Shown here one piece after another: positions 1-64,000 of a stretch of 64,000 bases of DNA. The stretch covers positions 70,900 through 134,899 of the forward strand of contig JAHJCO010000056.1 of NCBI GenBank assembly GCA_018831265.1, in the 5' to 3' direction. This stretch comes from Actinomycetota bacterium. Lineage in GTDB: Bacteria > Actinomycetota > Geothermincolia > Fen-727 > Anoxymicrobiaceae. Both the position numbers and the translations under genes were made by a program. The notes under the pieces were generated by a model. The model made no database searches. It had not been told where the DNA came from and saw only the letters and a program-made list of their open reading frames with translations. Position 1 is the first letter of the stretch, and every line of letters starts with the position of its first letter.

Positions 1-17
1 CCTCGGGGTACTCCGCC

Positions 18-317
18 GTGCTGATCATCGTGCTGTTCATCACCCTGGTGGTCCTGGCCCCGGTCTGCGAGGAGATATTCTTCCGTGGGTACCTGTACCC
101 CGCCCTGCGCAACAGGATGGATCGCCAGCCGGCCATGCTCATAAACGGGCTCCTGTTCGCGGCGGCGCACTTCGAGTGGTTCGGATTCCTTCCCCGCTTC
201 CTGCTCGGCTACGGGCTCTGTTACATCTACGAGAAACAGGGGAACCTCTCCGGCCCCATCACCGGCCACGCCCTCTACAACGGCATAATCCTCCTGCTGG
301 CACTATTGAGTATCTGA
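18..317 (+). CDS. CPBP family intramembrane metalloprotease (CAAX protease self-immunity type), 5' part probably outside the window
   Basis: EEIFFRG, FAAAH and HALYN motifs in a hydrophobic ORF at the window edge. Confidence 0.85.
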   Translation: MLIIVLFITLVVLAPVCEEIFFRGYLYPALRNRMDRQPAMLINGLLFAAAHFEWFGFLPRFLLGYGLCYIYEKQGNLSGPITGHALYNGIILLLALLSI

Positions 318-439
318 GTAGCGGAAAAGGTTTATCCGACATCGTCTTTTTCCTTGACGACGTGATATTATTCCAGCAGTCAGGTCCGACGTCTGAGCAT
401 GTGGAGGGTGTTTTGAGATCCAATGGTCTTGGCGGTATA

Positions 440-1765
440 GTGTTGAAAGTCGCCCTGGCGATCGTCCTGCTCGCGGCGATCTCCGCCGGCTGCGGCGCCT
501 CCTCAGCCACTGAGGTAGAGGTCGCCCGCGTTGGGCCCCGGTCCATCTCCGAGACGGTGATGGTGGCCGGTACGACCCAGGCCGCCAGCGCGTCCCAGGT
601 GATCCCGCAGGTGTACGGCCCCGTTGCGCAGGTCTACGTGCAGGAAGGCCAGCAGGTCGTCGCGGGTCAGCCACTGGTGCAGCTCGACACCTCGGGCCTG
701 GAGCAGTCCCTGCTTTCCGCCGAGGCGAGCCTCGAGTCCACCCAGTCACTGGCCAGCATGGTCAACGGGCTCTCCGCCAGCGCCGCCGGGATCTCCTCCT
801 CCATAAACAGCGCGCTCGCCAGCGTGGACGCGGGCGTCACCAACCTCTATGAGCTGGAAAGGCTCCTGGTGCCGCTGCTGCCCGAGCAGCAGAGGCTCGC
901 CGCCCTGCAGGCCATCGAGGCAGGGTACCAGTCCTACGTGGCGCAGGCCTCCAACCGGGGGTCCATCTCCACCGGCGGGGGGGGCGGGATGAGCACGGGC
1001 GCCCAGGAGGCGGCCGCCAACAAGGCTATCGAAAACGCGCGCAAGAACCTCGCCGCTTCCACGATCGTGGCCCCGACCACGGGCACACTGGTGGCGGTGT
1101 CCGGCGGGGGCACCAGCATAGACACCATGCTCAACACCTTGATGAGCAGCTTCAGCGGGATGATGCCCTCCGGGCTCAACCTCTCCTCGCTCTCGGGGCT
1201 GACGGGGATGTCGACCATCGGAATGCCCACCGGCGGCCCCCCGGTCGCCGGGACCTACGTGTCGCCCGGGGCCCCCATATACTCGGTGGTCGACCTGAAG
1301 AACATGACCATGCATGCCAAGGTGGACGAGTCGGACATCGCGAAGATCCAGAGCGGCCAGGAGGCCGCGGTGAGCCTCGAGGCCTACCCGGGCAAGAAGT
1401 ACAAAGGCCAGGTGGTCAAGGTCGCCGACACGGCTACCACAAACGAGGCGGGGGCCACCGCCTTCGACGTGGCCATCCAGATGGACCTCTCCGACATCAA
1501 CCTGAAGATCGGGATGACCGGCACCGCGGACGTCACCGTCGCCTCCAAGAAGTCCGCCACCGTAGTACCGGTCGAAGCCGTGGTGGAGAAGCAGGGCAAG
1601 AAGTACGTCTTCAAGGTGGTGGACGGCAAGGCTCGCCTGACGCCGATAACACTGGGCCTCGTCACCGATTCCGATGTCGAGGTCGTAAAGGGCGTAAAGA
1701 TAGGCGACTACGTCGTGGTCAAGGGCACCGAGAAGCTCAAGGACGGCTCAGGGGTCAAGATATAG
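440..1765 (+). CDS. Efflux periplasmic adaptor / membrane fusion protein (MacA/YknX-like), probable lipoprotein
   Basis: Lipoyl-like motifs (V+EGQQVVAGQPLVQLD; TIVAPTTGT), beta-barrel 'VDESDIAKIQSGQ'; signal peptide ending LAAISAGC. Start moved from 176 to in-frame GTG 440 (GTG 401 also possible). Confidence 0.85.
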   Translation: MLKVALAIVLLAAISAGCGASSATEVEVARVGPRSISETVMVAGTTQAASASQVIPQVYGPVAQVYVQEGQQVVAGQPLVQLDTSGLEQSLLSAEASLESTQSLASMVNGLSASAAGISSSINSALASVDAGVTNLYELERLLVPLLPEQQRLAALQAIEAGYQSYVAQASNRGSISTGGGGGMSTGAQEAAANKAIENARKNLAASTIVAPTTGTLVAVSGGGTSIDTMLNTLMSSFSGMMPSGLNLSSLSGLTGMSTIGMPTGGPPVAGTYVSPGAPIYSVVDLKNMTMHAKVDESDIAKIQSGQEAAVSLEAYPGKKYKGQVVKVADTATTNEAGATAFDVAIQMDLSDINLKIGMTGTADVTVASKKSATVVPVEAVVEKQGKKYVFKVVDGKARLTPITLGLVTDSDVEVVKGVKIGDYVVVKGTEKLKDGSGVKI

Positions 1766-1864
1766 CCGGCTTCGTAGACCGCCGCCAGAGCGACCCCGGT
1801 CCGGGGGGAATCCGACACATTGGGGAGCCCGGTGCGGCGCGGGCGGCCCCGTAAGGCATGCTAG

Positions 1865-2623
1865 ATGGACGCTGTTATCGAAGCTGCCGACCTGGTGAAG
1901 CACTACCGGATGGGCGACCAGGTAGTGGAGGCCCTCAGGGGCGTCTCCCTGGACGTGGGCCGGGGCGAGTTCCTGGTTATCATGGGCGCCTCAGGCTCCG
2001 GCAAATCCACCCTGATGCACATCATGGGCTGCCTCGATCACGCCACGACCGGCACGCTCACCCTGGACGGCATGGATACCGGCAGTCTCGGTCCCAACGG
2101 GCTCGCGGAGATACGAAACCGCAGCATAGGCTTCGTCTTCCAGCAGTTCAACCTCCTGGCGCGCACATCGGCGGCCAGCAACGTCGAGCTTCCCCTCCTC
2201 TACAGCGGGGTCGGAACGCTGGAGCGACGAAGGCGCGCTCGCGAGTCACTGGATATGGTCGGCCTGGGCCACCGCCTGGGGCACTACCCGAGCCAGCTCT
2301 CCGGAGGGGAGCAGCAGCGTGTGGCCATAGCCCGGGCGCTGGTCAACAGGCCGCCCATCATCATGGCCGACGAGCCCACCGGGAACCTGGACTCCTGCTC
2401 GGGGGCGGAGATCCTTGCCATCCTCCAGGACCTCAACAAGGAGGGCATGACCCTGGTGATGGTGACCCACGAGCGTGACGTCGCCGAGCACGGCGACCGC
2501 ATTGTCCACCTCCGCGACGGGAGGATGACCGGCAGCGAGGAGGTGGAGTCGTGCCGCGACGCGCATCAGACGGCCAGGATGCTCGCCGAGGCCCGGCTCA
2601 TGGTGGAGGAGGCTGAGAGCTGA
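1865..2623 (+). CDS. ABC transporter ATP-binding protein (MacB/LolD-like)
   Basis: Walker A GASGSGKST, LSGGEQQRVAIARAL signature, DEPTGNLD, H-loop VTH. Confidence 0.95.
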   Translation: MDAVIEAADLVKHYRMGDQVVEALRGVSLDVGRGEFLVIMGASGSGKSTLMHIMGCLDHATTGTLTLDGMDTGSLGPNGLAEIRNRSIGFVFQQFNLLARTSAASNVELPLLYSGVGTLERRRRARESLDMVGLGHRLGHYPSQLSGGEQQRVAIARALVNRPPIIMADEPTGNLDSCSGAEILAILQDLNKEGMTLVMVTHERDVAEHGDRIVHLRDGRMTGSEEVESCRDAHQTARMLAEARLMVEEAES

Positions 2624-2637
2624 AGCTGCTCGAAAGC

Positions 2638-3831
2638 GTGCTGACAGCCCTTGGGGCGCTGCGGGCCAACAAGATGCGCTCGGTGCTGACGATGCTGGGG
2701 GTGATAATCGGCGTCGGCTCGGTGATACTGCTGGTCTCGCTGGGCTCCGGGGCGCGGGCCGAGATAACCCAGACCATCCAGGGGATGGGCTCCAACCTGA
2801 TCGTGATCGTCCCCTTCAAGCTCGACCTGGGCAACACCAACTTCATGCAGCAGGGGGCGCCCCAGTTCGCGCTCAACAAGTTCACCCAGAAGACCATAGA
2901 GGACGTCGGCCGCGCGCTCGAAGACCAGGAGCGCGTGAGCGGGGAGATCCAGCGCTCGATGTACATGAACGCGAACGGCAATCGGTTCTTCGGGCTCATA
3001 TACGGGACCGGCTACAACGAGTTCGACATCCGGTCCCTGGGGATAGAAGAGGGCAGGTTCTTCAACAAGGCTGAGGATGACTCGGGAAGGCTCGTCGCGG
3101 TCATCGGCCGGACGGTCGCCGACGCGCTCTTCCCGGGGCAGGACCCCATCGGGCAGTTCATCAACATCAAGGGGCGTAAGTTCAAGGTGATAGGCGTCCA
3201 GGAGCTGAAAGGGCGGACCCTGTCCTTCGACATGGACTCCTTCACCTGGATACCCATGACCGCGGCCATCAAGCTGTTCGGCACAAACCACCCCAACATC
3301 ATCACCGCCAAGGCGGGCTCGACCGACTCGGTGGCCTCGGACGTGATCGCCATCGAGAAGGCCCTGAGCAAGACGCTCTCCTCCGACGAGTACTCTGTCA
3401 TAACCCAGAGCGACATCCTGGACTTCGCCCAGAGCATCACCAAGATACTGACCTACCTGCTGGGCGGGCTGGCCGGCATCTCCCTGCTGGTCGGCGGCAT
3501 CGGCATTATGAACATAATGCTGGTATCGGTGACTGAACGCACCCGCGAGGTCGGCATCCGCAAGGCGGTGGGCGCCAAGACGCGCGACATCATGATGCAG
3601 TTCCTGGTGGAGGCGGTGACGCTGAGCGTGCTGGGCGGGACCATCGGGGTGGCGCTCGCGGTGCTGGGCTCGGTTCTTTATACCAGCATCTTCCACCTCA
3701 AGGCCCAGGTCACAGCCTGGATAGTGCTGCTCGCCTTCGCGTTCTCGATGATGGTCGGCATCTTCTTCGGCGTCTACCCCGCGCGCAAGGCCAGCCGGCT
3801 CGACCCCATCGAATCCCTGCGCTACGAGTGA
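2638..3831 (+). CDS. ABC transporter permease, MacB/FtsX family
   Basis: RSVLTMLGVIIGV, GGIGIMNIMLVSVTERTREVGIRKAVGA, YPARKASRLDPIESLRYE; true start may be CTG at 2620. Confidence 0.95.
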   Translation: MLTALGALRANKMRSVLTMLGVIIGVGSVILLVSLGSGARAEITQTIQGMGSNLIVIVPFKLDLGNTNFMQQGAPQFALNKFTQKTIEDVGRALEDQERVSGEIQRSMYMNANGNRFFGLIYGTGYNEFDIRSLGIEEGRFFNKAEDDSGRLVAVIGRTVADALFPGQDPIGQFINIKGRKFKVIGVQELKGRTLSFDMDSFTWIPMTAAIKLFGTNHPNIITAKAGSTDSVASDVIAIEKALSKTLSSDEYSVITQSDILDFAQSITKILTYLLGGLAGISLLVGGIGIMNIMLVSVTERTREVGIRKAVGAKTRDIMMQFLVEAVTLSVLGGTIGVALAVLGSVLYTSIFHLKAQVTAWIVLLAFAFSMMVGIFFGVYPARKASRLDPIESLRYE

Positions 3832-3862
3832 CTAAGATAGGGGTCAGGCACGAGTCAAGTCA
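3829..3862 (+). repeat. 34-bp REP-like element, copy 1
   Basis: TGACTAAGATAGGGGTCAGGCACGAGTCAAGTCA; its TGA is the permease stop codon. Confidence 0.8.
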
Positions 3863-3886
3863 TTATGGGAGGATGGCGGTCGAACG

Positions 3887-4390
3887 ATGCGAAACGTGGA
3901 GCTCAAGGCCAGGTTGGACGATCCGGATGCGGCCGAGCGCATCGCCCTTCGTCTTTCAGGCTCGACCGCGCCACGCGTGCTCATGCAGGTGGATACCTAC
4001 TTCGTTGTCCCTGCCGGCCGGCTGAAGCTTCGGGAGGCGGACGAAGGCGCCGAGCTCATTTACTACCACCGAGGTGATACACCCGGCCCCAAGGAAAGCC
4101 AGTACAGGATCGTGCCTGTCGGCTCTCCCGGACCTCTCAAGGAGCTCCTGGGAGCGTGCCTGGGGGTCAAGGTGGTGGTGCGCAAGACCCGACGGCTCTA
4201 CCTGGTGGACTCGGTCAGGATACATATCGACGAAGTCGAGGGGCTGGGCAGCTTCCTGGAGTTCGAGGCCTTGCTCGGGGAAGGGGACCCGGCTGAAGAT
4301 GGCTACAGGTTGGTAAGGCGTCTCATCTCCGAGTTCGACCTGGTTGATGGAGACCTGATTGCCGAGTCCTACGGCGAACTGATTGACTAA
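3887..4390 (+). CDS. CYTH domain protein (class IV adenylate cyclase / CyaB-like)
   Basis: N-terminal ExK motif (NVELKAR), QVDTYF, LKLRE, IHIDEVEGLGSFLEFE, C-terminal SYGEL. Confidence 0.9.
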   Translation: MRNVELKARLDDPDAAERIALRLSGSTAPRVLMQVDTYFVVPAGRLKLREADEGAELIYYHRGDTPGPKESQYRIVPVGSPGPLKELLGACLGVKVVVRKTRRLYLVDSVRIHIDEVEGLGSFLEFEALLGEGDPAEDGYRLVRRLISEFDLVDGDLIAESYGELID

Positions 4391-4417
4391 GATCGGGGTC
4401 GGGCGGGATTCAGGTCA
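4384..4417 (+). repeat. 34-bp REP-like element, copy 2
   Basis: TGACTAAGATCGGGGTCGGGCGGGATTCAGGTCA; contains the CYTH stop (TAA 4388-4390) and, on the minus strand, the transposase stop (4415-4417). Confidence 0.8.
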
Positions 4418-5257
4418 TGTCCTTGAATAGGACCTTATCAGTCTGCTGATCTTCGTCTGATTGGTCCCGAGGAAGTCCGCGATCTCCGACTGCTTGTATC
4501 CGTGGTCGTGGTATGCAGAGAGGACCGCCTGATCATCCGGCGGCAGCGTGTCGCCGAACAGGTCCGAGAGGGGTCTCCTGATTGTGGCCTGGAGCGCTCT
4601 CCACAGCTCAGGCGGAGCTCCATCGGACCTCAAGCGCTCAGCCACCATCTGTGCATAGGAATCGGTCGAGAGAAGGAAACCGCCTCGCAGGTCATTCCAG
4701 ATGTTGTCTTCCAGGCCATCCATCACGAATTGCCTGTATTGCTCTCTGCCGTCATCCTCGCCGTTAGCGAAATATGCGAGGGTCTGGGCTGTCGACAGGA
4801 AGGGGTATTTCGCGTTGCCCCCGGTCGCCTGGTAACTGCTCCACCTCCAGAAACCCGGGTCTGATACCAACCCGGCCCGTACCGGATTGAGGACGATGTA
4901 CCGTGCGACCGCAAGGAAGTAACTGTCCTTCTCGACGACTATCGATTTGAACCTGCCCTGAAACACATGCCCCGTCCTGTCGCGCCTCTGGTTGTAAAGT
5001 TGTGCGAACCTACCGTTCAACTGCTGCATTCCCGCGGCCAGGTTCCCCACCGGCGTTTCGAGCAGCAGGTGGTAGTGGTTGTTCATCAACACGAAGGCAT
5101 GACAGATCCAGGTGAATTCACCTACGGTCGCTTGAAAAGTAGAGAAGAAAAGCCTGCGGTCGTGAGTCGAGTCCAGGATCGGGGCTTTGGCGTTGCCACG
5201 GGACGTGATGTGGTAGACGGCGTCAGGGTATTCAATTCGCAGCGGCCTGGGCATCAT
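4415..5257 (-). mobile_element. HUH/Y1 transposase (IS200-like Y1_Tnp, RAYT-like) with C-terminal HTH
   Basis: MPRPLRIEYPDAVYHITSRGN start, HUH motif NNHYHLL, GHVFQGRFKS, YIVLNPVRAG, WRWSSY (catalytic Tyr); C-terminal GYKQSEIADFLG HTH. Confidence 0.92.
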
Positions 5258-5329
5258 TGCCTCCTTTCATTCCCCAGTCCGACTATAACAAACCAAGCTA
5301 AAGCAGTGCAAGCGGAATTGGAATGGATG

Positions 5330-5398
5330 TGACTTGAATCCTGCCTGACCCCGGTTTTAGTCAGTGACTTGACTGCCGCCTGACCCCTGTTTGAGTCA
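5330..5398 (-). repeat. 34-bp REP-like elements, copies 3 (5330-5363) and 4 (5365-5398), tandem
   Basis: Minus strand TGACTAAAACCGGGGTCAGGCAGGATTCAAGTCA and TGACTCAAACAGGGGTCAGGCGGCAGTCAAGTCA; the TGA of copy 4 is the recR stop. Confidence 0.8.
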
Positions 5399-5995
5399 GA
5401 GTTCGCGGCGGCCGTCCATGGCGCGGCCCAGGGTGACCTCGTCCGCGTACTCGAGGTCCGCTCCCACGGGCAGGCCGCTGGCGATGCGGGTGACCTTCAC
5501 GCCCAGGGGCTTGAGCAGCTGGGCCAGGTAGATCGCGGTGGCCTCCCCCTCGGTGTTCGGGTTGGTGGCCACAACCACCTCGGTGACCGTACCGCCCTCG
5601 AGCCTGCCCAGCAGTTCGCGGACGCGCAGCTCGTCCGGGCCAATGCCGTCGATCGGGGATATCGCCCCGCCGAGCACGTGGTAGCGTCCGGCGAAGCGTG
5701 CGCTCCTCTCTATGGCGATCAGGTCCCTCGGTTCCTCTACCACGCAGATCACCGAGGGGTCCCTGCGCTCGTCGGCGCATACCCGGCACAGCTCGCCCTC
5801 GCAGACGTTGAAGCAGACGCCACAGTAGCTCACCCTGTCCTTGAGCTCTTGTATGGCACGGGCGAGCGCGGACGCCTCCTCCGCTGATACGCTCATGAGG
5901 TAGAAAGCGATGCGCGAGGCGGACTTGGGGCCGATGCCGGGAAGCCGGCACAGCTCGGCCACCAGGTTCTCGACGGGCTCTGCGTAGAACTCCAT
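5396..5995 (-). CDS. recR: Recombination mediator RecR
   Basis: [17 protein letters not shown]4 zinc finger, TOPRIM motif [24 protein letters not shown]. Confidence 0.97.
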
Positions 5996-5997
5996 GG

Positions 5998-6348
5998 CTA
6001 GACGCCGGGCAGCCCGAGCCCCCCGGCCAGGCCGCTCATGCGCTCCTCAGCGAGCTGTCCGGCCTTCTCCAGGGCGCCGTTAACAGCAACCAGCACCAGG
6101 TCCTCCAGCATGGAGACGTCCTCCGGGTCTACCGCGGCCGGGTCGATAGTGATCGACAGTATCCTCTGGTGGCCGTCGGCCACAACCACGACCGCCCCGC
6201 CCCCCGCCGCATACTCGACGGTCTCCTGGGCGAGCGCCTCCTGGGCGACCTGCATCTGCTCCTGGACCTGGGCAAGCTGCTTGAGCATCTCGGAGGGGCT
6301 GGCCTTTCCGCCCTTCGGTCCCTTGGGGTAGTACTTTCCTTTCGACAA
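5998..6348 (-). CDS. ybaB: YbaB/EbfC family nucleoid-associated protein
   Basis: [29 protein letters not shown]; position between dnaX and recR. Confidence 0.93.
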
Positions 6349-6355
6349 GAGAAAC

Positions 6356-8224
6356 CTATCCTTCCTCGTCTTCCACTATCTCCCCGGAGAAGCGCTCGGC
6401 CACCTTTCGCGCCATCTCCCTGGTGCCCTGCGGTTTTGATCGCTTCCCGCCGGCCGGCTTCGCCGGCTTCTCGGGCGGTGGTGTTTCCTCGGGCTCCGGC
6501 TCACCGGGGGTATCCGGCGCCCGCGCCTCTTCGGCATCGGCCACCTCCTCGGTAGTGCCCCCGGGCGGGCCTTCCGGCTCGCGCGGCGCCTCCACCTTCA
6601 CCTCCGCGCGGCCGGCGGGCGTCTCCGGCCCCGCGCCCTCTATGGAGATCTTGATCGGCTCGCCCACGACCTTCTCCCAGACCTCCTCCACACGAGCGAG
6701 CTCACCCGAAGATGTAAGCCTCTCCATCTGGAACGTGGAGGCGGGCCCGAACGCCAGGACCAGCCTTCCACCCGAGGCGGACCTTATGCGAGCCTCGGTG
6801 AGCAGCGTGTACACCTTCATCTGGCCCTGCTTCTTGAGCTCCGCGAGCACCGCCATCCAGGCCCGCCTGGCCCTCTCCCGCTCCGGGCCGCCGACCTGCC
6901 CGCTCTTCACCACGGGCACCTCCGGCCCCGGTGCAGGCTTCGGCTCAGGGGGCTTCGGGGAGGGCCCGACCTCCACCGGGGTGGGGGGTGCCACCGCGGG
7001 TACCTCGGCCGCGGTCCCCGCGGACGGAGGGCGCTGTAGCGCCGGGGGCGCCGCGGCGCTCCCGGGCGAGGCCAGCGCGCTCACCTTGCGTTCGAGCTGA
7101 TCGATGCGAAAGGAGAGACCGTCCATGGTGATGTCCGCCTCCAGGGCGGTCGCTTTCACCAGCGCACACTCGAGGACGAGACGGGAGTGTTCGCTGTGAC
7201 GCATCTCCCGGTGGGCATCGCCCAGGCGCTCGATCAGCCTGATCACCTCGTAGCGCCGCATCCTGGCCGCCTGCTCGTTCAGCTTTGCGAAATGGTCCGA
7301 TGTCGCCTCCACTATCTCCGAGGGGTTCGCGGCGTTCTGGACCAGGAAGAGGCTTCTGAGGTGCGCTATCAGCGACTCCACGAACCGGCGGGGGTCCTTG
7401 CCACCCTCCACCATGAGCCCCACCAGCTCCAGCGCGCCCGGGGTGTCCCTCTCCACCAGGACGTCCACCATCCGGAAGACCAGGTCGCTCTCGACCTCTC
7501 CCAGAAGCTCGGCCAGCACCTGCCCTGTCACCCTCTGGCCGGCCATGCTGGATATCTGGTCCATCACGCCGATGGCGTCGCGAACCGAGCCGTGCGCGTG
7601 CTCGGCTATCATGGCCAGGGCCTCGGGCTCGATGTCTATCCCCTCGCGCCCCGCGATGTGCTCCAGCAGCCGGCTCATGTCCGGTGCGGTGACCAGGCTG
7701 AAGTCGAACCTCTGGCAGCGGGACACTATGGTCGGCAGCAGCTTGTGCGGCTCCGTTGTCGCCAGCACGAACACCACGTGGCCGGGTGGCTCCTCCAGCG
7801 TCTTGAGCAGCGCGCTGGAGGCCTCGTTGGTAAGCTGGTGCACCTCGTCGATTATGTAGACCTTGCAGCGCAGGGCCGAGGGGGTATAGGGGATCTTGTC
7901 CAGCAGGTCGCGTATCTCGTCGATGCGCCTGTTGCTGGCGGCGTCTATCTCGATGACATCCAGCGCGGTCCCCTCGGAGATCGACACGCACGCATCGCAG
8001 ACGTTGCAGGGGGTCGCGGTCGGGCCCTCGATGCAGTTGATGGCCTTGGCCAGGATCCTGGCCGTGCTGGTCTTGCCGGTCCCCCGCGGCCCCGAGAACA
8101 GGTAGGCGTGTACTACCCGGTTGCTCGAAAGGGCGTTGGCCAGGGTGTTGGTCACGTGCCTCTGACCAACGACCTCCTGAAAAGTCTGGGGCCTCCACTT
8201 GCGGTACAGAGTGACGTGTTCCAT
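6356..8224 (-). CDS. dnaX: DNA polymerase III subunit gamma/tau
   Basis: LYRKWRPQTF, GPRGTGKTS, EIDAASNR, IIDEVH, SRCQRF; start set at ATG 8224 because the ORF-track extension runs into the SRP RNA. Confidence 0.97.
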   Translation of the reverse strand: MEHVTLYRKWRPQTFQEVVGQRHVTNTLANALSSNRVVHAYLFSGPRGTGKTSTARILAKAINCIEGPTATPCNVCDACVSISEGTALDVIEIDAASNRRIDEIRDLLDKIPYTPSALRCKVYIIDEVHQLTNEASSALLKTLEEPPGHVVFVLATTEPHKLLPTIVSRCQRFDFSLVTAPDMSRLLEHIAGREGIDIEPEALAMIAEHAHGSVRDAIGVMDQISSMAGQRVTGQVLAELLGEVESDLVFRMVDVLVERDTPGALELVGLMVEGGKDPRRFVESLIAHLRSLFLVQNAANPSEIVEATSDHFAKLNEQAARMRRYEVIRLIERLGDAHREMRHSEHSRLVLECALVKATALEADITMDGLSFRIDQLERKVSALASPGSAAAPPALQRPPSAGTAAEVPAVAPPTPVEVGPSPKPPEPKPAPGPEVPVVKSGQVGGPERERARRAWMAVLAELKKQGQMKVYTLLTEARIRSASGGRLVLAFGPASTFQMERLTSSGELARVEEVWEKVVGEPIKISIEGAGPETPAGRAEVKVEAPREPEGPPGGTTEEVADAEEARAPDTPGEPEPEETPPPEKPAKPAGGKRSKPQGTREMARKVAERFSGEIVEDEEG

Positions 8225-8269
8225 ATCACCAACCCGGACGCGCGGTTCCGATTCCACCTCAATTAAAGT

Positions 8270-8540
8270 GACTGTGCACCCACCTTCGATCCCGGGAATC
8301 GGGCGCCGCCACGACAGCCAGCTCCAACCAGGTTGCTCCACGGCACACGGAAGGTTTTGCTTACCGCTGCTTCCTCCCGGACCTGACGGGGTTCACAAAT
8401 TCCCGTTGCGTGGGACCCAGCCTTCAACGCCGCTTATCGTGACGTCGACACCTGCCCCCTGGTGACCTCCGGTGGGAGTTCGGCCCCGCTGTAGCGGATT
8501 GCGGGTACAGGGCACCGCTAGCTCCCCACCTAGCACAGTC
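8270..8540 (-). ncRNA. ffs: Large (Alu-domain-containing) bacterial SRP RNA, about 271 nt
   Basis: Minus strand has helix 8 core GTGAACCCCGTCAGGTCCGGGAGGAAGCAGCGGTAAGC, a Bacillus scRNA-like 5' Alu segment GGGGAGCTAGCGGTGCCCTGTACCCGCAATCCGC, and complementary ends GACTGTGC / GCACAGTC; lies upstream of dnaX. Confidence 0.93.
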
Positions 8541-8546
8541 TGAAAC

Positions 8547-8616
8547 AGTATACGACAAAGGAGTTACACGCGCGACGACTCACACGGGCGGGTCCAGGGC
8601 CCCCAGAGTATATAAT
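8547..8616. promoter_or_regulatory. Divergent -10 elements for ffs (TATACT, minus strand, 8547-8552) and the amidase (TATAAT, plus strand, 8611-8616)
   Basis: Consensus-like -10 hexamers placed appropriately upstream of each gene; -35 elements not clear. Confidence 0.5.
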
Positions 8617-8656
8617 TGTGTTTTCCCGGGGCTCGCCGGTCCCGATACCGACCGGA

Positions 8657-9760
8657 GTGAATTTGAAGCTGTTCCGAAGAGGCTCATCAGGGCGCGAGGT
8701 CGCCGACATCCAGGCCAGGCTCATCGCCGCGGGGTACCTCGACGCCGAGAGCGAGGAGGCCCGCGGAGCGGTCTTCGGGGACGAGACCGACCGCGCGGTG
8801 AGGTCCTTCCAGCAGGCCAGGGGGCTCATCTCCGACGGTATCACCGGCCCGGACACCTGGCGCTGTCTGGTCGACGCCTGCCGGTCGCTGGGGGAGAGGC
8901 TGCTCTATCTGCGCGAGCCGCCGCTTCGCGGGGACGACGTCACCGAGCTCAAGAGGCGGCTCAACTCCCTGGGGTTCTATTCGGGCAAGGAGGACGGCAT
9001 TTTCGACTCCGGCACCGCCCATGCCATCGAGCAGTTCCAGCGCAACAGCGGGCTCGAGGCCGACGGCATGGTAGGCGCCGGTACGGTCGAGGCGCTGCTG
9101 CGACTGGCCCGGGTTACAAAGCCCACCAGTGTTGCCTCGGTCAGGGAGTCGGAGAAGGGCCTGCCCACCGGGGGGATCCAGGATCGCAGGATCATGCTGG
9201 ACCCGGGTCACGGGTACCCGCCGGACCCCGGGGCGGTGGGCCCCGGCGGACTTCGCGAGAGCGAGGTCGCCGAGGAGCTCGCCGACGTCCTGGGGGGGCT
9301 GCTGGTGGATGAAAGCGCGACGGTACTCTACTCGCGCAGGCACGGGGAGTACCTGAGCGACTCAGAGAGGGTCAGGCGGGCCAACGAGCAGACGGTGGAG
9401 CTCGTGGTCTCGCTGCACCTGAACGACTCCACCGATCCCCGCGCCGGCGGCTGCTCCTGCTTCTACTTCGCCCGGGGGAACTATCGCTCCCCCTACGGGA
9501 ACCGCCTGGCCCATCACATCCAGGACGAGCTGATCGCCCGGCTGGCCCTGCAGGACTGCAGGACCCACGGAAGGGCCTACCGCCTCCTCCGCGAGACCAG
9601 GATGCCGGTGGTGGTGGTCGAGCCCGCGTTCATCAGCAACCCCGCGGAGGAGTCGCTGCTGCTCGACCCCGCCTTCCTCCGGAGCGTCGCCTCCGCCGTA
9701 CTCGAAGGGACCGTCAGCTACTTCAGCGGCGTACCCTCGCCGCGGGAGGAAGAGCACTGA
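8657..9760 (+). CDS. N-acetylmuramoyl-L-alanine amidase with two peptidoglycan-binding domains (CwlM-like)
   Basis: PG_binding repeats (FGDETDRAVRSFQQARGLISDG; FDSGTAHAIEQFQRNSGLEADG), Amidase_3 motifs LDPGHG, SLHLN, VVEPAFISN; start at GTG 8657. Confidence 0.88.
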   Translation: MNLKLFRRGSSGREVADIQARLIAAGYLDAESEEARGAVFGDETDRAVRSFQQARGLISDGITGPDTWRCLVDACRSLGERLLYLREPPLRGDDVTELKRRLNSLGFYSGKEDGIFDSGTAHAIEQFQRNSGLEADGMVGAGTVEALLRLARVTKPTSVASVRESEKGLPTGGIQDRRIMLDPGHGYPPDPGAVGPGGLRESEVAEELADVLGGLLVDESATVLYSRRHGEYLSDSERVRRANEQTVELVVSLHLNDSTDPRAGGCSCFYFARGNYRSPYGNRLAHHIQDELIARLALQDCRTHGRAYRLLRETRMPVVVVEPAFISNPAEESLLLDPAFLRSVASAVLEGTVSYFSGVPSPREEEH

Positions 9761-9840
9761 CCCGGTCGGTGCCCCGGAGGCGGACCATCGGCCCCCGCCT
9801 TGACTGCCCCCAGGCATCATCCTAGAATCCATGGTTACAA

Positions 9841-9997
9841 CTGAATAACACGCCACCAGGTGGCATTCGGCCTTAATGGGGAAGCCGGTGAAAATCCGGC
9901 GCGGACGCGCCACTGTGATGGGGAGCGACCCGCATGACCACTGGCGAGAGCCGGGAAGGGCGGGAAGCGTAGAACCAAGCCAGGAGACCTGCCTGGG
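9841..9997 (+). promoter_or_regulatory. Cobalamin (B12) riboswitch
   Basis: AGGT..TAATGGGGAAGCCGGTGAAAATCCGGCGCGG..CGCCACTGTGA, CCACTGG..GGGAAGG, and B12 box AGCCAGGAGACCTGCC. Confidence 0.93.
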
Positions 9998-10045
9998 CGG
10001 ATACCCGGAATCCTCGCGTCTGGGGCATCAAGGGTCAGTTTTTCT

Positions 10046-10081
10046 AACCGCCTTTCCTGCGACGAGGCGGTTTTGCTTTTT
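10046..10081 (+). terminator. Intrinsic terminator, likely riboswitch expression platform
   Basis: AACCGCCT / AGGCGGTT stem followed by TTGCTTTTT, between the aptamer and the first gene. Confidence 0.75.
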
Positions 10082-10166
10082 CCCTGTGATCGGGCGCGGA
10101 GGAGCCGGGGCTCAAAAAGGAGCCGGGTGCGCGTGGCCCCGGCGAGAACGCGAGGAGAGTGGGAAG

Positions 10167-12761
10167 ATGAGAAAGCTGACCGTGATATCGCTGGCCCTGT
10201 TGCTGGTGACCCTCCTGGGGAGCGCGGCGATCGCCGGGGGCGCGGACGAGTGGGGCCAGTACCAGAAAGACGCGCAGCACGTCGGAGCCATCGACCTGTC
10301 GCTGCCCGACACCAACAACGTGAGTAGGCGTACCGACAACATCGGCGCGGTCGACGGCAGCCAGCCCGTGGTGGCGGGCGACAAGGCGTACGTCTATACA
10401 GGCGTCGCTGGCACGTCGGGAGCGATCTACTGTTACAACCTGATCACGGGAGCCAAGGTGTGGAACACAGCCGTCGCGCCGGTGTCTGCCAACGTCAGCT
10501 GGTCCTCCCCGGCGGTGACCGACGGAGTAGTCTACATAGGGTCCGGCTCGAAAGTACAGGCGCTCGACGCGGCGGACGGCGACATCCTATGGACCAGGGA
10601 CCTCGAGGCGATCAACCCCGGCGCCCAGGTCGTAAACAGCTCCCCCGCCGTGGTAGACGGCCGCCTGGTAATCGGGGACTTCGGCAACGGGTGCTACTAC
10701 TGCCTTGACACCAGCGAGAACGGAAAGCTCCTCTGGACGTTCGACCTGGAAGCGAGCTGCATGGCCATGTCCACGGCCTGCATCGCGGGCGACCGGGTGT
10801 TCGTGGGACAGGGCGCGGCCTTCGGCGCCCCGGTGACCCCCAATGGCAAGGTCTGGTGCGTGAACCTGGCATCCGGTGACGCGATCTCCTCCTGGGGCAC
10901 GGGTGGCAGCTTCACCACCGTGGGCAAGCAGGATATGACGGGTACCGTCACCGCCTTCGGCGATTTTATCTACTTCACCGACTTCACCTACGGGGCCGCT
11001 ACGGAGCCCAACTGCTACCTGTACTGCCTCAGGGCTCAGACCGGCGCGGAGGCCTGGAAGGTCCCCGTGTTCGGGTCCGACGGTGCCCCCTCGGTGGTCG
11101 ACGGCTACATCGTCACCAGCGGGCAGGCGGCCGGAGCCTGGCCCGCTCCCGGGGTCAACTGGACGACCTGCGTCTCGGCCGACACCACCACTGGGACCAC
11201 CCCCGAACAGGTCTGGACGAGATCCGGCATCGGAGGCAACACCATGTCGGCCTGCATCGCGAACGACAGAATCGCGGTCGGGACCGGGGTCTCCGGCTGG
11301 CCTCCGTTCACCGCGACGGACCTGTACGTCCTCAAGGCGAGCGACGGGAGCACGGTCTGGCACAGCACGGAGGCCGGCAGCCCGCCGGTCGCCACGCCGT
11401 ACGGCCTGCTCAGCCTGGGCGACGGCAAGATGATCACCTTCGGCGGGGGTACGGCGGCTTCCGACTTCTACTTCGCCGAGGGCACCACGCGCGACGGCTA
11501 CCAGGAGTGGATCTGCCTGGAGAACCCCACCGATACGGCCACCGACGCCGAGATCGACTACATGACCGACACGGGTCAGACCGCCACGCAGGGCGTCAGG
11601 CTGGAGCCCATGACTCGCACCACCATCGACGTGAACCTGTTCATGGGAACGGGCCTCGACGTCTCGGCACACGTGCACGGCCCCGGCCGCTTCGTGGCGG
11701 AGCGCGCCATCTACTTCGAGACCCCGACGATGTGCGGCGGCGAGCAGGTCATGGGGGTGACCGCGCCGTCGAAGAGCCTGCTGTACGCGGAGGGGACCAC
11801 ACGCGCCGGCTTCCAGACCTGGATGGCCCTCGAGAACCCCGGTGAATCGGACGCCAACGTGGTGGTGACCTACCTGTTCGCCGACGGCTCCGAGCCCATC
11901 CAGGAAAACCGGAGGGTGCCCGCGCACAGCCGCATGACCGTGGACGTGAACGCGAAAGTGGGAGCGGATCGTGACGTGAGCATAGCGGTGACCTCCAGCG
12001 TCCCCATCGTGGGCGAGCGCGTGATGTACTTCACCCTTCCCACCCCGATACTCGGTGTCAACCCCGCCGGCGTGCACAACTGCACCGGGGTGGACGGCGG
12101 CCGGACCACCTGGTACTTCGCCGAGGGCACCACCAGGCAGAACTTCTCGGAGTGGCTCTGCCTGATGAACCCGGGGGCCGTTGACGCTACCGCGACCGTT
12201 GAGTACCTGGCGCCGGGAGGGGTGTTGAAGACCCAGACGGCCGCCGTGCCCGCCAACTCCAGGTTCACCGTCAGCGTGAACCAGGAGGTCGGCCCCGACG
12301 CCGACGTGGGAATGCTGGTGACCTCCGACAGGCCCCTGGTCGCCGAGCGGCCGATGTACTTCCAGTTCTGTCCAGTCGACGTGGCGGGGCAGATATGGGG
12401 TGGCGGGCACGACTCCGCGGGGGCGCCGTATTCCGCCTACCGCTGGGAGTTCGCCGAGGGGTGCACAAGGGACGGCTACCAGACGTTCCTGTGCATCTCC
12501 AATCCCGGTCCCGCTGATGCCCCCGTGACGATCGACTACTACATCCAGACATCCGAGGGGGGGACGGAGACCATGACCGAGGAGGTGACGGTTCCCGCCC
12601 GCTCGCGCATCACCGTGTTCGTGAACGACTCGGTCGGCCCTGGAAGGGACGTGGCGGCCGACGTGTCATCGACCGTTCCGGTGGTCGTCGAGCGCCCCAT
12701 GTACTTCGGGGGAATACGTTGCGGCGGTGGGGACTCCCGGGGGCTTCCCGCGGCGCTCTAG
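10167..12761 (+). CDS. Secreted PQQ-like/BamB-type beta-propeller protein with four C-terminal 'FAEGxTR' (DUF5719-like) modules
   Basis: Signal peptide MRKLTVISLALLLVTLLGSAAIA; propeller repeats (SSPAVTDGVVYIG, SSPAVVDGRLVIG, W-closing blades); repeats YFAEGTTRDGYQEW, LYAEGTTRAGFQTW, YFAEGTTRQNFSEW, EFAEGCTRDGYQTF. Start moved from 9876 to ATG 10167. Confidence 0.75.
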   Translation: MRKLTVISLALLLVTLLGSAAIAGGADEWGQYQKDAQHVGAIDLSLPDTNNVSRRTDNIGAVDGSQPVVAGDKAYVYTGVAGTSGAIYCYNLITGAKVWNTAVAPVSANVSWSSPAVTDGVVYIGSGSKVQALDAADGDILWTRDLEAINPGAQVVNSSPAVVDGRLVIGDFGNGCYYCLDTSENGKLLWTFDLEASCMAMSTACIAGDRVFVGQGAAFGAPVTPNGKVWCVNLASGDAISSWGTGGSFTTVGKQDMTGTVTAFGDFIYFTDFTYGAATEPNCYLYCLRAQTGAEAWKVPVFGSDGAPSVVDGYIVTSGQAAGAWPAPGVNWTTCVSADTTTGTTPEQVWTRSGIGGNTMSACIANDRIAVGTGVSGWPPFTATDLYVLKASDGSTVWHSTEAGSPPVATPYGLLSLGDGKMITFGGGTAASDFYFAEGTTRDGYQEWICLENPTDTATDAEIDYMTDTGQTATQGVRLEPMTRTTIDVNLFMGTGLDVSAHVHGPGRFVAERAIYFETPTMCGGEQVMGVTAPSKSLLYAEGTTRAGFQTWMALENPGESDANVVVTYLFADGSEPIQENRRVPAHSRMTVDVNAKVGADRDVSIAVTSSVPIVGERVMYFTLPTPILGVNPAGVHNCTGVDGGRTTWYFAEGTTRQNFSEWLCLMNPGAVDATATVEYLAPGGVLKTQTAAVPANSRFTVSVNQEVGPDADVGMLVTSDRPLVAERPMYFQFCPVDVAGQIWGGGHDSAGAPYSAYRWEFAEGCTRDGYQTFLCISNPGPADAPVTIDYYIQTSEGGTETMTEEVTVPARSRITVFVNDSVGPGRDVAADVSSTVPVVVERPMYFGGIRCGGGDSRGLPAAL

Positions 12762-12809
12762 CCGAGCCTGAGACCGGATCCCCGGGAGAATCGTCGCTGG
12801 AGATCGAAG

Positions 12810-13775
12810 GTGGAAAGAACGACCAGGCGGGTCCTCATATGGGTCGCGGCGGCGCTGGCCGTCTGCGCGGTGCTTTTCGTCTCCCTGCGCGGCTGCACGC
12901 TGATGCCCTGGAACCGCCGGACCGGCGGGGGGGGCACGGTCTCGGTGAAGGTGACGCGCGACTTCGGGCGCGCGAAGGTGCGGAGCGCGTCGGTGCCTTT
13001 CCGCAACGGGATGTCCGTGATGGACGCCCTCTCCTCCACGGCGGATGTGCAGACCGATTACGGAGGCGGCTTCGTGACCTCCATCCAGGGCATCGGTTCC
13101 ACTTCCGTGGAGGGGGGGCCGGCCGACTGGTTCTACTACGTGAACGGCGTCCTTTCAGACCTGGGGGCCGACCAGTTCGAGGTCGGGGCGGGCGACCTCG
13201 TCTGGTGGGACCTGCACAGCTGGAAGGAGGGGGGCTACCTGCCCGCCGTCATCGGCGCCTACCCCCGCCCCTTCGCAGGAGGGTTCAGGGACCTGAAGGA
13301 CTCGACTCTTCTGGCCGGCGGCGGTATGGACGCGGTCGCGCGCGACGCCGGGGCATACCTGGAGGGTCACGGCGCACGCCTCACGTATCTCCACGGCCTT
13401 CAGGGCTTCGATCCCGGGGGAGCCGCCGGGCCGACCATGGTGATAACATCGGGGAGAGAGGCCGCGGCAACTCCGTGGATCGCCTCGCTGCTCGAGAGCC
13501 CCGTGCGCGGCGGCGCGTTCATCCGTCTCGAGGACGATGAGATCGTGCCGCTCGACGAGGAGGGGGAGCCCGCGCCGATCGAGGGCGAGGTCCTGGCCGC
13601 GATCGTGAGCACGGGAGAGGGGATGGGGGATGACTCGCCGGTATGGCTGGTCGTCTGCAGGGGCGAGCAGGGTGCGCGGATCGCGACCGCCGTCCTGCTC
13701 GATGGGGGCAGGCTCAACGACATGATGGGCGCCGTAGTGGACGCGGACGGCACCGTCTACGGACTGCCGAGGTGA
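12810..13775 (+). CDS. Membrane-anchored DUF4430 (transcobalamin beta-domain-like) protein
   Basis: N-terminal TM helix; SVMDAL..YGGGFVTSIQGI..WFYYVNG..GADQFEVGAGDLVWW pattern; B12 operon context. Confidence 0.8.
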   Translation: MERTTRRVLIWVAAALAVCAVLFVSLRGCTLMPWNRRTGGGGTVSVKVTRDFGRAKVRSASVPFRNGMSVMDALSSTADVQTDYGGGFVTSIQGIGSTSVEGGPADWFYYVNGVLSDLGADQFEVGAGDLVWWDLHSWKEGGYLPAVIGAYPRPFAGGFRDLKDSTLLAGGGMDAVARDAGAYLEGHGARLTYLHGLQGFDPGGAAGPTMVITSGREAAATPWIASLLESPVRGGAFIRLEDDEIVPLDEEGEPAPIEGEVLAAIVSTGEGMGDDSPVWLVVCRGEQGARIATAVLLDGGRLNDMMGAVVDADGTVYGLPR

Positions 13776-13782
13776 TTCCGCC

Positions 13783-14703
13783 ATGATGCCCGCCTACAGG
13801 ATGAAACACGGCCTGCTGCAGGAGTCGCACCCGCTCACGCCGCTGCTCCTGGCATGCTCCCTGCTGCTTCTCTGCCTGCTCTCGAGCAACCCCTTGAGCC
13901 AGCTGTCCGCCATCGCCGCCTCGGCGATCCTCGCTCTATCGTCAGGGGTGCTGCGCGAGTGGGCATCCTGGTGGAAGCTGTGTCTGGTTGTCTTTATCAT
14001 GGCACTGGTCATAAACCCGCTGGTGGCCAGGGCCGGCGCCACCGTCATCTGGCAGGGCCCGAGCCTGCCCGTCCTGGGCCGCCTCCAGGTCACGGCCGAG
14101 GCCGTCGCCTTCGGCGCTGTCATGGGACTGCGGCTCGCCGCCGTCATCTGGGTCTTCGCGCTGGTGACCGTACTGGTCGACCCCGACTCCGTACTGGGGC
14201 TCTTGAAGGGGCACGGTTCGCGCTCGGCACTGGCGAGCGCGCTCAGCATGAGGATGGTCCCGACCACCTTCCGCGACGCTTCCGACCTGCTGGACGCACA
14301 GCGGGCCCGCGGGCTGGTGCGTGACAGCGGCGGGCGCCTCACGAAGCTGAAGAGCCGTCTGCCCCTTGTCCGAAGGATGCTGGCGACCTCGCTGGACCGG
14401 GGAATAGGAATGGCGGAGGCGATGGAGTCGCGGGGCTACGGGTCGTCCCGGCGCACCCGCTACAGGGAGTATGCCCTGCGGGGCAGGGACGTCGCCGGCC
14501 TTTCGGCCGCAGCCTGCATCGCGGTGGTGGTGATCTCCGGCGTCGCCTCCGGCGCACTCACCGTCTCCTTCTACCCACGCCTGTCCATGGATCACCCGGC
14601 GGGGGCCATGATCGCCGCAGCGGTCCCCGTCCTGGCCGCACTCGCGCTCCTGGGGCTATCGAGGTTATGGAAGAGATCGAACTGGTTGAAATCGAGAATC
14701 TGA
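13783..14703 (+). CDS. ECF transporter transmembrane T component
   Basis: HPLT start, multiple TMs, AQRARG and AMESRGY coupling motifs. Confidence 0.92.
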   Translation: MMPAYRMKHGLLQESHPLTPLLLACSLLLLCLLSSNPLSQLSAIAASAILALSSGVLREWASWWKLCLVVFIMALVINPLVARAGATVIWQGPSLPVLGRLQVTAEAVAFGAVMGLRLAAVIWVFALVTVLVDPDSVLGLLKGHGSRSALASALSMRMVPTTFRDASDLLDAQRARGLVRDSGGRLTKLKSRLPLVRRMLATSLDRGIGMAEAMESRGYGSSRRTRYREYALRGRDVAGLSAAACIAVVVISGVASGALTVSFYPRLSMDHPAGAMIAAAVPVLAALALLGLSRLWKRSNWLKSRI

Positions 14704-16367
14704 GCTACAGCTACCCCGGTGGCGCGGACCCCGCCCTGCGTGGGGTCTGCCTTACCGTGCGCGAGGGCGAGTTCGTCCTGCTGCTGGGCGCGTCGGGGTC
14801 CGGCAAGTCTACCCTGTGCAGGGCCGTCAACGGGCTGGTGCCCCACTTCTACGGCGGGCGGATGTCCGGCTCGGTGCGCGTCGCCGGAGTTGACACCACC
14901 TCCGCCGAGGTCAGGGACCTTGCCCGCATTGTGGGAATGGTGTTCCAGGATCCCGAGAACCAGATGGTCACCGAGAACCCCACCAGCGAGATCGCCTTCG
15001 GGTGTGAGAACATCGGGCTCGAGCGCCTCCAGATGCGAAAGCGCGTGGAGGAAGCGCTCGCGAACCTGCGGCTGAGTCCCCTGAGAGACAGGAGGGTGGC
15101 CGAGCTGTCCGGCGGAGAGAAGCAGAAGGTGGCCCTCGCCTCCGTCCTGGTCATGCACCCCCGCGTGCTGGTGCTGGACGAGCCCACCAGCCAGCTCGAC
15201 CCCATCAGCGCCGGGGAGTTCCTCTCCACGCTCAAGTCCCTCAACGACGAGCTGGGCCTCGCGGTGCTCCTCGCGGAACACCGCGTCGAGCGATGCTTCC
15301 ACTTCGCCGACCGGGTGGTCGTGCTCGAGGACGGAGAGGTCGCCTTCGACGGCGAGCCGGCCGAGCTGGCATCCTGGGCGCTGCAGAAGCCCTGGGTGCC
15401 GCTCCCCCCCATCACCAGGCTCTTCTCGGGCCTGAACGGGGCGAGCCCTCCACTGACCGTGAAGGAGGGCAGGCTAAGGGTCGCGGAGCTCGCCCGCGGT
15501 GGTGAACCCGGCGGCACGGACCGCCGGGGGCCGTCTGCGGCCCCGGGGGCCGGTACCGGTCCCGGGTCACACGGGGACGCGCCGGAGCCCGGGGTCGAGG
15601 TGAAGGGCCTGTGGCACATCTACCACGACGGGACCGAGGCACTGCGGGGAGTAGACCTCTCCATCCGGCAGGGTGAGTTCCTGGCCATAATCGGCGAGAA
15701 CGGCTCGGGCAAGAGCACGCTGGTCAGGCATTTCAACGGCGTGCTCCTCCCCACGCGGGGCGAGGTCCGCGTCGAAGGCCTGGACACCAGGGGGGTCGAG
15801 GTGGCACGGCTCGCCGCCTCCTGCGGGATGCTCCCCCAGAACCCGAACCTCCAGCTCATCGCCGACGACACGGACAGGGAGTTGAAGACCACGCTGGAGG
15901 CAATGGGGCTCCCCGCCGGCTCGTGGGACCGGATGGTGGAAGAGACCCTCGGGCTCCTGGGCCTCGAGCGGTTCCGCTTTCACGATCCGGCAACCCTCTC
16001 CTGCGGGCAGCGCGAGCTGGTCGCGCTGGCCTCGGTGGTGGTGGCGAGGCCGCCGGTGCTCATCCTCGACGAGCCGTCGCGCGGTGTGGACCAGGGGACC
16101 AAGGAGCGCCTGGGCGCGTTCCTCGAGCGCTACAACGAGGAAGGCAACACGGTGGTGCTGGTCACCCACGATCTCGAGTTCGCTGCCCAGTGGGCCGGGC
16201 GAGTCCTCCTGATGGGAAGCGGCCGGGTCCTGGCCGACGGGGACAAGCACAGCGTCCTGGCCGAGTCGCTATTCTTCACCACCCAGTACAACAAGTGCTT
16301 CAGGGGAGTGGATCCCTCGGTGGTGACGCGCGACGAGGCGGCGGCTGCTCTGGAGGTGCTCAAGTGA
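14667..16367 (+). CDS. ECF transporter fused double ATPase (AA')
   Basis: Two NBDs: GASGSGKST/LSGGEKQK/DEPTSQLD and GENGSGKST/LSCGQRE/DEPSRG; FQDPENQ Q-loop. Confidence 0.95.
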   Translation: MEEIELVEIENLSYSYPGGADPALRGVCLTVREGEFVLLLGASGSGKSTLCRAVNGLVPHFYGGRMSGSVRVAGVDTTSAEVRDLARIVGMVFQDPENQMVTENPTSEIAFGCENIGLERLQMRKRVEEALANLRLSPLRDRRVAELSGGEKQKVALASVLVMHPRVLVLDEPTSQLDPISAGEFLSTLKSLNDELGLAVLLAEHRVERCFHFADRVVVLEDGEVAFDGEPAELASWALQKPWVPLPPITRLFSGLNGASPPLTVKEGRLRVAELARGGEPGGTDRRGPSAAPGAGTGPGSHGDAPEPGVEVKGLWHIYHDGTEALRGVDLSIRQGEFLAIIGENGSGKSTLVRHFNGVLLPTRGEVRVEGLDTRGVEVARLAASCGMLPQNPNLQLIADDTDRELKTTLEAMGLPAGSWDRMVEETLGLLGLERFRFHDPATLSCGQRELVALASVVVARPPVLILDEPSRGVDQGTKERLGAFLERYNEEGNTVVLVTHDLEFAAQWAGRVLLMGSGRVLADGDKHSVLAESLFFTTQYNKCFRGVDPSVVTRDEAAAALEVLK

Positions 16368-17143
16368 GGAAGTCCACGGTCGCCTTCCTAGTTCTGCTGG
16401 GATTCCTGGGGCTCTGGGCCGTCGGCGAGTCGCTGGAGATCGGGGTCCTGTCCAACCTCGCTTTCATGACCCTCGTCGCGGTCGCGCTCGTCCTGGCCTA
16501 CTTCTACCTGCGATTCGAGGAGAGGAGGAGCGATACCAAGCTGGTCGCCCTCATCGCCACCATGTCGGCGCTCTCGGTGGGCGGGAGGTGCCTCTTCGCC
16601 GCCATACCGGGTGTACAGCCCTCGACGTTCATAGTGATCATAACCGGCTACGTGTACGGCCCGCTGGCCGGCTTCATGGTCGGGGCCACCACGGCCCTGG
16701 TCTCCAACATCTTCCTCGGCCACGGGCCCTGGACGATCTGGCAGATGTTCGCCTGGGGCCTTGCCGGGCTGGTGTCGGGCCTGCTCGGCCGCTGGAGGCT
16801 GCTGGAGGGAAGGTGGAGCCTCGCGTGGTACTGCGCGGCCTGGGGCCTGCTGTTCGGATGGATATTGAACGTGTACTTCGTCCTTGGCTTCGTGCACCCC
16901 GTCACCACCGGTGCGTTCCTGGCCACATACGCCGCCTCCGCCTGGTTCGACGCGCTACACGCGGCGGGTAACTTCGTCTTCGCCTTCGCCCTCGGCCCCG
17001 TGATGATAGCGATGCTGCGCAGGTACCAGGCCCGCTTCTTCTTCGAGCATGTCGCTCCCTCTCCCCCGGGGGGTCAGGGTGAGGGGGGATTCCACGCCGG
17101 ATCCGGCCATGATGTCACGGAGGTGGAGGTGCCGGGATCGTGA
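16364..17143 (+). CDS. cbrT: ECF S component, cobalamin-type (CbrT-like)
   Basis: RCLFAAIPGVQP, GFMVGATTALVSNIFLGHGPWTIWQMFAWG, FDALHAAGN; GTG 16364 overlaps the ATPase stop; under a B12 riboswitch. Confidence 0.82.
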   Translation: MRKSTVAFLVLLGFLGLWAVGESLEIGVLSNLAFMTLVAVALVLAYFYLRFEERRSDTKLVALIATMSALSVGGRCLFAAIPGVQPSTFIVIITGYVYGPLAGFMVGATTALVSNIFLGHGPWTIWQMFAWGLAGLVSGLLGRWRLLEGRWSLAWYCAAWGLLFGWILNVYFVLGFVHPVTTGAFLATYAASAWFDALHAAGNFVFAFALGPVMIAMLRRYQARFFFEHVAPSPPGGQGEGGFHAGSGHDVTEVEVPGS

Positions 17144-18459
17144 GGGTGATCGTGGTCGCGGCATGCCTCCTGGCTCTTCTCGCGCCGGCCGCCGGAGCGA
17201 GCGGTCTGCCCGCCTCCGCATCGGCCGATCCGGTGGACCGCGCAGTCGCCTACCTCCTGGGGCGCCAGCTCCCCGACGGCGGGTTCGCCGAGCCTGAAGC
17301 GTCATCCTCAGACACGCTGACCGCCTGGGTGACCTGCGCGATCTCTTCGGCGGGGATCGACGTCCGCAGCGTCAGGAGCGGCGGCGCCTCGCCGCTGGAC
17401 TTCCTCTCGGGCCGTGCCCCCTCATGGAGCAAGCTGACCGATATCGAGAAGGGATGCCTGGCGGTGTGCTGCGCCGGGGCCGATCCCCGCTCGTTCGGCG
17501 GGCGTGACCTCGTCGCCGAGATCAAGGCGCGAGCCGCGGCGGACGGCCACATCGGGGACCTGGTCAACGAGCACTGCTGGGGCCTCATCGCGCTCGCGGC
17601 GGCAGGTGAGCCCGCCCCCGGGGGCTCCGTCGAATGGCTGTCCGCCAGGCAGAACATCGACGGCGGCTTCGGCTACGGGGCGGACAGCGGCAGCGACCCC
17701 GACGACACGGGCGGCGCGCTCCAGGCGCTTATCGCGGCGGGGGCCGACAGGGGCTCTAACACCGTCGCGCGGGCGCTCTCCTACCTGATGTTCTGCCAGC
17801 AGGATGACGGGGGATTCGCCTGGCAGTCGGCCGGCTCGAACGTAGGCTCCACCGCCTGGGCCGTCCAGGGCATCTGCGCGGCCGGAGGGGACCCCGCTTC
17901 CCAGGACTGGACCATCTCGGGCAACACGCCTGTCGACTTCATCCAGGGGATGCAGCAGCCGGACGGCCACTTCAAGTACTCGTCCGGAACCGACACCAAC
18001 CCGGTCTGGATGACGGCCGAGGCGGTGCCGGCGATACTCGGCACCCCCTTCCCCCTCGACAAGGAGGATGACCAGGCCGTGACCGGCACCCCCGGCCAGC
18101 AGAGCACGGTCTCGGGCAACCCCGGCGCCACGGATACACAGGCGGGGCGGGAAGCCACGCCGGGGGCCGAGGGCGACGGGGGGTCGGACGCCCCCGGCTC
18201 GCTGTTCTCTGGGTCTGCCGATGGCGATTTGAGCCCCCCGGGGGTCGAGGGCTACAGCGAGGCGGCCGGCGGGGCCGGTCGCTCGGAAGGCGGGGGGACC
18301 ACCCTGGTGGTGTTCCTGGTCTTCTGCGGCATGTACCTGGTCCTGCTGGGCCTGCTCTTCCTGGTCCTCTACGTCCGGCTCGGCCCTCCGGGACCGGGCG
18401 GCGTTCAACCTTCAGCGCGATATCGCCATCCCAAGTCGCCAGAAGCATTACCGCTGTGA
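17140..18459 (+). CDS. Exported prenyltransferase/squalene-oxidase-repeat (alpha/alpha barrel) protein with C-terminal membrane anchor
   Basis: Signal peptide; QxxDGGF repeats (QLPDGGF, QNIDGGF, QQDDGGF, QQPDGHF); G/S/P-rich linker; C-terminal hydrophobic helix. Confidence 0.75.
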   Translation: MRVIVVAACLLALLAPAAGASGLPASASADPVDRAVAYLLGRQLPDGGFAEPEASSSDTLTAWVTCAISSAGIDVRSVRSGGASPLDFLSGRAPSWSKLTDIEKGCLAVCCAGADPRSFGGRDLVAEIKARAAADGHIGDLVNEHCWGLIALAAAGEPAPGGSVEWLSARQNIDGGFGYGADSGSDPDDTGGALQALIAAGADRGSNTVARALSYLMFCQQDDGGFAWQSAGSNVGSTAWAVQGICAAGGDPASQDWTISGNTPVDFIQGMQQPDGHFKYSSGTDTNPVWMTAEAVPAILGTPFPLDKEDDQAVTGTPGQQSTVSGNPGATDTQAGREATPGAEGDGGSDAPGSLFSGSADGDLSPPGVEGYSEAAGGAGRSEGGGTTLVVFLVFCGMYLVLLGLLFLVLYVRLGPPGPGGVQPSARYRHPKSPEALPL

Positions 18460-18557
18460 ATGTAGGTCGGTCAAGTCGTAAGAAGCTTTTCCGCTGTGAA
18501 TGTAGGCCGATCGAGTTGCTAGAAGCCTTTCCTCTGTGAATGTAGGTCGATCGAGTT
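18431..18557. repeat. Tandem repeat, 40-bp period, about 3 copies
   Basis: AGAAGCnTTwCCkCTGTGAATGTAGGyCGrTCrAGT recurring at 18441, 18481 and 18521. Confidence 0.85.
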
Positions 18558-18560
18558 CAA

Positions 18561-18710
18561 CCGTATCGTGGTGCGAGCCGAGTTGAGGCCTGCCTGACCT
18601 GGCTGGTGCGAGCCAATTGAAAGCCTGTCGGACCTGACTAGTGCGAGCCGAAATGATGTCTACTAGACCCGGCTGGTGCGAGCCAAGAGGACGCATAACA
18701 GACCTGGCTG
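18561..18710. repeat. Array with 35-bp period: about 19-bp conserved unit GACCTGGCTGGTGCGAGCC plus 16-bp variable segments
   Basis: GTGCGAGCC at 18571, 18606, 18641, 18676; GACCyGrCT at 18596, 18631, 18666, 18701. Confidence 0.85.
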
Positions 18711-18794
18711 CTGTTGAAGCCCGAACCGGGCTGGTATATGATTTTGTGCGCCTTGTAGCATTGCGCCGCCGTCGAGCGATTCGAAGGGGCCGTC

Positions 18795-20288
18795 TTGAGG
18801 TTCTTCGAAAGAGACCTTCGCATCAAGATAACGGCGATCCTGCTGGTGTTCGTGTTCGTATCGGCGGCCGGTACCGCGGCGATCTCCTACGTATTCATGT
18901 ACCGCATCGTCCGCTCCGACGTCGAGCAGTCACTCGAGGACTCTGCCGGCCTCACCTCGGACGTGGTGGAGGTGCTTCTCGGCCGGCGGGACTCGCGCGT
19001 GACCCTCCTGGCCAACCAGCCCACCATGCGCGACCCGGCCTCGAGCCCGGAGGCGAAGCTCGCGGTCATGGATCTCTTCATGACCTACTGGCCCATCGGA
19101 ATGGGCGCCGTCTTCAGCAATACCGCCGGCGGCATCGTCTGCGGGACCGGCAGGCTATCCAGCCTCGGAGATGCCTCCGAGACCGCCTGGTTCGAGAACG
19201 CCGCCGCCGCAAGGGTCACTTTTGCTCACGTCCACGCCAAGTCCGAGCTGGTGAGCGCGTTCTTCGACTCCCCTGTCCTGGCCGTAAGCTCCCCGGTCCG
19301 CGATGCCAGCGATCAGGTCTTCGGATACGTCATCTGCTTCACCTCGATATCCGACATAGACGTCGCCGTAGACGCCATCTCGGTCGAGCAGACCGGCCAC
19401 GGCTTCATAGTGGACTCCACGGGCATGGTGGTGGCCGGGCACATGTTCGACCGGGGGGCCAAGCCGTCCAGTGCCGACCTCGAGCGCCGCGAGGACCTGG
19501 TAGTGGAGATGAGCACCTCCGACGGCACCTCCACCATCCGCTACGGCGGCAAGTCGTACCTGGTGTCCTACCAGAGGATAGGGTCTACGGTGACGGAGCA
19601 CCCGGAGCTGCGCTGGTCTGTAGGCGTCGCGGTCCCGTCCTCCGAGGCTTTCGAGCCCGTCTACATGATCGCCTGGGTCCTTGTCGGCCTGGCGCTTGTC
19701 TTCAGCCTGTGCGCGGGCCTGGTAGCGGTCATGCTGGGCCGCGGTATCTCCCGTCCGATCGACGAGCTGGTAGAGAACGCCGATCGCGTCGGTTCGGGCG
19801 ACCTCACCGGTGAGGTGGCCATAAGGACCCGGGACCAGATCGGGACGCTGGCCGCCGCGTTCCTGAGGATGCGCGATTACCTGCGCGGTACGCTCTCGGA
19901 GGCCGCGCGCGACTCCGACAGGATGTCGATGCTGGCCGAGGAGCAGTCCGCTGCGGCCCAGGACGTCTTCTCCAACACCGAGGAGATCGTGGACTCGGTG
20001 GTTGTTATGGCCAGGAACCTCGAGGCGCTGACCACCAAGGTCCGCCAGATGTCCGAATACGTGATGTTGATGCCCGAACGGGTGCGCTCCGGAGAGAAGG
20101 TGAAGGACGTGGTACGGCTGCTCGAGGAGAGCGAGATCCTTGCCGAGGTCGGCGCCACCAAGGCGGTGGAGATAGCCGCCGCGGCCCAGGACCAGCGCGC
20201 CGCCACCCGTGACCTCGCCGCCGCCGCCAGGCGCCTGTCAGACCTGTCGGCGGAGCTCAAGAAGATGGTCCAGAGATTCAAGGTCTAA
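18795..20288 (+). CDS. Cache-HAMP chemoreceptor-like protein with a shortened cytoplasmic domain
   Basis: TM1, dCache-like extracellular domain (LAVSSPVRD; GHGFIVDSTG; WSVGVAVP), TM2, HAMP (GDLTGEVAIRTRDQIGTLAAAF), about 130-aa coiled coil ending ELKKMVQRFKV. Confidence 0.75.
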   Translation: MRFFERDLRIKITAILLVFVFVSAAGTAAISYVFMYRIVRSDVEQSLEDSAGLTSDVVEVLLGRRDSRVTLLANQPTMRDPASSPEAKLAVMDLFMTYWPIGMGAVFSNTAGGIVCGTGRLSSLGDASETAWFENAAAARVTFAHVHAKSELVSAFFDSPVLAVSSPVRDASDQVFGYVICFTSISDIDVAVDAISVEQTGHGFIVDSTGMVVAGHMFDRGAKPSSADLERREDLVVEMSTSDGTSTIRYGGKSYLVSYQRIGSTVTEHPELRWSVGVAVPSSEAFEPVYMIAWVLVGLALVFSLCAGLVAVMLGRGISRPIDELVENADRVGSGDLTGEVAIRTRDQIGTLAAAFLRMRDYLRGTLSEAARDSDRMSMLAEEQSAAAQDVFSNTEEIVDSVVVMARNLEALTTKVRQMSEYVMLMPERVRSGEKVKDVVRLLEESEILAEVGATKAVEIAAAAQDQRAATRDLAAAARRLSDLSAELKKMVQRFKV

Positions 20289-20293
20289 TAGAC

Positions 20294-20487
20294 GGGGTCA
20301 AACCTGACGATTTTGTCGTTCCCGCGAAGCAGGGAATGCAAAATCTCAGGTTTGACCCCGGTGTTCGAAACAGGGAATGCAAAATCTCAGGTTTGACCCC
20401 GGTGTTACAGCGTTATCATTCTTTGAGGCTTATCGATTTCCCACCGCGAAGCAGGGAATGCAAAATCTCAGGTTTGACCCCGGTGTT
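20294..20487. repeat. Cluster of 36-bp REP-like repeats: three direct copies (20330-20365, 20371-20406, 20452-20487) and one degenerate inverted copy (20294-20323)
   Basis: CAGGGAATGCAAAATCTCAGGTTTGACCCCGGTGTT x3 identical; inverted GGGGTCAAACCTGACGATTTTGTCGTTCCC; between convergent genes. Confidence 0.88.
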
Positions 20488-20502
20488 ATGAAGCGTTAAG
20501 GC

Positions 20503-21018
20503 CTACAGAACCGTTCTTCCATGGTAGATGGAGGTCACCTCGACCTCTCCGTTGGAGGTGTTGAACCGGACCGTCCTGCCGTAGTTGCCGCCCGTGTCCT
20601 CCCCCACCAGAGGGATCTTGAGCCTGGCCAGCTCGCTCTTCACCGCGCCCACGTTGCGGGCCCCGATGTGTGAAGCCGACTCCGGCGGCTTGGCGAACTT
20701 ATCCAGCTTGTGGGACCCCGGCACCTCGAACATCTGCGCACCACCCACGATCTTGCACTTGACCCCGTTGGACCGCGCTCCCATCTTCACCATCTCGGCC
20801 AGCAGGCGCTCGACCGCGGCGTCGGCGAACTTGCCCGGTGCGCTCTCGGACTCCTTGCCGCGGCTCTCTGGCAGCATGACGTGGGCGAGGCCGCCGATTC
20901 TCTTCAGGGAATCGAACATGGTCACCGCCACGCAGGAGCCCAGCCCGAAGCTTGCCAGCACGAGTGAGTTGTCACTGACCTTGAGCTCGGCGACCCCTAC
21001 GCTCACCACCTCACTCAA
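20503..21018 (-). CDS. cheD: Chemoreceptor glutamine deamidase CheD
   Basis: LGSCVAV, GGLAHVMLP, KFAD, KIVGGAQMF, IGARN, EDTGGNYGR. Confidence 0.95.
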   Translation of the reverse strand: MSEVVSVGVAELKVSDNSLVLASFGLGSCVAVTMFDSLKRIGGLAHVMLPESRGKESESAPGKFADAAVERLLAEMVKMGARSNGVKCKIVGGAQMFEVPGSHKLDKFAKPPESASHIGARNVGAVKSELARLKIPLVGEDTGGNYGRTVRFNTSNGEVEVTSIYHGRTVL

Positions 21019-21640
21019 ACGGCACCCCCAGGCGCTCCAGTATGGTGGCCAGCATCCCCAGGTCGGGGAAGAGTATCAAGTGGCCCAGTATCTTCACACC
21101 CGAGACCATGAAGTCTGTCTCGACCACGAGCACGTAGTCCTCCGTGGAGGCCAGGTCGACCAGCACGTGATCGATGATCGCCCCGGCCATGTCCATGGCG
21201 AACCCGGGTACGGAGGGCTTGAACAGGAGACCAGTCAGCTGCCCCAGCGCCATGAGGTACGCCCCGGACAGTATGCTGCCGGTCTCCTGCAACGCGGAGC
21301 GCTTCACAACGTCAAGCTCGGGGACGGCGCGTGCCTCGCCGGGGACCATCAGGGTGGCCAGTGAGGAGGCGCTCTCCTTCTCCAGCAGGAGCAGGATGCT
21401 GCCCGAGCAGTCACCCGCGATGCTCAGGTACACCCCGGCAACGGTGGTCTCGGGCCCTCCGACCAGGCCGGGCACCCCCACCAGCGGCACCAGGCTCGCC
21501 TTCGGTACCGACAGGTCCACCTTCTTGTCGACCATCTGGGACAGCGCGATCGCCGCGTTGCCGGCTCCTATGTTGCCCACCTCGCGAAGGGCGTCGATCT
21601 GCATCGCGCTCAGCTGCCGTGGGGTCGGTTCAACCGTCAT
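21011..21640 (-). CDS. cheC: CheY-P phosphatase CheC
   Basis: DALREVGNIGAGNAAIALS, SALQETGSILSGAYL, PGFAMDMAGAI. Confidence 0.93.
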   Translation of the reverse strand: MTVEPTPRQLSAMQIDALREVGNIGAGNAAIALSQMVDKKVDLSVPKASLVPLVGVPGLVGGPETTVAGVYLSIAGDCSGSILLLLEKESASSLATLMVPGEARAVPELDVVKRSALQETGSILSGAYLMALGQLTGLLFKPSVPGFAMDMAGAIIDHVLVDLASTEDYVLVVETDFMVSGVKILGHLILFPDLGMLATILERLGVPFE

Positions 21641-21664
21641 CTACGATCCTCTCTTGCCCGGCTC

Positions 21665-23782
21665 TCACATGAGGCTCGGTATATCCAGTATCAGCGCCAC
21701 CCTCCCGCTCCCCAGGATGGTCGCTCCCGCGAAGCCCTCGACGCGCTTCAGGAACTTGTCCAGGGTGCTGATGACTATCTCCTGCTGACCGATGAGCGAG
21801 TGCACTCCGATGGCTATGAGCCTGGGTCCGATCTCGGTGATCACGACCGGGAACGGCTCGGTCCCGTTGAGGACGTGCTCGCACTGCAGCGCCCCATCCA
21901 GCCGGAGGAGAGGGATGGTCTCGTCCCTCAAGAAGATGGCCTCGGCATTCCGCACCGTCTTTATGTCCTCGGGGTTTATCACGTGCGTCTCGCGCACCGT
22001 CCCCAGGGGTACGGCGTACGTCTCGGAGGAGACCTCGACCATCAGGGCCTGCACGATGGCCAGGGTGAGGGGTAGCTTGAGGGTGGTCCGGGTGCCACGA
22101 CCGGGCTCCGAGTCGATTATCACGAAGCCGCCCAGCGCCTCGGTCTTGGATTTCACGGCGTCCATTCCCACCCCGCGGCCCGAGACGCCGCTCACCTTTT
22201 CGCTGGTGGAGAACCCCGGCATGCACACGACCCTCAGGACGTCGTCGGCGCCCAGCGCGCGCCTCTCGTCCTCTGTCACCAGGCCCCTGGCCAGGGCGCG
22301 ATCGAACACCCTCTCCGGATCGATTCCCTCGCCGTCGTCCTCGACCTCGATCGCGACGTAGTTCCGGTCCCGGTAGGCGGCCAGCCGGACGGTCCCGCGG
22401 GACGGCTTTCCCTGCACGCGCCTCCTCTCGGGGGAGGCTATGCCGTGGTCCACCGCGTTGCGGATCATGTGGATCAGCGGGTCGGATATCTCGTCCAGGA
22501 TGGTCCTGTCGAGCTCGATCTCCTTACCCTCCACGACGAAGTCGACCTCTTTGCCGTCGGCGCGCGCGAGGTCCCGGACCATGCGGGGGAAGCGGTTGAA
22601 GACGTGTTCCACCGGGACCATGCGCGTCTTCATAACCTCGTCCTGGAGCTCGGCGGTGAGCCTGGAGGTCTGGTCGAGCGCTTCCCTGAGCTCGGCGATC
22701 TCGAACCCGGATGCTATCTGTGCCAGCCTGGTGCGGTTGATGACCAGCTCGCCCACCAGGTTCATCAGGGTGTCCAGCCGCGCGATGTTGACCCTCACGC
22801 TCTGAGTCTTGCGGGCCACCGTCATCTGGCTCTGGTCCGACGGGCGCGAGACCCTGCCCGACGATTCTCCAGCAGCCTGTGTTTCCTCGGGCTCCACCAG
22901 GGTCTCGACCTCGATGCCGCTTATCTCCGCGATCGCGAGTATGGCCCTCTCCACCCTCTCGGAGCCCTCGTGGGTGGCCAGCCCCACCTGGAAGGTCGTC
23001 TCGAACTTCTCATCCTCCAGCGCCTCCACCGGCGGGGCGCTGCCCAGCACCTCACCGAGCTGGGCGAGCTTCTTGAAGACCATGAACACCCGCACCGACT
23101 TGAGCAGGCACTCCGAGTCCAGCTGCACGGTGAGCCTCATCACCCTCATGCCCGGGATGGCGGCGAACTTCTGCCGCTCGGCCTCGTCTATCTCCAGGAC
23201 CGGGGGCGGGGCGGGTGGCTCACGCTCCGGCTCAGGGGGCTCGGCCGGCTCGGCACGAGCTTCCGGGCGCTCGGGCGCCGGCTCGGGTGATGGCTCGGGT
23301 TCGGGTGATGGCTCGGGTTCGGGTGATGGGCCGGCGGCGACCGGCTCCCGGGCGCGCTCGGGCACCACGATAGGCTCGGCCTCGGGACCCAGCCCGGCGC
23401 CGTTTACGATGGCCCGGATGTCGGAGACCAGCCCCGAGTAGTCGATCTGGCCGGGGCGGTCCTCGGCGATGGCGTTTATTATCGCGCCCAGCGTGTCGAA
23501 GCAGGAGAAGAGCGTGTCGACGATCCCCGAGGTCACCGGGGTGTCACCGGTCCGCAGGTGCTCCAGCAGGTTCTCCATCTCGTGGGCGAGCTCGGTCAGC
23601 TGATCGTAGCCCATGGTGGCCGACATGCCCTTCAGCGTGTGCGCGCTGCGGAAGATCTCGGTCACCACCTCCAGGTTGGCCGGATCGCTCTCAAGCTGGA
23701 GCAGGAACTTGTTTAGCGAGTCCAGGTGCTCCTGGGCCTCGGTGATGAACAGATCCTTGTACTGGGAGATGTCCATCTCCAT
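21665..23782 (-). CDS. cheA: Chemotaxis histidine kinase CheA (P1-P2-dimerisation-HATPase-P5)
   Basis: FRSAHTLKGMS (Hpt), P2 domain, LMNLVGELVI, HMIRNAVDHGI, GRGVGMDAVK, LPLTLAI, ATILGSG; start set at ATG 23782. Confidence 0.96.
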   Translation of the reverse strand: MEMDISQYKDLFITEAQEHLDSLNKFLLQLESDPANLEVVTEIFRSAHTLKGMSATMGYDQLTELAHEMENLLEHLRTGDTPVTSGIVDTLFSCFDTLGAIINAIAEDRPGQIDYSGLVSDIRAIVNGAGLGPEAEPIVVPERAREPVAAGPSPEPEPSPEPEPSPEPAPERPEARAEPAEPPEPEREPPAPPPVLEIDEAERQKFAAIPGMRVMRLTVQLDSECLLKSVRVFMVFKKLAQLGEVLGSAPPVEALEDEKFETTFQVGLATHEGSERVERAILAIAEISGIEVETLVEPEETQAAGESSGRVSRPSDQSQMTVARKTQSVRVNIARLDTLMNLVGELVINRTRLAQIASGFEIAELREALDQTSRLTAELQDEVMKTRMVPVEHVFNRFPRMVRDLARADGKEVDFVVEGKEIELDRTILDEISDPLIHMIRNAVDHGIASPERRRVQGKPSRGTVRLAAYRDRNYVAIEVEDDGEGIDPERVFDRALARGLVTEDERRALGADDVLRVVCMPGFSTSEKVSGVSGRGVGMDAVKSKTEALGGFVIIDSEPGRGTRTTLKLPLTLAIVQALMVEVSSETYAVPLGTVRETHVINPEDIKTVRNAEAIFLRDETIPLLRLDGALQCEHVLNGTEPFPVVITEIGPRLIAIGVHSLIGQQEIVISTLDKFLKRVEGFAGATILGSGRVALILDIPSLM

Positions 23783-23808
23783 ATGGGTATACCCCTGTTG
23801 AGTATCGG

Positions 23809-24867
23809 TCAAACCCGGGCCGCTATGGCCTCCGCTATCCTGTCGATCGGAAGTATCTCGGTGACCAGCCTGCGCTCGATGGCCGCCTTCGGCATCCCGA
23901 AGACGAGGCAGGTCTCCTCGTTCTGGGCTATGGTGTACCCTCCCGCGTCCCTGATCATGCCCAGACCCATCGCCCCGTCCGAACCCATCCCGGAAAGCAG
24001 GACCCCAACCGCGCGTGCGCCGAAGACCTGGGCCGCGCTCTCCATGGTGACATCGATGACCGGGCTCGCGCCGTGCCTGGCCACGGTCGGCAGCAGTCTG
24101 GCGGTCACCCTTCCCGCCGCCGACCTCTCTACCACCATGTCGTGGCCCCCCGGGACCACCAGCGCCCGCCCCTCTACCAGCTCCTCCCCCTCCTCCGCCT
24201 CCCGGACCTCGACCCTGGACCGCGAGTTCAGCCTCTCGGCGAACGATCCAGTGAAAGGCTCCGGCATGTGCTGCACGACCACCATGGTGGCCTGCAGGTC
24301 CTCGGGGAGCGCCGGCACCACCTCGGCCAGGGCCCTGGGGCCGCCGGCCGAGGCCCCCATCACCACCAGGCTGCCCCCCGCCGCCTCCTTGCGCGGTTTC
24401 ACCTTCCTGGGGGCCTTCGCCTTCCTCGCCCGCTCCCAGACCTCTCGAGCCCTGGAGCCGGCGGCGGCTTTGATCTTGGCCAGGACGTCCTCGCGGATCT
24501 CGCTCACGGACGTCGGGAACTGGCTCGGCTTGGCGATGAAGTCGACCGCGCCGAGCTCGAGGGCCCTCAGGGTCGGCGCGGCGCCCTGCTTGACCAGGGC
24601 CGAGAGCATCACCACCGGGCGGGGCGACTTCTTCATGATGTACTCGAGGGCCTGCAACCCGTCCATCTCCGGCATGTGGATGTCCATGGTAATGACGTCG
24701 GGGTCGAGCTCCTGGGTGAGCTTGATGGCCTCCACCCCGTCGCGGGCGATGCCGGCCACCTCCAGCTCATCGTCCTGGCCGATCATGTCGGTGAGAAGCT
24801 GTCGCACCAGCGCCGAGTCATCGACTATGAGTACGGTTATCTTCTTGTGCTTCTTCTTGTCTGCCAT
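23809..24867 (-). CDS. cheB: Chemotaxis methylesterase CheB (REC + esterase)
   Basis: VDDSALVR receiver, GASAGG catalytic Ser motif, VQHMP, LSGMGSDGA, FGMP. Confidence 0.96.
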   Translation of the reverse strand: MADKKKHKKITVLIVDDSALVRQLLTDMIGQDDELEVAGIARDGVEAIKLTQELDPDVITMDIHMPEMDGLQALEYIMKKSPRPVVMLSALVKQGAAPTLRALELGAVDFIAKPSQFPTSVSEIREDVLAKIKAAAGSRAREVWERARKAKAPRKVKPRKEAAGGSLVVMGASAGGPRALAEVVPALPEDLQATMVVVQHMPEPFTGSFAERLNSRSRVEVREAEEGEELVEGRALVVPGGHDMVVERSAAGRVTARLLPTVARHGASPVIDVTMESAAQVFGARAVGVLLSGMGSDGAMGLGMIRDAGGYTIAQNEETCLVFGMPKAAIERRLVTEILPIDRIAEAIAARV

Positions 24868-24895
24868 GGTCTCTTCGGTCCCGCCCCGTCTCTTG

Positions 24896-25267
24896 TCACT
24901 CCTCGTCGTGGAGCGCCTTCCTCACGGCCTCCACGACCTTGGCCGGCTGGAACGGCTTGATGATGAAGTCCTTTGCCCCCGCTTCGAGCGCCTCGACCAC
25001 CAGCGGCTGCTGTCCCATGGCGCTGCACATCAGCACGCGCGCGCCCGGGTCGAGCTTCATGATGTTGCGCACGGCCTCGATGCCGTCCATCTCGGGCATG
25101 ACGATGTCCATGGTGACCAGGTCAGGGCGCAGCTCGGCATACTTCTTCACCGCCTCCACCCCGTTCTCCGCCTCCCCCACGATATCGAACCCGTCCTTGG
25201 AGAGGATGTCCTTGATCATCATCCTCATGAACAGCGCGTCATCGACAATCAGAACGGTCGGGGCCAT
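24896..25267 (-). CDS. cheY: Chemotaxis response regulator CheY
   Basis: IVDDALFMRMMIK, TMDIVMPEMDG, MCSAMGQ, FIIKPFQ (Bacillota/Thermotoga-type CheY). Confidence 0.93.
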   Translation of the reverse strand: MAPTVLIVDDALFMRMMIKDILSKDGFDIVGEAENGVEAVKKYAELRPDLVTMDIVMPEMDGIEAVRNIMKLDPGARVLMCSAMGQQPLVVEALEAGAKDFIIKPFQPAKVVEAVRKALHDEE

Positions 25268-25319
25268 CGTCTATTTCCTCCCTTTTCCGCTTGGGCGTAC
25301 TCCAAGCCGGTTGCGCATT

Positions 25320-25826
25320 CTACTCGCCGGCCTCCGTCTCGCCGGCCTCAAGATCAATCTCGCCCACTTCACCGCGCTCCTCGTCGGTGAGCACCCTGTC
25401 CACGTCCAGGAGTATCAGCAACCGGTCACCCAGCTTCACCACTCCCCTGATGAACGACGTCTCAACCTCGCTCGAGGCCAGGGCCGGGGAGGACTCTATG
25501 TCCTCCCTGTCTATGTTGATGACCTCGGGCGAATCGACTATCAGGCCGACCTTGACGTCCTGGGCTTCGACCACCACTATCCTGGTAGCGCTCCCCCTCT
25601 CGGGCGCCTCGATGCCCAGGCGGTCGGCCAGGTCGACCACCGCTATTATCTGGCCGCGAAGATTGATGATCCCCTCGACGAAATGCGGAGCCCGCGGCAT
25701 GCGCGTGATGTCCACCATGGAGATGACGCCCTCGACCTTCTTGACATCGACCCCGAACTCCTCCCGGCCGACCTTGAAGGCCACCAGCTGCATCTCCCGT
25801 TCCACCGCGAAGCCTTTATCGTCCAT
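25320..25826 (-). CDS. cheW: Chemotaxis coupling protein CheW
   Basis: LVAFKVGREEFG, GIINLRGQI, GLIVD, LLILLDVDRVL. Confidence 0.95.
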   Translation of the reverse strand: MDDKGFAVEREMQLVAFKVGREEFGVDVKKVEGVISMVDITRMPRAPHFVEGIINLRGQIIAVVDLADRLGIEAPERGSATRIVVVEAQDVKVGLIVDSPEVINIDREDIESSPALASSEVETSFIRGVVKLGDRLLILLDVDRVLTDEERGEVGEIDLEAGETEAGE

Positions 25827-25842
25827 CGCTCCTCCCGCGCGG

Positions 25843-27174
25843 CTAGTGCGTCCTTATCCCTTCTATGAGCGCCCGCAGCCTGTCCGCGGTCTCGGCCAGC
25901 TCCGCCGCTGCGGCGCTTATCTGCTCCATGGATGCGGTCTGCTCCTCTATGGACGCCGACACCTCCTCGGTGCTGGAGGCCGACTCCTCCGATATGCTGG
26001 CAACGGTGCTGATGATCTCGACCACCTTGTTCGAGCCCTCGGCGATGCTGTCCGTCGCCTGGCTGATGGCGTGGGTCTCCGCCCCGATGGTCTCCACCGC
26101 GTCCTTGATCCTGCTCAGCGCTGTACCCGCGTTGCCGACCACGGAGGCTCCTTCGTCCGCCTCCTGGCTGCTGTTCTCCATGAGCACTACTGTGTCGCTT
26201 ATCGTCCGCTGTATCTCCCGGATTATCCCGGCGATGCGGTTGGCGGCCCGGGCCGACTCCTCGGCTAGCTTGCGGACCTCCTCGGCGACCACCGCGAAGC
26301 CCTTGCCGTGCTCCCCGGCACGGGCCGCCTCGATAGCCGCGTTCAGCGCCAGTAGGTTTGTCTGGTCTGCGATGCCGGTGATGACATCAACGATGAGGCC
26401 TATCTGCTCCGAGCGTTCCCCCAGGTCGCGGACCGCCACCGAAGAGGACCGGGTGGTCTCGACCAGGCGACCCATCTTGTCCACGGCGTTGCTGACGGCG
26501 TTGCCGCCGTCCTCCACGGTCACCCTTGCCTCCAGGCTGTACTTGGCCACCTCGCGCGCCGCCTCGGCGACCCGGTCGATCTCCTCGGCCATCTGACTGA
26601 TGGTCGAGGAGGCGATCATCATGGAGTTGACCTGGTCCTCCGCTCCGTGGGCGAGGTTGGAGACCGTGGAGGCGGTGCTCTGCACCGCATCCGAGGTCTC
26701 CTTTGCGACCGAGGCCATCAGCCCGGATGACCCGGCCACCTCCTGGGACACCGCGTGCATCTCGTCCACGAGGGTGCGCATCGAGGACAGCATCTTGTTC
26801 AGGGCCTGGCTGATAGGCAGCAGCTCTGATCGCTCGCCTATCTCCACGTCCTCGCTGAAGTCGTGCACGACCATCTTCCGGCTGAACAGCTCGAGGCGCT
26901 CCAGCGGCCGGACGTACATCGCCACCGCGGCATAGCCCGCGAAGATGAGCGCGAGCACACCCGCCGCCAGGCCCAGTCCCAAGCCGGCGAGCCAGATGCC
27001 GACCGTCTTGTCATCGACCAGGATCGCCACGAAGGCGAGCCCGGATACGGCCGCGGCCGGCAGCGCGAACAGCGCCGTACGGAGTATGAACCTCCTGCTC
27101 ATCGGCAGGCCGCGCCACCAGGCCGCCAGCCTGCCGGTCTCCCGCCTCTCGGTGCGTTTCTCGGCGTTCTTCAC
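25843..27174 (-). CDS. Methyl-accepting chemotaxis protein with two TMs and almost no extracellular domain
   Basis: Hairpin tip [42 protein letters not shown]; start inferred at GTG 27174 (ORF track 27252). Confidence 0.92.
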
Positions 27175-27255
27175 TCCCTGGTCTCCCGCCTCCCGTGCGG
27201 CTCTCCGCCGCGCTTTACATTCCGTTCTTCTCCGCGCTCGAGAACGGGGCACTAT

Positions 27256-28857
27256 CTACAGCTTGAACCCCTCGGTCAACTCCTGCAGCTTGGCCGCCAG
27301 CCTGGCCAGGCTCATCGACTCACCCGCGACGTCCTCGGTGCTCACCCTCTGCTCGTTTATGGTTGCCGCGACCTCCTCGGTGCTGGCTGCGGTCTCCTGC
27401 GCGATAGCGGCGATGTCGTTAATTGAATCGAAGACCCGGTCGGTATTGACCGCAATCTCCTGGATCGCACTCGAGATCTCGCTCGCGGCCCTGGCCGCGG
27501 TCCGGGATGATTCCATCATGCCCCGGAGCGCCTCGCCGGTGTCCTCGGCCACGGTCCGCCCGCCCTCGACCCGCTCGGTGCCCTCCTCCATGGACTCGAG
27601 CACGCCGGCCGTTTCCGAGTTGATCTCCCTGATCAGGCGGGATATCTGCTCGGCGGACCGTTTCGAGTTCTCGGCGAGCTTTCGCACCTCCCCGGCAACC
27701 ACCGCGAAGCCTTTTCCGTGCTCCCCGGCGCGGGCCGCCTCGATGGCGGCGTTCAGCGCCAGGAGGTTGGTCTGGTCGGCGATGTCTGTTATAACGTCAA
27801 TTATAATCCCAATCTGCGTAAACCTCTCCCCCAGCCCGCTCATGAGGCGCTCGGAGTGCTTCACCGACTCGTATATGCGCAGCATGACCGTGACGGCCTC
27901 CTCGCTGGCGGCCACCCCGCGCTCGGCCATCTCCGCACTGAGCACGCTCTGGGTCGCCGAGACCCGGCCCCCCTCCGCTATCGACTCTATGGAGCCCGCG
28001 ACCTGCGCCATAGCCCTGCTGGTGTCCTCGACCTTGTGCGCCTGGTCCTCGCTGCCGGTGGATATCTGCTCGGCGGCCGAGGTCACCTCTTCTATGGATG
28101 AGGTCATCCCCTCGATGGTGCCCGCGAGCGAGTCGGCCGAGCCGGTCAGCTCCCCGGCGATCGACCTGATCTCCAGCATGGACTGCCGCAGCGATGAGAC
28201 CATGTCATTGATGGCGTCGGCGAGCTCGCCGTTCACATCCGGGGTGGGGACATGGACCCGCGCCGTCAGGTCACCCTTGCCACGGGCTATCTGGTTGACC
28301 TCTTCGATGACCTTGCGGGTCACCCCCGAGAGCCCGCGGTAGGCCACGGTCATGGTCACGATGCCCATGATCGCGGTGATGATCAGGATTACCACGTAGG
28401 CGATCACACCGGTTCGCGTGATCCTCAACTGCTGGTGGACCGAGGTCTTCATCTCCGCGTCGGCGGCCACCTCCAGCTTCTCCTCCAGTTCGCTCAGGCG
28501 TGCCACGTCGCGGTCCGATCCCGCCTCGCCGACCTCGCGCTGCAACCCGGAGTACTCGGGGGGTGACCCCACCAGCCTGTGCTGCGCCTCTGCGATGTGG
28601 GCATCTCCCGTGGCGTTGTCGCCCTGCTGGAAGGCGAGCGCCGCCGCGTCCAGCTCGGCCGAGGCGCCGTAGAGCCGCGCCGCGTTCTCGGCGTGGCCCC
28701 GGGTGTTGGCGCTCCTCCAGAGCACCAGCCCGCCGACCGCCACCAGGGACCCGATCAGGCACAACACCACCACGAAGGTCTGCCCGATCCTCATTTTGAA
28801 GGTGGGCACGGTGAGGGCGGTCCACAGCGATCGCCTCGCTCTGGTGGACTCAGCCAC
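27256..28857 (-). CDS. Methyl-accepting chemotaxis protein with a small extracellular helical sensor
   Basis: TM-about 110 aa-TM-HAMP, tip [34 protein letters not shown]. Confidence 0.94.
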
Positions 28858-29752
28858 GGGTGGCCGCCTTCCGCGCGTCCGTCGCGCTCATCAGCTGGTA
28901 GATCCGCTCGCGGGGGAAGGTCGGCTTGAACATCTTGGAGGCCTCCGGCCCCAGGGTCTCGGACTTGCCGAGCACCAGGTAGCCGTCCTTGAGGATACTT
29001 TCCGCGAGGCCCGCTATGATCTTCACCTGGACCTGCCGGCCGAAGTAGATGAGCACGTTGCGGCACAGCACGATGTCGTAGCGGCGCCTCTCACCTTCCT
29101 CGAGCAGGTTGATCTTCTCGAAGCGCACCCGCCTCTTGAGCTCGTCTCTGACCAGGTAGCGGGTGCCTTCCGGGCTCGCGGCCATCTCGAAATGGCGCTC
29201 TAGCGGGATGCCCTCCAGCAGCTCCACCTCGCTGTAGACGCCACGCTTAGCGACCCTCAAGCTCGCATCGTCCAGGTCCGAGCCGACTATCCTCAGGTTC
29301 CAACGGTCTATAGTCGCACCCAGCTCCTCGGCCAGCAGTATGGTCAGGCTGTAGGTCTCCTCGCCGCTCGCGCACCCCGCGCTCCAGACACGCAGCGAGC
29401 GGGAGCCGATCTTCTCCTTGGCCCGCACCAGGTCGGGCAGCACGTCGGAGCGCAGCCTGTTGAAGACGTCCTTGTCGCGGAAGAACTGCGTGACGTTTAT
29501 GGTCAGCTCGTTGAGCAGCCTGGTGTACTCGTCGGGGTCGCGGCGGAGGATGCCGAGGTACTCCATGTAGTCACCGGCACCGGTGGCCCTCAGGCGCACC
29601 GCGAAGCGGCGCTTGAGGTAGTTCTCCTTGTACTGCTCGCAGTCCAGCCCGCGGTCCTGGTAGATGCGCCTCTTCAGTAGGGCAAACGCCTGGTCCTCGC
29701 TGAACAAGTAAGCCCCCGCCTCCTGTACCCCGTTCCGTGTATAGTCCTGCAT
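28850..29752 (-). CDS. cheR: Chemotaxis methyltransferase CheR
   Basis: [43 protein letters not shown]. Confidence 0.96.
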
Positions 29753-29907
29753 CCGAACGGTGCAACATCCGGTACTAGATTATATTTCAAAACGCTCTCG
29801 CGGGCCTTCCCCCCCGTTTGACAGCCCCGGGGGGCTGGGTTACCTTCAAACGCAAACCCTTGGTGCCCCGCTCTTTGAGGATGTGGCACAGCCGGATTGG
29901 AGCGACC

Positions 29908-31146
29908 GTGTCGCCGGAGATAACCTTCGATCCCTATACAGGACTCTACTCGGAGGCCAACGCGCTGCTGAGGTCGTCGGCGATCCGCGACCTGATGAGC
30001 GTGGTCGGGCGCCATGACGTGATCTCGTTCGCCGGAGGGCTCCCTCACATCAACGGGTTGCCCCCCGAGGAGCTCGGCAGCGTGCTGGCCTCGGTCGTGG
30101 AGGAGGGGTTCGCCGAGGCGTTCCAGTACGGGGAGACTGAGGGGCGCGAGCCGCTCAAGGCCGCCCTTGTCGAGGTGATGGCCGCGGAGGGCATCAAGGC
30201 GGATCCGGATCACGTCCTCATCACCACCGGCAGCCAGCAGGCGCTGGACCTCCTGGGCAGGATCTTCATAGACCCCGGAGACCCCATCGTCATGGAGGGG
30301 CCCACCTACGTGGGTGCGCTGTCGGCTTTCCGCCCCGCCGGCCCATCCGTGGTGACCGTTCCGCTGGACGACGAGGGCATTCGCACCGATCTGCTGGCCG
30401 GCGAGCTGGAGCGGCTGGTCGAACGTCCCAAGTTCATCTACGTGGTTCCCACCTTCCAGAACCCGGCCGGGGTGACCATGCACCCCCGACGCCGCGAGGA
30501 GCTCCTGGTACTGGCCGAGCAGTACGATGCGCTGATCATCGAGGACAACCCCTACGGCCTGCTCCGGTTCGAGGGCGAGCCCGTAGGACCGCTCGCCTCG
30601 AGCGGTTATGCGAACATCGTGTACCTGGGCACGCTGTCCAAGATCGTGTCCCCCGGTATACGGACCGGCTGGGTGCTGGCGCCGCCCCCCATCATGGAGC
30701 GGCTTGCGATGCTCAAGCAGGGGGCCGATCTGTGCTCCCCGACGCTCAGCCAGATGTTCGCCGAGGAGTACATCCGCCGGGGGTTGTGGTTGAAGAACCT
30801 GGAGAACCTCAAGCCGATCTACCACGCCCGGCGCGACGCCATGATCCAGGCCCTGGAGAAGCACTTCCCCGAGGGGAGCAGGTGGACGCGCCCCCAGGGC
30901 GGGCTCTTCCTGTGGGTCACGCTGCCGCGCTTCCTGGACACCGAGAAGATGCTGCCGCTGGCCATCGAGCAGCGGGTGGCATTCGTGCCTGGTACGGCTT
31001 TCTACGCCGACGGTTCCGGGGCCAATCACATGCGGTTGAACTTCAGCTTCTCTTCGGAGGACCAGATCGCCGAGGGGATCAAGCGCCTCGGGAAGGTGAT
31101 ACGCAAGGAGATCGAGCTTTACCGTTCGCTGGGGCTGGACGCCTGA
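29908..31146 (+). CDS. PLP-dependent aminotransferase, class I/II (LysN/MocR-like aminotransferase domain)
   Basis: ISFAGGLP, TTGSQQALDL, PTFQNPAG, IIEDNPYG, GTLSKIVSPGIRTGW, QGGLFLW; start GTG 29908 or ATG 29881. Confidence 0.9.
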   Translation: MSPEITFDPYTGLYSEANALLRSSAIRDLMSVVGRHDVISFAGGLPHINGLPPEELGSVLASVVEEGFAEAFQYGETEGREPLKAALVEVMAAEGIKADPDHVLITTGSQQALDLLGRIFIDPGDPIVMEGPTYVGALSAFRPAGPSVVTVPLDDEGIRTDLLAGELERLVERPKFIYVVPTFQNPAGVTMHPRRREELLVLAEQYDALIIEDNPYGLLRFEGEPVGPLASSGYANIVYLGTLSKIVSPGIRTGWVLAPPPIMERLAMLKQGADLCSPTLSQMFAEEYIRRGLWLKNLENLKPIYHARRDAMIQALEKHFPEGSRWTRPQGGLFLWVTLPRFLDTEKMLPLAIEQRVAFVPGTAFYADGSGANHMRLNFSFSSEDQIAEGIKRLGKVIRKEIELYRSLGLDA

Positions 31147-31178
31147 TGCAGGCCCCCCGAGACTAGGAGCTCAATGAG

Positions 31179-32114
31179 ATGAAGCCCAAGATAGTGGTAC
31201 TGATGGGCGGGCGCTCCCTGGAGAGGAGTGTCTCGCTGAAATCGGGCCATCGAGTGGAGCGCGTCCTCAAGGAGCGCGGCTATCCCGTGAGCACCCTGGA
31301 CGTGGACCGCTCCATGGTGCCGGACCTGCTCGCGGAAAAGCCGGAGCTCGTCTACATCGCCCTGCACGGCAAGGACGGCGAGGATGGCACCATCCAGGAG
31401 CTCATGGAGATCATGAGCATTCCTTACACCGGGCCCGGGCCCCTGGCGAGCATGATCGGCTTCAACAAGGTCCTGTCCAAGGAGCTGTTCCGCGATGCCG
31501 GCATACCTACCCCACGCTACTTCACCGTGAGCGCGTCGACCCTGGAAGACATGGGGGCCTCGGGCCTGCTGCCGCAGGCCTGGGAGAAGCTCGGAGGACC
31601 GGTGGTGGTGAAGCCGGCGGCACAGGGATCGGCCCTCGGGGTCAGGATCGTGGAGCGATTCGACGACCTGGGCGCCGCCCTGGTAGCTGCCCTTGGCTAC
31701 GACGACCGAGTGCTTCTGGAGGAGTACGTGAGCGGGTGCGAGATCGCCCTCAGCGTCCTGGGCGATGACGAGCCCGAGGTCCTGCCGGCCGTCGAGGTGG
31801 TCCCGGAATCCGGTTTCTTCGACTTTGACGCACGCTACACGCCCGGCCGGACCGAGTACTTCATACCGGCCCGCCTCACTGACGAGCAGTCGGCCGAGGC
31901 GGCCCGGCTGGCGGCCCAGACCCACCGCCTCCTGCGCTGCAAGGACCTCTCCCGGGTGGACATGATCGTGGGAGAGGACGGAGTCCCCTACGTGCTCGAG
32001 CTGAATATAAGCCCCGGGATGACGGAGACCAGCCTTCTCCCGCTCGCGGCCGAGTCGGCCGGGCTGTCGTTCGGCGACCTCGTGGAGCGGCTGGTGGGGC
32101 TGGCCCTGGGCTAG
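31179..32114 (+). CDS. ddl: D-alanine--D-alanine ligase
   Basis: GGRSLERSVSLKSG, ALHGKDGEDG, KPAAQGSALG, FFDFDARY, SRVD, LELNISPGMTETS. Confidence 0.93.
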   Translation: MKPKIVVLMGGRSLERSVSLKSGHRVERVLKERGYPVSTLDVDRSMVPDLLAEKPELVYIALHGKDGEDGTIQELMEIMSIPYTGPGPLASMIGFNKVLSKELFRDAGIPTPRYFTVSASTLEDMGASGLLPQAWEKLGGPVVVKPAAQGSALGVRIVERFDDLGAALVAALGYDDRVLLEEYVSGCEIALSVLGDDEPEVLPAVEVVPESGFFDFDARYTPGRTEYFIPARLTDEQSAEAARLAAQTHRLLRCKDLSRVDMIVGEDGVPYVLELNISPGMTETSLLPLAAESAGLSFGDLVERLVGLALG

Positions 32115-33085
32115 TCGCCCGGCGGCGTCTCGACGAAGGTGGCGCGCCCGGCCGGGGCGCTCTCGCTTCCCGTGGCCTCCTGCTCCGCCGCGTCGGATCC
32201 TTCGACCCCGGGTGACGGGAGCCTCGTGCCCGCCATAGAGCTGAATATCCTCTCCAGGTCAGCGAAGTCCCTGAACTCTATGACGAGTCTGCCCTTGCGC
32301 TTGCCCACCGATCCCTTCACCCTGGTATCCAGCATTTCCGCCAGCCTGTCGAAGAGCCTCTGTGCCTCCGGCGGCGGCTCCCGCCTCGCGCGGTGATGGA
32401 TCGTTGCGGTCTCCGGGGCGGCACCGGGTACCCCCCCGGCCACCAGCTGCTCGACCTGCCGCACCGACAACCCCTCCTCGATGATGCGCGTGCACAGGTT
32501 GTCCTGGCCTTCCGGGTCTTCCTGCAGCGCGAGCAGTGTGCGAGCGTGCCCGGCGGTGATGCTGCCGTCTACGACCTCCCTCTGGATGCGGGCGGGCAGG
32601 CCGAGCAGGCGAAGCGAGTTGGTGATGGCCGTCCTGCTCCTGCCCACCTTGCGCGAGAGCTCCTCGTGGGTGATGCCGAAATCGTCGAGCAGCTGCTGGT
32701 AGGCGTTTGCCTCCTCGATGCCGTTGAGGTCCTGGCGGTGCAGGTTCTCGATCAGTGCCATCTCCAGCGAGTCGGTCTCTGTCGAGTGACGTATCACCGC
32801 GGGGATCTTCTCCAGGCCCGCCGCCTTCGCCGCCCGCCACCTCCTCTCCCCCGCGATGAGCTCGTACTCGGTGCCGTGGGGGCGGACCACCACCGGCTGG
32901 ACCACACCGAACACCTCGATGGAACGGGCCATCTGCTCGATCGACCCCTCATCGAAGGTCCTGCGAGGCTGTCTGGGGTTTGGCTCTATCTCGGCTACCG
33001 GAATCTCCTCCAGCCGGCTTCCCTCAGCCGATGCCGCCGAGCCTATCAACACGTCCAGGCCCTTCCCCAGCCCTTTCTTTGCCAC
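32111..33085 (-). CDS. parB: Chromosome partitioning protein ParB (Spo0J)
   Basis: KGLGKGL N-terminus, PNPRQPR, IAGERRWRA, ALIENLHRQDL, HTH. Confidence 0.97.
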   Translation of the reverse strand: MAKKGLGKGLDVLIGSAASAEGSRLEEIPVAEIEPNPRQPRRTFDEGSIEQMARSIEVFGVVQPVVVRPHGTEYELIAGERRWRAAKAAGLEKIPAVIRHSTETDSLEMALIENLHRQDLNGIEEANAYQQLLDDFGITHEELSRKVGRSRTAITNSLRLLGLPARIQREVVDGSITAGHARTLLALQEDPEGQDNLCTRIIEEGLSVRQVEQLVAGGVPGAAPETATIHHRARREPPPEAQRLFDRLAEMLDTRVKGSVGKRKGRLVIEFRDFADLERIFSSMAGTRLPSPGVEGSDAAEQEATGSESAPAGRATFVETPPGD

Positions 33086-33896
33086 TCTGCACCACTTCCT
33101 TCGCCAGCTCCACGTACGCGATTGCGCCCTTCGACCCCGGCTCGTACATGATTATTGGCTTCCCGTAGGCGGGTGCCTCGGAGAGCCTCACCGACCGGGG
33201 GATGACTGTCCGGAAAGCCATCTGCGGGTACTCCCGCCGCACCTCCGACTCCACGTCCTTAGACAGGTTGGTCCTCACATCGAACATGGTCAGCAGGACC
33301 CCGGCGATCCTGAGGGCCGGGTTGACGTGCTGCTTGATCCTCTGGATGGTCCCGAAAAGGTATACCAGCCCCTCCAGGGCGTAGTACTCGCACTGGATCG
33401 GTATGAGCGCCTCGGCGGCGGCCGCCAGGCAGTTGATGGTCAGCAGGCCCAGGGCCGGGGGGCAGTCGATGATCACGAAGTCGTAGCGGGGGACGAGCGG
33501 GAGGATCGCCTTGCGAAGCCTGTTCTCCCTGGATAGCTCCGAGGCCAATTCGATCTCGGCCGCCGCCAGGTCAAGCGTCGAGGGCACGACGTCCATGCCG
33601 TCCACGGGTCCCGGCCTTATCACCGACTCGCCGGTGACCTCGCCCATCAGCAGCTCGTAGGCACAGGCTTCGATCTGCGATTTCTCGATGCCCACGCCGC
33701 TGGTGGCGTTGCCCTGCGGGTCCATGTCGACCATGAGGACCCTCCCACCCAGCGACGCCAGACACGCGCTGAGATTTATGGCGGTGGTCGTCTTTCCGAC
33801 CCCACCCTTCTGGTTGCTTATGGAGATGACCCGCGCCCGCCCCGTTCCATCTTCCGGGGCTTCCTCGCGTGGGAGATCTGCCTCATCCAGCGGCAC
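33024..33896 (-). CDS. parA: Chromosome partitioning ATPase ParA (Soj)
   Basis: NQKGGVGKTTT, DMDPQGNATSG, IDCPPALG, QCEYYALEG, SVRLSEAP. Confidence 0.97.
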   Translation of the reverse strand: MPLDEADLPREEAPEDGTGRARVISISNQKGGVGKTTTAINLSACLASLGGRVLMVDMDPQGNATSGVGIEKSQIEACAYELLMGEVTGESVIRPGPVDGMDVVPSTLDLAAAEIELASELSRENRLRKAILPLVPRYDFVIIDCPPALGLLTINCLAAAAEALIPIQCEYYALEGLVYLFGTIQRIKQHVNPALRIAGVLLTMFDVRTNLSKDVESEVRREYPQMAFRTVIPRSVRLSEAPAYGKPIIMYEPGSKGAIAYVELAKEVVQSGKERAGEGPGRVDRLGGIG

Positions 33897-33933
33897 CGTG
33901 GATCCTCTCTACGTCCGGCAGGCGCTCACTATC

Positions 33934-34605
33934 TCACAACTTCTCGATGACCACAAGCGATGTACGTCGCAGTTCCGGCTCCAGCGTTACGCCGGCCTCG
34001 CGTACGCCGACCAGCCTCGCGCCCAGCACCGCCAGCCGGTCCCGCGCCTGCTCGGCCTCCTCGCGGGCCGCATCCCCCCTGAGGGCCACGTAGCGGCCGC
34101 TCCTGGACAGAAGTGGCATCACGACTCTTGACATGTCGACGATCCCGCCCGATGCGCGGCTCATCGCCAGATCGAACTCCATCCCCGCGAACGCCGCGGC
34201 GTCGCCCCTCAGGACCGTTGTGTTTTCCAGGTCGAGCAGGCCGATAGCCTCCGCCAGGAATGCACATTTTCTGCCGGACCTCTCGAGCAGTGTTACTGTC
34301 CAACCCGGGCGTGCCACCGCAATGGGGATCCCCATCAGCCCTCCTCCGCTGCCGACATCCACAACTTCCAGGCGCTCGTTCTCGATGGCCTCCAGCAGCG
34401 TCAGGGACTGCCCCATGGGCGCCTCCGGCGCCTCCGCCATGCTGCTTGAGATCAGTCCCGCCCATCCCCTGCTCCTGCGTAGCAGGCGTGCGTATTCCCC
34501 GAGCGCTTCTGCTGACCCCTCTGGTGCCCGGTAGAGCTCCAGCGCCTCGGCCAGTGCTCTGCTCGGACCATCGATCGCGGCTGCGGAATTACCAATAATT
34601 ACCAA
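33934..34605 (-). CDS. rsmG: 16S rRNA m7G527 methyltransferase RsmG (GidB)
   Basis: VDVGSGGGLMGIP, LLERSGRKCAFL, MSRA; directly upstream of parA. Confidence 0.85.
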   Translation of the reverse strand: MVIIGNSAAAIDGPSRALAEALELYRAPEGSAEALGEYARLLRRSRGWAGLISSSMAEAPEAPMGQSLTLLEAIENERLEVVDVGSGGGLMGIPIAVARPGWTVTLLERSGRKCAFLAEAIGLLDLENTTVLRGDAAAFAGMEFDLAMSRASGGIVDMSRVVMPLLSRSGRYVALRGDAAREEAEQARDRLAVLGARLVGVREAGVTLEPELRRTSLVVIEKL

Positions 34606-35102
34606 TCACACTGCTCCTATGTTGAAATCACATCCGATATTGTACATGACCGGATCCGGGCACCGGGAGGATACGATGGAGATTCTACAAGTGAATACCC
34701 GGAATCCACCGCGGCGCCTCTTGCGTGTCAGCACACTCCATGTTCTTTTCGCACCGGGAACCCTGGCCCGATCATCAACCGGCAATCCGTCCTTCCTGGA
34801 TGGCGCGTTTCCGCGGGATGCCCGCCCTCCACCGGCTGGCTGGCCCTGCCCTTGCGCGCCCGGACTCTTTCCTCTCATATCTTCCATGCCTCCCCGTCTC
34901 GAGTATCGTTGTCCTTCCCGCTCCTCGGAGGCCGGTCCCTGCGGGCAGTCACTGCACTGCCCGGCCTGCCCTTGTAACCTCAACCCCGACAATGCCCGAG
35001 GGTTTCGCTGCAAGTCGCTCCTCCAATTTCTCATGTCCGGGTTGCTTCTCGCCGTTTTCGGGATATTCGCTCGTTGTTCTCTTCCCTGTCGTTGAACTGA
35101 AG

Positions 35103-35779
35103 TTATCAACAATTCCGATCGATCGCCTCTCTTTTCCTGGAAGCCATTCTCCCTTCGACATGAGAATTACAGGTTCTCATGCGAAGACACCGGCTTTTCT
35201 ATATCTATATGGTTATCCACAAAGACCTGCCCTTCCATTTTCTCTTGTTGATATCCGTCACTGTCCATTCCAACATCTCAACCGACAGAATCCCGCCAGC
35301 GGATAAGTACTCCCCCCTGGCCAACTGACCTCCGTTCGGGATTCCGGCGCCTTAATCGACTCCATCTTCATCGCCGGCTATCCAGTTGATATGTGGCCTC
35401 TTGCACTACATCGTCCTGTTTATATCTTCAGGATGCATTGTTTGTTCCTTTCATGTCCGTCTCAGCACCCCTTCGCAGCCGACTCACTTCGCAGCCTCTC
35501 TCCTACCCGGTTCTGCAGAAGAACATGTTCCACGTGAAACGTAGTATGTCTGTTTTTCTACATTCTCCTGCTGGTTATGCACATCGCTTGTGGAAAACCA
35601 TCCTCAATGTGCGCGTAGCGTTTCCTTGCTCAAGCGGCAAGTTGTCCTTTGAGTCTCTACGATCGGTTACTTTCTCTTGATCAAACACTTCTTCCGACTA
35701 CTGGGCCTCGCCATCACATTTCGAATTCTATTTCCTGCCCGTGACCGGCAACACACCAGTTCTCCGACTGCTTTCCACA
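35103..35779. promoter_or_regulatory. DnaA-box cluster in the jag-rsmG intergenic region
   Basis: TTATCAACA 35103, TTATCCACA (perfect) 35213, TTATGCACA 35575, TGTGGAAAA 35589, CTTTCCACA 35771. Confidence 0.6.
35526..35541. promoter_or_regulatory. parS site
   Basis: TGTTCCACGTGAAACG, one mismatch to TGTTNCACGTGAAACA. Confidence 0.85.
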
Positions 35780-36404
35780 GATTATTCTGGCATGGTGACG
35801 AATTCGGTTGCCTGAGATGAAGGGCCAACCGGGCCTGAGTTCTCTATATATGTACCTATGGTATTCCCCTGACCTCTACTTTAACTTTACCATGATCAAC
35901 TTTTCTTAATCCCTATGCCCGCCAATTCACCTCATGAAATGGCGATCTGGCAAGCATTTTTCTTTTCTTGAAACGCTGATTTGCGAGGAATCAATACTGT
36001 GAAGTTAACACGCATGATACTTTGTCGGCCGCACAGGCTGACGCACCTGGCAGTGCGCCGGTCATTTTCTTGAATATTGAAGCACCCGGGCTCTTTGCAG
36101 GTCTTACACCCGGAACAATGGCTGTCGATCCCGGTGAGCTGTTCTCTTGACAAGCCGAGTCCCACACACCGCCGCCCTTGCGTTCCGCGAGATTCTCACC
36201 AGCGGGCCCTGACCAGGCTGCCAACTGGACATTTCCGAGTTGGCGACCATGGCTGCTCAGGAAACCCCCGCAGGATCTCTATAGGCGGATCCATTCGATG
36301 ACAGGGTGGTGATTACAGCTAAAACGGGGTTTCGACGTCAATAGTCAAGAGGTTTTTTGGTCAGCAGCCAGGCCATCTGAAATTCGGGGGGGTTTGAATG
36401 TCAA

Positions 36405-36420
36405 TGTTTCACGTGGAACT
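36405..36420. promoter_or_regulatory. parS site overlapping the jag stop codon
   Basis: TGTTTCACGTGGAACT (reverse complement AGTTCCACGTGAAACA). Confidence 0.85.
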
Positions 36421-37158
36421 ATCAGGAGGGTGAATGACGACCCGCCTGTCGGGCTCCTCGCCGATGCTTTCGGTCCACACGCCTCCCAACTTTCTGAGCG
36501 ACATGTGAACGACTTTTCTCTCCGAGGCGTTCATCGGCGGAAGCTCTATGCTGCGGTTTTCTGCGATCGCCTTTCTCGCCGACTGATCGGCCTGCTTCTC
36601 GACCTTCGCCTTCCGTCGTTTCCGGTACCCCTCAACATCGAGGATGATCTTCCGGTCAACATCGCCCTTTCTTCGACAGGCTATATTCAGTAGATACTGC
36701 ATTGCATCCAGTGTCGCGCCCGCTTTGCCGATCAGGATCGCCACATCGTCTCCCCAAACGTCCACAACTATCGATTCATCTCTCAGACGACCCTCAACCA
36801 TAGCTTCTGTGCCGATCATCTCCAGAATGTCCTTCACCATGACTATGGGCTTCGAGCTTTCGGGTAGCTCCCCGCCCTCCTTTGTCAGGAAGGTCTCCTG
36901 GCCCCTGTCCTCTTCCTCTACCTCGATTTCAGGCGCAACGATCTCCCGGGGGGACATCTTTGTCTTTACGGCTTCCCACTCTCCTATCAGCTCAACCCTT
37001 ATCCTGGCCTCCTTGCCCCCCAGGCCGAGGAATCCTTTTTGCGGTTCCTCGAGGATCTCTACATGGATATCGTCCGGCTCCAGTCCCAGTTCCTCCAGAG
37101 CCGTCTGTGTCGCCTCCTCAACGTTTCTCCCTGCATATTCCCAAGACGTCTCTTTCAT
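36409..37158 (-). CDS. jag: Jag/EloR (KhpB) RNA-binding protein
   Basis: Jag_N (GFLGLGGKEAR), KH (LIGKAGATLDAMQYL), R3H (MNASERKVVH). Confidence 0.95.
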   Translation of the reverse strand: MKETSWEYAGRNVEEATQTALEELGLEPDDIHVEILEEPQKGFLGLGGKEARIRVELIGEWEAVKTKMSPREIVAPEIEVEEEDRGQETFLTKEGGELPESSKPIVMVKDILEMIGTEAMVEGRLRDESIVVDVWGDDVAILIGKAGATLDAMQYLLNIACRRKGDVDRKIILDVEGYRKRRKAKVEKQADQSARKAIAENRSIELPPMNASERKVVHMSLRKLGGVWTESIGEEPDRRVVIHPPDSST

Positions 37159-37173
37159 TCGTTCACTCCTGGC

Positions 37174-38304
37174 TTATTTCTTTCCGGTGCTCTTCTTCTT
37201 CGCCGGGTAGCTCTTCTGCTGTGCCTTCTGTCCCGGCTGCCCGCCCCTCGGCTTCGGCTCGCCAACCTTCGCTGCCTGCTTCTGGCCGGGCTTAGGCTTC
37301 GATGGAACGGTCGGCTTCTTCTGTGCAGGCTGCTGACCCTTCTCCTGCACGGCCTTTTTCGGCGTCTCCTTTGAGGCTTCTCCCTTTAACTGGGTCTTGC
37401 CCGCTTTCGCTGCTTTCCCGGCAGACGAATCCACCTTCTTCTTGAGCGGCTTCGCCGGCGGCTTCTTCAGTCTGACAGCGATCAGGACCCTCGACCCAAG
37501 GTCCAGGGACCTGTCCCAAAGGCGCTGATGCCAGTTGGTCGGCCATCCGTCCTTATGCCTCTGCGCCCGCAGCTCGTCATAGAATCCCTCGATCTCGAGC
37601 TGGATATACTGCTGCACTATCATCAGGATGTTCATGGTTATTATGTAGATCGTGACCCCGACCGGCAGTATCCAGGCAAAGACGCCCATCAGGACGGGCA
37701 TCAGTGCCATCATCTTCGCCTGCTTTGGGTCGGTGGTCATCATCTTCGCGGATACGTAGCCGGTCACCACCGTCAACAGAATCAGGACGATGAGCTGCGC
37801 ATAATCGTGGTCCTTTGTCCATAGCGCGCTGCCGACGTGGGTGATGTCCATTCCGAGGAACATCAGCCCTTCCTTGTATGCCGCCGCACTTACACCCGCG
37901 GTGATGATCTTGTAGATGTGGGACTTCTTGTTCGACAGGTTTCGCAGGACCTCGAAGAGGGCGAACATGATAGGCAGCTGGAGCAGTAGAGGCAGGCAAC
38001 CCCCCAGTGGGCTTACCTTGTTCTCCTTGTAGAGGGCCATCATCTCCTGGCCCATCTTCTCGCGATCGTCCTTGTACTTCTTCTGGATCTCCTTGAGCTG
38101 CGGCTGGAGCCGCTGCATCGCGATCATCGACTTGGTCTGCTTGATTGTCAGCGGCAGCAGTACTATACGCATGACAACGGTCAGCAGTATTATCGCGAGT
38201 CCATAGTTACCTCCGCAAATGGTCGCCAGCCACTTGAGGAAGTAAGCGATGCCGGTCGTGAGGCCCTCCATCAGGGGCGAGATTACTGGAATCGCTGCAT
38301 GCAT
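37174..38304 (-). CDS. yidC: Membrane protein insertase YidC with a long Lys/Gln/Pro-rich C-terminal tail
   Basis: YGLAIILLTVVMRIVLLPL, QPQLKEIQKKYK, GGCLPLLLQLPI. Confidence 0.95.
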   Translation of the reverse strand: MHAAIPVISPLMEGLTTGIAYFLKWLATICGGNYGLAIILLTVVMRIVLLPLTIKQTKSMIAMQRLQPQLKEIQKKYKDDREKMGQEMMALYKENKVSPLGGCLPLLLQLPIMFALFEVLRNLSNKKSHIYKIITAGVSAAAYKEGLMFLGMDITHVGSALWTKDHDYAQLIVLILLTVVTGYVSAKMMTTDPKQAKMMALMPVLMGVFAWILPVGVTIYIITMNILMIVQQYIQLEIEGFYDELRAQRHKDGWPTNWHQRLWDRSLDLGSRVLIAVRLKKPPAKPLKKKVDSSAGKAAKAGKTQLKGEASKETPKKAVQEKGQQPAQKKPTVPSKPKPGQKQAAKVGEPKPRGGQPGQKAQQKSYPAKKKSTGKK

Positions 38305-38326
38305 CGATCAAACACCGTGCCTTAGA

Positions 38327-38560
38327 CTATGGCGGATCGTAGCCGCCTGTAGCGAATGGATTGCATCTCAATATCCTGTAAATCCCCTTCATCGACCCCT
38401 TGAGCACGCCGTACTTCATAACCGCCTGAACGAAGTACTCCGAGCACGAAGGGTAGTATATGCATCTTGGCCTCAACCAGGGGGATACCAGCTTCCTGTA
38501 GAGAAACACAGGGAAGAGCGCTATCCGCCTCCAGGCGATCGACGCCTCTTCTCTTCGCAC
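38327..38560 (-). CDS. yidD: Membrane protein insertion efficiency factor YidD
   Basis: CIYYPSCSEY, RILRCNPFATGGYDP. Confidence 0.93.
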   Translation of the reverse strand: MRREEASIAWRRIALFPVFLYRKLVSPWLRPRCIYYPSCSEYFVQAVMKYGVLKGSMKGIYRILRCNPFATGGYDPP

Positions 38561-38919
38561 ATCTCAGCCCTCGAGAGAATCCCCCTGAGGTCAATTACCA
38601 ATTTTTGGTAATCTACGTCCTCGCAACCGGGCCGGCACTCCAGGAGGTAGTCCCACCCTCCCTGGAGCATCTCGCGGAGCTCCAGCAGAGCCCCCCTGGC
38701 CCTTCTCCTGGCACGATTCCTGCATACCGCCCCGGCAAACCCTCTGCCGTTTACAACGGCCACACGGGTAACACCCTCCTCCGTGGGCCCGGCATGGCCT
38801 ATCCGGACAAAGAAGAAGCTCCCGCGTAAGGGTTTCCCGCTTTTTCTCAGGTTCCGGATCTGTCGGCCCGCGTGCAGCCAGCTGACGCTGGTGGCTTTGC
38901 CAGGTGATTCGCTCTTCAA
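38521..38919 (-). CDS. rnpA: Ribonuclease P protein component
   Basis: [13 protein letters not shown] motif; between rpmH and yidD; TTG start overlaps the rpmH stop. Confidence 0.85.
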
Positions 38920-39050
38920 ACGGTCAGCCTGACCCGGCCTTTTTCCCTTCTTCGCTTCAGGATACGCCGGCCCGCCTTCGTGCTCATGCGCTTTCGAAAG
39001 CCATGCTCGCGCTTTCGTTTTCTTACCTTAGGCTGGTAGGTCCGCTTCAT
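38916..39050 (-). CDS. rpmH: 50S ribosomal protein L34 (not in the ORF track, 44 aa)
   Basis: Translated by hand: [44 protein letters not shown]. Confidence 0.97.
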
Positions 39051-39084
39051 GGGATTCCCCTGTAGATCGGCACATTGAACGCTA

Positions 39085-39112
39085 ATTATAAAGGAGAAGG
39101 GTACGATGTCAA
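39085..39112 (-). promoter_or_regulatory. Consensus sigma70 promoter for the rpmH operon
   Basis: Minus strand TTGACA-16 bp-TATAAT. Confidence 0.8.
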
Positions 39113-39253
39113 AGGAGCCGGAGCGGTCCCGGGCGTCGTTCGCGCCCTTTTATTTTTTTCTCACCGGAAAGATATTGCGCCGGGCCGAGCCCCTTGCTAT
39201 AATCTGCGAGCGCTTCCCGGGTAGATGCCCGGGATTTCTCATGTAAGGGCGGG

Positions 39254-39391
39254 TTTTCCACAAATGTGGAAACCCTTGTTGACAAACTGTGTTTTATTGT
39301 TGAAAACCCGGTTACTATAGGTATCCACGGGGAGCTGTGGTCACAGGCACGGGCGCAGGAGGGCCCACTTTATCCACAGCCCTGTGGATAA
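39254..39391. promoter_or_regulatory. DnaA boxes upstream of dnaA (left part of a bipartite origin / autoregulation)
   Basis: TTTTCCACA 39254, TGTGGAAAC 39265, perfect inverted pair TTATCCACA 39370 and TGTGGATAA 39383. Confidence 0.85.
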
Positions 39392-39487
39392 TATGTTGAA
39401 TTCGGGGAAGACCGGGTTCACCGTATGCGGGGAAGATCCGGGCCGGCGTTGCGGCCTGTGCCAGAGCGCGGCCGAGGAGGGGCTCCC

Positions 39488-40849
39488 TTGGACACCGAGA
39501 CAGTCTGGAGGACCAGCCTGGAGAAGGTGCGTCCCGAGATACCCGAGTACATGTTCGCTTCGATGATCGTACCCCTTCAGATGCTCTCTCTGGATAACGG
39601 GACCTGCACGGTGGGGGCTCCCAACTCTTTCACCAAGGACATCGTCGCGTCGCGTTACGCCGCCCTCCTTTCCGAGGCGGTCTCCGACGTGCTGGGGCGC
39701 GCCGCGACGGTAGTGGTCACGGTGGTGGAATCCGCCGACGCTCCCGGGGCCGATTATGCGAGCGCGGACTCACCGCGCAGGGACACCGGCGACGGGCCCG
39801 GGCTCATCGACCCCGGGAACTCGGGCGCGCAGAAGAGATATACATTCGAGAACTTCGTGGTCGGGGACTCCAACAAGTTCGCCTACCACGCCGCCCTCAT
39901 GGTGGGCGAGTTCCCGGGGCAGAAGTTCAACCCCCTCTTCATCTACGGTGGGACCGGCCTGGGCAAGACCCACCTTCTCCTGGCCATCAAGGACTACGCC
40001 GAGAAGACCCCCAACATCAAGGTCAAGTACGTCCAGACCTCGTCTTTCATCGACGAGTTCATCGCCACTCTCACCCAGAAGCGCGACAAGGCTTCCTTCG
40101 ACCAGAAGTACATAAACAACAAGATCGTCCTCTTTGACGACGTTCAGGCCCTGAGCAGCACCGACGCCACGCAGGACAAGTTCTTCGACCTCTTCAACCT
40201 GCTCTACGCCTCAAACAGCCATATCGTGCTCTCCAGCGACCGTCCTCCAAGCGAGATACCCAGGCTCTCCGACCGCATTCGCTCGCGGTTCGAGGGCGGC
40301 CTCAGGGTCGACATCATGCCTCCCGACCTGGAGACGCGTCTCGCGATCCTCAAGATGAAAGCGCACGCCGACGGGGTCGAGGTCCCGGACGACGCCCTGA
40401 GGTTCATCGCCTCCAAGGTAAAGGACAACATCCGCTCCCTGGAGGGCCTCCTGAACCGGGTCGTGGCCAGCGCGGTGCTCTACAGGACCCGCATCGACCT
40501 CGAGATGGTACAGGACGTGCTCAAGGACCAGGTTGCGGAGACAGCCCTGTCCAGGGTCCCGCCGGTGGAGCTCATCCAGAACACCGTCAGCGATTACTAC
40601 AAGATCCTGAACGCAGAACTGGTCGGCAAGAGCCGCTCCCGACCACTGGTGCACGCGCGGCAGGTGGCCATGTACCTGTGCCGTGAGATGACCGACGCTA
40701 CCCTGATATCGATCGGCGGGCGGTTCGGCGGCCGGGACCATACCACCGTCCTTCACTCCTGCAGGAAGGTCGAGGGCCTCATCAAGACCAAGAGGGACAC
40801 CTTCGAAGAGGTCACCGAGCTCACGAACATGATAAACAGGTCCCTGTAG
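39488..40849 (+). CDS. dnaA: Chromosomal replication initiator DnaA
   Basis: YTFENFVVGDSN, NPLFIYGGTGLGKTH, LFDDVQ, RIRSRFEGGL, FGGRDHTTVLHS; TTG start 39488 after RBS GAGGAGG. Confidence 0.98.
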   Translation: MDTETVWRTSLEKVRPEIPEYMFASMIVPLQMLSLDNGTCTVGAPNSFTKDIVASRYAALLSEAVSDVLGRAATVVVTVVESADAPGADYASADSPRRDTGDGPGLIDPGNSGAQKRYTFENFVVGDSNKFAYHAALMVGEFPGQKFNPLFIYGGTGLGKTHLLLAIKDYAEKTPNIKVKYVQTSSFIDEFIATLTQKRDKASFDQKYINNKIVLFDDVQALSSTDATQDKFFDLFNLLYASNSHIVLSSDRPPSEIPRLSDRIRSRFEGGLRVDIMPPDLETRLAILKMKAHADGVEVPDDALRFIASKVKDNIRSLEGLLNRVVASAVLYRTRIDLEMVQDVLKDQVAETALSRVPPVELIQNTVSDYYKILNAELVGKSRSRPLVHARQVAMYLCREMTDATLISIGGRFGGRDHTTVLHSCRKVEGLIKTKRDTFEEVTELTNMINRSL

Positions 40850-41260
40850 AATTATCCCCAACCCTGTGGAAAACCGTGTCCCCAACCCCTTGATAACGTA
40901 TTTTCGGCGCCACTTTGTCCACCCGCGTCCACAACCCCGCCGGGCCTTCCTCCCTCTTCAACGTTACCGTTGTGCATATCATGCCGGTTTCTCCACACTC
41001 CGAATCCTCCTCTTGTGCGCTTTTTCAGGCTTCAACAAGGCAAAAAGCCTGTTTCTCAACATCTACACAGCCACTACTACTACTACTAGATGTATTTATT
41101 AAAGAAGATAGTAGGGGCCCGGTGTGTGTGCAGGAGGATGCCTCGGCACACGGTCAACGACAAAAGCTGTAAAAGAGTGGTCGCAGGCGTTAAAAACGTC
41201 TCACATTTGTGATATAACCTTCCCGTTACGGATGGCAGCGAATTCCTAAGGGGTGGGCTA
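40850..41260. other. oriC unwinding region between dnaA and dnaN
   Basis: DnaA-box-like TTATCCCCA 40852, TGTGGAAAA 40865, TTCTCCACA 40989, TTCTCAACA 41053, followed by CACAGCC + (CTA)5 DnaA-trios at 41074-41088 and an AT-rich stretch. Confidence 0.88.
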
Positions 41261-42355
41261 ATGATCGTTTCCTGCGACAGAGAAAAACTCAACAGCCTGG
41301 TTCAGACGGCCTTGAGGGGCGTATCCAGCAGGGTCACGATGCCCATCCTTTCCGGCCTGCTCATCAATGCGGAGAGTGGAGAGCTGGTCGCAAGCAGCAC
41401 GGATCTGGAGATGAGCATCCGTACCCGGGTGGAAGCGAGTGTGAAAGAGAGCGGCTCGACAGTGGTGTCGGGGAAGCTGCTGGGAGACATAATGAAGAGC
41501 CTTCCCCCGGGCGAGGTTACGGTGGAGAGTGGTGAGAAGTACCTGGTGGTCCGGTCTACGGGCGGGGAGTACCGCATCAAGGAGTTGATGCCGGAGGACT
41601 TCCCTCAGATACCGGTCTGGTCGGGGGACGCATCGTTCAAGGTACAGGGTGGTTCCTTCATCTCGGCGATTCACCAGACCTCGAGGGCGTCATCCAGTGA
41701 CGAGAAGAGACCGGTGCTGACCGGGAGCCTCATCGAGAAGAACCTCGAGTCCTCGGGCGTGAGGATGGTGGCAACAGACAGCTACAGGCTTGCATGGAAG
41801 GACGTGGAGGTATCCGGATCGGTCGCGGAGTGGGAGGACTGTATCATTCCGACCAAGACGCTCAACGAGGTGGCCAGGCTGGCGGGAGGGAGCGACGCCG
41901 ATGTCGAGACCAAGATGCAGGACAAGCAGGCGATGTTCCGCATCGGCACGATGGTGGTAACCAGCAGGCTGATTGAGGGGCAGTTCCCCAACTACAAGCA
42001 GCTGATACCGAAGGGTGAGAAGACCACCGTGGTGCTGGCGAAGGAGGACCTCGTAGCTGTGGTGCGCCGGGCGATGATATTCGGCCACAACATAAGGTTC
42101 GGGGTGTACTCCGACCACCTAAGGCTGACCACCGAGACCCCCGAGGTGGGGGACTCCAAGGAGGAGATAGCAGCGGAGGTGTCCGGTGAGGAGATGGAGA
42201 TCGGGTTCAACGCGGGGTACCTCCTCGACGGGGTGCTGGCGGTGGACACCGAGAAGATAGAGATGCGCTTCGACGATCCACAGAAGCCGGCGTTGATAAA
42301 GGACTTCGAGAGCGAGGAGTTCAAATACATCATCATGCCGGTAAGGCTGCGCTAG
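41261..42355 (+). CDS. dnaN: DNA polymerase III beta sliding clamp
   Basis: STDLEMSI, ATDSYRL, SRLIEGQFPNY, IGFNAGYLLD, YIIMPVR. Confidence 0.97.
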   Translation: MIVSCDREKLNSLVQTALRGVSSRVTMPILSGLLINAESGELVASSTDLEMSIRTRVEASVKESGSTVVSGKLLGDIMKSLPPGEVTVESGEKYLVVRSTGGEYRIKELMPEDFPQIPVWSGDASFKVQGGSFISAIHQTSRASSSDEKRPVLTGSLIEKNLESSGVRMVATDSYRLAWKDVEVSGSVAEWEDCIIPTKTLNEVARLAGGSDADVETKMQDKQAMFRIGTMVVTSRLIEGQFPNYKQLIPKGEKTTVVLAKEDLVAVVRRAMIFGHNIRFGVYSDHLRLTTETPEVGDSKEEIAAEVSGEEMEIGFNAGYLLDGVLAVDTEKIEMRFDDPQKPALIKDFESEEFKYIIMPVRLR

Positions 42356-42374
42356 AGTCCGGCGACCCGTCCAC

Positions 42375-43478
42375 TTGATCGTTGAGAGAGTACGGCTGGA
42401 CAACTTCAGGAACTACTCCCACGCGGACGTGGAGTTCGCGCCGGGCAACAACCTGCTGACCGGCACCAACGCCCAGGGAAAGAGCAACCTGCTGGAGGCC
42501 GTGTACCTGCTCGCCCACCTCAAATCACACAGGGCCGGGCGGATGAGGGACCTGGTGAAGAACGGGGAGAAGGAATCAGCGGTTTCGGGGAGGTTCCTGG
42601 ACTCAGGTCGTTCGTTCACCCTGAAGCTCGCCTTCGGTCCCACCGGCAGGAAGGTGGAACTCAACGGGCAGCCCCAGGGTAGCGGAGGCAGGAGCAGAGG
42701 CCTGGTCCAGTGCGTGATGTTCTCGCCGGACGACCCGCTGCTGGTCAAGGGAGAGCCGTCACTGCGCCGTGACTTCCTGGATGAGACGTGCGAAGCCCTG
42801 GGGCCGGTGGAAGCGGGGTTGCCGGCCGACTACGCGCGGGTACTCCGCCAGAGGAACGCGCTGCTGAAGGGGTGGGAGGGAGGCGCACGGTTCGAAGAGG
42901 CGATGGGGCCCTGGGACGAGGCACTGGTGAGAGCAGCGGTACCCCTTGTGCGGATGAGGTTTGAGATAGCGGGTGAGACAGCCGTGATGGCCGCGGATGC
43001 ATACACGGGGATAGCCGGAGGGGAAAAGAGGTTGGAGCTCTCCTACAGGAGCACTTTCGGAGGACCCGGGGAGGACGTGCGGGAAATGGAGCTCTCGATG
43101 CGACAGCGGATCGAGGAGAGGAGAGAGGAAGAGAAGCGGGCGAAGACAACACTGGTAGGGCCGCACCGGGACGACGTTGAAATAAGACTCGGCGGGTCCG
43201 ACGCGCGGCTGACGGCGTCTCAGGGAGAGCAGCGCAGCATAGCGTTCTGCATGCGCATAGCCCAGAGGGAGTACCTCTCCTCTGAGACGGACAGGGAGCC
43301 GATCCTGCTGCTCGATGACGTGTTCTCGGAGCTCGACGAGATGCGCAGGAAGAGGGTGCTGGACCTGGTGGCGCGCGGGAGCCAGGCGATAATAACAACC
43401 ACCGAGGACCTCCGGGGTCTGCTCGGAGGAGAGGAAAGGATAATAGAGGTGAGTGAAGGGACGGCGAAGGTTGTCTGA
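42375..43478 (+). CDS. recF: DNA replication/repair protein RecF
   Basis: NFRNY, GTNAQGKSNLLEA, GPHRDD, SQGEQR, LLLDDVFSELD. Confidence 0.96.
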   Translation: MIVERVRLDNFRNYSHADVEFAPGNNLLTGTNAQGKSNLLEAVYLLAHLKSHRAGRMRDLVKNGEKESAVSGRFLDSGRSFTLKLAFGPTGRKVELNGQPQGSGGRSRGLVQCVMFSPDDPLLVKGEPSLRRDFLDETCEALGPVEAGLPADYARVLRQRNALLKGWEGGARFEEAMGPWDEALVRAAVPLVRMRFEIAGETAVMAADAYTGIAGGEKRLELSYRSTFGGPGEDVREMELSMRQRIEERREEEKRAKTTLVGPHRDDVEIRLGGSDARLTASQGEQRSIAFCMRIAQREYLSSETDREPILLLDDVFSELDEMRRKRVLDLVARGSQAIITTTEDLRGLLGGEERIIEVSEGTAKVV

Positions 43479-43929
43479 TCCGGAGAGGTTGGGGACGTTG
43501 CTGGGACGCAGGCGGGTAGCGCGCCCCGGGAAGAGGCAGGAGCGCCTCGAACTGCTGTCCGTCAGGTGGGAGAGGATAGCGGGCGAGCGGCTGGCGGAGC
43601 ACAGCAGGCCTTCGTCCCTCGACAGGGGTACGCTGACCGTCTCGGCCGAGGGGACGGCATGGGCCAGTGAAGCAGGCGCCGTCGCGGGGAGTATGCTCAA
43701 TCGGATTGAGGCCGAGCTGGGACGCGGGGTGGTGAAGAGGATAAAGGTAAGGGCCAGGGCGCCCGAGAAGGAACCCGGGATGACGCGGATGACGCACGCG
43801 CCCCGCGAAGAGGACCAGGGGCCGCCGCCCGAGGAGCTCGGGAGCATAAAGGACGAGAAGCTGCGCGAAGCGGTCCACAGAATGCTGAAAGCCAGCAAGT
43901 CAATCGAGCAGAACGAGCAGAACGACTGA
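43453..43929 (+). CDS. dciA: DUF721 / DciA family helicase-loader-type protein
   Basis: W..IAGERLAEHSRP..L.RGTLTVSAEGTAWASE pattern; recF-DUF721-gyrB order. Confidence 0.75.
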   Translation: MKGRRRLSDPERLGTLLGRRRVARPGKRQERLELLSVRWERIAGERLAEHSRPSSLDRGTLTVSAEGTAWASEAGAVAGSMLNRIEAELGRGVVKRIKVRARAPEKEPGMTRMTHAPREEDQGPPPEELGSIKDEKLREAVHRMLKASKSIEQNEQND

Positions 43930-44024
43930 TCACGGGTATTTTCCCCTGTTTACAGCCAAAATCAAGTGCGACAAATGGTATAATAGAAAGGTGGAAGAAG
44001 CCCCGCTCTTCGAGTCGCCCATAG

Positions 44025-45998
<1,974 letters not shown>

Positions 45999-46036
45999 GG
46001 CCGATCGGGAGAGGTGACTGTGGAGGAACTCATCAG

Positions 46037-48541
46037 ATGGTAGACCTTGTAGGCGGACGGGTGGAGCCGGTAGAGCTCGAGGAGGAGATGCAGCGGTCCT
46101 TCCTGGAGTACGCGCTCAGTGTGATCGTCAGCCGCGCCCTGCCCGACGTGAGGGACGGGTTGAAGCCGGTCCACCGCAGGATTCTACACAGCATGAACGA
46201 GTCGGGGCTCACTCCCGCCAACCCGCATCGCAAGTGCGCCCGTATCGTGGGCGACGTGATGGGGCGCTACCATCCCCACGGGGACGCGGCGATCTACGAG
46301 ACCCTGGTCCGCATGGCACAGGACTTTTCCTACCGCTACGAGCTGGTCGACGGGCACGGCAACTTCGGGTCGGTGGACGGCGACAACGCGGCGGCAATGA
46401 GGTACACCGAGGCCCGAATGGCCCCGGTCGCCCTCGAGTTGCTGGAGGACATCCGCAAGGAGACCGTCGACTTCACCGACAACTACGACGGCTCCATGCA
46501 GGAGCCGACGGTCCTTCCCGGGAAGTTTCCCAACCTGCTGGTCAACGGGTCGTCCGGCATAGCGGTGGGGATGGCCACCAACATACCCCCGCATAACCTG
46601 GGTGAGGTCATCGACGCCACCTGCGCGGTCATAGACGATCCGGATATCGGGCTGGAGGGGCTCCTTGCCCACATCCACGGCCCGGACTTCCCCACCGGCG
46701 GGCTGATAATGGGCCGGGAGGGGATCCTTCAGGCCTACGAGACCGGCAGAGGGATCATCCAGGTCAGGGCCCGGGCGCACGCGGAGCAGGTGAAGGGCGC
46801 GAGGCAGCGCATCGTGGTGACCGAGCTGCCCTACCAGGTCAACAAGTCGAGGCTCGCCGAGAAGATAGCCGAGCTCGTAAAGGCCAAGACGCTGACCGGG
46901 ATATCGGACCTCCGCGACGAGTCGGACCGCAGTGGGATGCGCCTGGTCATCGAGCTCAAGAAGGAGACCGACGCGGAGGTGGTGCTCAACCAGCTCTACA
47001 AGCACACCCAGATGCAGATCTCGTTCGGCATCATCCTGCTGGCACTGGTGGACGGAATCCCGCGCACCATGCCGATCAGGGAGTTCATGCGCAAGCATAT
47101 CGAGCACCGCCAGGAAGTTGTGACGCGCAGGACCAGCTTCGACCTGCGAAAGGCGGAGGAGAGGGCGCACATCCTGGAGGGCCTGCTGGTGGCCCTGGAC
47201 AACCTCGACGAGACCATCGCCCTGATAAGGGGCTCGAAGACGGTCGACGAGGCCCGCTCCAAGCTCATGAAGCGATTCAAGCTGTCCGAGCTGCAGGCGC
47301 AGGCGATACTGGATATGAGGCTGCAGAGGCTGACCGGGCTGGAGCGGCAGAAGGTCACCGACGAGCTGAAGGAGCTCAAGCAGCGCATCAAGGAGTACAA
47401 GGCCATTCTCGCCGACCCCGCGCGCGTGCTGGCAATAATCAGGGACGAGCTGCAGGAGATCAAGGCCAGGTACGCCGACGGGCGCCGGACAGAGATTGCC
47501 GGGGCGGCCGGCGACATGTCGATCGAGGACCTCATCGCCGAGGAGGAGATGGTCATCACGGTGACCCACTCCGGCTACGCCAAGAGGGTGCCGGTGACCA
47601 CCTTCCGCAAGCAGAAGCGGGGGGGGAGGGGCGTCACGGGCATGGACCTGAAGGAGGGCGACTTCGTAGAGCACCTCTTCATCGCCACCACCCACCACTT
47701 CATCCTGTTCTTCTCCAACAAGGGCAAGGTGTACCGGCTGAAGGTGCACGAGCTGCCGACCGGAAGCCGGATCTCCAAGGGGAAGGCGATGGTCAACCTT
47801 CTTCCACTGGAACCCAAGGAGAAGATCGTCGAGGTCATAGCGACGCGGGACTTCGCGGGGGGACGCTTCCTGGTGACGGCCACCAGGAACGGCATCGTGA
47901 AGAAGACGAGCTTCGAGTCCTACGACTCGGCGCGCCGCGACGGCATAATTGCGCTCAGGCTCTTCCCCGGCGACGAGATGATCAGGGCCCGGCTGACAAA
48001 TGGGGACGATGAGCTGCTGCTGGTCAGCGCCAGGGGTCAGGCCATCCGGTTCTCCGAGAGGGACTGCCGGCCCATGGGCAGGGTCTCTGCCGGGGTCAAG
48101 GGCATAAACCTGAGCAAGGACGACTACCTGTTGACCATGGAGGTGGGAAGCGAGGGAACGGACCTCTTCGTGATAACGTCGAACGGCTTCGGCAAGCGGA
48201 CCTCGACAGGCAGCTATCCGCTGCAGCGGCGCGGTGGAAAGGGAGTGCGGACCATCAAGCTCACAGAGGTGAAGGGGTCGCTGGCCGGTGCGAGGATAGT
48301 CCTCGACAACCAGGAGCTGGTCGTGGTCTCCCAGGAGGGCATCGTCATCAGGGTCCCGGTCAACGGTATCCCCAGGACCGGCAGGGCGACGCAGGGCGTG
48401 AAGGTCATGAAGGTCCAGAACAAAGACGGCGTCAGCGCAGTGGCCCTGGTGGTGTCCGGGGACAACGGAGCCTCCACGGAGGAGGGTGAAGAGGCGGAGG
48501 GCGACGAGCCCGACGAGCCCGGGAGCCGGGAGCAGGAGTAG
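46037..48541 (+). CDS. gyrA: DNA gyrase subunit A
   Basis: [29 protein letters not shown], GyrA box QKRGGRG. Confidence 0.98.
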
Positions 48542-48748
48542 ACGCGGGCCTGTTCTCGGGATGACGACAGATGCGCCCTCCATCCCGATCAACATCCCAA
48601 GGGGGGTCCGCCCGACGTAAGGCGGGTCCCAAGTCCCCGGTGGTCCGCTCATACTATCAAGTGGAACTCACGGAATAACGATCTCATGCGGGCGTGACAC
48701 GACCCGGACCGGTATAGTTGTCGGTAGAGCGGAACCCCTGTAAACGGA

Positions 48749-51700
48749 ATGGTGAGCGGTTTGAGCCCCAGCAAACGAAAGAAGCAGGCCGAGCCCGACT
48801 TCGGCACGATGCGGGAGTTCCTGGACTCGGTCGGCGAGGCCGTCATCATAATCGATCGCGACCGGAAGATCCTCTACATGAACGAGGTCGCCCTGCACAC
48901 CTGGGGGCGGCCCAGGGGCAGGCGGTGCCACCGATTCCTCCACTCCAGCAGGGAGCCCTGCGAGGGATGCCCGCTCGAAGAAGTGCTCGCGGGCAAGGAG
49001 CCCGTGAAGCGAGAGTCGCGCATGCCCGCTGCTCCGGGCGGCTGGCGGACCTACGAGACCATATACCTTTTCGCGAGGGGCCCGGACGGCGCCGGGTACG
49101 CGGTCCTGGTCAGCCGTGATATCCAGGAGCAGAAGACCCTCGAGCGCGAGGTCATGCGCGAGAAGGAGCTCTCCAGGGCGCTCCTGGACTCTGTAAACAC
49201 CATCGTCCTGGGCTTCGACGCGGAAGGCAGCTGGGAGTTCATGAACCGGGCGGCGCGGGAGCTCTGCGGGGTGGAAGAAGGGGTGCCCGGGCCTGGCGAG
49301 GCGGTCTCGAGGCTCGTACCCCGGGACGCCGAGGCGCGAGCCCGCGAGTACTTCGAGTCACCCCCGGAACTAAGGCGGGAAGAGCAACCGGTCCTCATAC
49401 CGTTGCAGACCTCCTCCGGCGAGCGCCGCATGGTCTCATGGACCTACACGCCCCTGCTCGTCGGAGCGGGCGAGATCGAGGGGGCGCTGGCACTGGGGCA
49501 GGACGTCACGGAGCGCTACAGCCATCGCAAGTCCGTGGAGAAGTTGGCCGAGGAGCTGACCGTGGTCAACAGGATACTCTCCGTGGCGGGGACGGCGGCC
49601 ACCGTGGAGGAGATGATGGCCGGAGTGCTGGAAGCCCTGCTCGAGGTGCCGGGCTTCAAGCTCGGGGGCGCCTACCTGCTGGAGCGGGGAATGGCCGAGG
49701 CCCGCCTGGTCGCTCAACGTGGCTTCGAGCGGGCCGAGCCCCGGCCGGTAATAACCGGGCACGCGGACAGGTTCCCGGGGACCGCGGTGGTCAACAGGCG
49801 CATCGAGATGGTTGGGGTCGATGATCCCATGCACCCATACGCCCAGGAAGTCCTGCGGGCGGAGGAGCTGAAAGTGGCCGTGGCAGTCCCCATAGCCCCG
49901 GGGGGTCATCCAACGGGCCTGCTGGTCCTGTGCCACGAGGGGGAGCCGCAGCCGCCCTCTGAGAGCATGGACCTGCTCAGGGCCGCCGCCGAAGCGCTGG
50001 AGCTGGGAGGCGAGAACGTCTTCCTGAGGAACCGGGCCGAGAACAGGGCCAGGGAAGCGGCCTCGCTGCTCCACGTGGCCCAGGTGCTGGCAGGCACTCT
50101 CGAGCTGTCCGATGCCCTGGAGCGGGTGGCGGCGGAGGCCGCCGCGCTGATGAAGGCGGACCTGTGCAGCATCTTCCTGCTGAACGAGTCGACCGGCCGC
50201 ATGCGCCGGAGGGCCAGGGTGGGCTGGCGTCAGGAGACCTATGACATCGAGGACTCCTTCCTCCTGTCCTCGAGCCCACTGCTCCAGGAGGTGGCAAGCA
50301 CCCTGAAGCCCCTGGCGCTCGACGGCACCGCCGGCGATCCAAGGCTTCCGGAGCGTGCCTCCTCCGAGCTGGGGATCAAGTCGACCCTGGCGGTCCCTCT
50401 GGTGTCGGAGGGAAGGTTCACCGGTGCCATCATGCTGGATATGACCACCGAGGCACGCGTCTTCACCGGGCGCGAGATCGAGCTGATGGAGAGCTTCGCC
50501 TCCCAGGCCGCCACGGTGATACGCAACGCGACCCTGGTGAGTGAGCTCACGGACTCGGAGGGTCGATACCGTGCCCTCGTGGACGGATCGATGTTCGGTG
50601 TCTTCCTGCACGACGGCAAGGAAATCCTCTACGTGAACGAGCGAGCCCTCCAGATCTCGGGTCGCACCCCCGAGGAGTTCCGGACCATGGAGCAGGTCCT
50701 CGGGGTGGTGGTCGCCGAGGACAGGCCGCGGGTGGTCGATCGCATGAGGCGACGGATCGCCGGCGAGGAGGTTCCCGCCAGGTACGACACACGGATAAGG
50801 CGCCCGGATGGGAGCACCGTGGTGGTGCAGCTCGGCAACACCCTGATGGAACTCGGCGGACGCCAGGTTGTGCTGGTCACGGTGAACGATGTCACTGCCA
50901 GGGTGAGGGCCGAGGAGGCGGTGAAGGCCTCGGAGACCCGCTACCGGACGCTGGTGGAGACCTCGGGGGACGCCATACTCATGGTCAATCCGCGCGGGAC
51001 CGTGCTGTTCGCCAACAGCGCCAGCAGTCGCCTGACCGGGCTGGCCCCCGGCGAGCTCATCGGTCGCAGTGTCTACTCATTCGTGCACCCCGACGAACGC
51101 GACGCCGTGAGCGGCGCGTTCATGACCGCCTGGGAGGCGGGCAAGGGTATCTCCAGGATGCCCATCAGGGTGATGGTCTCCGACAGGGAGAGGCTCTTCG
51201 AGGTGACGACGGCCATAATGGGGGAGCCGGGCCCGGCCTCGAACGTCATGCTGATCGCCAGGGACGTGACAGAGGTGGAGCACGCTCGCGCCAGGCTTGC
51301 CGAGTCCGAGGAGCGTTACCGGACCATAGTCGAGAAGAACCGGGACGCGATCATAGTGACCAACCGCGCCGGCGAGGTGCTCTATGCCAACCCCCAGGTG
51401 GAAGCCCTGATCGGGGTCCCGCCCGGCGAGGCCGTCGGCCAGCACATCTTCCGCTACGTCCACCCCGAAGACCGAGAGAGGGCCGCCGCCGACTTCGTGA
51501 ACGACTGGAAGACCGGTCAGACCGTACCGAACTACCCCTTGAGGTGCGTGCGTCCCGACGGCACGGTTGTGGACGTGGAGGCGACCAGCGGGATCGTCGG
51601 GTGGCCGGCGGAGGACGCGCAGCAGATCTTCGTCCTGAGGGATGTGACCGAGCGCCAGGCCCGTGAAGCCGAACGGGAGACCCAGCTCAAGGTCGAGGAG

Positions 51701-54700
51701 TCGCTTGCGGCGCTCGCGGTGCGCTTCGTCGATCCCGGGGATATCGGCGAGGCGGTCCAGGAGACCCTCGAGGGGGTCGGACAGACCCTCGGAGCCGCCC
51801 GCTGCTTCTTCACCGACGTCGAGGACCAGACCAGGCTGGGGCGCACCCGGGAATGGGTCGGCCCCTCGACCATACCGCTATCCGACCGACTCCTGGGTAC
51901 GGACCTCAAGGATTTCGACTGGTTGCTGGGAAGCGTCCTCTCCCGGCAGGAGGTAGTGGTCGAGGACCTGGGCGTCGTGCCCGAGGGTCCGGAGGCCAGG
52001 GAGCTGGACCGGTCCGGGATCACGGCGTTCGCGGTCATGCCCGTCTTTGTCAGGGACACGCTCCGGGGTCTGCTGGGCTGCACCTCGACCGACCCCGGAA
52101 GGGCATGGTCGGTGCTCGAGCTCAACCTCCTCAGGGAGATCGCCGGGACCTTCTCCCGGGCTCTGGAGACAAGGGAGTTCGTCGATGAACTGGAGCGCTC
52201 CGAGAGATTCAGGACACGCATTACCGAGAGCATGGACGAGGGGTTGTTCGTGCTCACCAACGGGGTGATCACCTGGGCCAACAGCCGGGCCGGAACGATG
52301 TACGGTTACACGCCGGACGAGATGTACGGCCAGAACACGCAGTTCCTGATGCCGGAGCCCGCCAGGTACAAGGACGTCACCTCGGAGATGCTCCAGGCGC
52401 TGTCCGAGAGCGAGGCGTTCGTCCTGGAAGACAAGGTGAGGCGCAAGGACGGTTCCATGTTCGATGTGACCATAGCGGTGACCGAGTTGGGCGTGGAGGA
52501 GGGAAAGGGACAGCTCCTGGTGGCTGTGACGGACATCACGCAGGAGAAGAGGATGCGCGAGGAGGTGGCGGCCGCGGCCAGCGCGTACTCGACGCTCTTC
52601 TCCAAGGCGGGTGACGCCCTGCTGGTGCACAACGTGAACGGCCGCGTAAGGGACGCCAACGAGCGCGCATCACTGTACACGGGGTACGACCGCGAGGAGC
52701 TGCTGGAGATGTCGGTCACCGACCTGGTCGCGCCCAGGGTGCGCCACCTGTACGCCGAGCGAAAGGCGGAGCTCGAGGAGGACGGTTCGACCACCTTCGA
52801 GACCGACCTGGTGCGCAAGGACGGTGGCAGCATGCCGGTGGAGGTCACCGCGCACCCCACCAGGATATGGGGGGACGAGGTCGTCCTCTCCTCGATGAGG
52901 GACATCAGTGAGCGCAGGAAGGCCGAGGAGGAGACACAGCGCAGGGCAAGCCAGCTCCTCGCCCTGAACGAGATAGTGAAGGCGGCGGCCAGCTCCCTGG
53001 ACGTGGAGACCGCGGCGGAGGCGATCCTGGGCGTAGCCATGGAGGTTCTCGGGGCCGATGCCGGGATGATGATGCTGGAGAGGTCGCCCGGCAAGGGGGA
53101 CCTGGGGCTCGCCGCCTCGCGCGGGCGAGGGCACGGATTCGCCGGGGCGAAAGGCGCCGCCCCCTTGAAGGAGATGGCCACCTGGATCGCCTCGCCCTCC
53201 CCGGTCTCGATGATCATCGACACGGAGGCCGAGGGCCGGACCGGCTGGATGGTCACCAGCGCGTCGGCCCTCCGCGAAGCGGGCCTGATGCGCTCGCTGC
53301 TCATCCCCCTGAAGAGCGGCGGCAAGCTGATGGGAGTGATCGCGCTGGGCTCGCAGTCGGAGTCGGCCTTCGGGGAGAGGGACCTCGAGTTCTACAACGC
53401 GGTGGGGGCCGAGATAGGAGTGTCGCTGGAGAACGCGGTGATCTACCGCGAGCTGGCCCTGGAGCACGAACGCCTGTCGCTGCTCTACAGGAGCGCACAG
53501 AGCATATCAGGGGAGCTGGATCTGGAGACCATGCTGAACGCGACAGCCGCGGAGGCGGCGCGGGCCGTGGGAGCGGCGGCGGTGCTCCTCGCCCTCATCG
53601 AACCGGACAGCGACGAGTTCCACTGGGCAGCCTCCTACAACCTCGATCTGATGAGGCTGCAGGGTGTCGTGCTCCCGGTGGACAAGGGGTTCGGAGGAGC
53701 AGTTGTCGCGGCCAAGAGGGCGGTGCTGGTCCCTGCCGGTGACGAGGTCCCTGCCGAGCTACGGGTGATCATCGAGCGCGACCCCGTTCCTGGGATAGTG
53801 GGCGGACGCCTGGCTGCGGGCGTACCTCTCATCTCGGGCGACAAGGTGGTAGGCGTGATGGGCCTGCATGTGCCGGAGGACCGGCCGGACCTCACCGGGG
53901 AGGACGCGCTACTCCTGGAGGCGATCGGGAGACAGGCCGGGGTGGCCCTCGAGAACGCCAGGCTCTACGTGGAGACCAGGCGGCACCTGGAGGCGCTGGA
54001 GAAGGCACACCAGGAGCTCATGGTGCTGGACCGGATGAAGAGCGACTTCGTGTCCACCGTCTCGCACGAGCTGCGCTCTCCGCTGGCGGTGATAGAGGGC
54101 TTCGCCAAGACCATGGTGGAGCACTTCGACAGGATCGACCGCGAGACCGAGAGGGAATCGCTGGAGATAATCCTCAAGAAGTCCATAGCGCTCGAGGGGC
54201 TCATCGAGAACATCCTGGACATGTCGAGGATCGAGGAGGGCCGGCTGGAGGTCTCCGCCGAGGAGTTCGATCTGGTAGCCGCGTGCGCCCGGGTGAGCGC
54301 CGACCAGGAGAGGGTGGCGGAGGTACACAGGGTCGTCCTCGATACGCCGGAAAACGGCATGTTCGTGGTCGCCGACCGGGAGAAGCTGGAGGTCGCCATC
54401 GGTAACCTGGTGCGAAACGCGGTGAAGTTCTCGCCGGAAGGCGGGCAGGTGACGGTGCGGGCGTGTGAGGACTCCGGCGTGGCTGTCATCAGCGTCATCG
54501 ACCAGGGCATCGGCATACCGGAAGAAGAGCTGGAGCGGGTCTTCGACCGGTTCTACCAGGTCGACAGCTCCGAGACCCGCTCGTTCCCGGGTACGGGCCT
54601 GGGGCTGTACATCACCCGCGAGCTGGTCGAGGCGATGGGTGGCGACATTACGGTACAGAGCGAGACGGGCCGGGGCTCCACCTTCACCATAACCGTGCCG

Positions 54701-54712
54701 CTTGCGAGGTAG
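48749..54712 (+). CDS. Giant cytoplasmic sensor histidine kinase (about 7 PAS and 5 GAF domains, HisKA, HATPase)
   Basis: Repeated RYR(T/A)LV-type PAS starts and DVTE/DITQ/DISE ends; GAF segments; KSDFVSTVSHELRSPL, NLVRNAVKF, DQGIGI, GTGLGL; no TM helix or receiver domain seen. Confidence 0.9.
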   Translation: MVSGLSPSKRKKQAEPDFGTMREFLDSVGEAVIIIDRDRKILYMNEVALHTWGRPRGRRCHRFLHSSREPCEGCPLEEVLAGKEPVKRESRMPAAPGGWRTYETIYLFARGPDGAGYAVLVSRDIQEQKTLEREVMREKELSRALLDSVNTIVLGFDAEGSWEFMNRAARELCGVEEGVPGPGEAVSRLVPRDAEARAREYFESPPELRREEQPVLIPLQTSSGERRMVSWTYTPLLVGAGEIEGALALGQDVTERYSHRKSVEKLAEELTVVNRILSVAGTAATVEEMMAGVLEALLEVPGFKLGGAYLLERGMAEARLVAQRGFERAEPRPVITGHADRFPGTAVVNRRIEMVGVDDPMHPYAQEVLRAEELKVAVAVPIAPGGHPTGLLVLCHEGEPQPPSESMDLLRAAAEALELGGENVFLRNRAENRAREAASLLHVAQVLAGTLELSDALERVAAEAAALMKADLCSIFLLNESTGRMRRRARVGWRQETYDIEDSFLLSSSPLLQEVASTLKPLALDGTAGDPRLPERASSELGIKSTLAVPLVSEGRFTGAIMLDMTTEARVFTGREIELMESFASQAATVIRNATLVSELTDSEGRYRALVDGSMFGVFLHDGKEILYVNERALQISGRTPEEFRTMEQVLGVVVAEDRPRVVDRMRRRIAGEEVPARYDTRIRRPDGSTVVVQLGNTLMELGGRQVVLVTVNDVTARVRAEEAVKASETRYRTLVETSGDAILMVNPRGTVLFANSASSRLTGLAPGELIGRSVYSFVHPDERDAVSGAFMTAWEAGKGISRMPIRVMVSDRERLFEVTTAIMGEPGPASNVMLIARDVTEVEHARARLAESEERYRTIVEKNRDAIIVTNRAGEVLYANPQVEALIGVPPGEAVGQHIFRYVHPEDRERAAADFVNDWKTGQTVPNYPLRCVRPDGTVVDVEATSGIVGWPAEDAQQIFVLRDVTERQAREAERETQLKVEESLAALAVRFVDPGDIGEAVQETLEGVGQTLGAARCFFTDVEDQTRLGRTREWVGPSTIPLSDRLLGTDLKDFDWLLGSVLSRQEVVVEDLGVVPEGPEARELDRSGITAFAVMPVFVRDTLRGLLGCTSTDPGRAWSVLELNLLREIAGTFSRALETREFVDELERSERFRTRITESMDEGLFVLTNGVITWANSRAGTMYGYTPDEMYGQNTQFLMPEPARYKDVTSEMLQALSESEAFVLEDKVRRKDGSMFDVTIAVTELGVEEGKGQLLVAVTDITQEKRMREEVAAAASAYSTLFSKAGDALLVHNVNGRVRDANERASLYTGYDREELLEMSVTDLVAPRVRHLYAERKAELEEDGSTTFETDLVRKDGGSMPVEVTAHPTRIWGDEVVLSSMRDISERRKAEEETQRRASQLLALNEIVKAAASSLDVETAAEAILGVAMEVLGADAGMMMLERSPGKGDLGLAASRGRGHGFAGAKGAAPLKEMATWIASPSPVSMIIDTEAEGRTGWMVTSASALREAGLMRSLLIPLKSGGKLMGVIALGSQSESAFGERDLEFYNAVGAEIGVSLENAVIYRELALEHERLSLLYRSAQSISGELDLETMLNATAAEAARAVGAAAVLLALIEPDSDEFHWAASYNLDLMRLQGVVLPVDKGFGGAVVAAKRAVLVPAGDEVPAELRVIIERDPVPGIVGGRLAAGVPLISGDKVVGVMGLHVPEDRPDLTGEDALLLEAIGRQAGVALENARLYVETRRHLEALEKAHQELMVLDRMKSDFVSTVSHELRSPLAVIEGFAKTMVEHFDRIDRETERESLEIILKKSIALEGLIENILDMSRIEEGRLEVSAEEFDLVAACARVSADQERVAEVHRVVLDTPENGMFVVADREKLEVAIGNLVRNAVKFSPEGGQVTVRACEDSGVAVISVIDQGIGIPEEELERVFDRFYQVDSSETRSFPGTGLGLYITRELVEAMGGDITVQSETGRGSTFTITVPLAR

Positions 54713-54718
54713 CGGGCC

Positions 54719-55132
54719 ATGGAATGCCGAATCGTCGAGCACACGGCCGACATAGGCATCCACGTCGAGGCCGACGGCGCGGATGAGCTCTTCGAGGGGG
54801 CGGCCGCGGGGATGTTCTCCATCATCACGGACACCTCAGCCGTGGCGGACCGCGAAGCCACCGAGGTCTCCCTCGAGGCCGGCGACACGGAAGGCCTGAT
54901 GTTCAAGTGGCTCAACGAGCTGCTCTACCTCGCGGACTCGCGGAACGTGCTGTTCTCGCGGTTCGAGGTGAGCGGTGTCGAGGCCGGCCGGCTTCATGCC
55001 ACCGCCTACGGGGAGGGTTTTGACCCGGCGCGGCATACCATGAACAGTGAGGTCAAGGCGGCCACATACCACGACCTGGCGGTCGGTCGCGAGGGCGGCG
55101 TCTGGACCGCCACAGTCATATTCGACGTGTAA
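54719..55132 (+). CDS. Archease
   Basis: EHTADIG N-terminal motif, EVKAATYH, C-terminal IFDV. Confidence 0.92.
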   Translation: MECRIVEHTADIGIHVEADGADELFEGAAAGMFSIITDTSAVADREATEVSLEAGDTEGLMFKWLNELLYLADSRNVLFSRFEVSGVEAGRLHATAYGEGFDPARHTMNSEVKAATYHDLAVGREGGVWTATVIFDV

Positions 55133-55133
55133 G

Positions 55134-56573
55134 ATGGACGAGATAAAGAAGATCTCGGAGTTCAAGTGGGAGATCCCCACCGGCTTCAAGGACGGCATGA
55201 GGGTGCCGGGGACTGTGTTCGCCGACGACGAGCTGATGCGCCTGGCACGCCGGGACCGCGCGCTGGAGCAGGTGGCCAACGTCGCGTTCCTGCCCGGGAT
55301 CGTCTACAGGTCCCTCGCCATGCCGGACATACACTGGGGGTACGGTTTCCCCATCGGCGGGGTGGCTGCGTTCGGGCCTGACGGGATCGTCTCACCGGGA
55401 GGGGTCGGTTTCGACATCTCCTGCGGCGTGAGGCTGGTAAAGACCTCGCTCACCGAGGGCGAGGTCCGCAAGGACCTGGACGGGTTGCTCACAGCGATGG
55501 CCGCGACGATACCGCGGGGCCTGGGGACCAGGGGCAGGATCCAGACCCCCGAGAAGCTCCTGAGGAAGGTGTTCAGCGGGGGTGCGCGCGCCGTGCTGGC
55601 CATGGGGTACGGGCGCCAGGACGACCTGGAGCACACGGAGGGCGGCGGCACCTGGGGAGGCGCGGATCCCGACAGGGTGAGCTCTCGCGCCTACGAGAGG
55701 GGGAAGGACCAGCTGGGCACCCTGGGCTCGGGGAACCACTTCGTGGAGGTCCAGGTGGTCGAAAAGGTGCTCGACGAGGGGGTCGCCCGCGTCTTCGGCC
55801 TGGAGGAAGGCCAGGTCACCGTGATGATCCACTCGGGCTCCCGAGGTGTTGGCCACCAGATCGCCACCGATTACCTCCAGGTGATGGACCGGGTCACACA
55901 GCGGCTGGGCCAGCAGCTTCCCGACCGCCAGCTGTCCTGTGCCCCGCTCGAGTCGAGCGAGGCGTCGGACTACATGGCGGCAATGGCATGCGCGTGTAAC
56001 TACGCGGTGGGCAACCGCCAGGCGCTCATGCACTGGGTCCGCCACTCCTTCGAGAGGCACTTCGGCTCCCCGGAGGGGACCCTGGGCATGGACCTCCTCT
56101 TCGACGTGAGCCACAACGTGGCCAGGATGGAGACCCACCGGGTCGAGGGCCGTACGATGGAGCTGTGCGTGCACCGCAAGGGCGCGACCTCGGCCTTCCC
56201 GGCGGGACACCCGCTGGCCCCGGCCGCCTTCCGGGACGTCGGGCAACCGGTGATAATCCCCGGCGACATGGGTACCCACTCCTACGTGCTGGTGGGAGGG
56301 GAGCGCTCCCTCGAGGAGAGCTTCGCCTCCACCTGCCACGGCGCCGGCCGCACCATGAGCCGCTCGAAGGCCAGGAAGATGGTGAGGGGCAGCGAGCTAC
56401 GCTCCAGGCTCGCCTCGCAGGGGATACTGGTCCGGGCGGGGAAGGACTCCCTGCTCGCCGAGGAGGCTCCCGAGGCGTACAAGGACGTATCCCGCGTGGT
56501 CGACGTCTGCGAGGGCGCGGGGCTTTCACGCAAGGTGGCGATGCTGTCCCCCATGGCCGTGCTGAAAGGATAA
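55134..56573 (+). CDS. rtcB: RNA ligase RtcB (archaeal-like clade)
   Basis: MPDIHWGYGFPIGGV, GFDISCG, LGTLGSGNHF, HSGSRG, HRKGAT, HGAGR, EEAPEAYKD; ATG 55134 one base after the archease stop. Confidence 0.96.
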   Translation: MDEIKKISEFKWEIPTGFKDGMRVPGTVFADDELMRLARRDRALEQVANVAFLPGIVYRSLAMPDIHWGYGFPIGGVAAFGPDGIVSPGGVGFDISCGVRLVKTSLTEGEVRKDLDGLLTAMAATIPRGLGTRGRIQTPEKLLRKVFSGGARAVLAMGYGRQDDLEHTEGGGTWGGADPDRVSSRAYERGKDQLGTLGSGNHFVEVQVVEKVLDEGVARVFGLEEGQVTVMIHSGSRGVGHQIATDYLQVMDRVTQRLGQQLPDRQLSCAPLESSEASDYMAAMACACNYAVGNRQALMHWVRHSFERHFGSPEGTLGMDLLFDVSHNVARMETHRVEGRTMELCVHRKGATSAFPAGHPLAPAAFRDVGQPVIIPGDMGTHSYVLVGGERSLEESFASTCHGAGRTMSRSKARKMVRGSELRSRLASQGILVRAGKDSLLAEEAPEAYKDVSRVVDVCEGAGLSRKVAMLSPMAVLKG

Positions 56574-56621
56574 CCTCGCCTTGCCCCACCCGATGGTTAA
56601 TGGTACCTTACTATCCCGCAC

Positions 56622-56698
56622 GGGCCTGTAGCTCAGCTGGTTAGAGCGCGCCCCTGATAAGGGCGAGGTCGGTGGTTCGAATCCACTCAGGCCCACCA
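56622..56698 (+). tRNA. ileT: tRNA-Ile (GAT), CCA encoded
   Basis: GGGCCTG..TAGCTCAGCTGGTTAGAGC D-arm, CGCCC-CTGATAA-GGGCG anticodon arm, GGTTCGAATCC T-loop, CAGGCCCACCA. Confidence 0.97.
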
Positions 56699-56991
56699 GC
56701 CAAGTCGCTGTGGCGTTCAAATCGGGTCGCGTTACGTACGCACAAGTCCTTCGACCTACATGCACGTCAAATGAACCATGGCGTCGCTGATAGGCTGGGG
56801 ATCAAAGACGATTCGAACCACCGACAGGGGTCACCGCGCGCCGTAGCCCGCAGATTTGAATCACTATAGTTATCAATAAGTAACAATATTATATATTGAC
56901 CCCAACAATTACACGGTCTGGCCCTGTATTCGTTCAGGAGCTGTGGTTGGTGATTAAAAATAATAGTACTGAAAAACAGTGCTAATTAGCG

Positions 56992-57174
56992 TTATTCAAA
57001 CCTGCGGTGCTTCTTAGCTATCTTGCACACCGTCGAGACATGCAAACCCATGTACCTACCTATCTCGTCCAGCGTGTAGCCGAAGCGGTTGTACGCCTGC
57101 CCGATAGCATGGTCCCTCGACTCCCGCGAGTCGCAGCCCTCGAAAATCTCGCAGAGCAGCCCCGATTCGCGCAT
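56992..57174 (-). pseudogene. Remnant of a Y1/RAYT-like transposase (C-terminal HTH only)
   Basis: HAIGQAYNRFGYTLDEIGRYMGLHVSTVCKI parallels AVLSAYHDHGYKQSEIADFLGTNQTKISR in the intact copy at 4415-5257; nearby CCGGGTCAGG (minus strand, about 57264-57273) resembles the 34-bp element core. Confidence 0.55.
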
Positions 57175-57302
57175 ACTGCCGATTCCAGGGTTTCAGGATA
57201 CCCTACGGGCGGGTGGTTAATCATGGCTGGCGGGGAACACCCTTGAGCCAGGTCACAGCTTGGGACCTGACCCGGGCCTTGACATTCAGGCATTGCATTT
57301 AA

Positions 57303-57319
57303 TTACTAACCGTTATTAA
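57303..57319. promoter_or_regulatory. Putative TetR operator, copy upstream of tetR (TTGACA at 57279)
   Basis: TTACTAA-CCG-TTATTAA palindrome. Confidence 0.6.
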
Positions 57320-57379
57320 CTTAGTGCTGCCCTTCGACAGAAGGCACGCCGGCAGGGATGGGTTCGCGAAAGGACATAC

Positions 57380-57988
57380 ATGGCTGCAAGCGACAAGAGG
57401 GAAGAGATCCTCAGGGTGGCCGAGAGGGTCTTCGCCACAAAGGGCTACAAGGGCGCCGCGCTCAAGGACATCGCCGACGAGGTGGGCATAAAGACGCCGG
57501 GCCTGTACAACTACTTCAGGAGCAAGGAGGACATCTACAGGACGCTCCTGTCCAGCAGGTACGTGGCGCTCCGCGAGGCGATACTGCCTAGGATGGCGGC
57601 TACGCCCGACCCCAAGGAGAGGGTCGAGCTGTTCGTATCCCTGCTCATTGACTTCCTCGCCGAGCATCCCGGTTTCCCGATGGTGCTGGCCCAGGAGGTC
57701 ATCTGGAGCAATGACTTCGCGCTCAAAGAGCTGGCCCCCGACTTCCTGGTGCCGTTCTTCAACGAGATGATCGACTCCCTTGAGGAGAGTGGCATCGCGG
57801 AGCAGGGATACAGCAGGCTGGACACCGAGATGCTGGTCTTCAACATGTTCGGCCTGTCGACCTTCTACTTCTTCGCGGCCACCTACTTCACCGTGGTGAC
57901 CGGCGAGGACAGCATGTCTCCCGCCAGCATAGCAAGGCTGAAGGAGAACATCCTGGAGATGCTCTTCAACGGCATAGGTATCTCGTAG
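57380..57988 (+). CDS. TetR/AcrR family transcriptional regulator
   Basis: EEILRVAERVFATKGYKG..DIADEVGIKTPGLYNYFRSKEDI HTH. Confidence 0.93.
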   Translation: MAASDKREEILRVAERVFATKGYKGAALKDIADEVGIKTPGLYNYFRSKEDIYRTLLSSRYVALREAILPRMAATPDPKERVELFVSLLIDFLAEHPGFPMVLAQEVIWSNDFALKELAPDFLVPFFNEMIDSLEESGIAEQGYSRLDTEMLVFNMFGLSTFYFFAATYFTVVTGEDSMSPASIARLKENILEMLFNGIGIS

Positions 57989-58054
57989 ACAGGACCCACC
58001 GCCAGGTTTTCACGGTCGCGAAAATATTTCCTCTTGACTGTGCGGCAACATTTG

Positions 58055-58096
58055 TTAATAATCATTAATAACAGAAATCCTATTAATCATTATTAA
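58055..58096. promoter_or_regulatory. Two putative TetR operators upstream of the SCP2 operon
   Basis: TTAATAA-TCA-TTAATAA (58055-58071) and CTATTAA-TCA-TTATTAA (58080-58096), just downstream of TTGACT at 58034. Confidence 0.7.
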
Positions 58097-58102
58097 CAAA
58101 AC

Positions 58103-58519
58103 TTGGAGGTGGTCTGGATGTCCGTGTACGGGGACTCCGAGGCGGCGGGGAAGTTCTTCGAGGAGTTCTGGAACGAGCTGCTCGAGAACCCCGAGGTGAG
58201 GTCTACCCTCGAGGGGAAGGGTCTGTCGGTGAGGTTCAAGATCAACGACCCGGACCTCGACATGTACATCGACGAGCAGGGCATAAGGAGCGGTGCGGAG
58301 GCCGGGACCATGAGCCCCGTGCTCACCCTTGCGATGTCCGGTGACGTCATACACCTCTTCTGGTTGAGGAAGCTGAACGTGGCCAAGGCGCTTGCCACCC
58401 GGCAGGTCAGGACGAGGGGACCGGTGCCGAAGTTCATGAAGCTGCTGCCGGCCGTGGAGCCAGGCTACGTCCTGTACCGCGATTACTGCGAACGCTACGG
58501 GCTGCCCACGGAGGTTTAG
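58103..58519 (+). CDS. SCP2 sterol/lipid-binding domain protein
   Basis: LTLAMSGDVIHLFWLRKLNVAKALATRQVRTRGPVPKFMKL pattern; start TTG 58103 or ATG 58118. Confidence 0.65.
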   Translation: MEVVWMSVYGDSEAAGKFFEEFWNELLENPEVRSTLEGKGLSVRFKINDPDLDMYIDEQGIRSGAEAGTMSPVLTLAMSGDVIHLFWLRKLNVAKALATRQVRTRGPVPKFMKLLPAVEPGYVLYRDYCERYGLPTEV

Positions 58520-58548
58520 ACAACGGGGCGCGAGAAAAGGAGGCGGCA

Positions 58549-59802
58549 TTGGACTACTTCGATATCTCCATGGACCTCAGCGAAGAGGACATGAGCATGA
58601 GGCAGGTGGCTCGCGACTTCGCCGAGGAGGTGGTCAGGCCGATTTCCCGGGAGCTCGACGTCATGTCTCCGGAGGACGTTATCGCGGAGGGCTCGCCCCT
58701 GTGGACGTTCCTGCGCAAGTCGTACGAGCTGGGCTATCACACCATTCTGCTTCCCGAGGCGTACGGGGGACAGGGCCTCACGCCCCTGCAGATAGCGGTC
58801 ATCTTCGAGGAGATCGCCTGGGCGAGCGGGGGCCTGGCCACGTTGCTGGGCGCGTCCTGCTTCCCGTTCTTCATAGCGTGCATGACCGCGGACAAGCGGC
58901 TGGTGGAGGAGTTCGTGATCCCGTTCTGCAACTGCAGCGACGGCAGCATCAGGGGGTGCTGGGCGATAACCGAGCCGGACCACGGCAGCGACTACATAAG
59001 CTCAGAGCCCTTCACCCGCGATCCGGCCATAAGGAACAACATGCAGGCCACCAGGGACGGGGACGAGTGGGTGCTCAATGGCCAGAAGTCGGGCTGGGTC
59101 TCAGGGGGCACGATCGCGACCCACGCTCTGCTGTTCTGCCAGGCGGACCAGTCCCTGGGACTCGCCGGCGGCGGAATATGCATCTGCCCGCTGGAGGTCG
59201 AGGGCGTCTCCCGTGGCAAACCGGTCAGGAAGATCGGTTGCAGGGACCTCAACCAGGGAGAGATCTACTTCGACGAGGTCAGGATCCCGGACTACTACAT
59301 GTTCTGCGACCCGGACTTCTACCCCGAGATGCTGGACATGGTGCTCGCCGCTGCCAACGCGTCTCTCGGGCTGGGCACGGCCGGTATGGCCAGGGCCGCC
59401 TTCGAGGAGGCCCTCACCTACGCCAGGCAGAGGGTCCAGGGCGGCGTGCCCTTGATCGAGCACCGGTCGGTCAGGCAGAGGCTCTTCGAGATGTTCAGCA
59501 AAGTCGAGATGTGCAGGGCGTTCTCGCGGGCCGTGATCAACCTCAACTTCAACATCTCACCGCCCATACCGGAGTACTCGCTGGCGGCCAAGACCATGTG
59601 CAGCCAACTGTGCTTCGAGGTGACCAGCGAGGCGATGCAGCTGCTGGGGGGGTACGGCCTCACCGAGGACGGGTTCGTGGAGAAGTTGTTCAGGGATGCG
59701 CGATCGGCGCTGATCGGCGACGGGTGCAACGAGGTGCTCCAGGCCCACGGTGGTCAGATGCTGGCGGAGTTCTATCCGCGCAGACAGGACGATCTGCTCT
59801 AG
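58549..59802 (+). CDS. Acyl-CoA dehydrogenase family protein
   Basis: WAITEPDHGSD, LNGQKSGWVSGG, ALTYARQRVQGG, EAMQLLGGYGL, EKLFRDAR. Confidence 0.93.
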   Translation: MDYFDISMDLSEEDMSMRQVARDFAEEVVRPISRELDVMSPEDVIAEGSPLWTFLRKSYELGYHTILLPEAYGGQGLTPLQIAVIFEEIAWASGGLATLLGASCFPFFIACMTADKRLVEEFVIPFCNCSDGSIRGCWAITEPDHGSDYISSEPFTRDPAIRNNMQATRDGDEWVLNGQKSGWVSGGTIATHALLFCQADQSLGLAGGGICICPLEVEGVSRGKPVRKIGCRDLNQGEIYFDEVRIPDYYMFCDPDFYPEMLDMVLAAANASLGLGTAGMARAAFEEALTYARQRVQGGVPLIEHRSVRQRLFEMFSKVEMCRAFSRAVINLNFNISPPIPEYSLAAKTMCSQLCFEVTSEAMQLLGGYGLTEDGFVEKLFRDARSALIGDGCNEVLQAHGGQMLAEFYPRRQDDLL

Positions 59803-59823
59803 GGGCACCGGGAGGTTGAAACG

Positions 59824-60621
59824 ATGAGCCAGGAGGAATGGCTTCCGGTCGGAACGCCGATGCCGTTCGAGCCGGGGGGGAGGTTCAAGGCGGCCGGGGT
59901 CCGCTCCTCGTTCGTCGATCCCGGCCGGGCTCTGGCGGGTGAGGCGCGCATCGTCCTGGCGGACATACCCGTGGACGGGCGCGAGGCGCAGAGGCTCCTT
60001 CCCCTCGGACTGAGGATGCAGGACCCACCCATGGCCAGAGTTTTCGTGGTCAACTACGGGAACGCCGTCTACACGGAGTCCTACAACGAGGCCTCGGTGA
60101 TACTGAGAGTTCGAAGCCTGCTGGGGAGCGGCGGACATGTCTGCTGGATGGTGGTCGACGACGACACCGCCCTCATCCTGGGCCGGGACCTGCTCGCCTG
60201 CCCCAAGAAGCTGGCCGACATCCGGTACGAGGAAAGCGATGGCGGCGTATCAGCCGGCGTCACCCGCAGGGGCACGAAGGTACTCTCCATCGAGGCGGAG
60301 ATCATGGAGGCCGAGCCCTCCCCTGCCCCCGTCTATGGTGAAAAGGCCTTCAACGTCGGTGGTCCCTGCCAGGCGCTGCTGTTCAATCCCGTGTGGTGCT
60401 TCAGGCTGGGGGAGGTCATCCACTCGTCGCACTCCGCCCGCGGGACCATCACCTTCGAGGAATCGGCGTACGACCCGCTGGCCGCGGTGGTGGGCCGGCG
60501 TGAGGTCGACGGCCCCCTGCGCGTTGCCCACGTGGACATCAACCGGCTGTGCTACATGTTCCCGGTGGGTATCGCCGGCCCGGCCTGGGCCATGCGGACC
60601 TACGACCTGCGCTTCCACTGA
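59824..60621 (+). CDS. Acetoacetate decarboxylase (ADC) family protein
   Basis: ESYNEASV, WMVVDDDTALILGRDLLACPKKLA (Schiff-base Lys region). Confidence 0.75.
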   Translation: MSQEEWLPVGTPMPFEPGGRFKAAGVRSSFVDPGRALAGEARIVLADIPVDGREAQRLLPLGLRMQDPPMARVFVVNYGNAVYTESYNEASVILRVRSLLGSGGHVCWMVVDDDTALILGRDLLACPKKLADIRYEESDGGVSAGVTRRGTKVLSIEAEIMEAEPSPAPVYGEKAFNVGGPCQALLFNPVWCFRLGEVIHSSHSARGTITFEESAYDPLAAVVGRREVDGPLRVAHVDINRLCYMFPVGIAGPAWAMRTYDLRFH

Positions 60622-60660
60622 GGACACCGGCCGCCGGATCACCCGGGCCCTCAGCGACGG

Positions 60661-62346
60661 CTATGGCTCTGACGGCTCCGGCTCCATGCCCTTCAGGGTG
60701 AACTCGAAGCACGCGCCGTTCTCGTTGTAGGCGCGGATGTCACCGCCGTAGGTCTCCGCGACCTTCCTGGCGATGGAGAGGCCGAGCCCGGTGTCCGAGC
60801 TTTCGCCCGAGCGATAGAAAGGCCGGAATATCTTCTCCAGGCTTTCCTCGGGTATTCCCGACCCGTTGTCGCTGACCCTGAAGGCGTGGCTCCCGGCCGC
60901 CGAGGCGATGCGCTCGACGCGGACCACGGGGTTGTCGCAGTCGTTGTGCATGATCGCGTTGCGGATGACGTTGCTGAAGAGCTGGTAGATCTGCGTGCGG
61001 TTGGCCCTGACCGCCCCGAGATCCTCGGCCACCTCCACCTCCACGCCCGCCTCCGCGATCTCGATCGAGCGCTCGGCGACTATCTCATCGACCAGGGCTG
61101 CGACATCGACGTCCTCGATCGAGTCCGGACGCTGCCCCGACTGGGCGAGCGCCAGCAGGTCCCTGGCCAGGGTGAAGGCGCGCTCCAGGTTCGTCCTCAC
61201 GTGACCGGTACACTCCAGCACCTCTTCGCGCAGCTCGGCGAGCTCCATTTCACCGCAGGAGTCCGCCAGGCAGGTGTTGGCGAGCAGCGCGCTGGCCAGC
61301 GGACCCCGCAGGTCGTGGGAGACTCCGCGGGCATATGCGTCGAGCTCGTGCACCAGCCTGGCCTGCTCCTCCTCGGCCGCCTTCCGCTCGGCGATGTCCC
61401 GGAAGACGCCGACGGTGCCCGCGCGGGCGCTGGAGGTGTCGTAGAGGGTGGCTATGGATGCGAGCACCGGGACGCATGCTCCATCGCTCCTCATCACCTC
61501 GATCTCCCCGGTCCAGGAGCCGCCCGAGGCGAAGGCGCCGTCGATCTCCGGCACGGCCTGCTCGACGGCCTGGTCGGTCATCGCGAAATCGCGCGGGCGC
61601 CTGCCCAGAAGGGAGTCCCTGTCGGCGCCCAGGAGCCGGCTGTAAGCCTCGTTGACGTACGTCAGCCGCATCTCGGAGTCTGTGACGGCGATGGCCTCGC
61701 TGGTGCTGTCGGCGAGCTGCTTGTACATGGCCAGGTCCTCGCGCGCCTTCCTGCGCTCTGAGCCCTCGATTATCTCCCACTTGCCCTCGCGCTTGATGAG
61801 GGCGAACTGGTGGTTCACCACCACGTCGATTATCTCGCGCGCGCCGCACAGCCCGAGGGAGTAGGTGCAGATCGCCATCATCCTGTAGCCGCCGATGATG
61901 TTGTTGAGCGTCTCCTCGTACTGGGTGAAGTCGTCCCAGTCCCTGTCCTCGAGCCAGGCGGTGTTGCCGGTGGCCCGCAGTCCCTCGAACCCCGCGGCCA
62001 GGGCGTCCTCCAGCTTGCCGATCCAGCCGGCGAAGACCCGGTCCATGTCGAAGTAGCCGTCCAGCATGTACCACTCCGAGTGCGGGATGATCACCATCTG
62101 GTCGGCGGCGATACGCTCGGCGAGGTCCGGCACCTCCGCGGTGAGGGCCGCGGTGGCGGCCTCGGCGGTGAGCGGGTCGGAGGTCACCCACATGCAGAAC
62201 TCGTTGGATTCCAGGCCGGCCTTGAAGTAAGGCACGAGCAGGTCTGTGAGGTCCCGGGCGGTCTCGTAGAACTGGCAGAGGTGGGTGCCCCAGGGCACGT
62301 CCCCGACCAGGTCGATTCCGCTTGAACGCAGTCCGCTGTCGCTCAT
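60661..62346 (-). CDS. MEDS-PAS sensor histidine kinase
   Basis: GTHLCQFYET (MEDS), PAS, SHDLRGPL (HisKA), NVIRNAIMH, DNGSGIP, TGLGLSI; start moved to ATG 62346. Confidence 0.88.
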   Translation of the reverse strand: MSDSGLRSSGIDLVGDVPWGTHLCQFYETARDLTDLLVPYFKAGLESNEFCMWVTSDPLTAEAATAALTAEVPDLAERIAADQMVIIPHSEWYMLDGYFDMDRVFAGWIGKLEDALAAGFEGLRATGNTAWLEDRDWDDFTQYEETLNNIIGGYRMMAICTYSLGLCGAREIIDVVVNHQFALIKREGKWEIIEGSERRKAREDLAMYKQLADSTSEAIAVTDSEMRLTYVNEAYSRLLGADRDSLLGRRPRDFAMTDQAVEQAVPEIDGAFASGGSWTGEIEVMRSDGACVPVLASIATLYDTSSARAGTVGVFRDIAERKAAEEEQARLVHELDAYARGVSHDLRGPLASALLANTCLADSCGEMELAELREEVLECTGHVRTNLERAFTLARDLLALAQSGQRPDSIEDVDVAALVDEIVAERSIEIAEAGVEVEVAEDLGAVRANRTQIYQLFSNVIRNAIMHNDCDNPVVRVERIASAAGSHAFRVSDNGSGIPEESLEKIFRPFYRSGESSDTGLGLSIARKVAETYGGDIRAYNENGACFEFTLKGMEPEPSEP

Positions 62347-62506
62347 CTCGTATCCGTTCCGCGCGTGGGCCCGCCGGGCGTGCCCGGCGTCGAGGATTAT
62401 ACCAGTAGTGCCGGCAATGACATATGACCGGCGCGAGGGGTCCGTGCGGGGCGCCACGGTGGACATCGGCGTTTCACGGCCAACCAAGGTGTTGTACGCT
62501 TGGAAC

Positions 62507-63739
62507 GTGGAAATCCCGCGGATGCTCAAGGTAAGACAGAAACTCGAGGCCGACGCGCTGGCGGACCCGGCTTCAACGCTGCGCGAGCTTCTTGCCGGCC
62601 GGGGCTTCGCGGTGCCGCTCGAGGCGGGGAGCAGGGTGGCCATCGCGGTGGGCAGCCGCGGAATCGATCGGCTCGCCGAGCTCGTCTGTGCGGTCGTCGA
62701 TGCGGTGAAAGACGCCGGCGGCGAGCCGTTTATCGTGCCCGCCATGGGCTCCCACGGCGGCGCCACCGAGGAAGGACAGGTGGCGGTGCTGGTCTCGCTG
62801 GGGGTCACCTGGGAGCAGGTTGGCGCTCCCGTGTTCCCTGCGATGGAGACGGTTTCGTTGGGGGCCTCGCCCTCGGGGGTCGAGGCGTTCATGGCCCGTA
62901 CCGCGCTCGAGGCCGACGCCGTGGTGGTCCTCAACAGGGTGGGTCTGCACACGGGCTACTCGGGACCCGTGCAGAGCGGCCTGGTGAAGATGATCGCGGT
63001 GGGTCTGGGCAAGGTGGAGGGAGCCCGGTCGCTGCACAGGCACGGCTTCTCCGCGGGCCACCTCATCGGTGAGGTGGCGGACCTGGCGATATCCAAGGCG
63101 CCGCCGATCACCGGCGTGGCGGTGGTCGAGGACGCGGAGCGGCGCGTGTGCCGGCTGGCGCTACTGCCCGGCCCGGGGATCAGGTCCGAGGAGCCCGCCC
63201 TGCTCGAGCTCGCGCGGGGGATGTGTCCCCGCATACCGGTCGCGGGAGCCGACATCCTCATCGTGGACGAGATGGGCAAGGATATCTCCGGCATCGGCAT
63301 GGACCCGTTCGTGATCGGCAGGGGCAAGGATACCGAGGAGCCGACGGCGTTCTCGGCGCGGCGTCTGGTGGTGCTCAGGCTGAGCGAGGCCTCGGGAGGC
63401 AACGCCACCGGCATCGGGGTCGCGGACATCACCACCCGGCGGCTGGCAGAGGCAATGGACCGGGCCGTAACCTACCGGAACGTGCTCACCTCGGGGGCGC
63501 TGCACCGCGCGCGGCTGCCCCTGGTAGCGGATACGGAGCGCGAGGCGCTCCGCATGGCGGCCGAGAGCCTGGGGGACGTCGATGCCTCCGGGCTCAGGGT
63601 TGTGCGGATCAGGAACACCCGTCGGCTGGAAGAGCTCCAGGTCTCCGAGCCGCTCACCTCCGAGCTGGAAGGACGGCCTGGTATCGAGCTGGGAAACCCC
63701 GAGGCCATGCGCTTCACCGGCGACGGAGACATCGTCTAG
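62507..63739 (+). CDS. Lactate racemase (LarA N-terminal)-domain / DUF362-like protein
   Basis: VAIAVGSRGI, PAMGSHGGAT, SGLVKMIAVGLGK, KDISGIGMDP, NATGIGVAD; start GTG 62507. Confidence 0.6.
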   Translation: MEIPRMLKVRQKLEADALADPASTLRELLAGRGFAVPLEAGSRVAIAVGSRGIDRLAELVCAVVDAVKDAGGEPFIVPAMGSHGGATEEGQVAVLVSLGVTWEQVGAPVFPAMETVSLGASPSGVEAFMARTALEADAVVVLNRVGLHTGYSGPVQSGLVKMIAVGLGKVEGARSLHRHGFSAGHLIGEVADLAISKAPPITGVAVVEDAERRVCRLALLPGPGIRSEEPALLELARGMCPRIPVAGADILIVDEMGKDISGIGMDPFVIGRGKDTEEPTAFSARRLVVLRLSEASGGNATGIGVADITTRRLAEAMDRAVTYRNVLTSGALHRARLPLVADTEREALRMAAESLGDVDASGLRVVRIRNTRRLEELQVSEPLTSELEGRPGIELGNPEAMRFTGDGDIV

Positions 63740-63832
63740 CGACCGCGGCGCACCGCCCACTTGCGGTCACGCGCCCCGACTCGATAACCTTATTACGCTT
63801 CGATTGCAGGTTTACCTATACGGGGGTGCCAA

Positions 63833-64000
63833 TTGGCGGAGAACTATGACGCTATCGTGGTTGGAGCCGGGATCGCGGGGCTCGGCGTGGCCGGGCTGCT
63901 GCAGAGGGGCGGGATGAGCACCCTCTGCGTTGAGAAGGACCCCCGGCCGGGTGGCCGTATGCAGGGCTACGACCTGGAGGGAGGCTGGCGCCTCGATATC
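63833..64000 (+). CDS. NAD(P)/FAD-dependent oxidoreductase (phytoene desaturase-like), 5' fragment running off the window
   Basis: Translated by hand: MAENYDAIVVGAGIAGLGVAGLLQRGGMSTLCVEKDPRPGGRM (GxGxxG Rossmann fold and GG motif). Confidence 0.8.
   Translation, partial: MAENYDAIVVGAGIAGLGVAGLLQRGGMSTLCVEKDPRPGGRMQGYDLEGGWRLDI

Follow-up and report, generated by a model that had tools for sequence, protein, structure and literature searches.

A TIRtron locus beside recR and a 34-bp repeat often placed on stop codons in an Anoxymicrobiaceae genome

Judged by its domain architecture and repeat motif, the transposase locus beside recR in the genome of this uncultured actinobacterium is a TIRtron, and its product is a TIR-associated tyrosine transposase (TIRYT), or TnpA-Y1 subclass 2.1 protein, from a group related to the REP-associated RAYTs but little studied. 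This kind of system has already been described, and the locus is a clear new example in which the repeat, a 34-bp unit, is amplified to REP-like copy number. About 20% of the copies give a real gene its stop codon, almost always through the left end. Taking these observations together, we think it probable that at this TIRtron locus an ancestral repeat became the 34-bp unit, which was amplified in trans by the TIRYT and joined left end first at TGA(C).

A pattern search of the window (the whole 64-kb stretch of DNA that was analysed) returned exactly four matches to the 34-bp repeat pattern, compared to none in 100 dinucleotide-preserving shuffles. These are the four elements listed in an earlier note on this DNA, with the same positions, strands, and sequences. 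Copy 1 (TGACTAAGATAGGGGTCAGGCACGAGTCAAGTCA; 3829-3862, plus strand; nhmmer E=3.8e-9) begins at the end of a gene for a MacB/FtsX-type ABC permease (2638-3831, plus strand; Pfam MacB_PCD and FtsX), whose TGA stop (3829-3831) forms positions 1-3 of the repeat. The copy is identical at the orthologous site of the sister species G001 and is also present at that site in L239 and L240, and the permease C-terminus (...ESLRYE*) has the same length in the repeat-free relatives G009, G013, and G007. Next lies a CYTH-domain gene (3887-4390, plus strand; Pfam CYTH 1.9e-16, full profile covered), which ends in a TAA (4388-4390) at positions 5-7 of copy 2 (TGACTAAGATCGGGGTCGGGCGGGATTCAGGTCA; 4384-4417, plus strand, pattern match). 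In L239, the codon matching this stop is TGG, and the called gene runs on through the repeat. Copy 2 supplies the stops of two convergent genes, since the TGA (4417-4415) of the transposase gene (4415-5257, minus strand) is the reverse complement of its positions 32-34. The G001 orthologue of copy 2 is nearer to the consensus and is preceded by an 18-nt partial duplication, TGACTAAGATCGGGGTCA.

On the other side of the transposase gene, a 72-nt leader (5258-5329, minus strand) runs from the inner upstream repeat to the ATG. It contains a GGAGG ribosome-binding site and a GCTTGG-N-TATAGT stretch that is likely a promoter, as it reads from the sequence. This stretch is conserved in G001, L239, and L240, and similar GCTTG...ATTGCT motifs precede the Y1 paralogues; a simple sigma-70 scan gave no match. 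Copy 3 (TGACTAAAACCGGGGTCAGGCAGGATTCAAGTCA; 5330-5363, minus strand; pattern match, nhmmer E=4.6e-10) is co-oriented with the transposase gene and stands in direct tandem, with a 1-nt spacer, with copy 4 (TGACTCAAACAGGGGTCAGGCGGCAGTCAAGTCA; 5365-5398, minus strand, pattern match). The orientation of copies 2 and 3 as inverted ends around the transposase gene was confirmed, with copy 4 alongside copy 3. Positions 1-3 of copy 4 are the TGA stop (5398-5396) of recR (5396-5995, minus strand; Pfam RecR domains), the conserved upstream neighbour of the transposase gene. RecR ends in GR.(E/D)(L/I/M)* at equal length in 16 of 17 family genomes, with or without the repeat; the exception is G006, where it ends ...HRTPL*. 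By ORF coordinates, the stops of the permease, CYTH, recR, and transposase genes all coincide with element ends, as had been proposed.

The 280-aa transposase matches Pfam Y1_Tnp (PF01797, 4.9e-8) and NCBIfam NF047646, the REP-associated tyrosine transposase family, at 86.6 bits against a cut-off of 80. Alignment to 4er8, the structure of E. coli TnpA-REP, places the HUH motif at H61-Y-H63 and the catalytic tyrosine at Y120 within RYIVLNP; H61, H63, and Y120 are invariant in 40 homologues. The same structure is the best PDB fold (E=2.6e-6, TM 0.70 normalised to the target), and the sequence similarity to it is marginal (E=0.039). A C-terminal helix-turn-helix lies at about residues 235-278, in a domain that the AF2 model (pLDDT 89.5) renders as helical with pLDDT 81-93. 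The C-terminal 98 aa match Sigma70_r4 at 25.1 bits (cut-off 24.1) and HTH_23 and HTH_28 weakly, and homologues bear precomputed matches to PF13384, PF13518, and PF13936.

The gene is flanked by inverted repeats of the GGGGWSAS type, copies 3 and 4 against copy 2, which carry GGGGTCAG. Most of the 80-odd homologue loci examined, from many phyla, likewise have inverted repeats with a GGGGTCAGG core. In homologues of 40-50% identity, these repeats begin exactly at GGGGTCAGG, with the upstream copy mostly 43-44 nt before the ATG, and in 23 homologue loci the downstream repeat contains the gene's own TGA stop. Related transposases thus carry related flanking repeats, in keeping with the earlier note, and its idea of a RAYT-like Y1/HUH gene that has a dispersed family of repeats to itself is supported. 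Its statement that the motif is not a GTAG/CGTC REP stands; the motif is nevertheless not outside the known classes, since it is the GGGGWSAS TIR of TIRYT/TIRtron systems (PMC3733652; PMC6006769), and the system therefore falls within them.

The transposase gene is single-copy, vertically inherited, and domesticated. It occupies the same recR-side locus in G001 (93% identity), L239 (79%), and L240 (76%); a recR-adjacent Y1 homologue or remnant is present in G001, G004, G005, G011, and G012, and the gene also lies beside recR in three other genera. Its place among the neighbouring genes is kept across species and genera, it diverges at the same pace as they do, and its dN/dS of 0.175 relative to G001 indicates purifying selection. 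The genome contains 13 Y1 homologues with 29-45% mutual identity, each with private flanks, and none is a second copy; the best paralogue of the window transposase is 45% identical to it. Only the window gene is flanked by the 34-mer. The L240 orthologue is flanked by a variant core, GGTGCCAGGC.

The consensus of the repeat is TGACT-N6-GGGGTCAGGC-N3-ATTCAAGTCA. Genome-wide, the pattern matches exactly at 90 sites, 136-151 copies differ from the consensus by no more than 7-8 substitutions, and nhmmer gives 215 matches at E<0.1, a density of about 215 in a 3.9 Mb genome. The edges are razor-sharp: information content falls to background or zero directly beyond position 1 at one end and position 34 at the other. 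Conservation reaches 96-100% at the invariant positions while the variable ones drift; the 215 copies comprise 203 distinct sequences, and so few identical copies give no hint of a recent burst. Positions 6-11 and 22-24 did not covary. We also considered the flank as the source of the variable hexamer at positions 6-11, given 25 matches versus 6.8 expected, and rejected this because tandem arrays and 5' partial duplications accounted for most of the excess. With local GC skew and gene-strand bias as proxies for replication strand, the orientation of copies showed no significant bias (p=0.46 and p=0.24).

With no more than 2 mismatches allowed, the 34-mer occurs 138 times in this genome (G000), 66 times in G001, and in 0 of 39 other relatives. 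Among about 185,000 representative species genomes searched, it was found only in this genome and its sister species, and a scan of JGI metagenome contigs for the pattern gave no match. A second repeat, CCCTCCCCCTCGAGGGGGGAGGGTCGGGGTGGGGGTG, with 23 copies, was tested as a possible user of the TGAC target and had no preceding TGAC.

Copies are arranged as singlets (72 of 215), tail-to-tail doublets, and tandem arrays, with two unit types, the alpha and beta arms. Neighbouring copies form 42 tail-to-tail pairs but only 2 head-to-head pairs. Folding of single units is no stronger than that of shuffles (z from +0.8 to -1.6), whereas a doublet folds at -29 kcal/mol (z=-11.6); tail-to-tail doublets form REPIN-like hairpins. 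In the 14 tight doublets (0-2 nt spacer), the arms differ at positions 6-11, and the 22-24 triplet is common to both arms in all but one. Neither an intrinsic terminator or T-run pattern nor an Rfam family was found for the repeat. The segment [TGACT-N6-GGGGTC(A)] has been duplicated in tandem at least 8 times independently. A stutter of the form [6-14 nt of flank + GGGGTCA] occurs at 26 of 196 core-motif (GGGGTCARG) sites at homologue loci across phyla.

The genome-wide motif scan suggested in the earlier note revealed that copies are strongly enriched exactly on stop codons, as it had anticipated. With stops called by a crude custom gene finder, the TGA at positions 1-3 is a called gene's stop in 32 of 215 copies (median 349 aa), and the TAR at positions 5-7 is a stop in 8. 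Among the 59 copies for which the stop of a co-directional upstream gene lies at most 60 nt from the left end, 32 are at offset 0 (p=2e-41 versus uniform placement), and very few copies start 1-30 nt past a stop. Canonical copies show 34 left-end but 3 right-end overlaps (p=1e-7). For singletons, the overlap is 18 of 42 where the 3' end of a gene faces the left end, compared to 3 of 36 where it faces the right (p=7e-4). This asymmetry would favour target-directed insertion at TGA(C) over selection alone. However, the offset-0 overlap exceeds TGAC or TGA availability by about 2-2.5 fold (p=0.001 and 0.007), and therefore selection or another bias also contributes.

In search of filled/empty pairs, we compared G000 with 1.7 Mb of G001. 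Roughly half of the sites compared have kept their repeat in place, and many are polymorphic, but no pair was an unambiguous, clean filled/empty pair. Host C-termini are unchanged for RecR, the permease, and the 6 sister-species comparisons involving a stop codon. The repeat-free sister alleles read TGAC three times, and also TGAT, TGAA, and (twice) TAG. Where the sister lacks the repeat, the whole intergenic spacer differs, and such alleles are therefore not established pre-insertion states. Two comparisons have a stop formed by the TAR at positions 5-7, where four bases before the native stop would need to be overwritten, which a simple model of insertion 3' of TGAC does not predict. In one truncated unit (the C20 cluster), the GGGG core is fused to TA, making a TAG stop. 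The earlier proposal of TGAC(T) as the target has indirect support only: the left-end-only overlap, the unchanged host protein lengths, and the three TGAC alleles speak for it, but no clean pre-insertion site was found and other repeat-free alleles have TGAT, TGAA, or TAG.

In the course of events that we envisage, an ancestral terminal repeat (GGGGTCAGGTCTTG...) would have become the 34-bp unit in this genus, and the TIRYT most likely spread this unit in trans to about 200 copies. The sequence patterns predict that the enzyme nicks 3' of GTCA, a motif that the conserved core contains and that recurs at the two ends of the unit, there on opposite strands. Nicking at these sites would explain the sharp TGACT...AGTCA boundaries, and the unit would start with TGA because the complement of GTCA is TGAC. 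Each new copy would then be joined, with its left end leading, to a TGA(C) that was already there. Where genes are densely packed, the TGA(C) sites open to harmless insertion would very often be opal stop codons, so that the element would come to lie on the stop with the host protein unchanged. Characterised Y1 transposases bind hairpins, and the lack of a hairpin in single 34-mer units counts against this mechanism. As a broader and more tentative suggestion, which we regard as possible but doubtful, TIRYTs in general might nick 3' of (G)GTCA and join the repeat left-first to TGA(C), so that the 34-bp element of this lineage would home preferentially to opal stops, with the stutter at TIRtron ends in many phyla as the footprint of the nick.

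The stop overlap could also arise by selection and deletional compaction instead of target choice: copies would land anywhere intergenic, and spacer would be lost until the last sense codon fused to the element, whose TGA/TAR would act as an absorbing boundary. The 2-2.5 fold offset-0 excess over TGAC or TGA availability would fit such a process, as would the TAG, TGAT, and TGAA sister alleles, the wholesale turnover of intergenic spacers between the two species, and the TAG made by the truncated unit through its GGGG core. Yet TGACT is read inwards from either end, and at the right end TGA is even available in two frames, while overlaps are found at 3 of 36 right ends versus 18 of 42 left ends. 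Furthermore, the few copies 1-30 nt beyond stops leave no gradient of intermediates, and host protein length is exactly kept in every comparison. We therefore consider compaction an unlikely account of the overlap. Selection could also act in another way, if the repeats were host functional elements (mRNA 3'-end stabilisers, terminators, or protein-binding sites) held near stops, unrelated to transposase activity and flanking the gene only for historical reasons. Such roles are known for E. coli REPs (PMC3733652), and the 96-100% conservation of the invariant positions while others drift, the retention of about half of the compared sites, and the strong doublet hairpins are what one would expect of such elements. 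Nevertheless, single units have no fold, terminator pattern, or Rfam family, and the conserved core is the very motif found on the flanks of homologous transposase genes from many phyla. The family is also confined to the lineage with this gene variant, and the L240 orthologue has its own variant core, GGTGCCAGGC; we regard a purely host-functional origin as highly improbable.

An equally poor prospect, in our estimation, is that the 34-mers are the ends, or MITE/PATE-like derivatives, of a still-mobile IS200/IS605-type IS of which the window gene is one copy. The Y1_Tnp domain, the 13 Y1 homologues, and the IS-like look of typical family members, in which terminal inverted repeats starting from GGGG enclose promoter and gene, would be in line with a mobile IS. 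In fact, the homologues are only 29-45% identical to one another, with private flanks and no second copy (the best paralogue being 45% identical), the locus keeps its gene order across species and genera and has diverged at the pace of the surrounding genes, and dN/dS is 0.175. There are no IS608-type subterminal hairpins and no tnpB, and about 200 gene-less repeats stand against one gene; we thus rejected an IS200/IS605 insertion sequence. A classical REP was rejected because there is no hairpin in the single unit and no GTAG in the consensus, and a MITE of a DDE transposon because the terminal inverted repeat is only 5 bp, there is no flanking direct repeat, and the cognate gene is a Y1 HUH gene. 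CRISPR, lox/FRT-like, and attC readings of the 34-bp unit were dismissed because of its dispersed single copies, the absence of 13-bp arms, and the Y1 association.

The published view has been that TIRYTs have no REP-like partners or only modest repeat families. This genome is an unusually clean natural data set, with one gene, one sharp 34-bp unit in about 200 copies, and a sister species for comparison. Recurrent breakpoints point to a specific nick site (after GTCA) and the one-sided stop association points to a TGA(C) target; both predictions are concrete and testable by oligonucleotide assays. If nicking and TGA(C) homing were true, they would open a first mechanistic entry to the second-largest subclass of Y1 HUH proteins, so far untouched by biochemistry, and the 34-bp element would become the stop of about a fifth of its host sites with the proteins unaltered. 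Because roughly 40-50 genes of this genome end inside a repeat, annotation should call gene ends and intergenic repeats with reference to each other.

Among known systems, the locus most resembles the TIRtron of Di Nocera, De Gregorio & Rocco 2013 (PMC3733652), who describe the GGGGWSAS motif of the TIRs and a '3'ov' arrangement, and whose TIRYT is equivalent to what Quentin et al. 2018 (PMC6006769) call TnpA-Y1 subclass 2.1. Shared features are a Y1 HUH protein of RAYT type with an HTH at its C-terminus, inverted GGGGWSAS flanks (here GGGGTCAG), a downstream repeat that overlaps the 3' end of the gene, dispersal of the repeat as singles, dimers, and clusters, and the presence in one genome of several divergent paralogues with private repeats. 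Here, however, the unit is a 34-mer with sharp bounds, in which an 11-nt leader (TGACT+N6) extends beyond the GGGG boundary and AAGTCA replaces the usual TCTTGA... interior, and it reaches REP-like copy number, whereas TIR families are called 'moderately abundant'. Subclass 2.1 proteins occur in about 15% of the sequenced strains sampled by Quentin et al., who detected no REP-like sequences near these genes (PMC6006769). Neither the left-end-specific stop fusion nor the GGGGTCA stutter is described in the sections of PMC3733652 and PMC6006769 that deal with these systems.

The E. coli REPtron (TnpA-REP, 4er8, with REP/BIME) has the closest solved fold and, as here, a single domesticated Y1 gene with its own flanking repeats, intergenic repeats at gene 3' ends in singlets, inverted pairs, and arrays, and two unit types (Y and Z in E. 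coli, alpha and beta arms here). Its REPs are imperfect palindromes with a 5' GT(A/G)G tag, neither of which the 34-mer has, and TnpA-REP lacks the HTH tail. RAYT/REPtron systems likewise combine one vertically inherited gene copy with many intergenic copies of its cognate repeat, and the lineage-specific repeats with conserved and variable positions, together with the apparent favouring of hairpin-forming inverted doublets, recall the Pseudomonas REPIN-RAYT system (PMC3116915; PMC5581495). Bertels et al. 2017 (PMC5581495) linked only RAYT Groups 2 and 3 to abundant flanking 16-mers and found low 16-mer counts for a widely distributed RAYT group, to which the window protein probably belongs. 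The termini of GTAG REPs also overlap ORF ends and provide stop codons (PMC3733652), but in that case the GTAG tag contributes its TAG as the stop, whereas here it is the TGA or TAR of the TGACTAR leader, with asymmetry and frequency quantified. IS608 and ISDra2 TnpA share the Y1 HUH fold; these elements are autonomous, multicopy, recognised via subterminal hairpins of a type not seen in the single 34-mer, and targeted to TTAC or TTGAT. They insert 3' of a fixed tetra- or pentanucleotide, which becomes the left junction, and do so with specificity for strand and orientation; this is the model that fits the left-end-only overlap seen here best.

A degenerate pattern built from the four 34-bp copies around the Y1 transposase gene matched exactly those four in the 64-kb window, at 3829-3862 (+), 4384-4417 (+), 5330-5363 (-) and 5365-5398 (-), and gave no match in 100 shuffles of the window. 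By Pfam, the enclosed gene (4415-5257, -) encodes a Y1_Tnp protein with an HTH-like tail, and its neighbors encode a MacB/FtsX permease (2638-3831, +), a CYTH protein (3887-4390, +) and RecR (5396-5995, -). Reading the sequence and the ORFs bore out the earlier note's account of how these genes end: the stop TGA of the permease gene is positions 1-3 of the first copy, the stop TAA of the CYTH gene is positions 5-7 of the second, the stop TGA of recR is positions 1-3 of the fourth, and the stop TGA of the transposase gene is the complement of positions 32-34 of the second. These are the sole copies on their contig (C34, 153,874 bp, of which the window is 70900-134899); the genome-wide mean is ~1 per 18 kb.

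In the draft genome holding the window (G000; 3.87 Mb, 64% G+C), the full pattern matched exactly at 90 sites, 136-151 sites lay at most 7-8 substitutions from the 34-mer consensus, and a profile made from those sites yielded 215 copies at E<0.1. With 40 nt of flank included in the alignment of copies, information content was high at positions 1-34 and fell to background at -1 and +35; the repeat unit is therefore exactly 34 bp long. Its consensus is TGACT ARRAYN GGGGTCAGGC RSN ATTCAAGTCA, with the constant positions conserved at 96-100%. Variation at positions 6-11 and 22-24 yields 203 different sequences among the 215 copies. A variant core, GGTGCCAGGC, gave 28 matches, and units carrying it have TGAAT...ATTCA ends. 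Because the two cores are swapped at orthologous sites between lineages (C10:4276-4321 and C48:149148 of G000 compared with the sister species, G001), and because GGTGCCAGGC-core units bracket a 76%-identical transposase orthologue on a metagenomic contig (L240:61-94), GGTGCCAGGC and GGGGTCAGGC appear to be interchangeable variants within one family.

Folding of single units was no better than that of shuffled sequence; a tail-to-tail pair gave a hairpin of -29 kcal/mol (z=-11.6). Neighboring copies less than 300 bp apart formed 42 tail-to-tail, 2 head-to-head and 36 direct pairs, and 72 copies were singletons. In tight doublets, with a spacer of 0-2 nt, both arms had the same 22-24 triplet in 13 of 14 cases and differed in the hexamer, which is of two types, ARGATR and ANAMCC, an arrangement reminiscent of the Y/Z heterodimers of E. 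coli BIMEs. Another class of doublet (19 copies) joins an AGGCYW...ACA-type 34-mer, through a conserved 29-nt spacer, to an inverted variant unit (TGACATTGAATTGAGCCTGACCCC). These composites, found at C28:35430-35700, C48:122460-122730, C28:9330-9426 and elsewhere, have a conserved GAGCGGCCACAAAG in front and are sometimes reiterated with a period of ~165 bp.

Enrichment of the units on stop codons held genome-wide. Using our own simple codon-usage ORF finder, which called 2,880 genes and reproduced those of the window, we found 32 copies out of 215 in which TGA at positions 1-3 terminates a called gene, and 8 more in which TAR at positions 5-7 does so; a few variant units overlap stops at neighboring offsets. 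The genes ended in this way are ordinary and long (median 349 aa). Among the 59 copies for which the stop of a co-directional upstream gene lies between 60 nt upstream and offset 0, it lies at offset 0 in 32 (p=2e-41 vs uniform placement). Stop overlap at the right end, on the side of position 34, occurred 4 times among the 215 copies. The ratio of left to right overlaps was 34:3 for canonical copies (p=1e-7). Where a gene end faced a singleton's left end, the two overlapped in 18 of 42 cases; where it faced the right end, in 3 of 36 (p=7e-4).

Host proteins are neither shortened nor lengthened at these stops. The length of RecR and its C-terminus, GR.(E/D)(L/I/M)*, are constant in 16 of the 17 family genomes, whichever of TGA, TAG and TAA closes the gene, and the permease C-terminus, ESLRYE*, is found in repeat-free relatives as well. 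In a comparison over 1.7 Mb of G001, a 77% complete genome, the stop was at the same codon in all six cases involving a stop codon in which one species lacks the unit. Three repeat-free alleles (two gene stops and one uncalled site) keep TGAC at the junction; others carry TGAT, TGAA or TAG. Because the entire spacer differs between the species, no repeat-free allele in this comparison is demonstrably the pre-insertion state. At two loci, the post-stop position held by a 34-mer in G000 is filled in G001 by an unrelated hairpin repeat, CCCTCCCCCTCGAGGGGGGAGGGTCGGGGTGGGGGTG(ACCGTCTC), which has 23 copies in G000 (e.g., C20:41807, C37:142224 and C60:37910), none of them in the window; no cognate transposase was identified for it.

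At ≤2 mismatches, the 34-mer had 138 copies in G000 and 66 in G001, the sole same-genus genome; the 39 other relatives had none. In a scan of representative species genomes, whose list may have lacked the window's own genome, it occurred only in the sister MAG (labelled Actinomycetota). The G001 locus is collinear over the whole 5 kb at 94% identity, and the transposase gene has a dN/dS of 0.175 between the two species. Gene and repeat order is as in the window on two metagenomic contigs with 79% (L239, spanning the transposase gene to the permease) and 76% (L240, starting inside recR) identical proteins. Three more genera of the family have a transposase homologue, or what is left of one, immediately downstream of recR; in one genome (G005) the usual repeat, GGGGTCAGGTCTTGAA, begins 2 nt past the recR stop codon, and in another (G015) a solo GGGGTCAGGTCTTGAA motif is left and the gene is absent. 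We conclude that the transposase gene is old, single-copy and vertically inherited, as are domesticated RAYTs (PMC5581495). In three repeat-free genera (G009, G013 and G007; loci L249, L254 and L255), recR and a MacB-type permease gene are direct convergent neighbors 16-30 nt apart, so the transposase and CYTH genes were either inserted between them in the lineage of the window or lost in the other genera. On L239 (1044-1086), the orthologous repeat has TGG, not TAA, at positions 5-7, and the CYTH gene, as called, runs through the entire 34-mer, is ~12 residues longer and stops within the 3' end of the transposase gene, which converges on it.

The 280-aa transposase passed the NCBIfam equivalog model for REP-associated tyrosine transposases (86.6 bits vs a cut-off of 80), and its HUH motif and catalytic tyrosine align with those of E. 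coli TnpA-REP. The best PDB fold match of its AF2 model (pLDDT 89.5) was 4er8, followed by IS608 and ISDra2 TnpA, and its C-terminal 98 residues scored as a helix-turn-helix (sigma-70 region 4 / HTH_23 / HTH_28-like). The genome encodes 12 further Y1 homologues, just 29-45% identical and each with different flanks; the 34-mer brackets only the gene in the window. Besides a short fragment on C54, they comprise 11 full-length genes outside the window (C37:24647-25507, C37:108017-108568, C43:27215-27961, C20:22204-22962, C20:36164-36934, C15:103129-103896, C52:15449-16279, C11:10053-10880, C21:3201-4016, C23:64132-64929 and C30:91809-92570). Each is flanked by private repeats: the C43 gene by GTGCAAAAGGGTCAGGCAC, for example, and the gene at C37:108017 by TTCGCA..GGTGCCAGACGCC; an upstream motif, GCTTG..ATTGCT, is common to the paralogues.

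Inverted repeats bracket the gene across ~90 homologue loci from Desulfobacterota, Nitrospirota, Beta- and Zetaproteobacteria, Atribacterota, Bipolaricaulota and others. The outer boundary of these repeats is exactly the GGGG of GGGGTCAGG(T/A/C)CTTG..., the upstream copy lies 43-44 nt ahead of the ATG in most loci, and in 23 loci the TGA within CCTGACCCC terminates the gene itself. This arrangement is that of the TIRtrons of Di Nocera et al., loci encoding TIR-associated tyrosine transposases (TIRYTs). Just outward of the GGGGTCAGG terminal repeat, a short stretch made up of 6-14 nt of flank and GGGGTCA is repeated 1-3 times ahead of the complete repeat. Of 196 core-motif (GGGGTCARG) sites, 26 show this stutter, in many phyla (L007, L010, L039, L040, L050, L052, L058, L065, L080, L083, L091, L095, L101, L103, L106 and other loci). 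As a rule, the short copies break off right at the end of GGGGTCA, and chance recurrence of an 11-mer within 45 nt is negligible. Likewise, at least eight independent loci in G000 and G001 carry a tandem duplication of only the first 13-18 nt of the 34-mer, mostly TGACT-N6-GGGGTC(A) followed by the full unit. GTCA also closes the 34-mer on both strands, in AAGTCA on the top strand and, on the bottom strand, in the complement of TGACT. From these breakpoints we infer that the enzyme would nick 3' of GTCA, the sharp ends of the unit being two such sites on opposite strands, and the stutter may be the footprint of that nick site.

The most economical reading is that a domesticated TIRYT would recognize the GGGGTCAGG core, nick after GTCA and mobilize the 34-mer, or the hairpin-forming doublet, in trans, the copy being joined, always the same way round, to a site that contains TGA(C), with opal codons as the main harmless targets. 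IS608-type enzymes, which insert on the 3' side of a fixed tetranucleotide and thereby make it the left junction, offer a model for such joining. The main rival holds that the overlap with stops arose by pure selection or deletional compaction. The availability of TGAC/TGA at stops relative to downstream DNA predicts an offset-0 share of ~1/3, compared with 54% observed, odds 2-2.5 fold above expectation (p=0.001 and 0.007); selection or compaction explains this excess, and also the repeat-free alleles without TGAC. It predicts symmetry between the two ends, both of which read TGACT; the observed overlaps are asymmetric. An active IS fits poorly, as does an element with a host function only. 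Judged on sequence patterns, we consider homing to stop codons with a nick at GTCA to be a possible rather than a probable account.

The kind of system is already published: Di Nocera et al. named the TIRtrons and TIRYTs and described TIRs that have GGGGWSAS in common, some overlapping the 3' end of the gene, and that form "moderately abundant" dispersed families in a small number of genomes (PMC3733652). Stop codons provided by REP ends are also published, for the TAG of GTAG REPs (PMC3733652). Quentin et al., who also use the term TIRYT, placed these proteins in TnpA-Y1 subclass 2.1, defined by the C-terminal HTH, and found no REP-like sequences near subclass 2.1 genes (PMC6006769). The earlier note was right that the motif is neither GTAG nor CGTC; it does not stand outside the described classes, as it belongs to the GGGGWSAS class of TIRtrons (PMC3733652). 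Features particular to this case are how far the unit has been amplified in an actinobacterial lineage, the unit's sharp bounds and non-palindromic sequence, a fusion to stop codons that is specific to the left end, is quantified here and leaves protein length unchanged, and the GGGGTCA stutter across phyla. Compared with the TIRtron norm, the 34-mer lineage has an extra 11-nt leader (TGACT+N6) outside the GGGG boundary, N3-ATTCAAGTCA instead of the usual interior, and a unit amplified to REP-like numbers.

Follow-up and report, generated by a model that had tools for sequence, protein, structure and literature searches.

In a 64,000-nucleotide window of an Actinomycetota contig (JAHJCO010000056.1), the first gene behind a cobalamin riboswitch encodes a secreted protein that joins an eight-bladed beta-propeller to four ASRAH modules. 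We propose, with a probability of roughly 0.6, that in a cobamide-auxotrophic monoderm this gene 1 product is held in the wall as the outermost part of a CbrT-type ECF system for cobamide uptake that is repressed by the riboswitch. That it belongs to a cobamide-uptake system is very likely. Its association with such a system further suggests that the propeller itself binds corrinoid, for which we put the odds slightly below even, and the same association is all that prompts the idea that it might strip corrinoid from carrier proteins. The riboswitch, the folds, the gene order with its conservation and the gene content of the host are direct observations.

To our knowledge, the extracellular capture of scarce cobamides by Gram-positive-type bacteria is poorly understood; the experimentally known parts of which we are aware are the membrane systems ECF-CbrT and BtuFCD, and Bacteroides is the only case in which a surface relay of several proteins has been resolved. 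The present locus offers a candidate relay for a monoderm in a form that is clean, minimal and conserved, in an organism apparently dependent on imported cobamide, and the role of each part could be addressed with four soluble ectodomains and one transporter.

Control region and operon

The control region and the six genes lie as follows (positions in the window).

9800-9828, + strand: promoter-like site TTGACT-17-TAGAAT, 10/12 consensus matches
9841-10010, + strand: cobalamin riboswitch aptamer (RF00174, full model 1-189)
about 10046-10083, + strand: terminator-like hairpin with U-tract, putative expression platform (from folding)
10167-12761, + strand: gene 1, secreted propeller and ASRAH-tetrad protein, 864 aa (ORF, Pfam, AlphaFold2 model)
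12810-13775, + strand: gene 2, N-terminally membrane-anchored DUF4430 protein, transcobalamin beta-domain-like, SLBB (Pfam DUF4430, 1.7e-15)
13783-14703, + strand: gene 3, ECF T component, CbiQ family (profile match)
14667-16367, + strand: gene 4, fused ECF ATPase A-A' (TIGR04520, 2.9e-120; two ABC domains)
16364-17143, + strand: gene 5, CbrT-like ECF S component (6FNP chain A; weak ECF_trnsprt Pfam match)
17140-18459, + strand: gene 6, secreted alpha/alpha-toroid protein with C-terminal TM anchor (profile matches, sequence)

The aptamer scores 94.7 bits in Rfam, where the gathering score is 31.5, and is the sole RF00174 match in the 3.87-Mb assembly. It lies directly upstream of gene 1 on the same strand, as the first-pass annotation of this DNA had stated in calling the propeller gene the first behind the riboswitch. 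For the promoter-like site, which is a consensus match only, shuffled sequences average 0.0 sites. The hairpin has a 9-bp stem (ACCGCCUUU/AGGCGGU) followed by UUUUGCUUUUU, and by folding energy alone it does not reach significance (z = -0.9). It was revealed by folding, having been overlooked by a simple terminator scan of the + strand because its loop is 11 nt long. Presumably, low intracellular cobamide would allow the riboswitch to let transcription pass through all six genes.

Gene 1 opens with ATG at 10167, just 3' of a GAGGAG, and its stop codon ends at 12761. The signal peptide claimed for it earlier is there: residues 1-24 (MRKLTVISLALLLVTLLGSAAIAGG) are of the Sec type and cysteine-free, without a lipobox, and the first Cys of the protein is residue 89. 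The product would be exported by Sec. The AlphaFold2 model of the whole protein has a pLDDT of 88.6 and a pTM of 0.81, with residues 1-26 below a pLDDT of 50.

The propeller, DUF4430, toroid and CbrT genes are each present once in the operon. [quoted passage not shown] Gene 5, whose GTG start at 16364 overlaps the stop of gene 4, matches chain A of the ECF-CbrT entry 6FNP (182 aa) with E = 4.5e-13. The operon contains no BtuB, its importer being of the ECF type. A CbrT-like S component, an ECF T component, ATPases and the DUF4430 and toroid proteins are thus encoded together in a host without B12 synthesis. Neither CbiC nor CobS was found in the host genome, which has 22 matches to B12-binding domains; taken together with the single riboswitch, this implies that the host must probably import its cobamides. 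Since Omp85/BamA was likewise not found in the genome, the cell is probably a monoderm, in agreement with the earlier description.

Conservation in related genomes

Among 21 sampled genomes of Geothermincolia-type Actinomycetota, DUF4430 occurs in 12, and the propeller-tetrad gene is present in the same 12/12, the other nine (9/21) having neither. A propeller-only genome search at E <= 1e-20 overlooked the divergent orthologues of G061 and G289, both of which were recovered via DUF4430. The order propeller, DUF4430, ECF T, fused AA', CbrT-like S and alpha/alpha toroid is complete in 8/12; of the remaining four, L018 and L019 are cut by contig ends, and G016 and G104 have the two genes on separate short contigs. 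Identities within this conserved operon go down to 28-35%, and the riboswitch is present in 10/10 related loci with enough upstream DNA. The co-occurrence within the class largely reflects one inherited operon and not 12 independent events.

Two Clostridia-type loci, L020 and L024, extend the association beyond the class. In both, a cobalamin riboswitch leads a locus with cohesin/SLH scaffoldins that encodes homologous, dockerin-carrying propellers and PQQ-Big2-DUF4430-Big2-SLH fusions; the dockerin-carrying propellers are about 29-36% identical along their full length. An ECF module is present in L024 as well, in orthologous form (identities of 47.5% for AA' and 41% for S). Fusion of propeller and DUF4430 was seen in five protein clusters. 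The suggestion that homologues would lie downstream of B12 riboswitches is therefore borne out by the ten related loci and by these two. Furthermore, the propeller is kept while the anchor changes, which argues for a working head rather than a tether.

The fold as such is not B12-specific, since the propeller family is very large (11,868 matches) and its archaeal members adjoin NosD and CARDB genes. No riboswitch was found in the fetched DNA of L021 and L025 or of the archaeal-type L022 and L023, by which the B12 link is neither supported nor refuted. L022 has a faint DUF4430 neighbour. A literature search combining cobalamin riboswitch, beta-propeller and ECF returned no papers.

The ASRAH tetrad

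The domains of the gene 1 product are encoded as follows.

10167-10238, + strand: Sec-type signal peptide without lipobox, residues 1-24 (sequence)
10320-11441, + strand: eight-bladed BamB/PQQ-like beta-propeller, residues 52-425 (AlphaFold2, Foldseek, Pfam)
11457-11768, + strand: ASRAH/DUF5719 module 1, residues 431-534, FAEGTTR at 436 (motif, module alignment, tetrad model)
11769-12101, + strand: ASRAH/DUF5719 module 2, residues 535-645, YAEGTTR at 540 (motif, module alignment, tetrad model)
12102-12434, + strand: ASRAH/DUF5719 module 3, residues 646-756, FAEGTTR at 651 (motif, module alignment, tetrad model)
12435-12758, + strand: ASRAH/DUF5719 module 4, residues 757-864, FAEGCTR at 762 (ASRT match at 775-842, tetrad model)

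The four repeats of about 110 aa, each starting FAEGxTR, that had been reported for this protein are present in number and spacing, with intervals of 104, 111 and 111 aa, but the second reads YAEGTTR, so that the motif is better written [F/Y]AEGxTR. The modules share 34-40% pairwise identity and 23 invariant columns, and are matched in Pfam by DUF5719 (1e-20) and ASRT (7e-7). An N-P pair is invariant in 4/4 modules and W, Y or F stands ahead of FAEG; the protein thus shows the ASRAH hallmarks of an Asn ending strand 2, an aromatic residue where strand 1 begins, four tandem copies and secretion. Each module aligns with TM1070 (1NC7) at a TMt of 0.80 and a Foldseek probability of 1.0, and with ASRT (2II7/2II8/2IIA) at a TMt of up to 0.84 with 25-31% identity, which by both Foldseek and Pfam places it among the eight-stranded beta-sandwiches of the ASRT/TM1070 type.

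The module occurs in 123 ORFs of the genome, exactly four times in 112 of them, and in 103 the tetrad ends at most 40 aa from the C-terminus. These are mostly signal-peptide proteins with the unit at the C-terminus and very varied N-terminal heads, several of them peptidoglycan-acting enzymes; the fusion partners include Amidase_3, SpoIID, YkuD, M23, NlpC/P60 and S8. The tetrad was found in 41/41 sampled genomes of the class, and the host genome has SLH in only one protein and a single sortase. In-frame TGA codons seen in some DUF5719 matches were rejected as a real feature, being merely HMM matches that overrun the stop codon.

This distribution fits the earlier prediction that ASRAH tetrads are hetero-tetrameric and bind sugar or peptidoglycan, which was made alongside the tetrameric state of TM1070 (De Souza, Iyer, Aravind 2009, PMC2739507). 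The first-pass annotation took the repeats for anchors to the wall or S-layer. Anchoring is strongly suggested by the shared unit and its peptidoglycan-acting partners, and we consider it probable that the gene 1 tetrad is a wall or surface anchor. The four modules, however, appear in the model (tetrad alone, pLDDT 96.7, pTM 0.94) to be better read as one rigid pseudo-tetrameric unit than as separate anchors. Such a unit would serve as the general surface-display device of the organism, most likely by binding cell-wall glycan, and would hold the propeller in or on the wall as the functional head. About 120 secreted proteins encoded in a single genome bear the same unit, which points to a general, hitherto undescribed system of surface display across an actinobacterial class and would help to interpret the numerous hypothetical surface proteins that these uncultured anaerobes have. 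A literature search on DUF5719 returned no papers.

The propeller domain and its possible roles

In the AlphaFold2 model, 32 strands within residues 52-425 form eight four-stranded blades, and Pfam matches the region with PQQ_2 (1.5e-19). The first-pass description of a Cys-rich PQQ-type propeller is right as to the blades and the number of cysteines, of which there are 10, but these are mostly at ordinary or variable positions. Cys 89, 179, 231 and 287 occupy the small-residue position, a buried Ala, of the common blade motif x-Y-[A/C]-x-D..G..W, and most of the others swap with Ser, Ala or Thr in orthologues. Therefore, the cysteines are no evidence for a metal or disulfide site, and a redox site was rejected on the same grounds. 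No binding face stands out, since the conservation of the top-face loops (0.60) does not differ from that of the bottom-face loops (0.57). In a cross-phylum alignment of B12-linked and archaeal propellers, the invariant residues are mostly structural Gly, Trp and Pro, along with S111, D171 and C231, and are not diagnostic.

The most far-reaching account, which we consider less likely than not, is that the domain arose independently of BtuG, by convergence, as a second propeller able to bind corrinoid, and that it acts as the outermost receptor of a relay leading through a split transcobalamin to ECF-CbrT; different phyla would display this head on no fewer than three anchors (ASRAH tetrad, dockerin/cohesin and SLH). 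As a corollary, the ASRAH tetrad would be the main display system of the Geothermincolia and would bind a wall polymer. In our main proposal, one face of the propeller would most likely bind free cobamide or a cobamide-loaded carrier. The cobamide may then pass to the DUF4430 and alpha/alpha-toroid proteins tethered at the membrane, in an order that we can only suppose; these two would correspond to the two halves of transcobalamin and would deliver the cobamide to the CbrT-like S component, with import driven by ATP. Should the propeller indeed bind corrinoid, it would represent a second independent recruitment of this architecture for B12 capture.

The DUF4430, toroid and CbrT proteins could alone account for binding, however, and the propeller may thus be only a scaffold that acts by protein-protein contacts, as BamB does, and brings the DUF4430 and toroid proteins together, puts them in position or keeps them in the wall. 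BamB is a non-enzymatic, non-ligand-binding scaffold of the BAM complex. It is also the nearest fold to the gene 1 propeller (Foldseek E = 2e-16, TMt 0.72-0.78; HMM 1.7e-18), no conserved pocket or face was detected, and the Clostridia-type loci dock several propellers together on scaffoldins with DUF4430 modules. The protein cannot be BamB itself, as the genome has no Omp85/BamA, the lipobox is missing and the NCBIfam BamB models give 36 bits against cut-offs of 285-423. Moreover, it is not obvious why a pure scaffold should be joined directly to DUF4430 in some lineages but stand apart from it in others, and the several propeller paralogues per locus in L020, L024 and L025 are better explained by diversified specificity for ligands or carriers. 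We consider a pure scaffold rather unlikely.

It is improbable that the propeller is itself a tether to polysaccharide or wall, as was supposed in 2007 for an SLBB-fused beta-propeller (PMC1796856). The propeller has a dedicated anchor of its own, the ASRAH tetrad in the Geothermincolia and dockerin or SLH in the Clostridia-type loci, and a tether would not need a tether.

Equally improbable is an enzyme, of the tetrathionate hydrolase or PQQ quinoprotein kind, that acts on an extracellular substrate, for example by releasing or modifying corrinoids. The best PDB sequence match is in fact tetrathionate hydrolase (8e-20), which with PQQ alcohol dehydrogenases also follows BamB among the best Foldseek matches; its identity to the propeller is only 15-19%, and the cross-phylum alignment of propeller homologues showed no conserved set of acidic residues or metal ligands. 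PQQ dehydrogenases have a vicinal Cys-Cys disulfide over the PQQ, metal ligands and a catalytic Asp. The first-pass annotation had regarded an intact site of this kind as fatal to its B12-related reading, which survives: PF01011, the PQQ-dehydrogenase propeller model of about 595 positions, has no Pfam match in gene 1 at E <= 0.01, and the sequence contains no vicinal Cys-Cys. The PDB quinoprotein matches span only about residues 87-242, that is 2-3 blades, and the propeller measures about 375 aa against >550 aa in quinoproteins, whose catalytic positions fall in the regions that it lacks. Judged by its sequence, the gene 1 protein is not a PQQ dehydrogenase.

That the operon takes up cobalt, or else cobinamide or a lower-ligand base as a B12 precursor, instead of complete cobamides, with gene 1 serving that substrate, is highly improbable: the T component is of the CbiQ family, B12 riboswitches also govern cobalt transporters, L024 has an additional, separate riboswitch-led CbiMNQO and CbrT also carries cobinamide (PMC5997447), but Pfam finds no CbiM or CbiN in the operon, the S component is CbrT-like, and a host in which CbiC and CobS are missing could do nothing with cobalt or cobinamide.

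Comparison with known systems

A corrinoid-binding propeller in this position would resemble BtuG of Bacteroides, a surface lipoprotein whose seven-bladed propeller (e.g. BtuG2, PDB 8BMZ) binds B12 on one face. Both are extracytoplasmic beta-propellers of B12-riboswitch-controlled uptake loci, encoded next to other surface corrinoid binders, and both are fused in some organisms to a second B12-related domain: in Bacteroides as BtuGH, in which BtuG is joined to a second B12-binding domain, and among the gene 1 homologues as PQQ-DUF4430. Kinship with BtuG, of which the first-pass annotation had seen a candidate analogue here, nevertheless fails. [quoted passage not shown] No BtuG chain appears among its 53 PDB HMM matches (E <= 1) or its top 50 Foldseek matches. 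The gene 1 protein is not a BtuG relative, and B12 binding, measured for BtuG at femtomolar to picomolar strength, is for our propeller a supposition; as a candidate role, an outer catcher of B12 in a Gram-positive-type cell is plausible. A further candidate link, that Bacteroides BtuH is a DUF4430 protein, was rejected, being contradicted by a review in which the BtuH domain has no recognisable structural homologues.

BamB and tetrathionate hydrolase, the nearest solved folds, are eight-bladed PQQ-like propellers of similar size without cofactor, but they share only 15-20% identity with the gene 1 propeller and their genomic context is unrelated, the genome having no BAM complex.

The operon type and the link between propeller and DUF4430 are already described in the 2007 prediction of B12-scavenging operons with transcobalamin-like SLBB (DUF4430) proteins in Gram-positive bacteria (Burroughs, Balaji, Iyer, Aravind, PMC1796856). 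There, too, secreted DUF4430 and alpha/alpha-toroid genes stand beside CbiO-/CbiQ-like transporter genes in hosts without B12 synthesis, and an SLBB-beta-propeller fusion is reported from a Clostridium. That paper, however, mentions no riboswitches and counts the beta-propeller, like Ig, FIVAR and fasciclin domains, among the likely tethers to the cell surface, whereas our locus, from a deep actinobacterial class, devotes a separate gene, the first, to the propeller and the anchor that it carries.

On the transporter side, CbrT of Lactobacillus delbrueckii has been shown experimentally to import B12 and cobinamide (Santos et al. 2018, PMC5997447; PDB 6FNP) and belongs to the same ATP-driven ECF importer type. 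It relies on a general, shared ECF module and works without accessory proteins outside the cell; in contrast, the present operon encodes a dedicated T component and fused AA' together with three extracytoplasmic proteins.

The tetrad has the fold and the secretion of the other members of the ASRAH superfamily (ASRT, TM1070, Chloroflexi amidase-linked tetrads and actinomycete DUF5719 dyads; PMC2739507), and its copy number of four mirrors the TM1070 homotetramer. As a display unit it resembles the SLH triplets and cohesin-dockerin pairs of Bacillota, in which a unit of fixed number forms one pseudo-oligomer that displays many secreted proteins. The wall ligand of SLH is the pyruvylated secondary cell-wall polymer. 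The folds of SLH and the ASRAH tetrad are unrelated, and it is the SLH or cohesin-dockerin type of anchor that the homologous propellers of L020 and L024 carry in place of the tetrad.

Operon and control region

Gene 1 encodes an 864-aa protein that combines a propeller with four FAEGxTR modules. It is followed by five more genes, all on the same strand and with small or overlapping gaps, the first three of which are an SLBB-type DUF4430 gene and two ECF transporter genes.

Features of the control region and operon
9800-9828, upstream of the riboswitch: promoter-like TTGACT-17-TAGAAT (consensus match)
9841-10010, +: full-length cobalamin riboswitch RF00174 (Rfam, 94.7 bits)
~10046-10083, downstream of the riboswitch: 9-bp hairpin with U-rich tail (folding)
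10167 (ATG) to 12761, +: gene 1, 864-aa ORF with GAGGAG ahead of the start
Gene 1 N-terminus: Sec-type signal peptide, no lipobox cysteine (sequence)
Gene 1 residues 52-425: propeller
Gene 1 residues 436, 540, 651 and 762: [F/Y]AEGxTR starts of four modules, ~105-111 aa each
12810-13775, +: membrane-anchored DUF4430 protein
13783-14703, +: ECF T component
14667-16367, +: fused double ECF ATPase (AA')
From GTG 16364 (true start), +: S component, its start overlapping the ATPase stop
17140-18459, +: secreted alpha/alpha toroid, membrane-anchored at its C-terminus

The hairpin looks like a terminator-type expression platform, its folding energy alone not being significant; the G+C content of the window is ~66%. 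RF00174 occurs exactly once in the host assembly, and this sole B12-sensing switch governs the propeller operon.

In the PDB, the S component hits 6FNP, namely the chain with the size of an S component (E = 4.5e-13). That structure is ECF-CbrT, the sole ECF transporter with experimental evidence of cobalamin and cobinamide import (PMC5997447). A start about 147 codons further upstream was rejected: the added stretch (15923-16363) overlaps ATPase codons in a different frame, and what tblastn shows as conservation there in relatives is the ATPase itself, echoed out of frame. The ~180 C-terminal residues of the DUF4430 protein (~140-321) have no Pfam or PDB match, and they are kept in orthologous operons, where tblastn aligns the protein over almost its full length.

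The host assembly (3.87 Mb, 94.8% complete) contains 22 matches to the B12-binding domain PF02310 and a single DUF4430; CbiC, CobS and Omp85/BamA were not found in it at this completeness. Database annotations of close homologues name Actinomycetota, Candidatus Geothermincolia and Candidatus Anoxymicrobium japonicum. The host thus appears to be a monoderm and a heavy cobamide user, unable to make the corrin ring or to attach the nucleotide loop. This gene content, together with the placement of the single riboswitch on the operon, argues against import of cobalt or precursors and for uptake of complete cobamides.

Layout of the gene 1 protein

The first-pass annotation had described a signal peptide, a propeller and four modules, and all three are present where it placed them. 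Pfam assigns PQQ_2 (1.5e-19), DUF5719 (1e-20) and ASRT (7e-7), and the four modules share 34-40% pairwise identity. The propeller had also been called Cys-rich; the cysteines are there, but as a hint of a metal or redox site they are uninformative, since the conserved Cys 89, 179, 231 and 287 fill a site of the standard blade motif where a small, buried residue is usual, and most of the others are replaced by Ser, Ala or Thr in orthologues.

A 511-aa protein-database record from a 72,204-bp contig is identical to the N-terminal part of gene 1 (10167-11699). It is probably the same gene truncated at a contig end in a second assembly of the same organism, and repeated tetrads may break assemblies.

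Conservation of the B12 link

Across 301 genomes of the phylum, the propeller alone as query gave matches confined to the host's class. In a sample of 21 class genomes, DUF4430 occurs in 12, the propeller-tetrad gene in the same 12, and neither in the other nine (12/0/0/9; Fisher p ~3e-6 if taken alone, but the genes are inherited as one operon and the genomes are not independent cases). The full order of propeller, DUF4430, T, AA', S and toroid is kept in 8 of the 12; contig ends truncate two loci, and in the remaining two of the 12 (G016 and G104) propeller and DUF4430 genes are each on a short contig of their own. A distant subgroup of the class drops to 28-35% identity.

The supposition that homologues lie downstream of B12 riboswitches holds in all ten class loci with enough upstream DNA (two other propeller contigs start just 287 nt ahead of the match), as well as in two Clostridia-type contigs, L020 and L024. 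This evidence from outside the phylum is more telling than the co-occurrence within the class. An exhaustive database search with the propeller yielded a 551-aa protein in the metagenome contig L020, ~36% identical over the whole propeller and continuing into Big_2 and dockerin domains. A cobalamin riboswitch (127.9 bits) heads its locus (1781-13506), which encodes a cohesin/SLH scaffoldin, several propeller-dockerin proteins and a propeller-Big2-DUF4430-Big2-SLH fusion. The related contig L024 (4857-21448) repeats this arrangement, led by a riboswitch of 122.6 bits, and adds a separate DUF4430 protein, an orthologous ECF module (AA' 47.5%, S 41% and T 32% identical) and another propeller-dockerin protein (29% over 415 aa); a second riboswitch precedes CbiMNQO. 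Propeller-DUF4430 fusions occur in five protein clusters. The propeller, DUF4430, CbrT-type ECF genes and riboswitch co-travel across two phyla with varying anchors.

Both Clostridia-type loci are cellulosome-like. A further contig (L025, 616-21661) is crowded with genes for PQQ propellers, DUF4430, dockerins and cohesins. Among them are one DUF4430-propeller-dockerin fusion and two paired MotA/ExbB-like genes; a riboswitch was not detected within the 21.6 kb covered. An archaeal-type contig with CARDB, NosD and AF_1625_C domains (L022, 427-5027) has a propeller homologue and, next to it, a gene for a CARDB protein that gives a faint DUF4430 match; archaea, too, may pair propeller and DUF4430, there without the riboswitch.

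Identity and function of the propeller

An AlphaFold2 model of gene 1 (pLDDT 88.6, pTM 0.81) has 32 propeller strands forming eight blades. Among solved structures its propeller comes closest to BamB (E = 2e-16, TMt 0.72-0.78), to tetrathionate hydrolase and to PQQ alcohol dehydrogenases, in agreement with a PDB profile search.

Burroughs et al. 2007 foresaw this type of operon, in which SLBB (DUF4430) proteins resembling transcobalamin are secreted, frequently together with alpha/alpha toroids, the other half of transcobalamin, and are co-encoded with CbiO- and CbiQ-like genes in bacteria without B12 synthesis; one Clostridium SLBB fused to a beta-propeller was read as a possible tether (PMC1796856). 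We read the propeller instead as the working head, because the anchor swaps while propeller, DUF4430, ECF genes and riboswitch stay together, and this swapping is the best argument at hand. From that association and the BtuG/BtuGH precedent, we tentatively put the probability that the propeller binds corrinoid directly at roughly 0.4. Neither loop conservation nor the cross-phylum alignment disclosed a conserved face or pocket on it.

The main rival to corrinoid binding is a BamB-like scaffold role. BamB is the nearest fold; identity with BamB itself was rejected, as NCBIfam scores fall far under the cut-off and the genome has no BamA. The fold family is very large (11,868 matches) and takes in archaeal surface proteins whose genes adjoin those for NosD and CARDB proteins and lack a riboswitch. 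A quinoprotein dehydrogenase, whose intact catalytic residues the first-pass annotation had named as evidence against its own reading, is contradicted by the missing PF01011 match, the missing vicinal cysteines and the small size (~375 aa); the quinoprotein matches span two to three blades. Kinship with BtuG does not stand: BtuG has seven blades, a lipid anchor and BtuB as its bound partner, and no BtuG chain appeared in the PDB fold or profile search. Gene 1 is not a BtuG family member, and "BtuG analogue" can mean functional convergence only.

The earlier observation is therefore confirmed and its interpretation partly supported. Our literature search found no mention of DUF5719 and no link between cobalamin riboswitch, beta-propeller and ECF genes. 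Gene 1 has a fresh architecture, in which an ASRAH tetrad carries a PQQ-like propeller, and it belongs to a predicted kind of Gram-positive cobamide-capture system.

The ASRAH tetrad

Modelled alone, residues 428-864 reach pLDDT 96.7 and pTM 0.94, which fits one rigid body rather than beads on a string. Fold matches at probability 1.0 link each module to two proteins: Thermotoga TM1070 (1NC7), with TMt 0.80, and the Anabaena sensory rhodopsin transducer, with TMt as high as 0.84 and 25-31% identity. De Souza, Iyer and Aravind 2009, who coined the ASRAH superfamily, described TM1070 as a homotetramer whose dimer interface has a pocket, and reported secreted ASRAH tetrads on Chloroflexi amidases and dyads in an actinomycete lipoprotein, later DUF5719, predicted to bind sugar or peptidoglycan (PMC2739507). 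Given the rigid model and these likenesses, the four modules would make up a pseudo-tetramer within one chain, built from a domain that is known but uncharacterised.

An iterated HMM search over all host ORFs gave the following census.

ASRAH/DUF5719 modules in the host genome (number of ORFs)
Carrying the module: 123
Exactly four modules: 112
Module block ending within 40 aa of the C-terminus: 103
N-terminal hydrophobic signal (crude test): ~100

Examples are C52:250573-256608, C41:88297-98589 and C8:15234-17189 of the host genome (G000), and one ORF has eight modules, i.e. two tetrads. Host partners include Amidase_3, SpoIID, YkuD L,D-transpeptidase, NHL/YncE/BNR propellers and Ig domains; relatives add S8, M23, C39 and NlpC/P60 peptidases, glycoside hydrolases and more. 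By these counts the tetrad is the dominant C-terminal unit of the secretome. What goes beyond the 2009 paper is the scale of its use in one genome. The frequent pairing with wall-active enzymes fits the proposed anchoring role, and the tetrad probably attaches to wall glycan.

The module was found in 41 of 41 sampled class genomes and in none of 14 control genomes, and the tetrad looks like a class-wide surface-display unit. The host encodes one sortase and one SLH-containing protein (G000:C8:17194-19554); the latter also carries an ASRAH tetrad, placing two wall-binding units in one protein.
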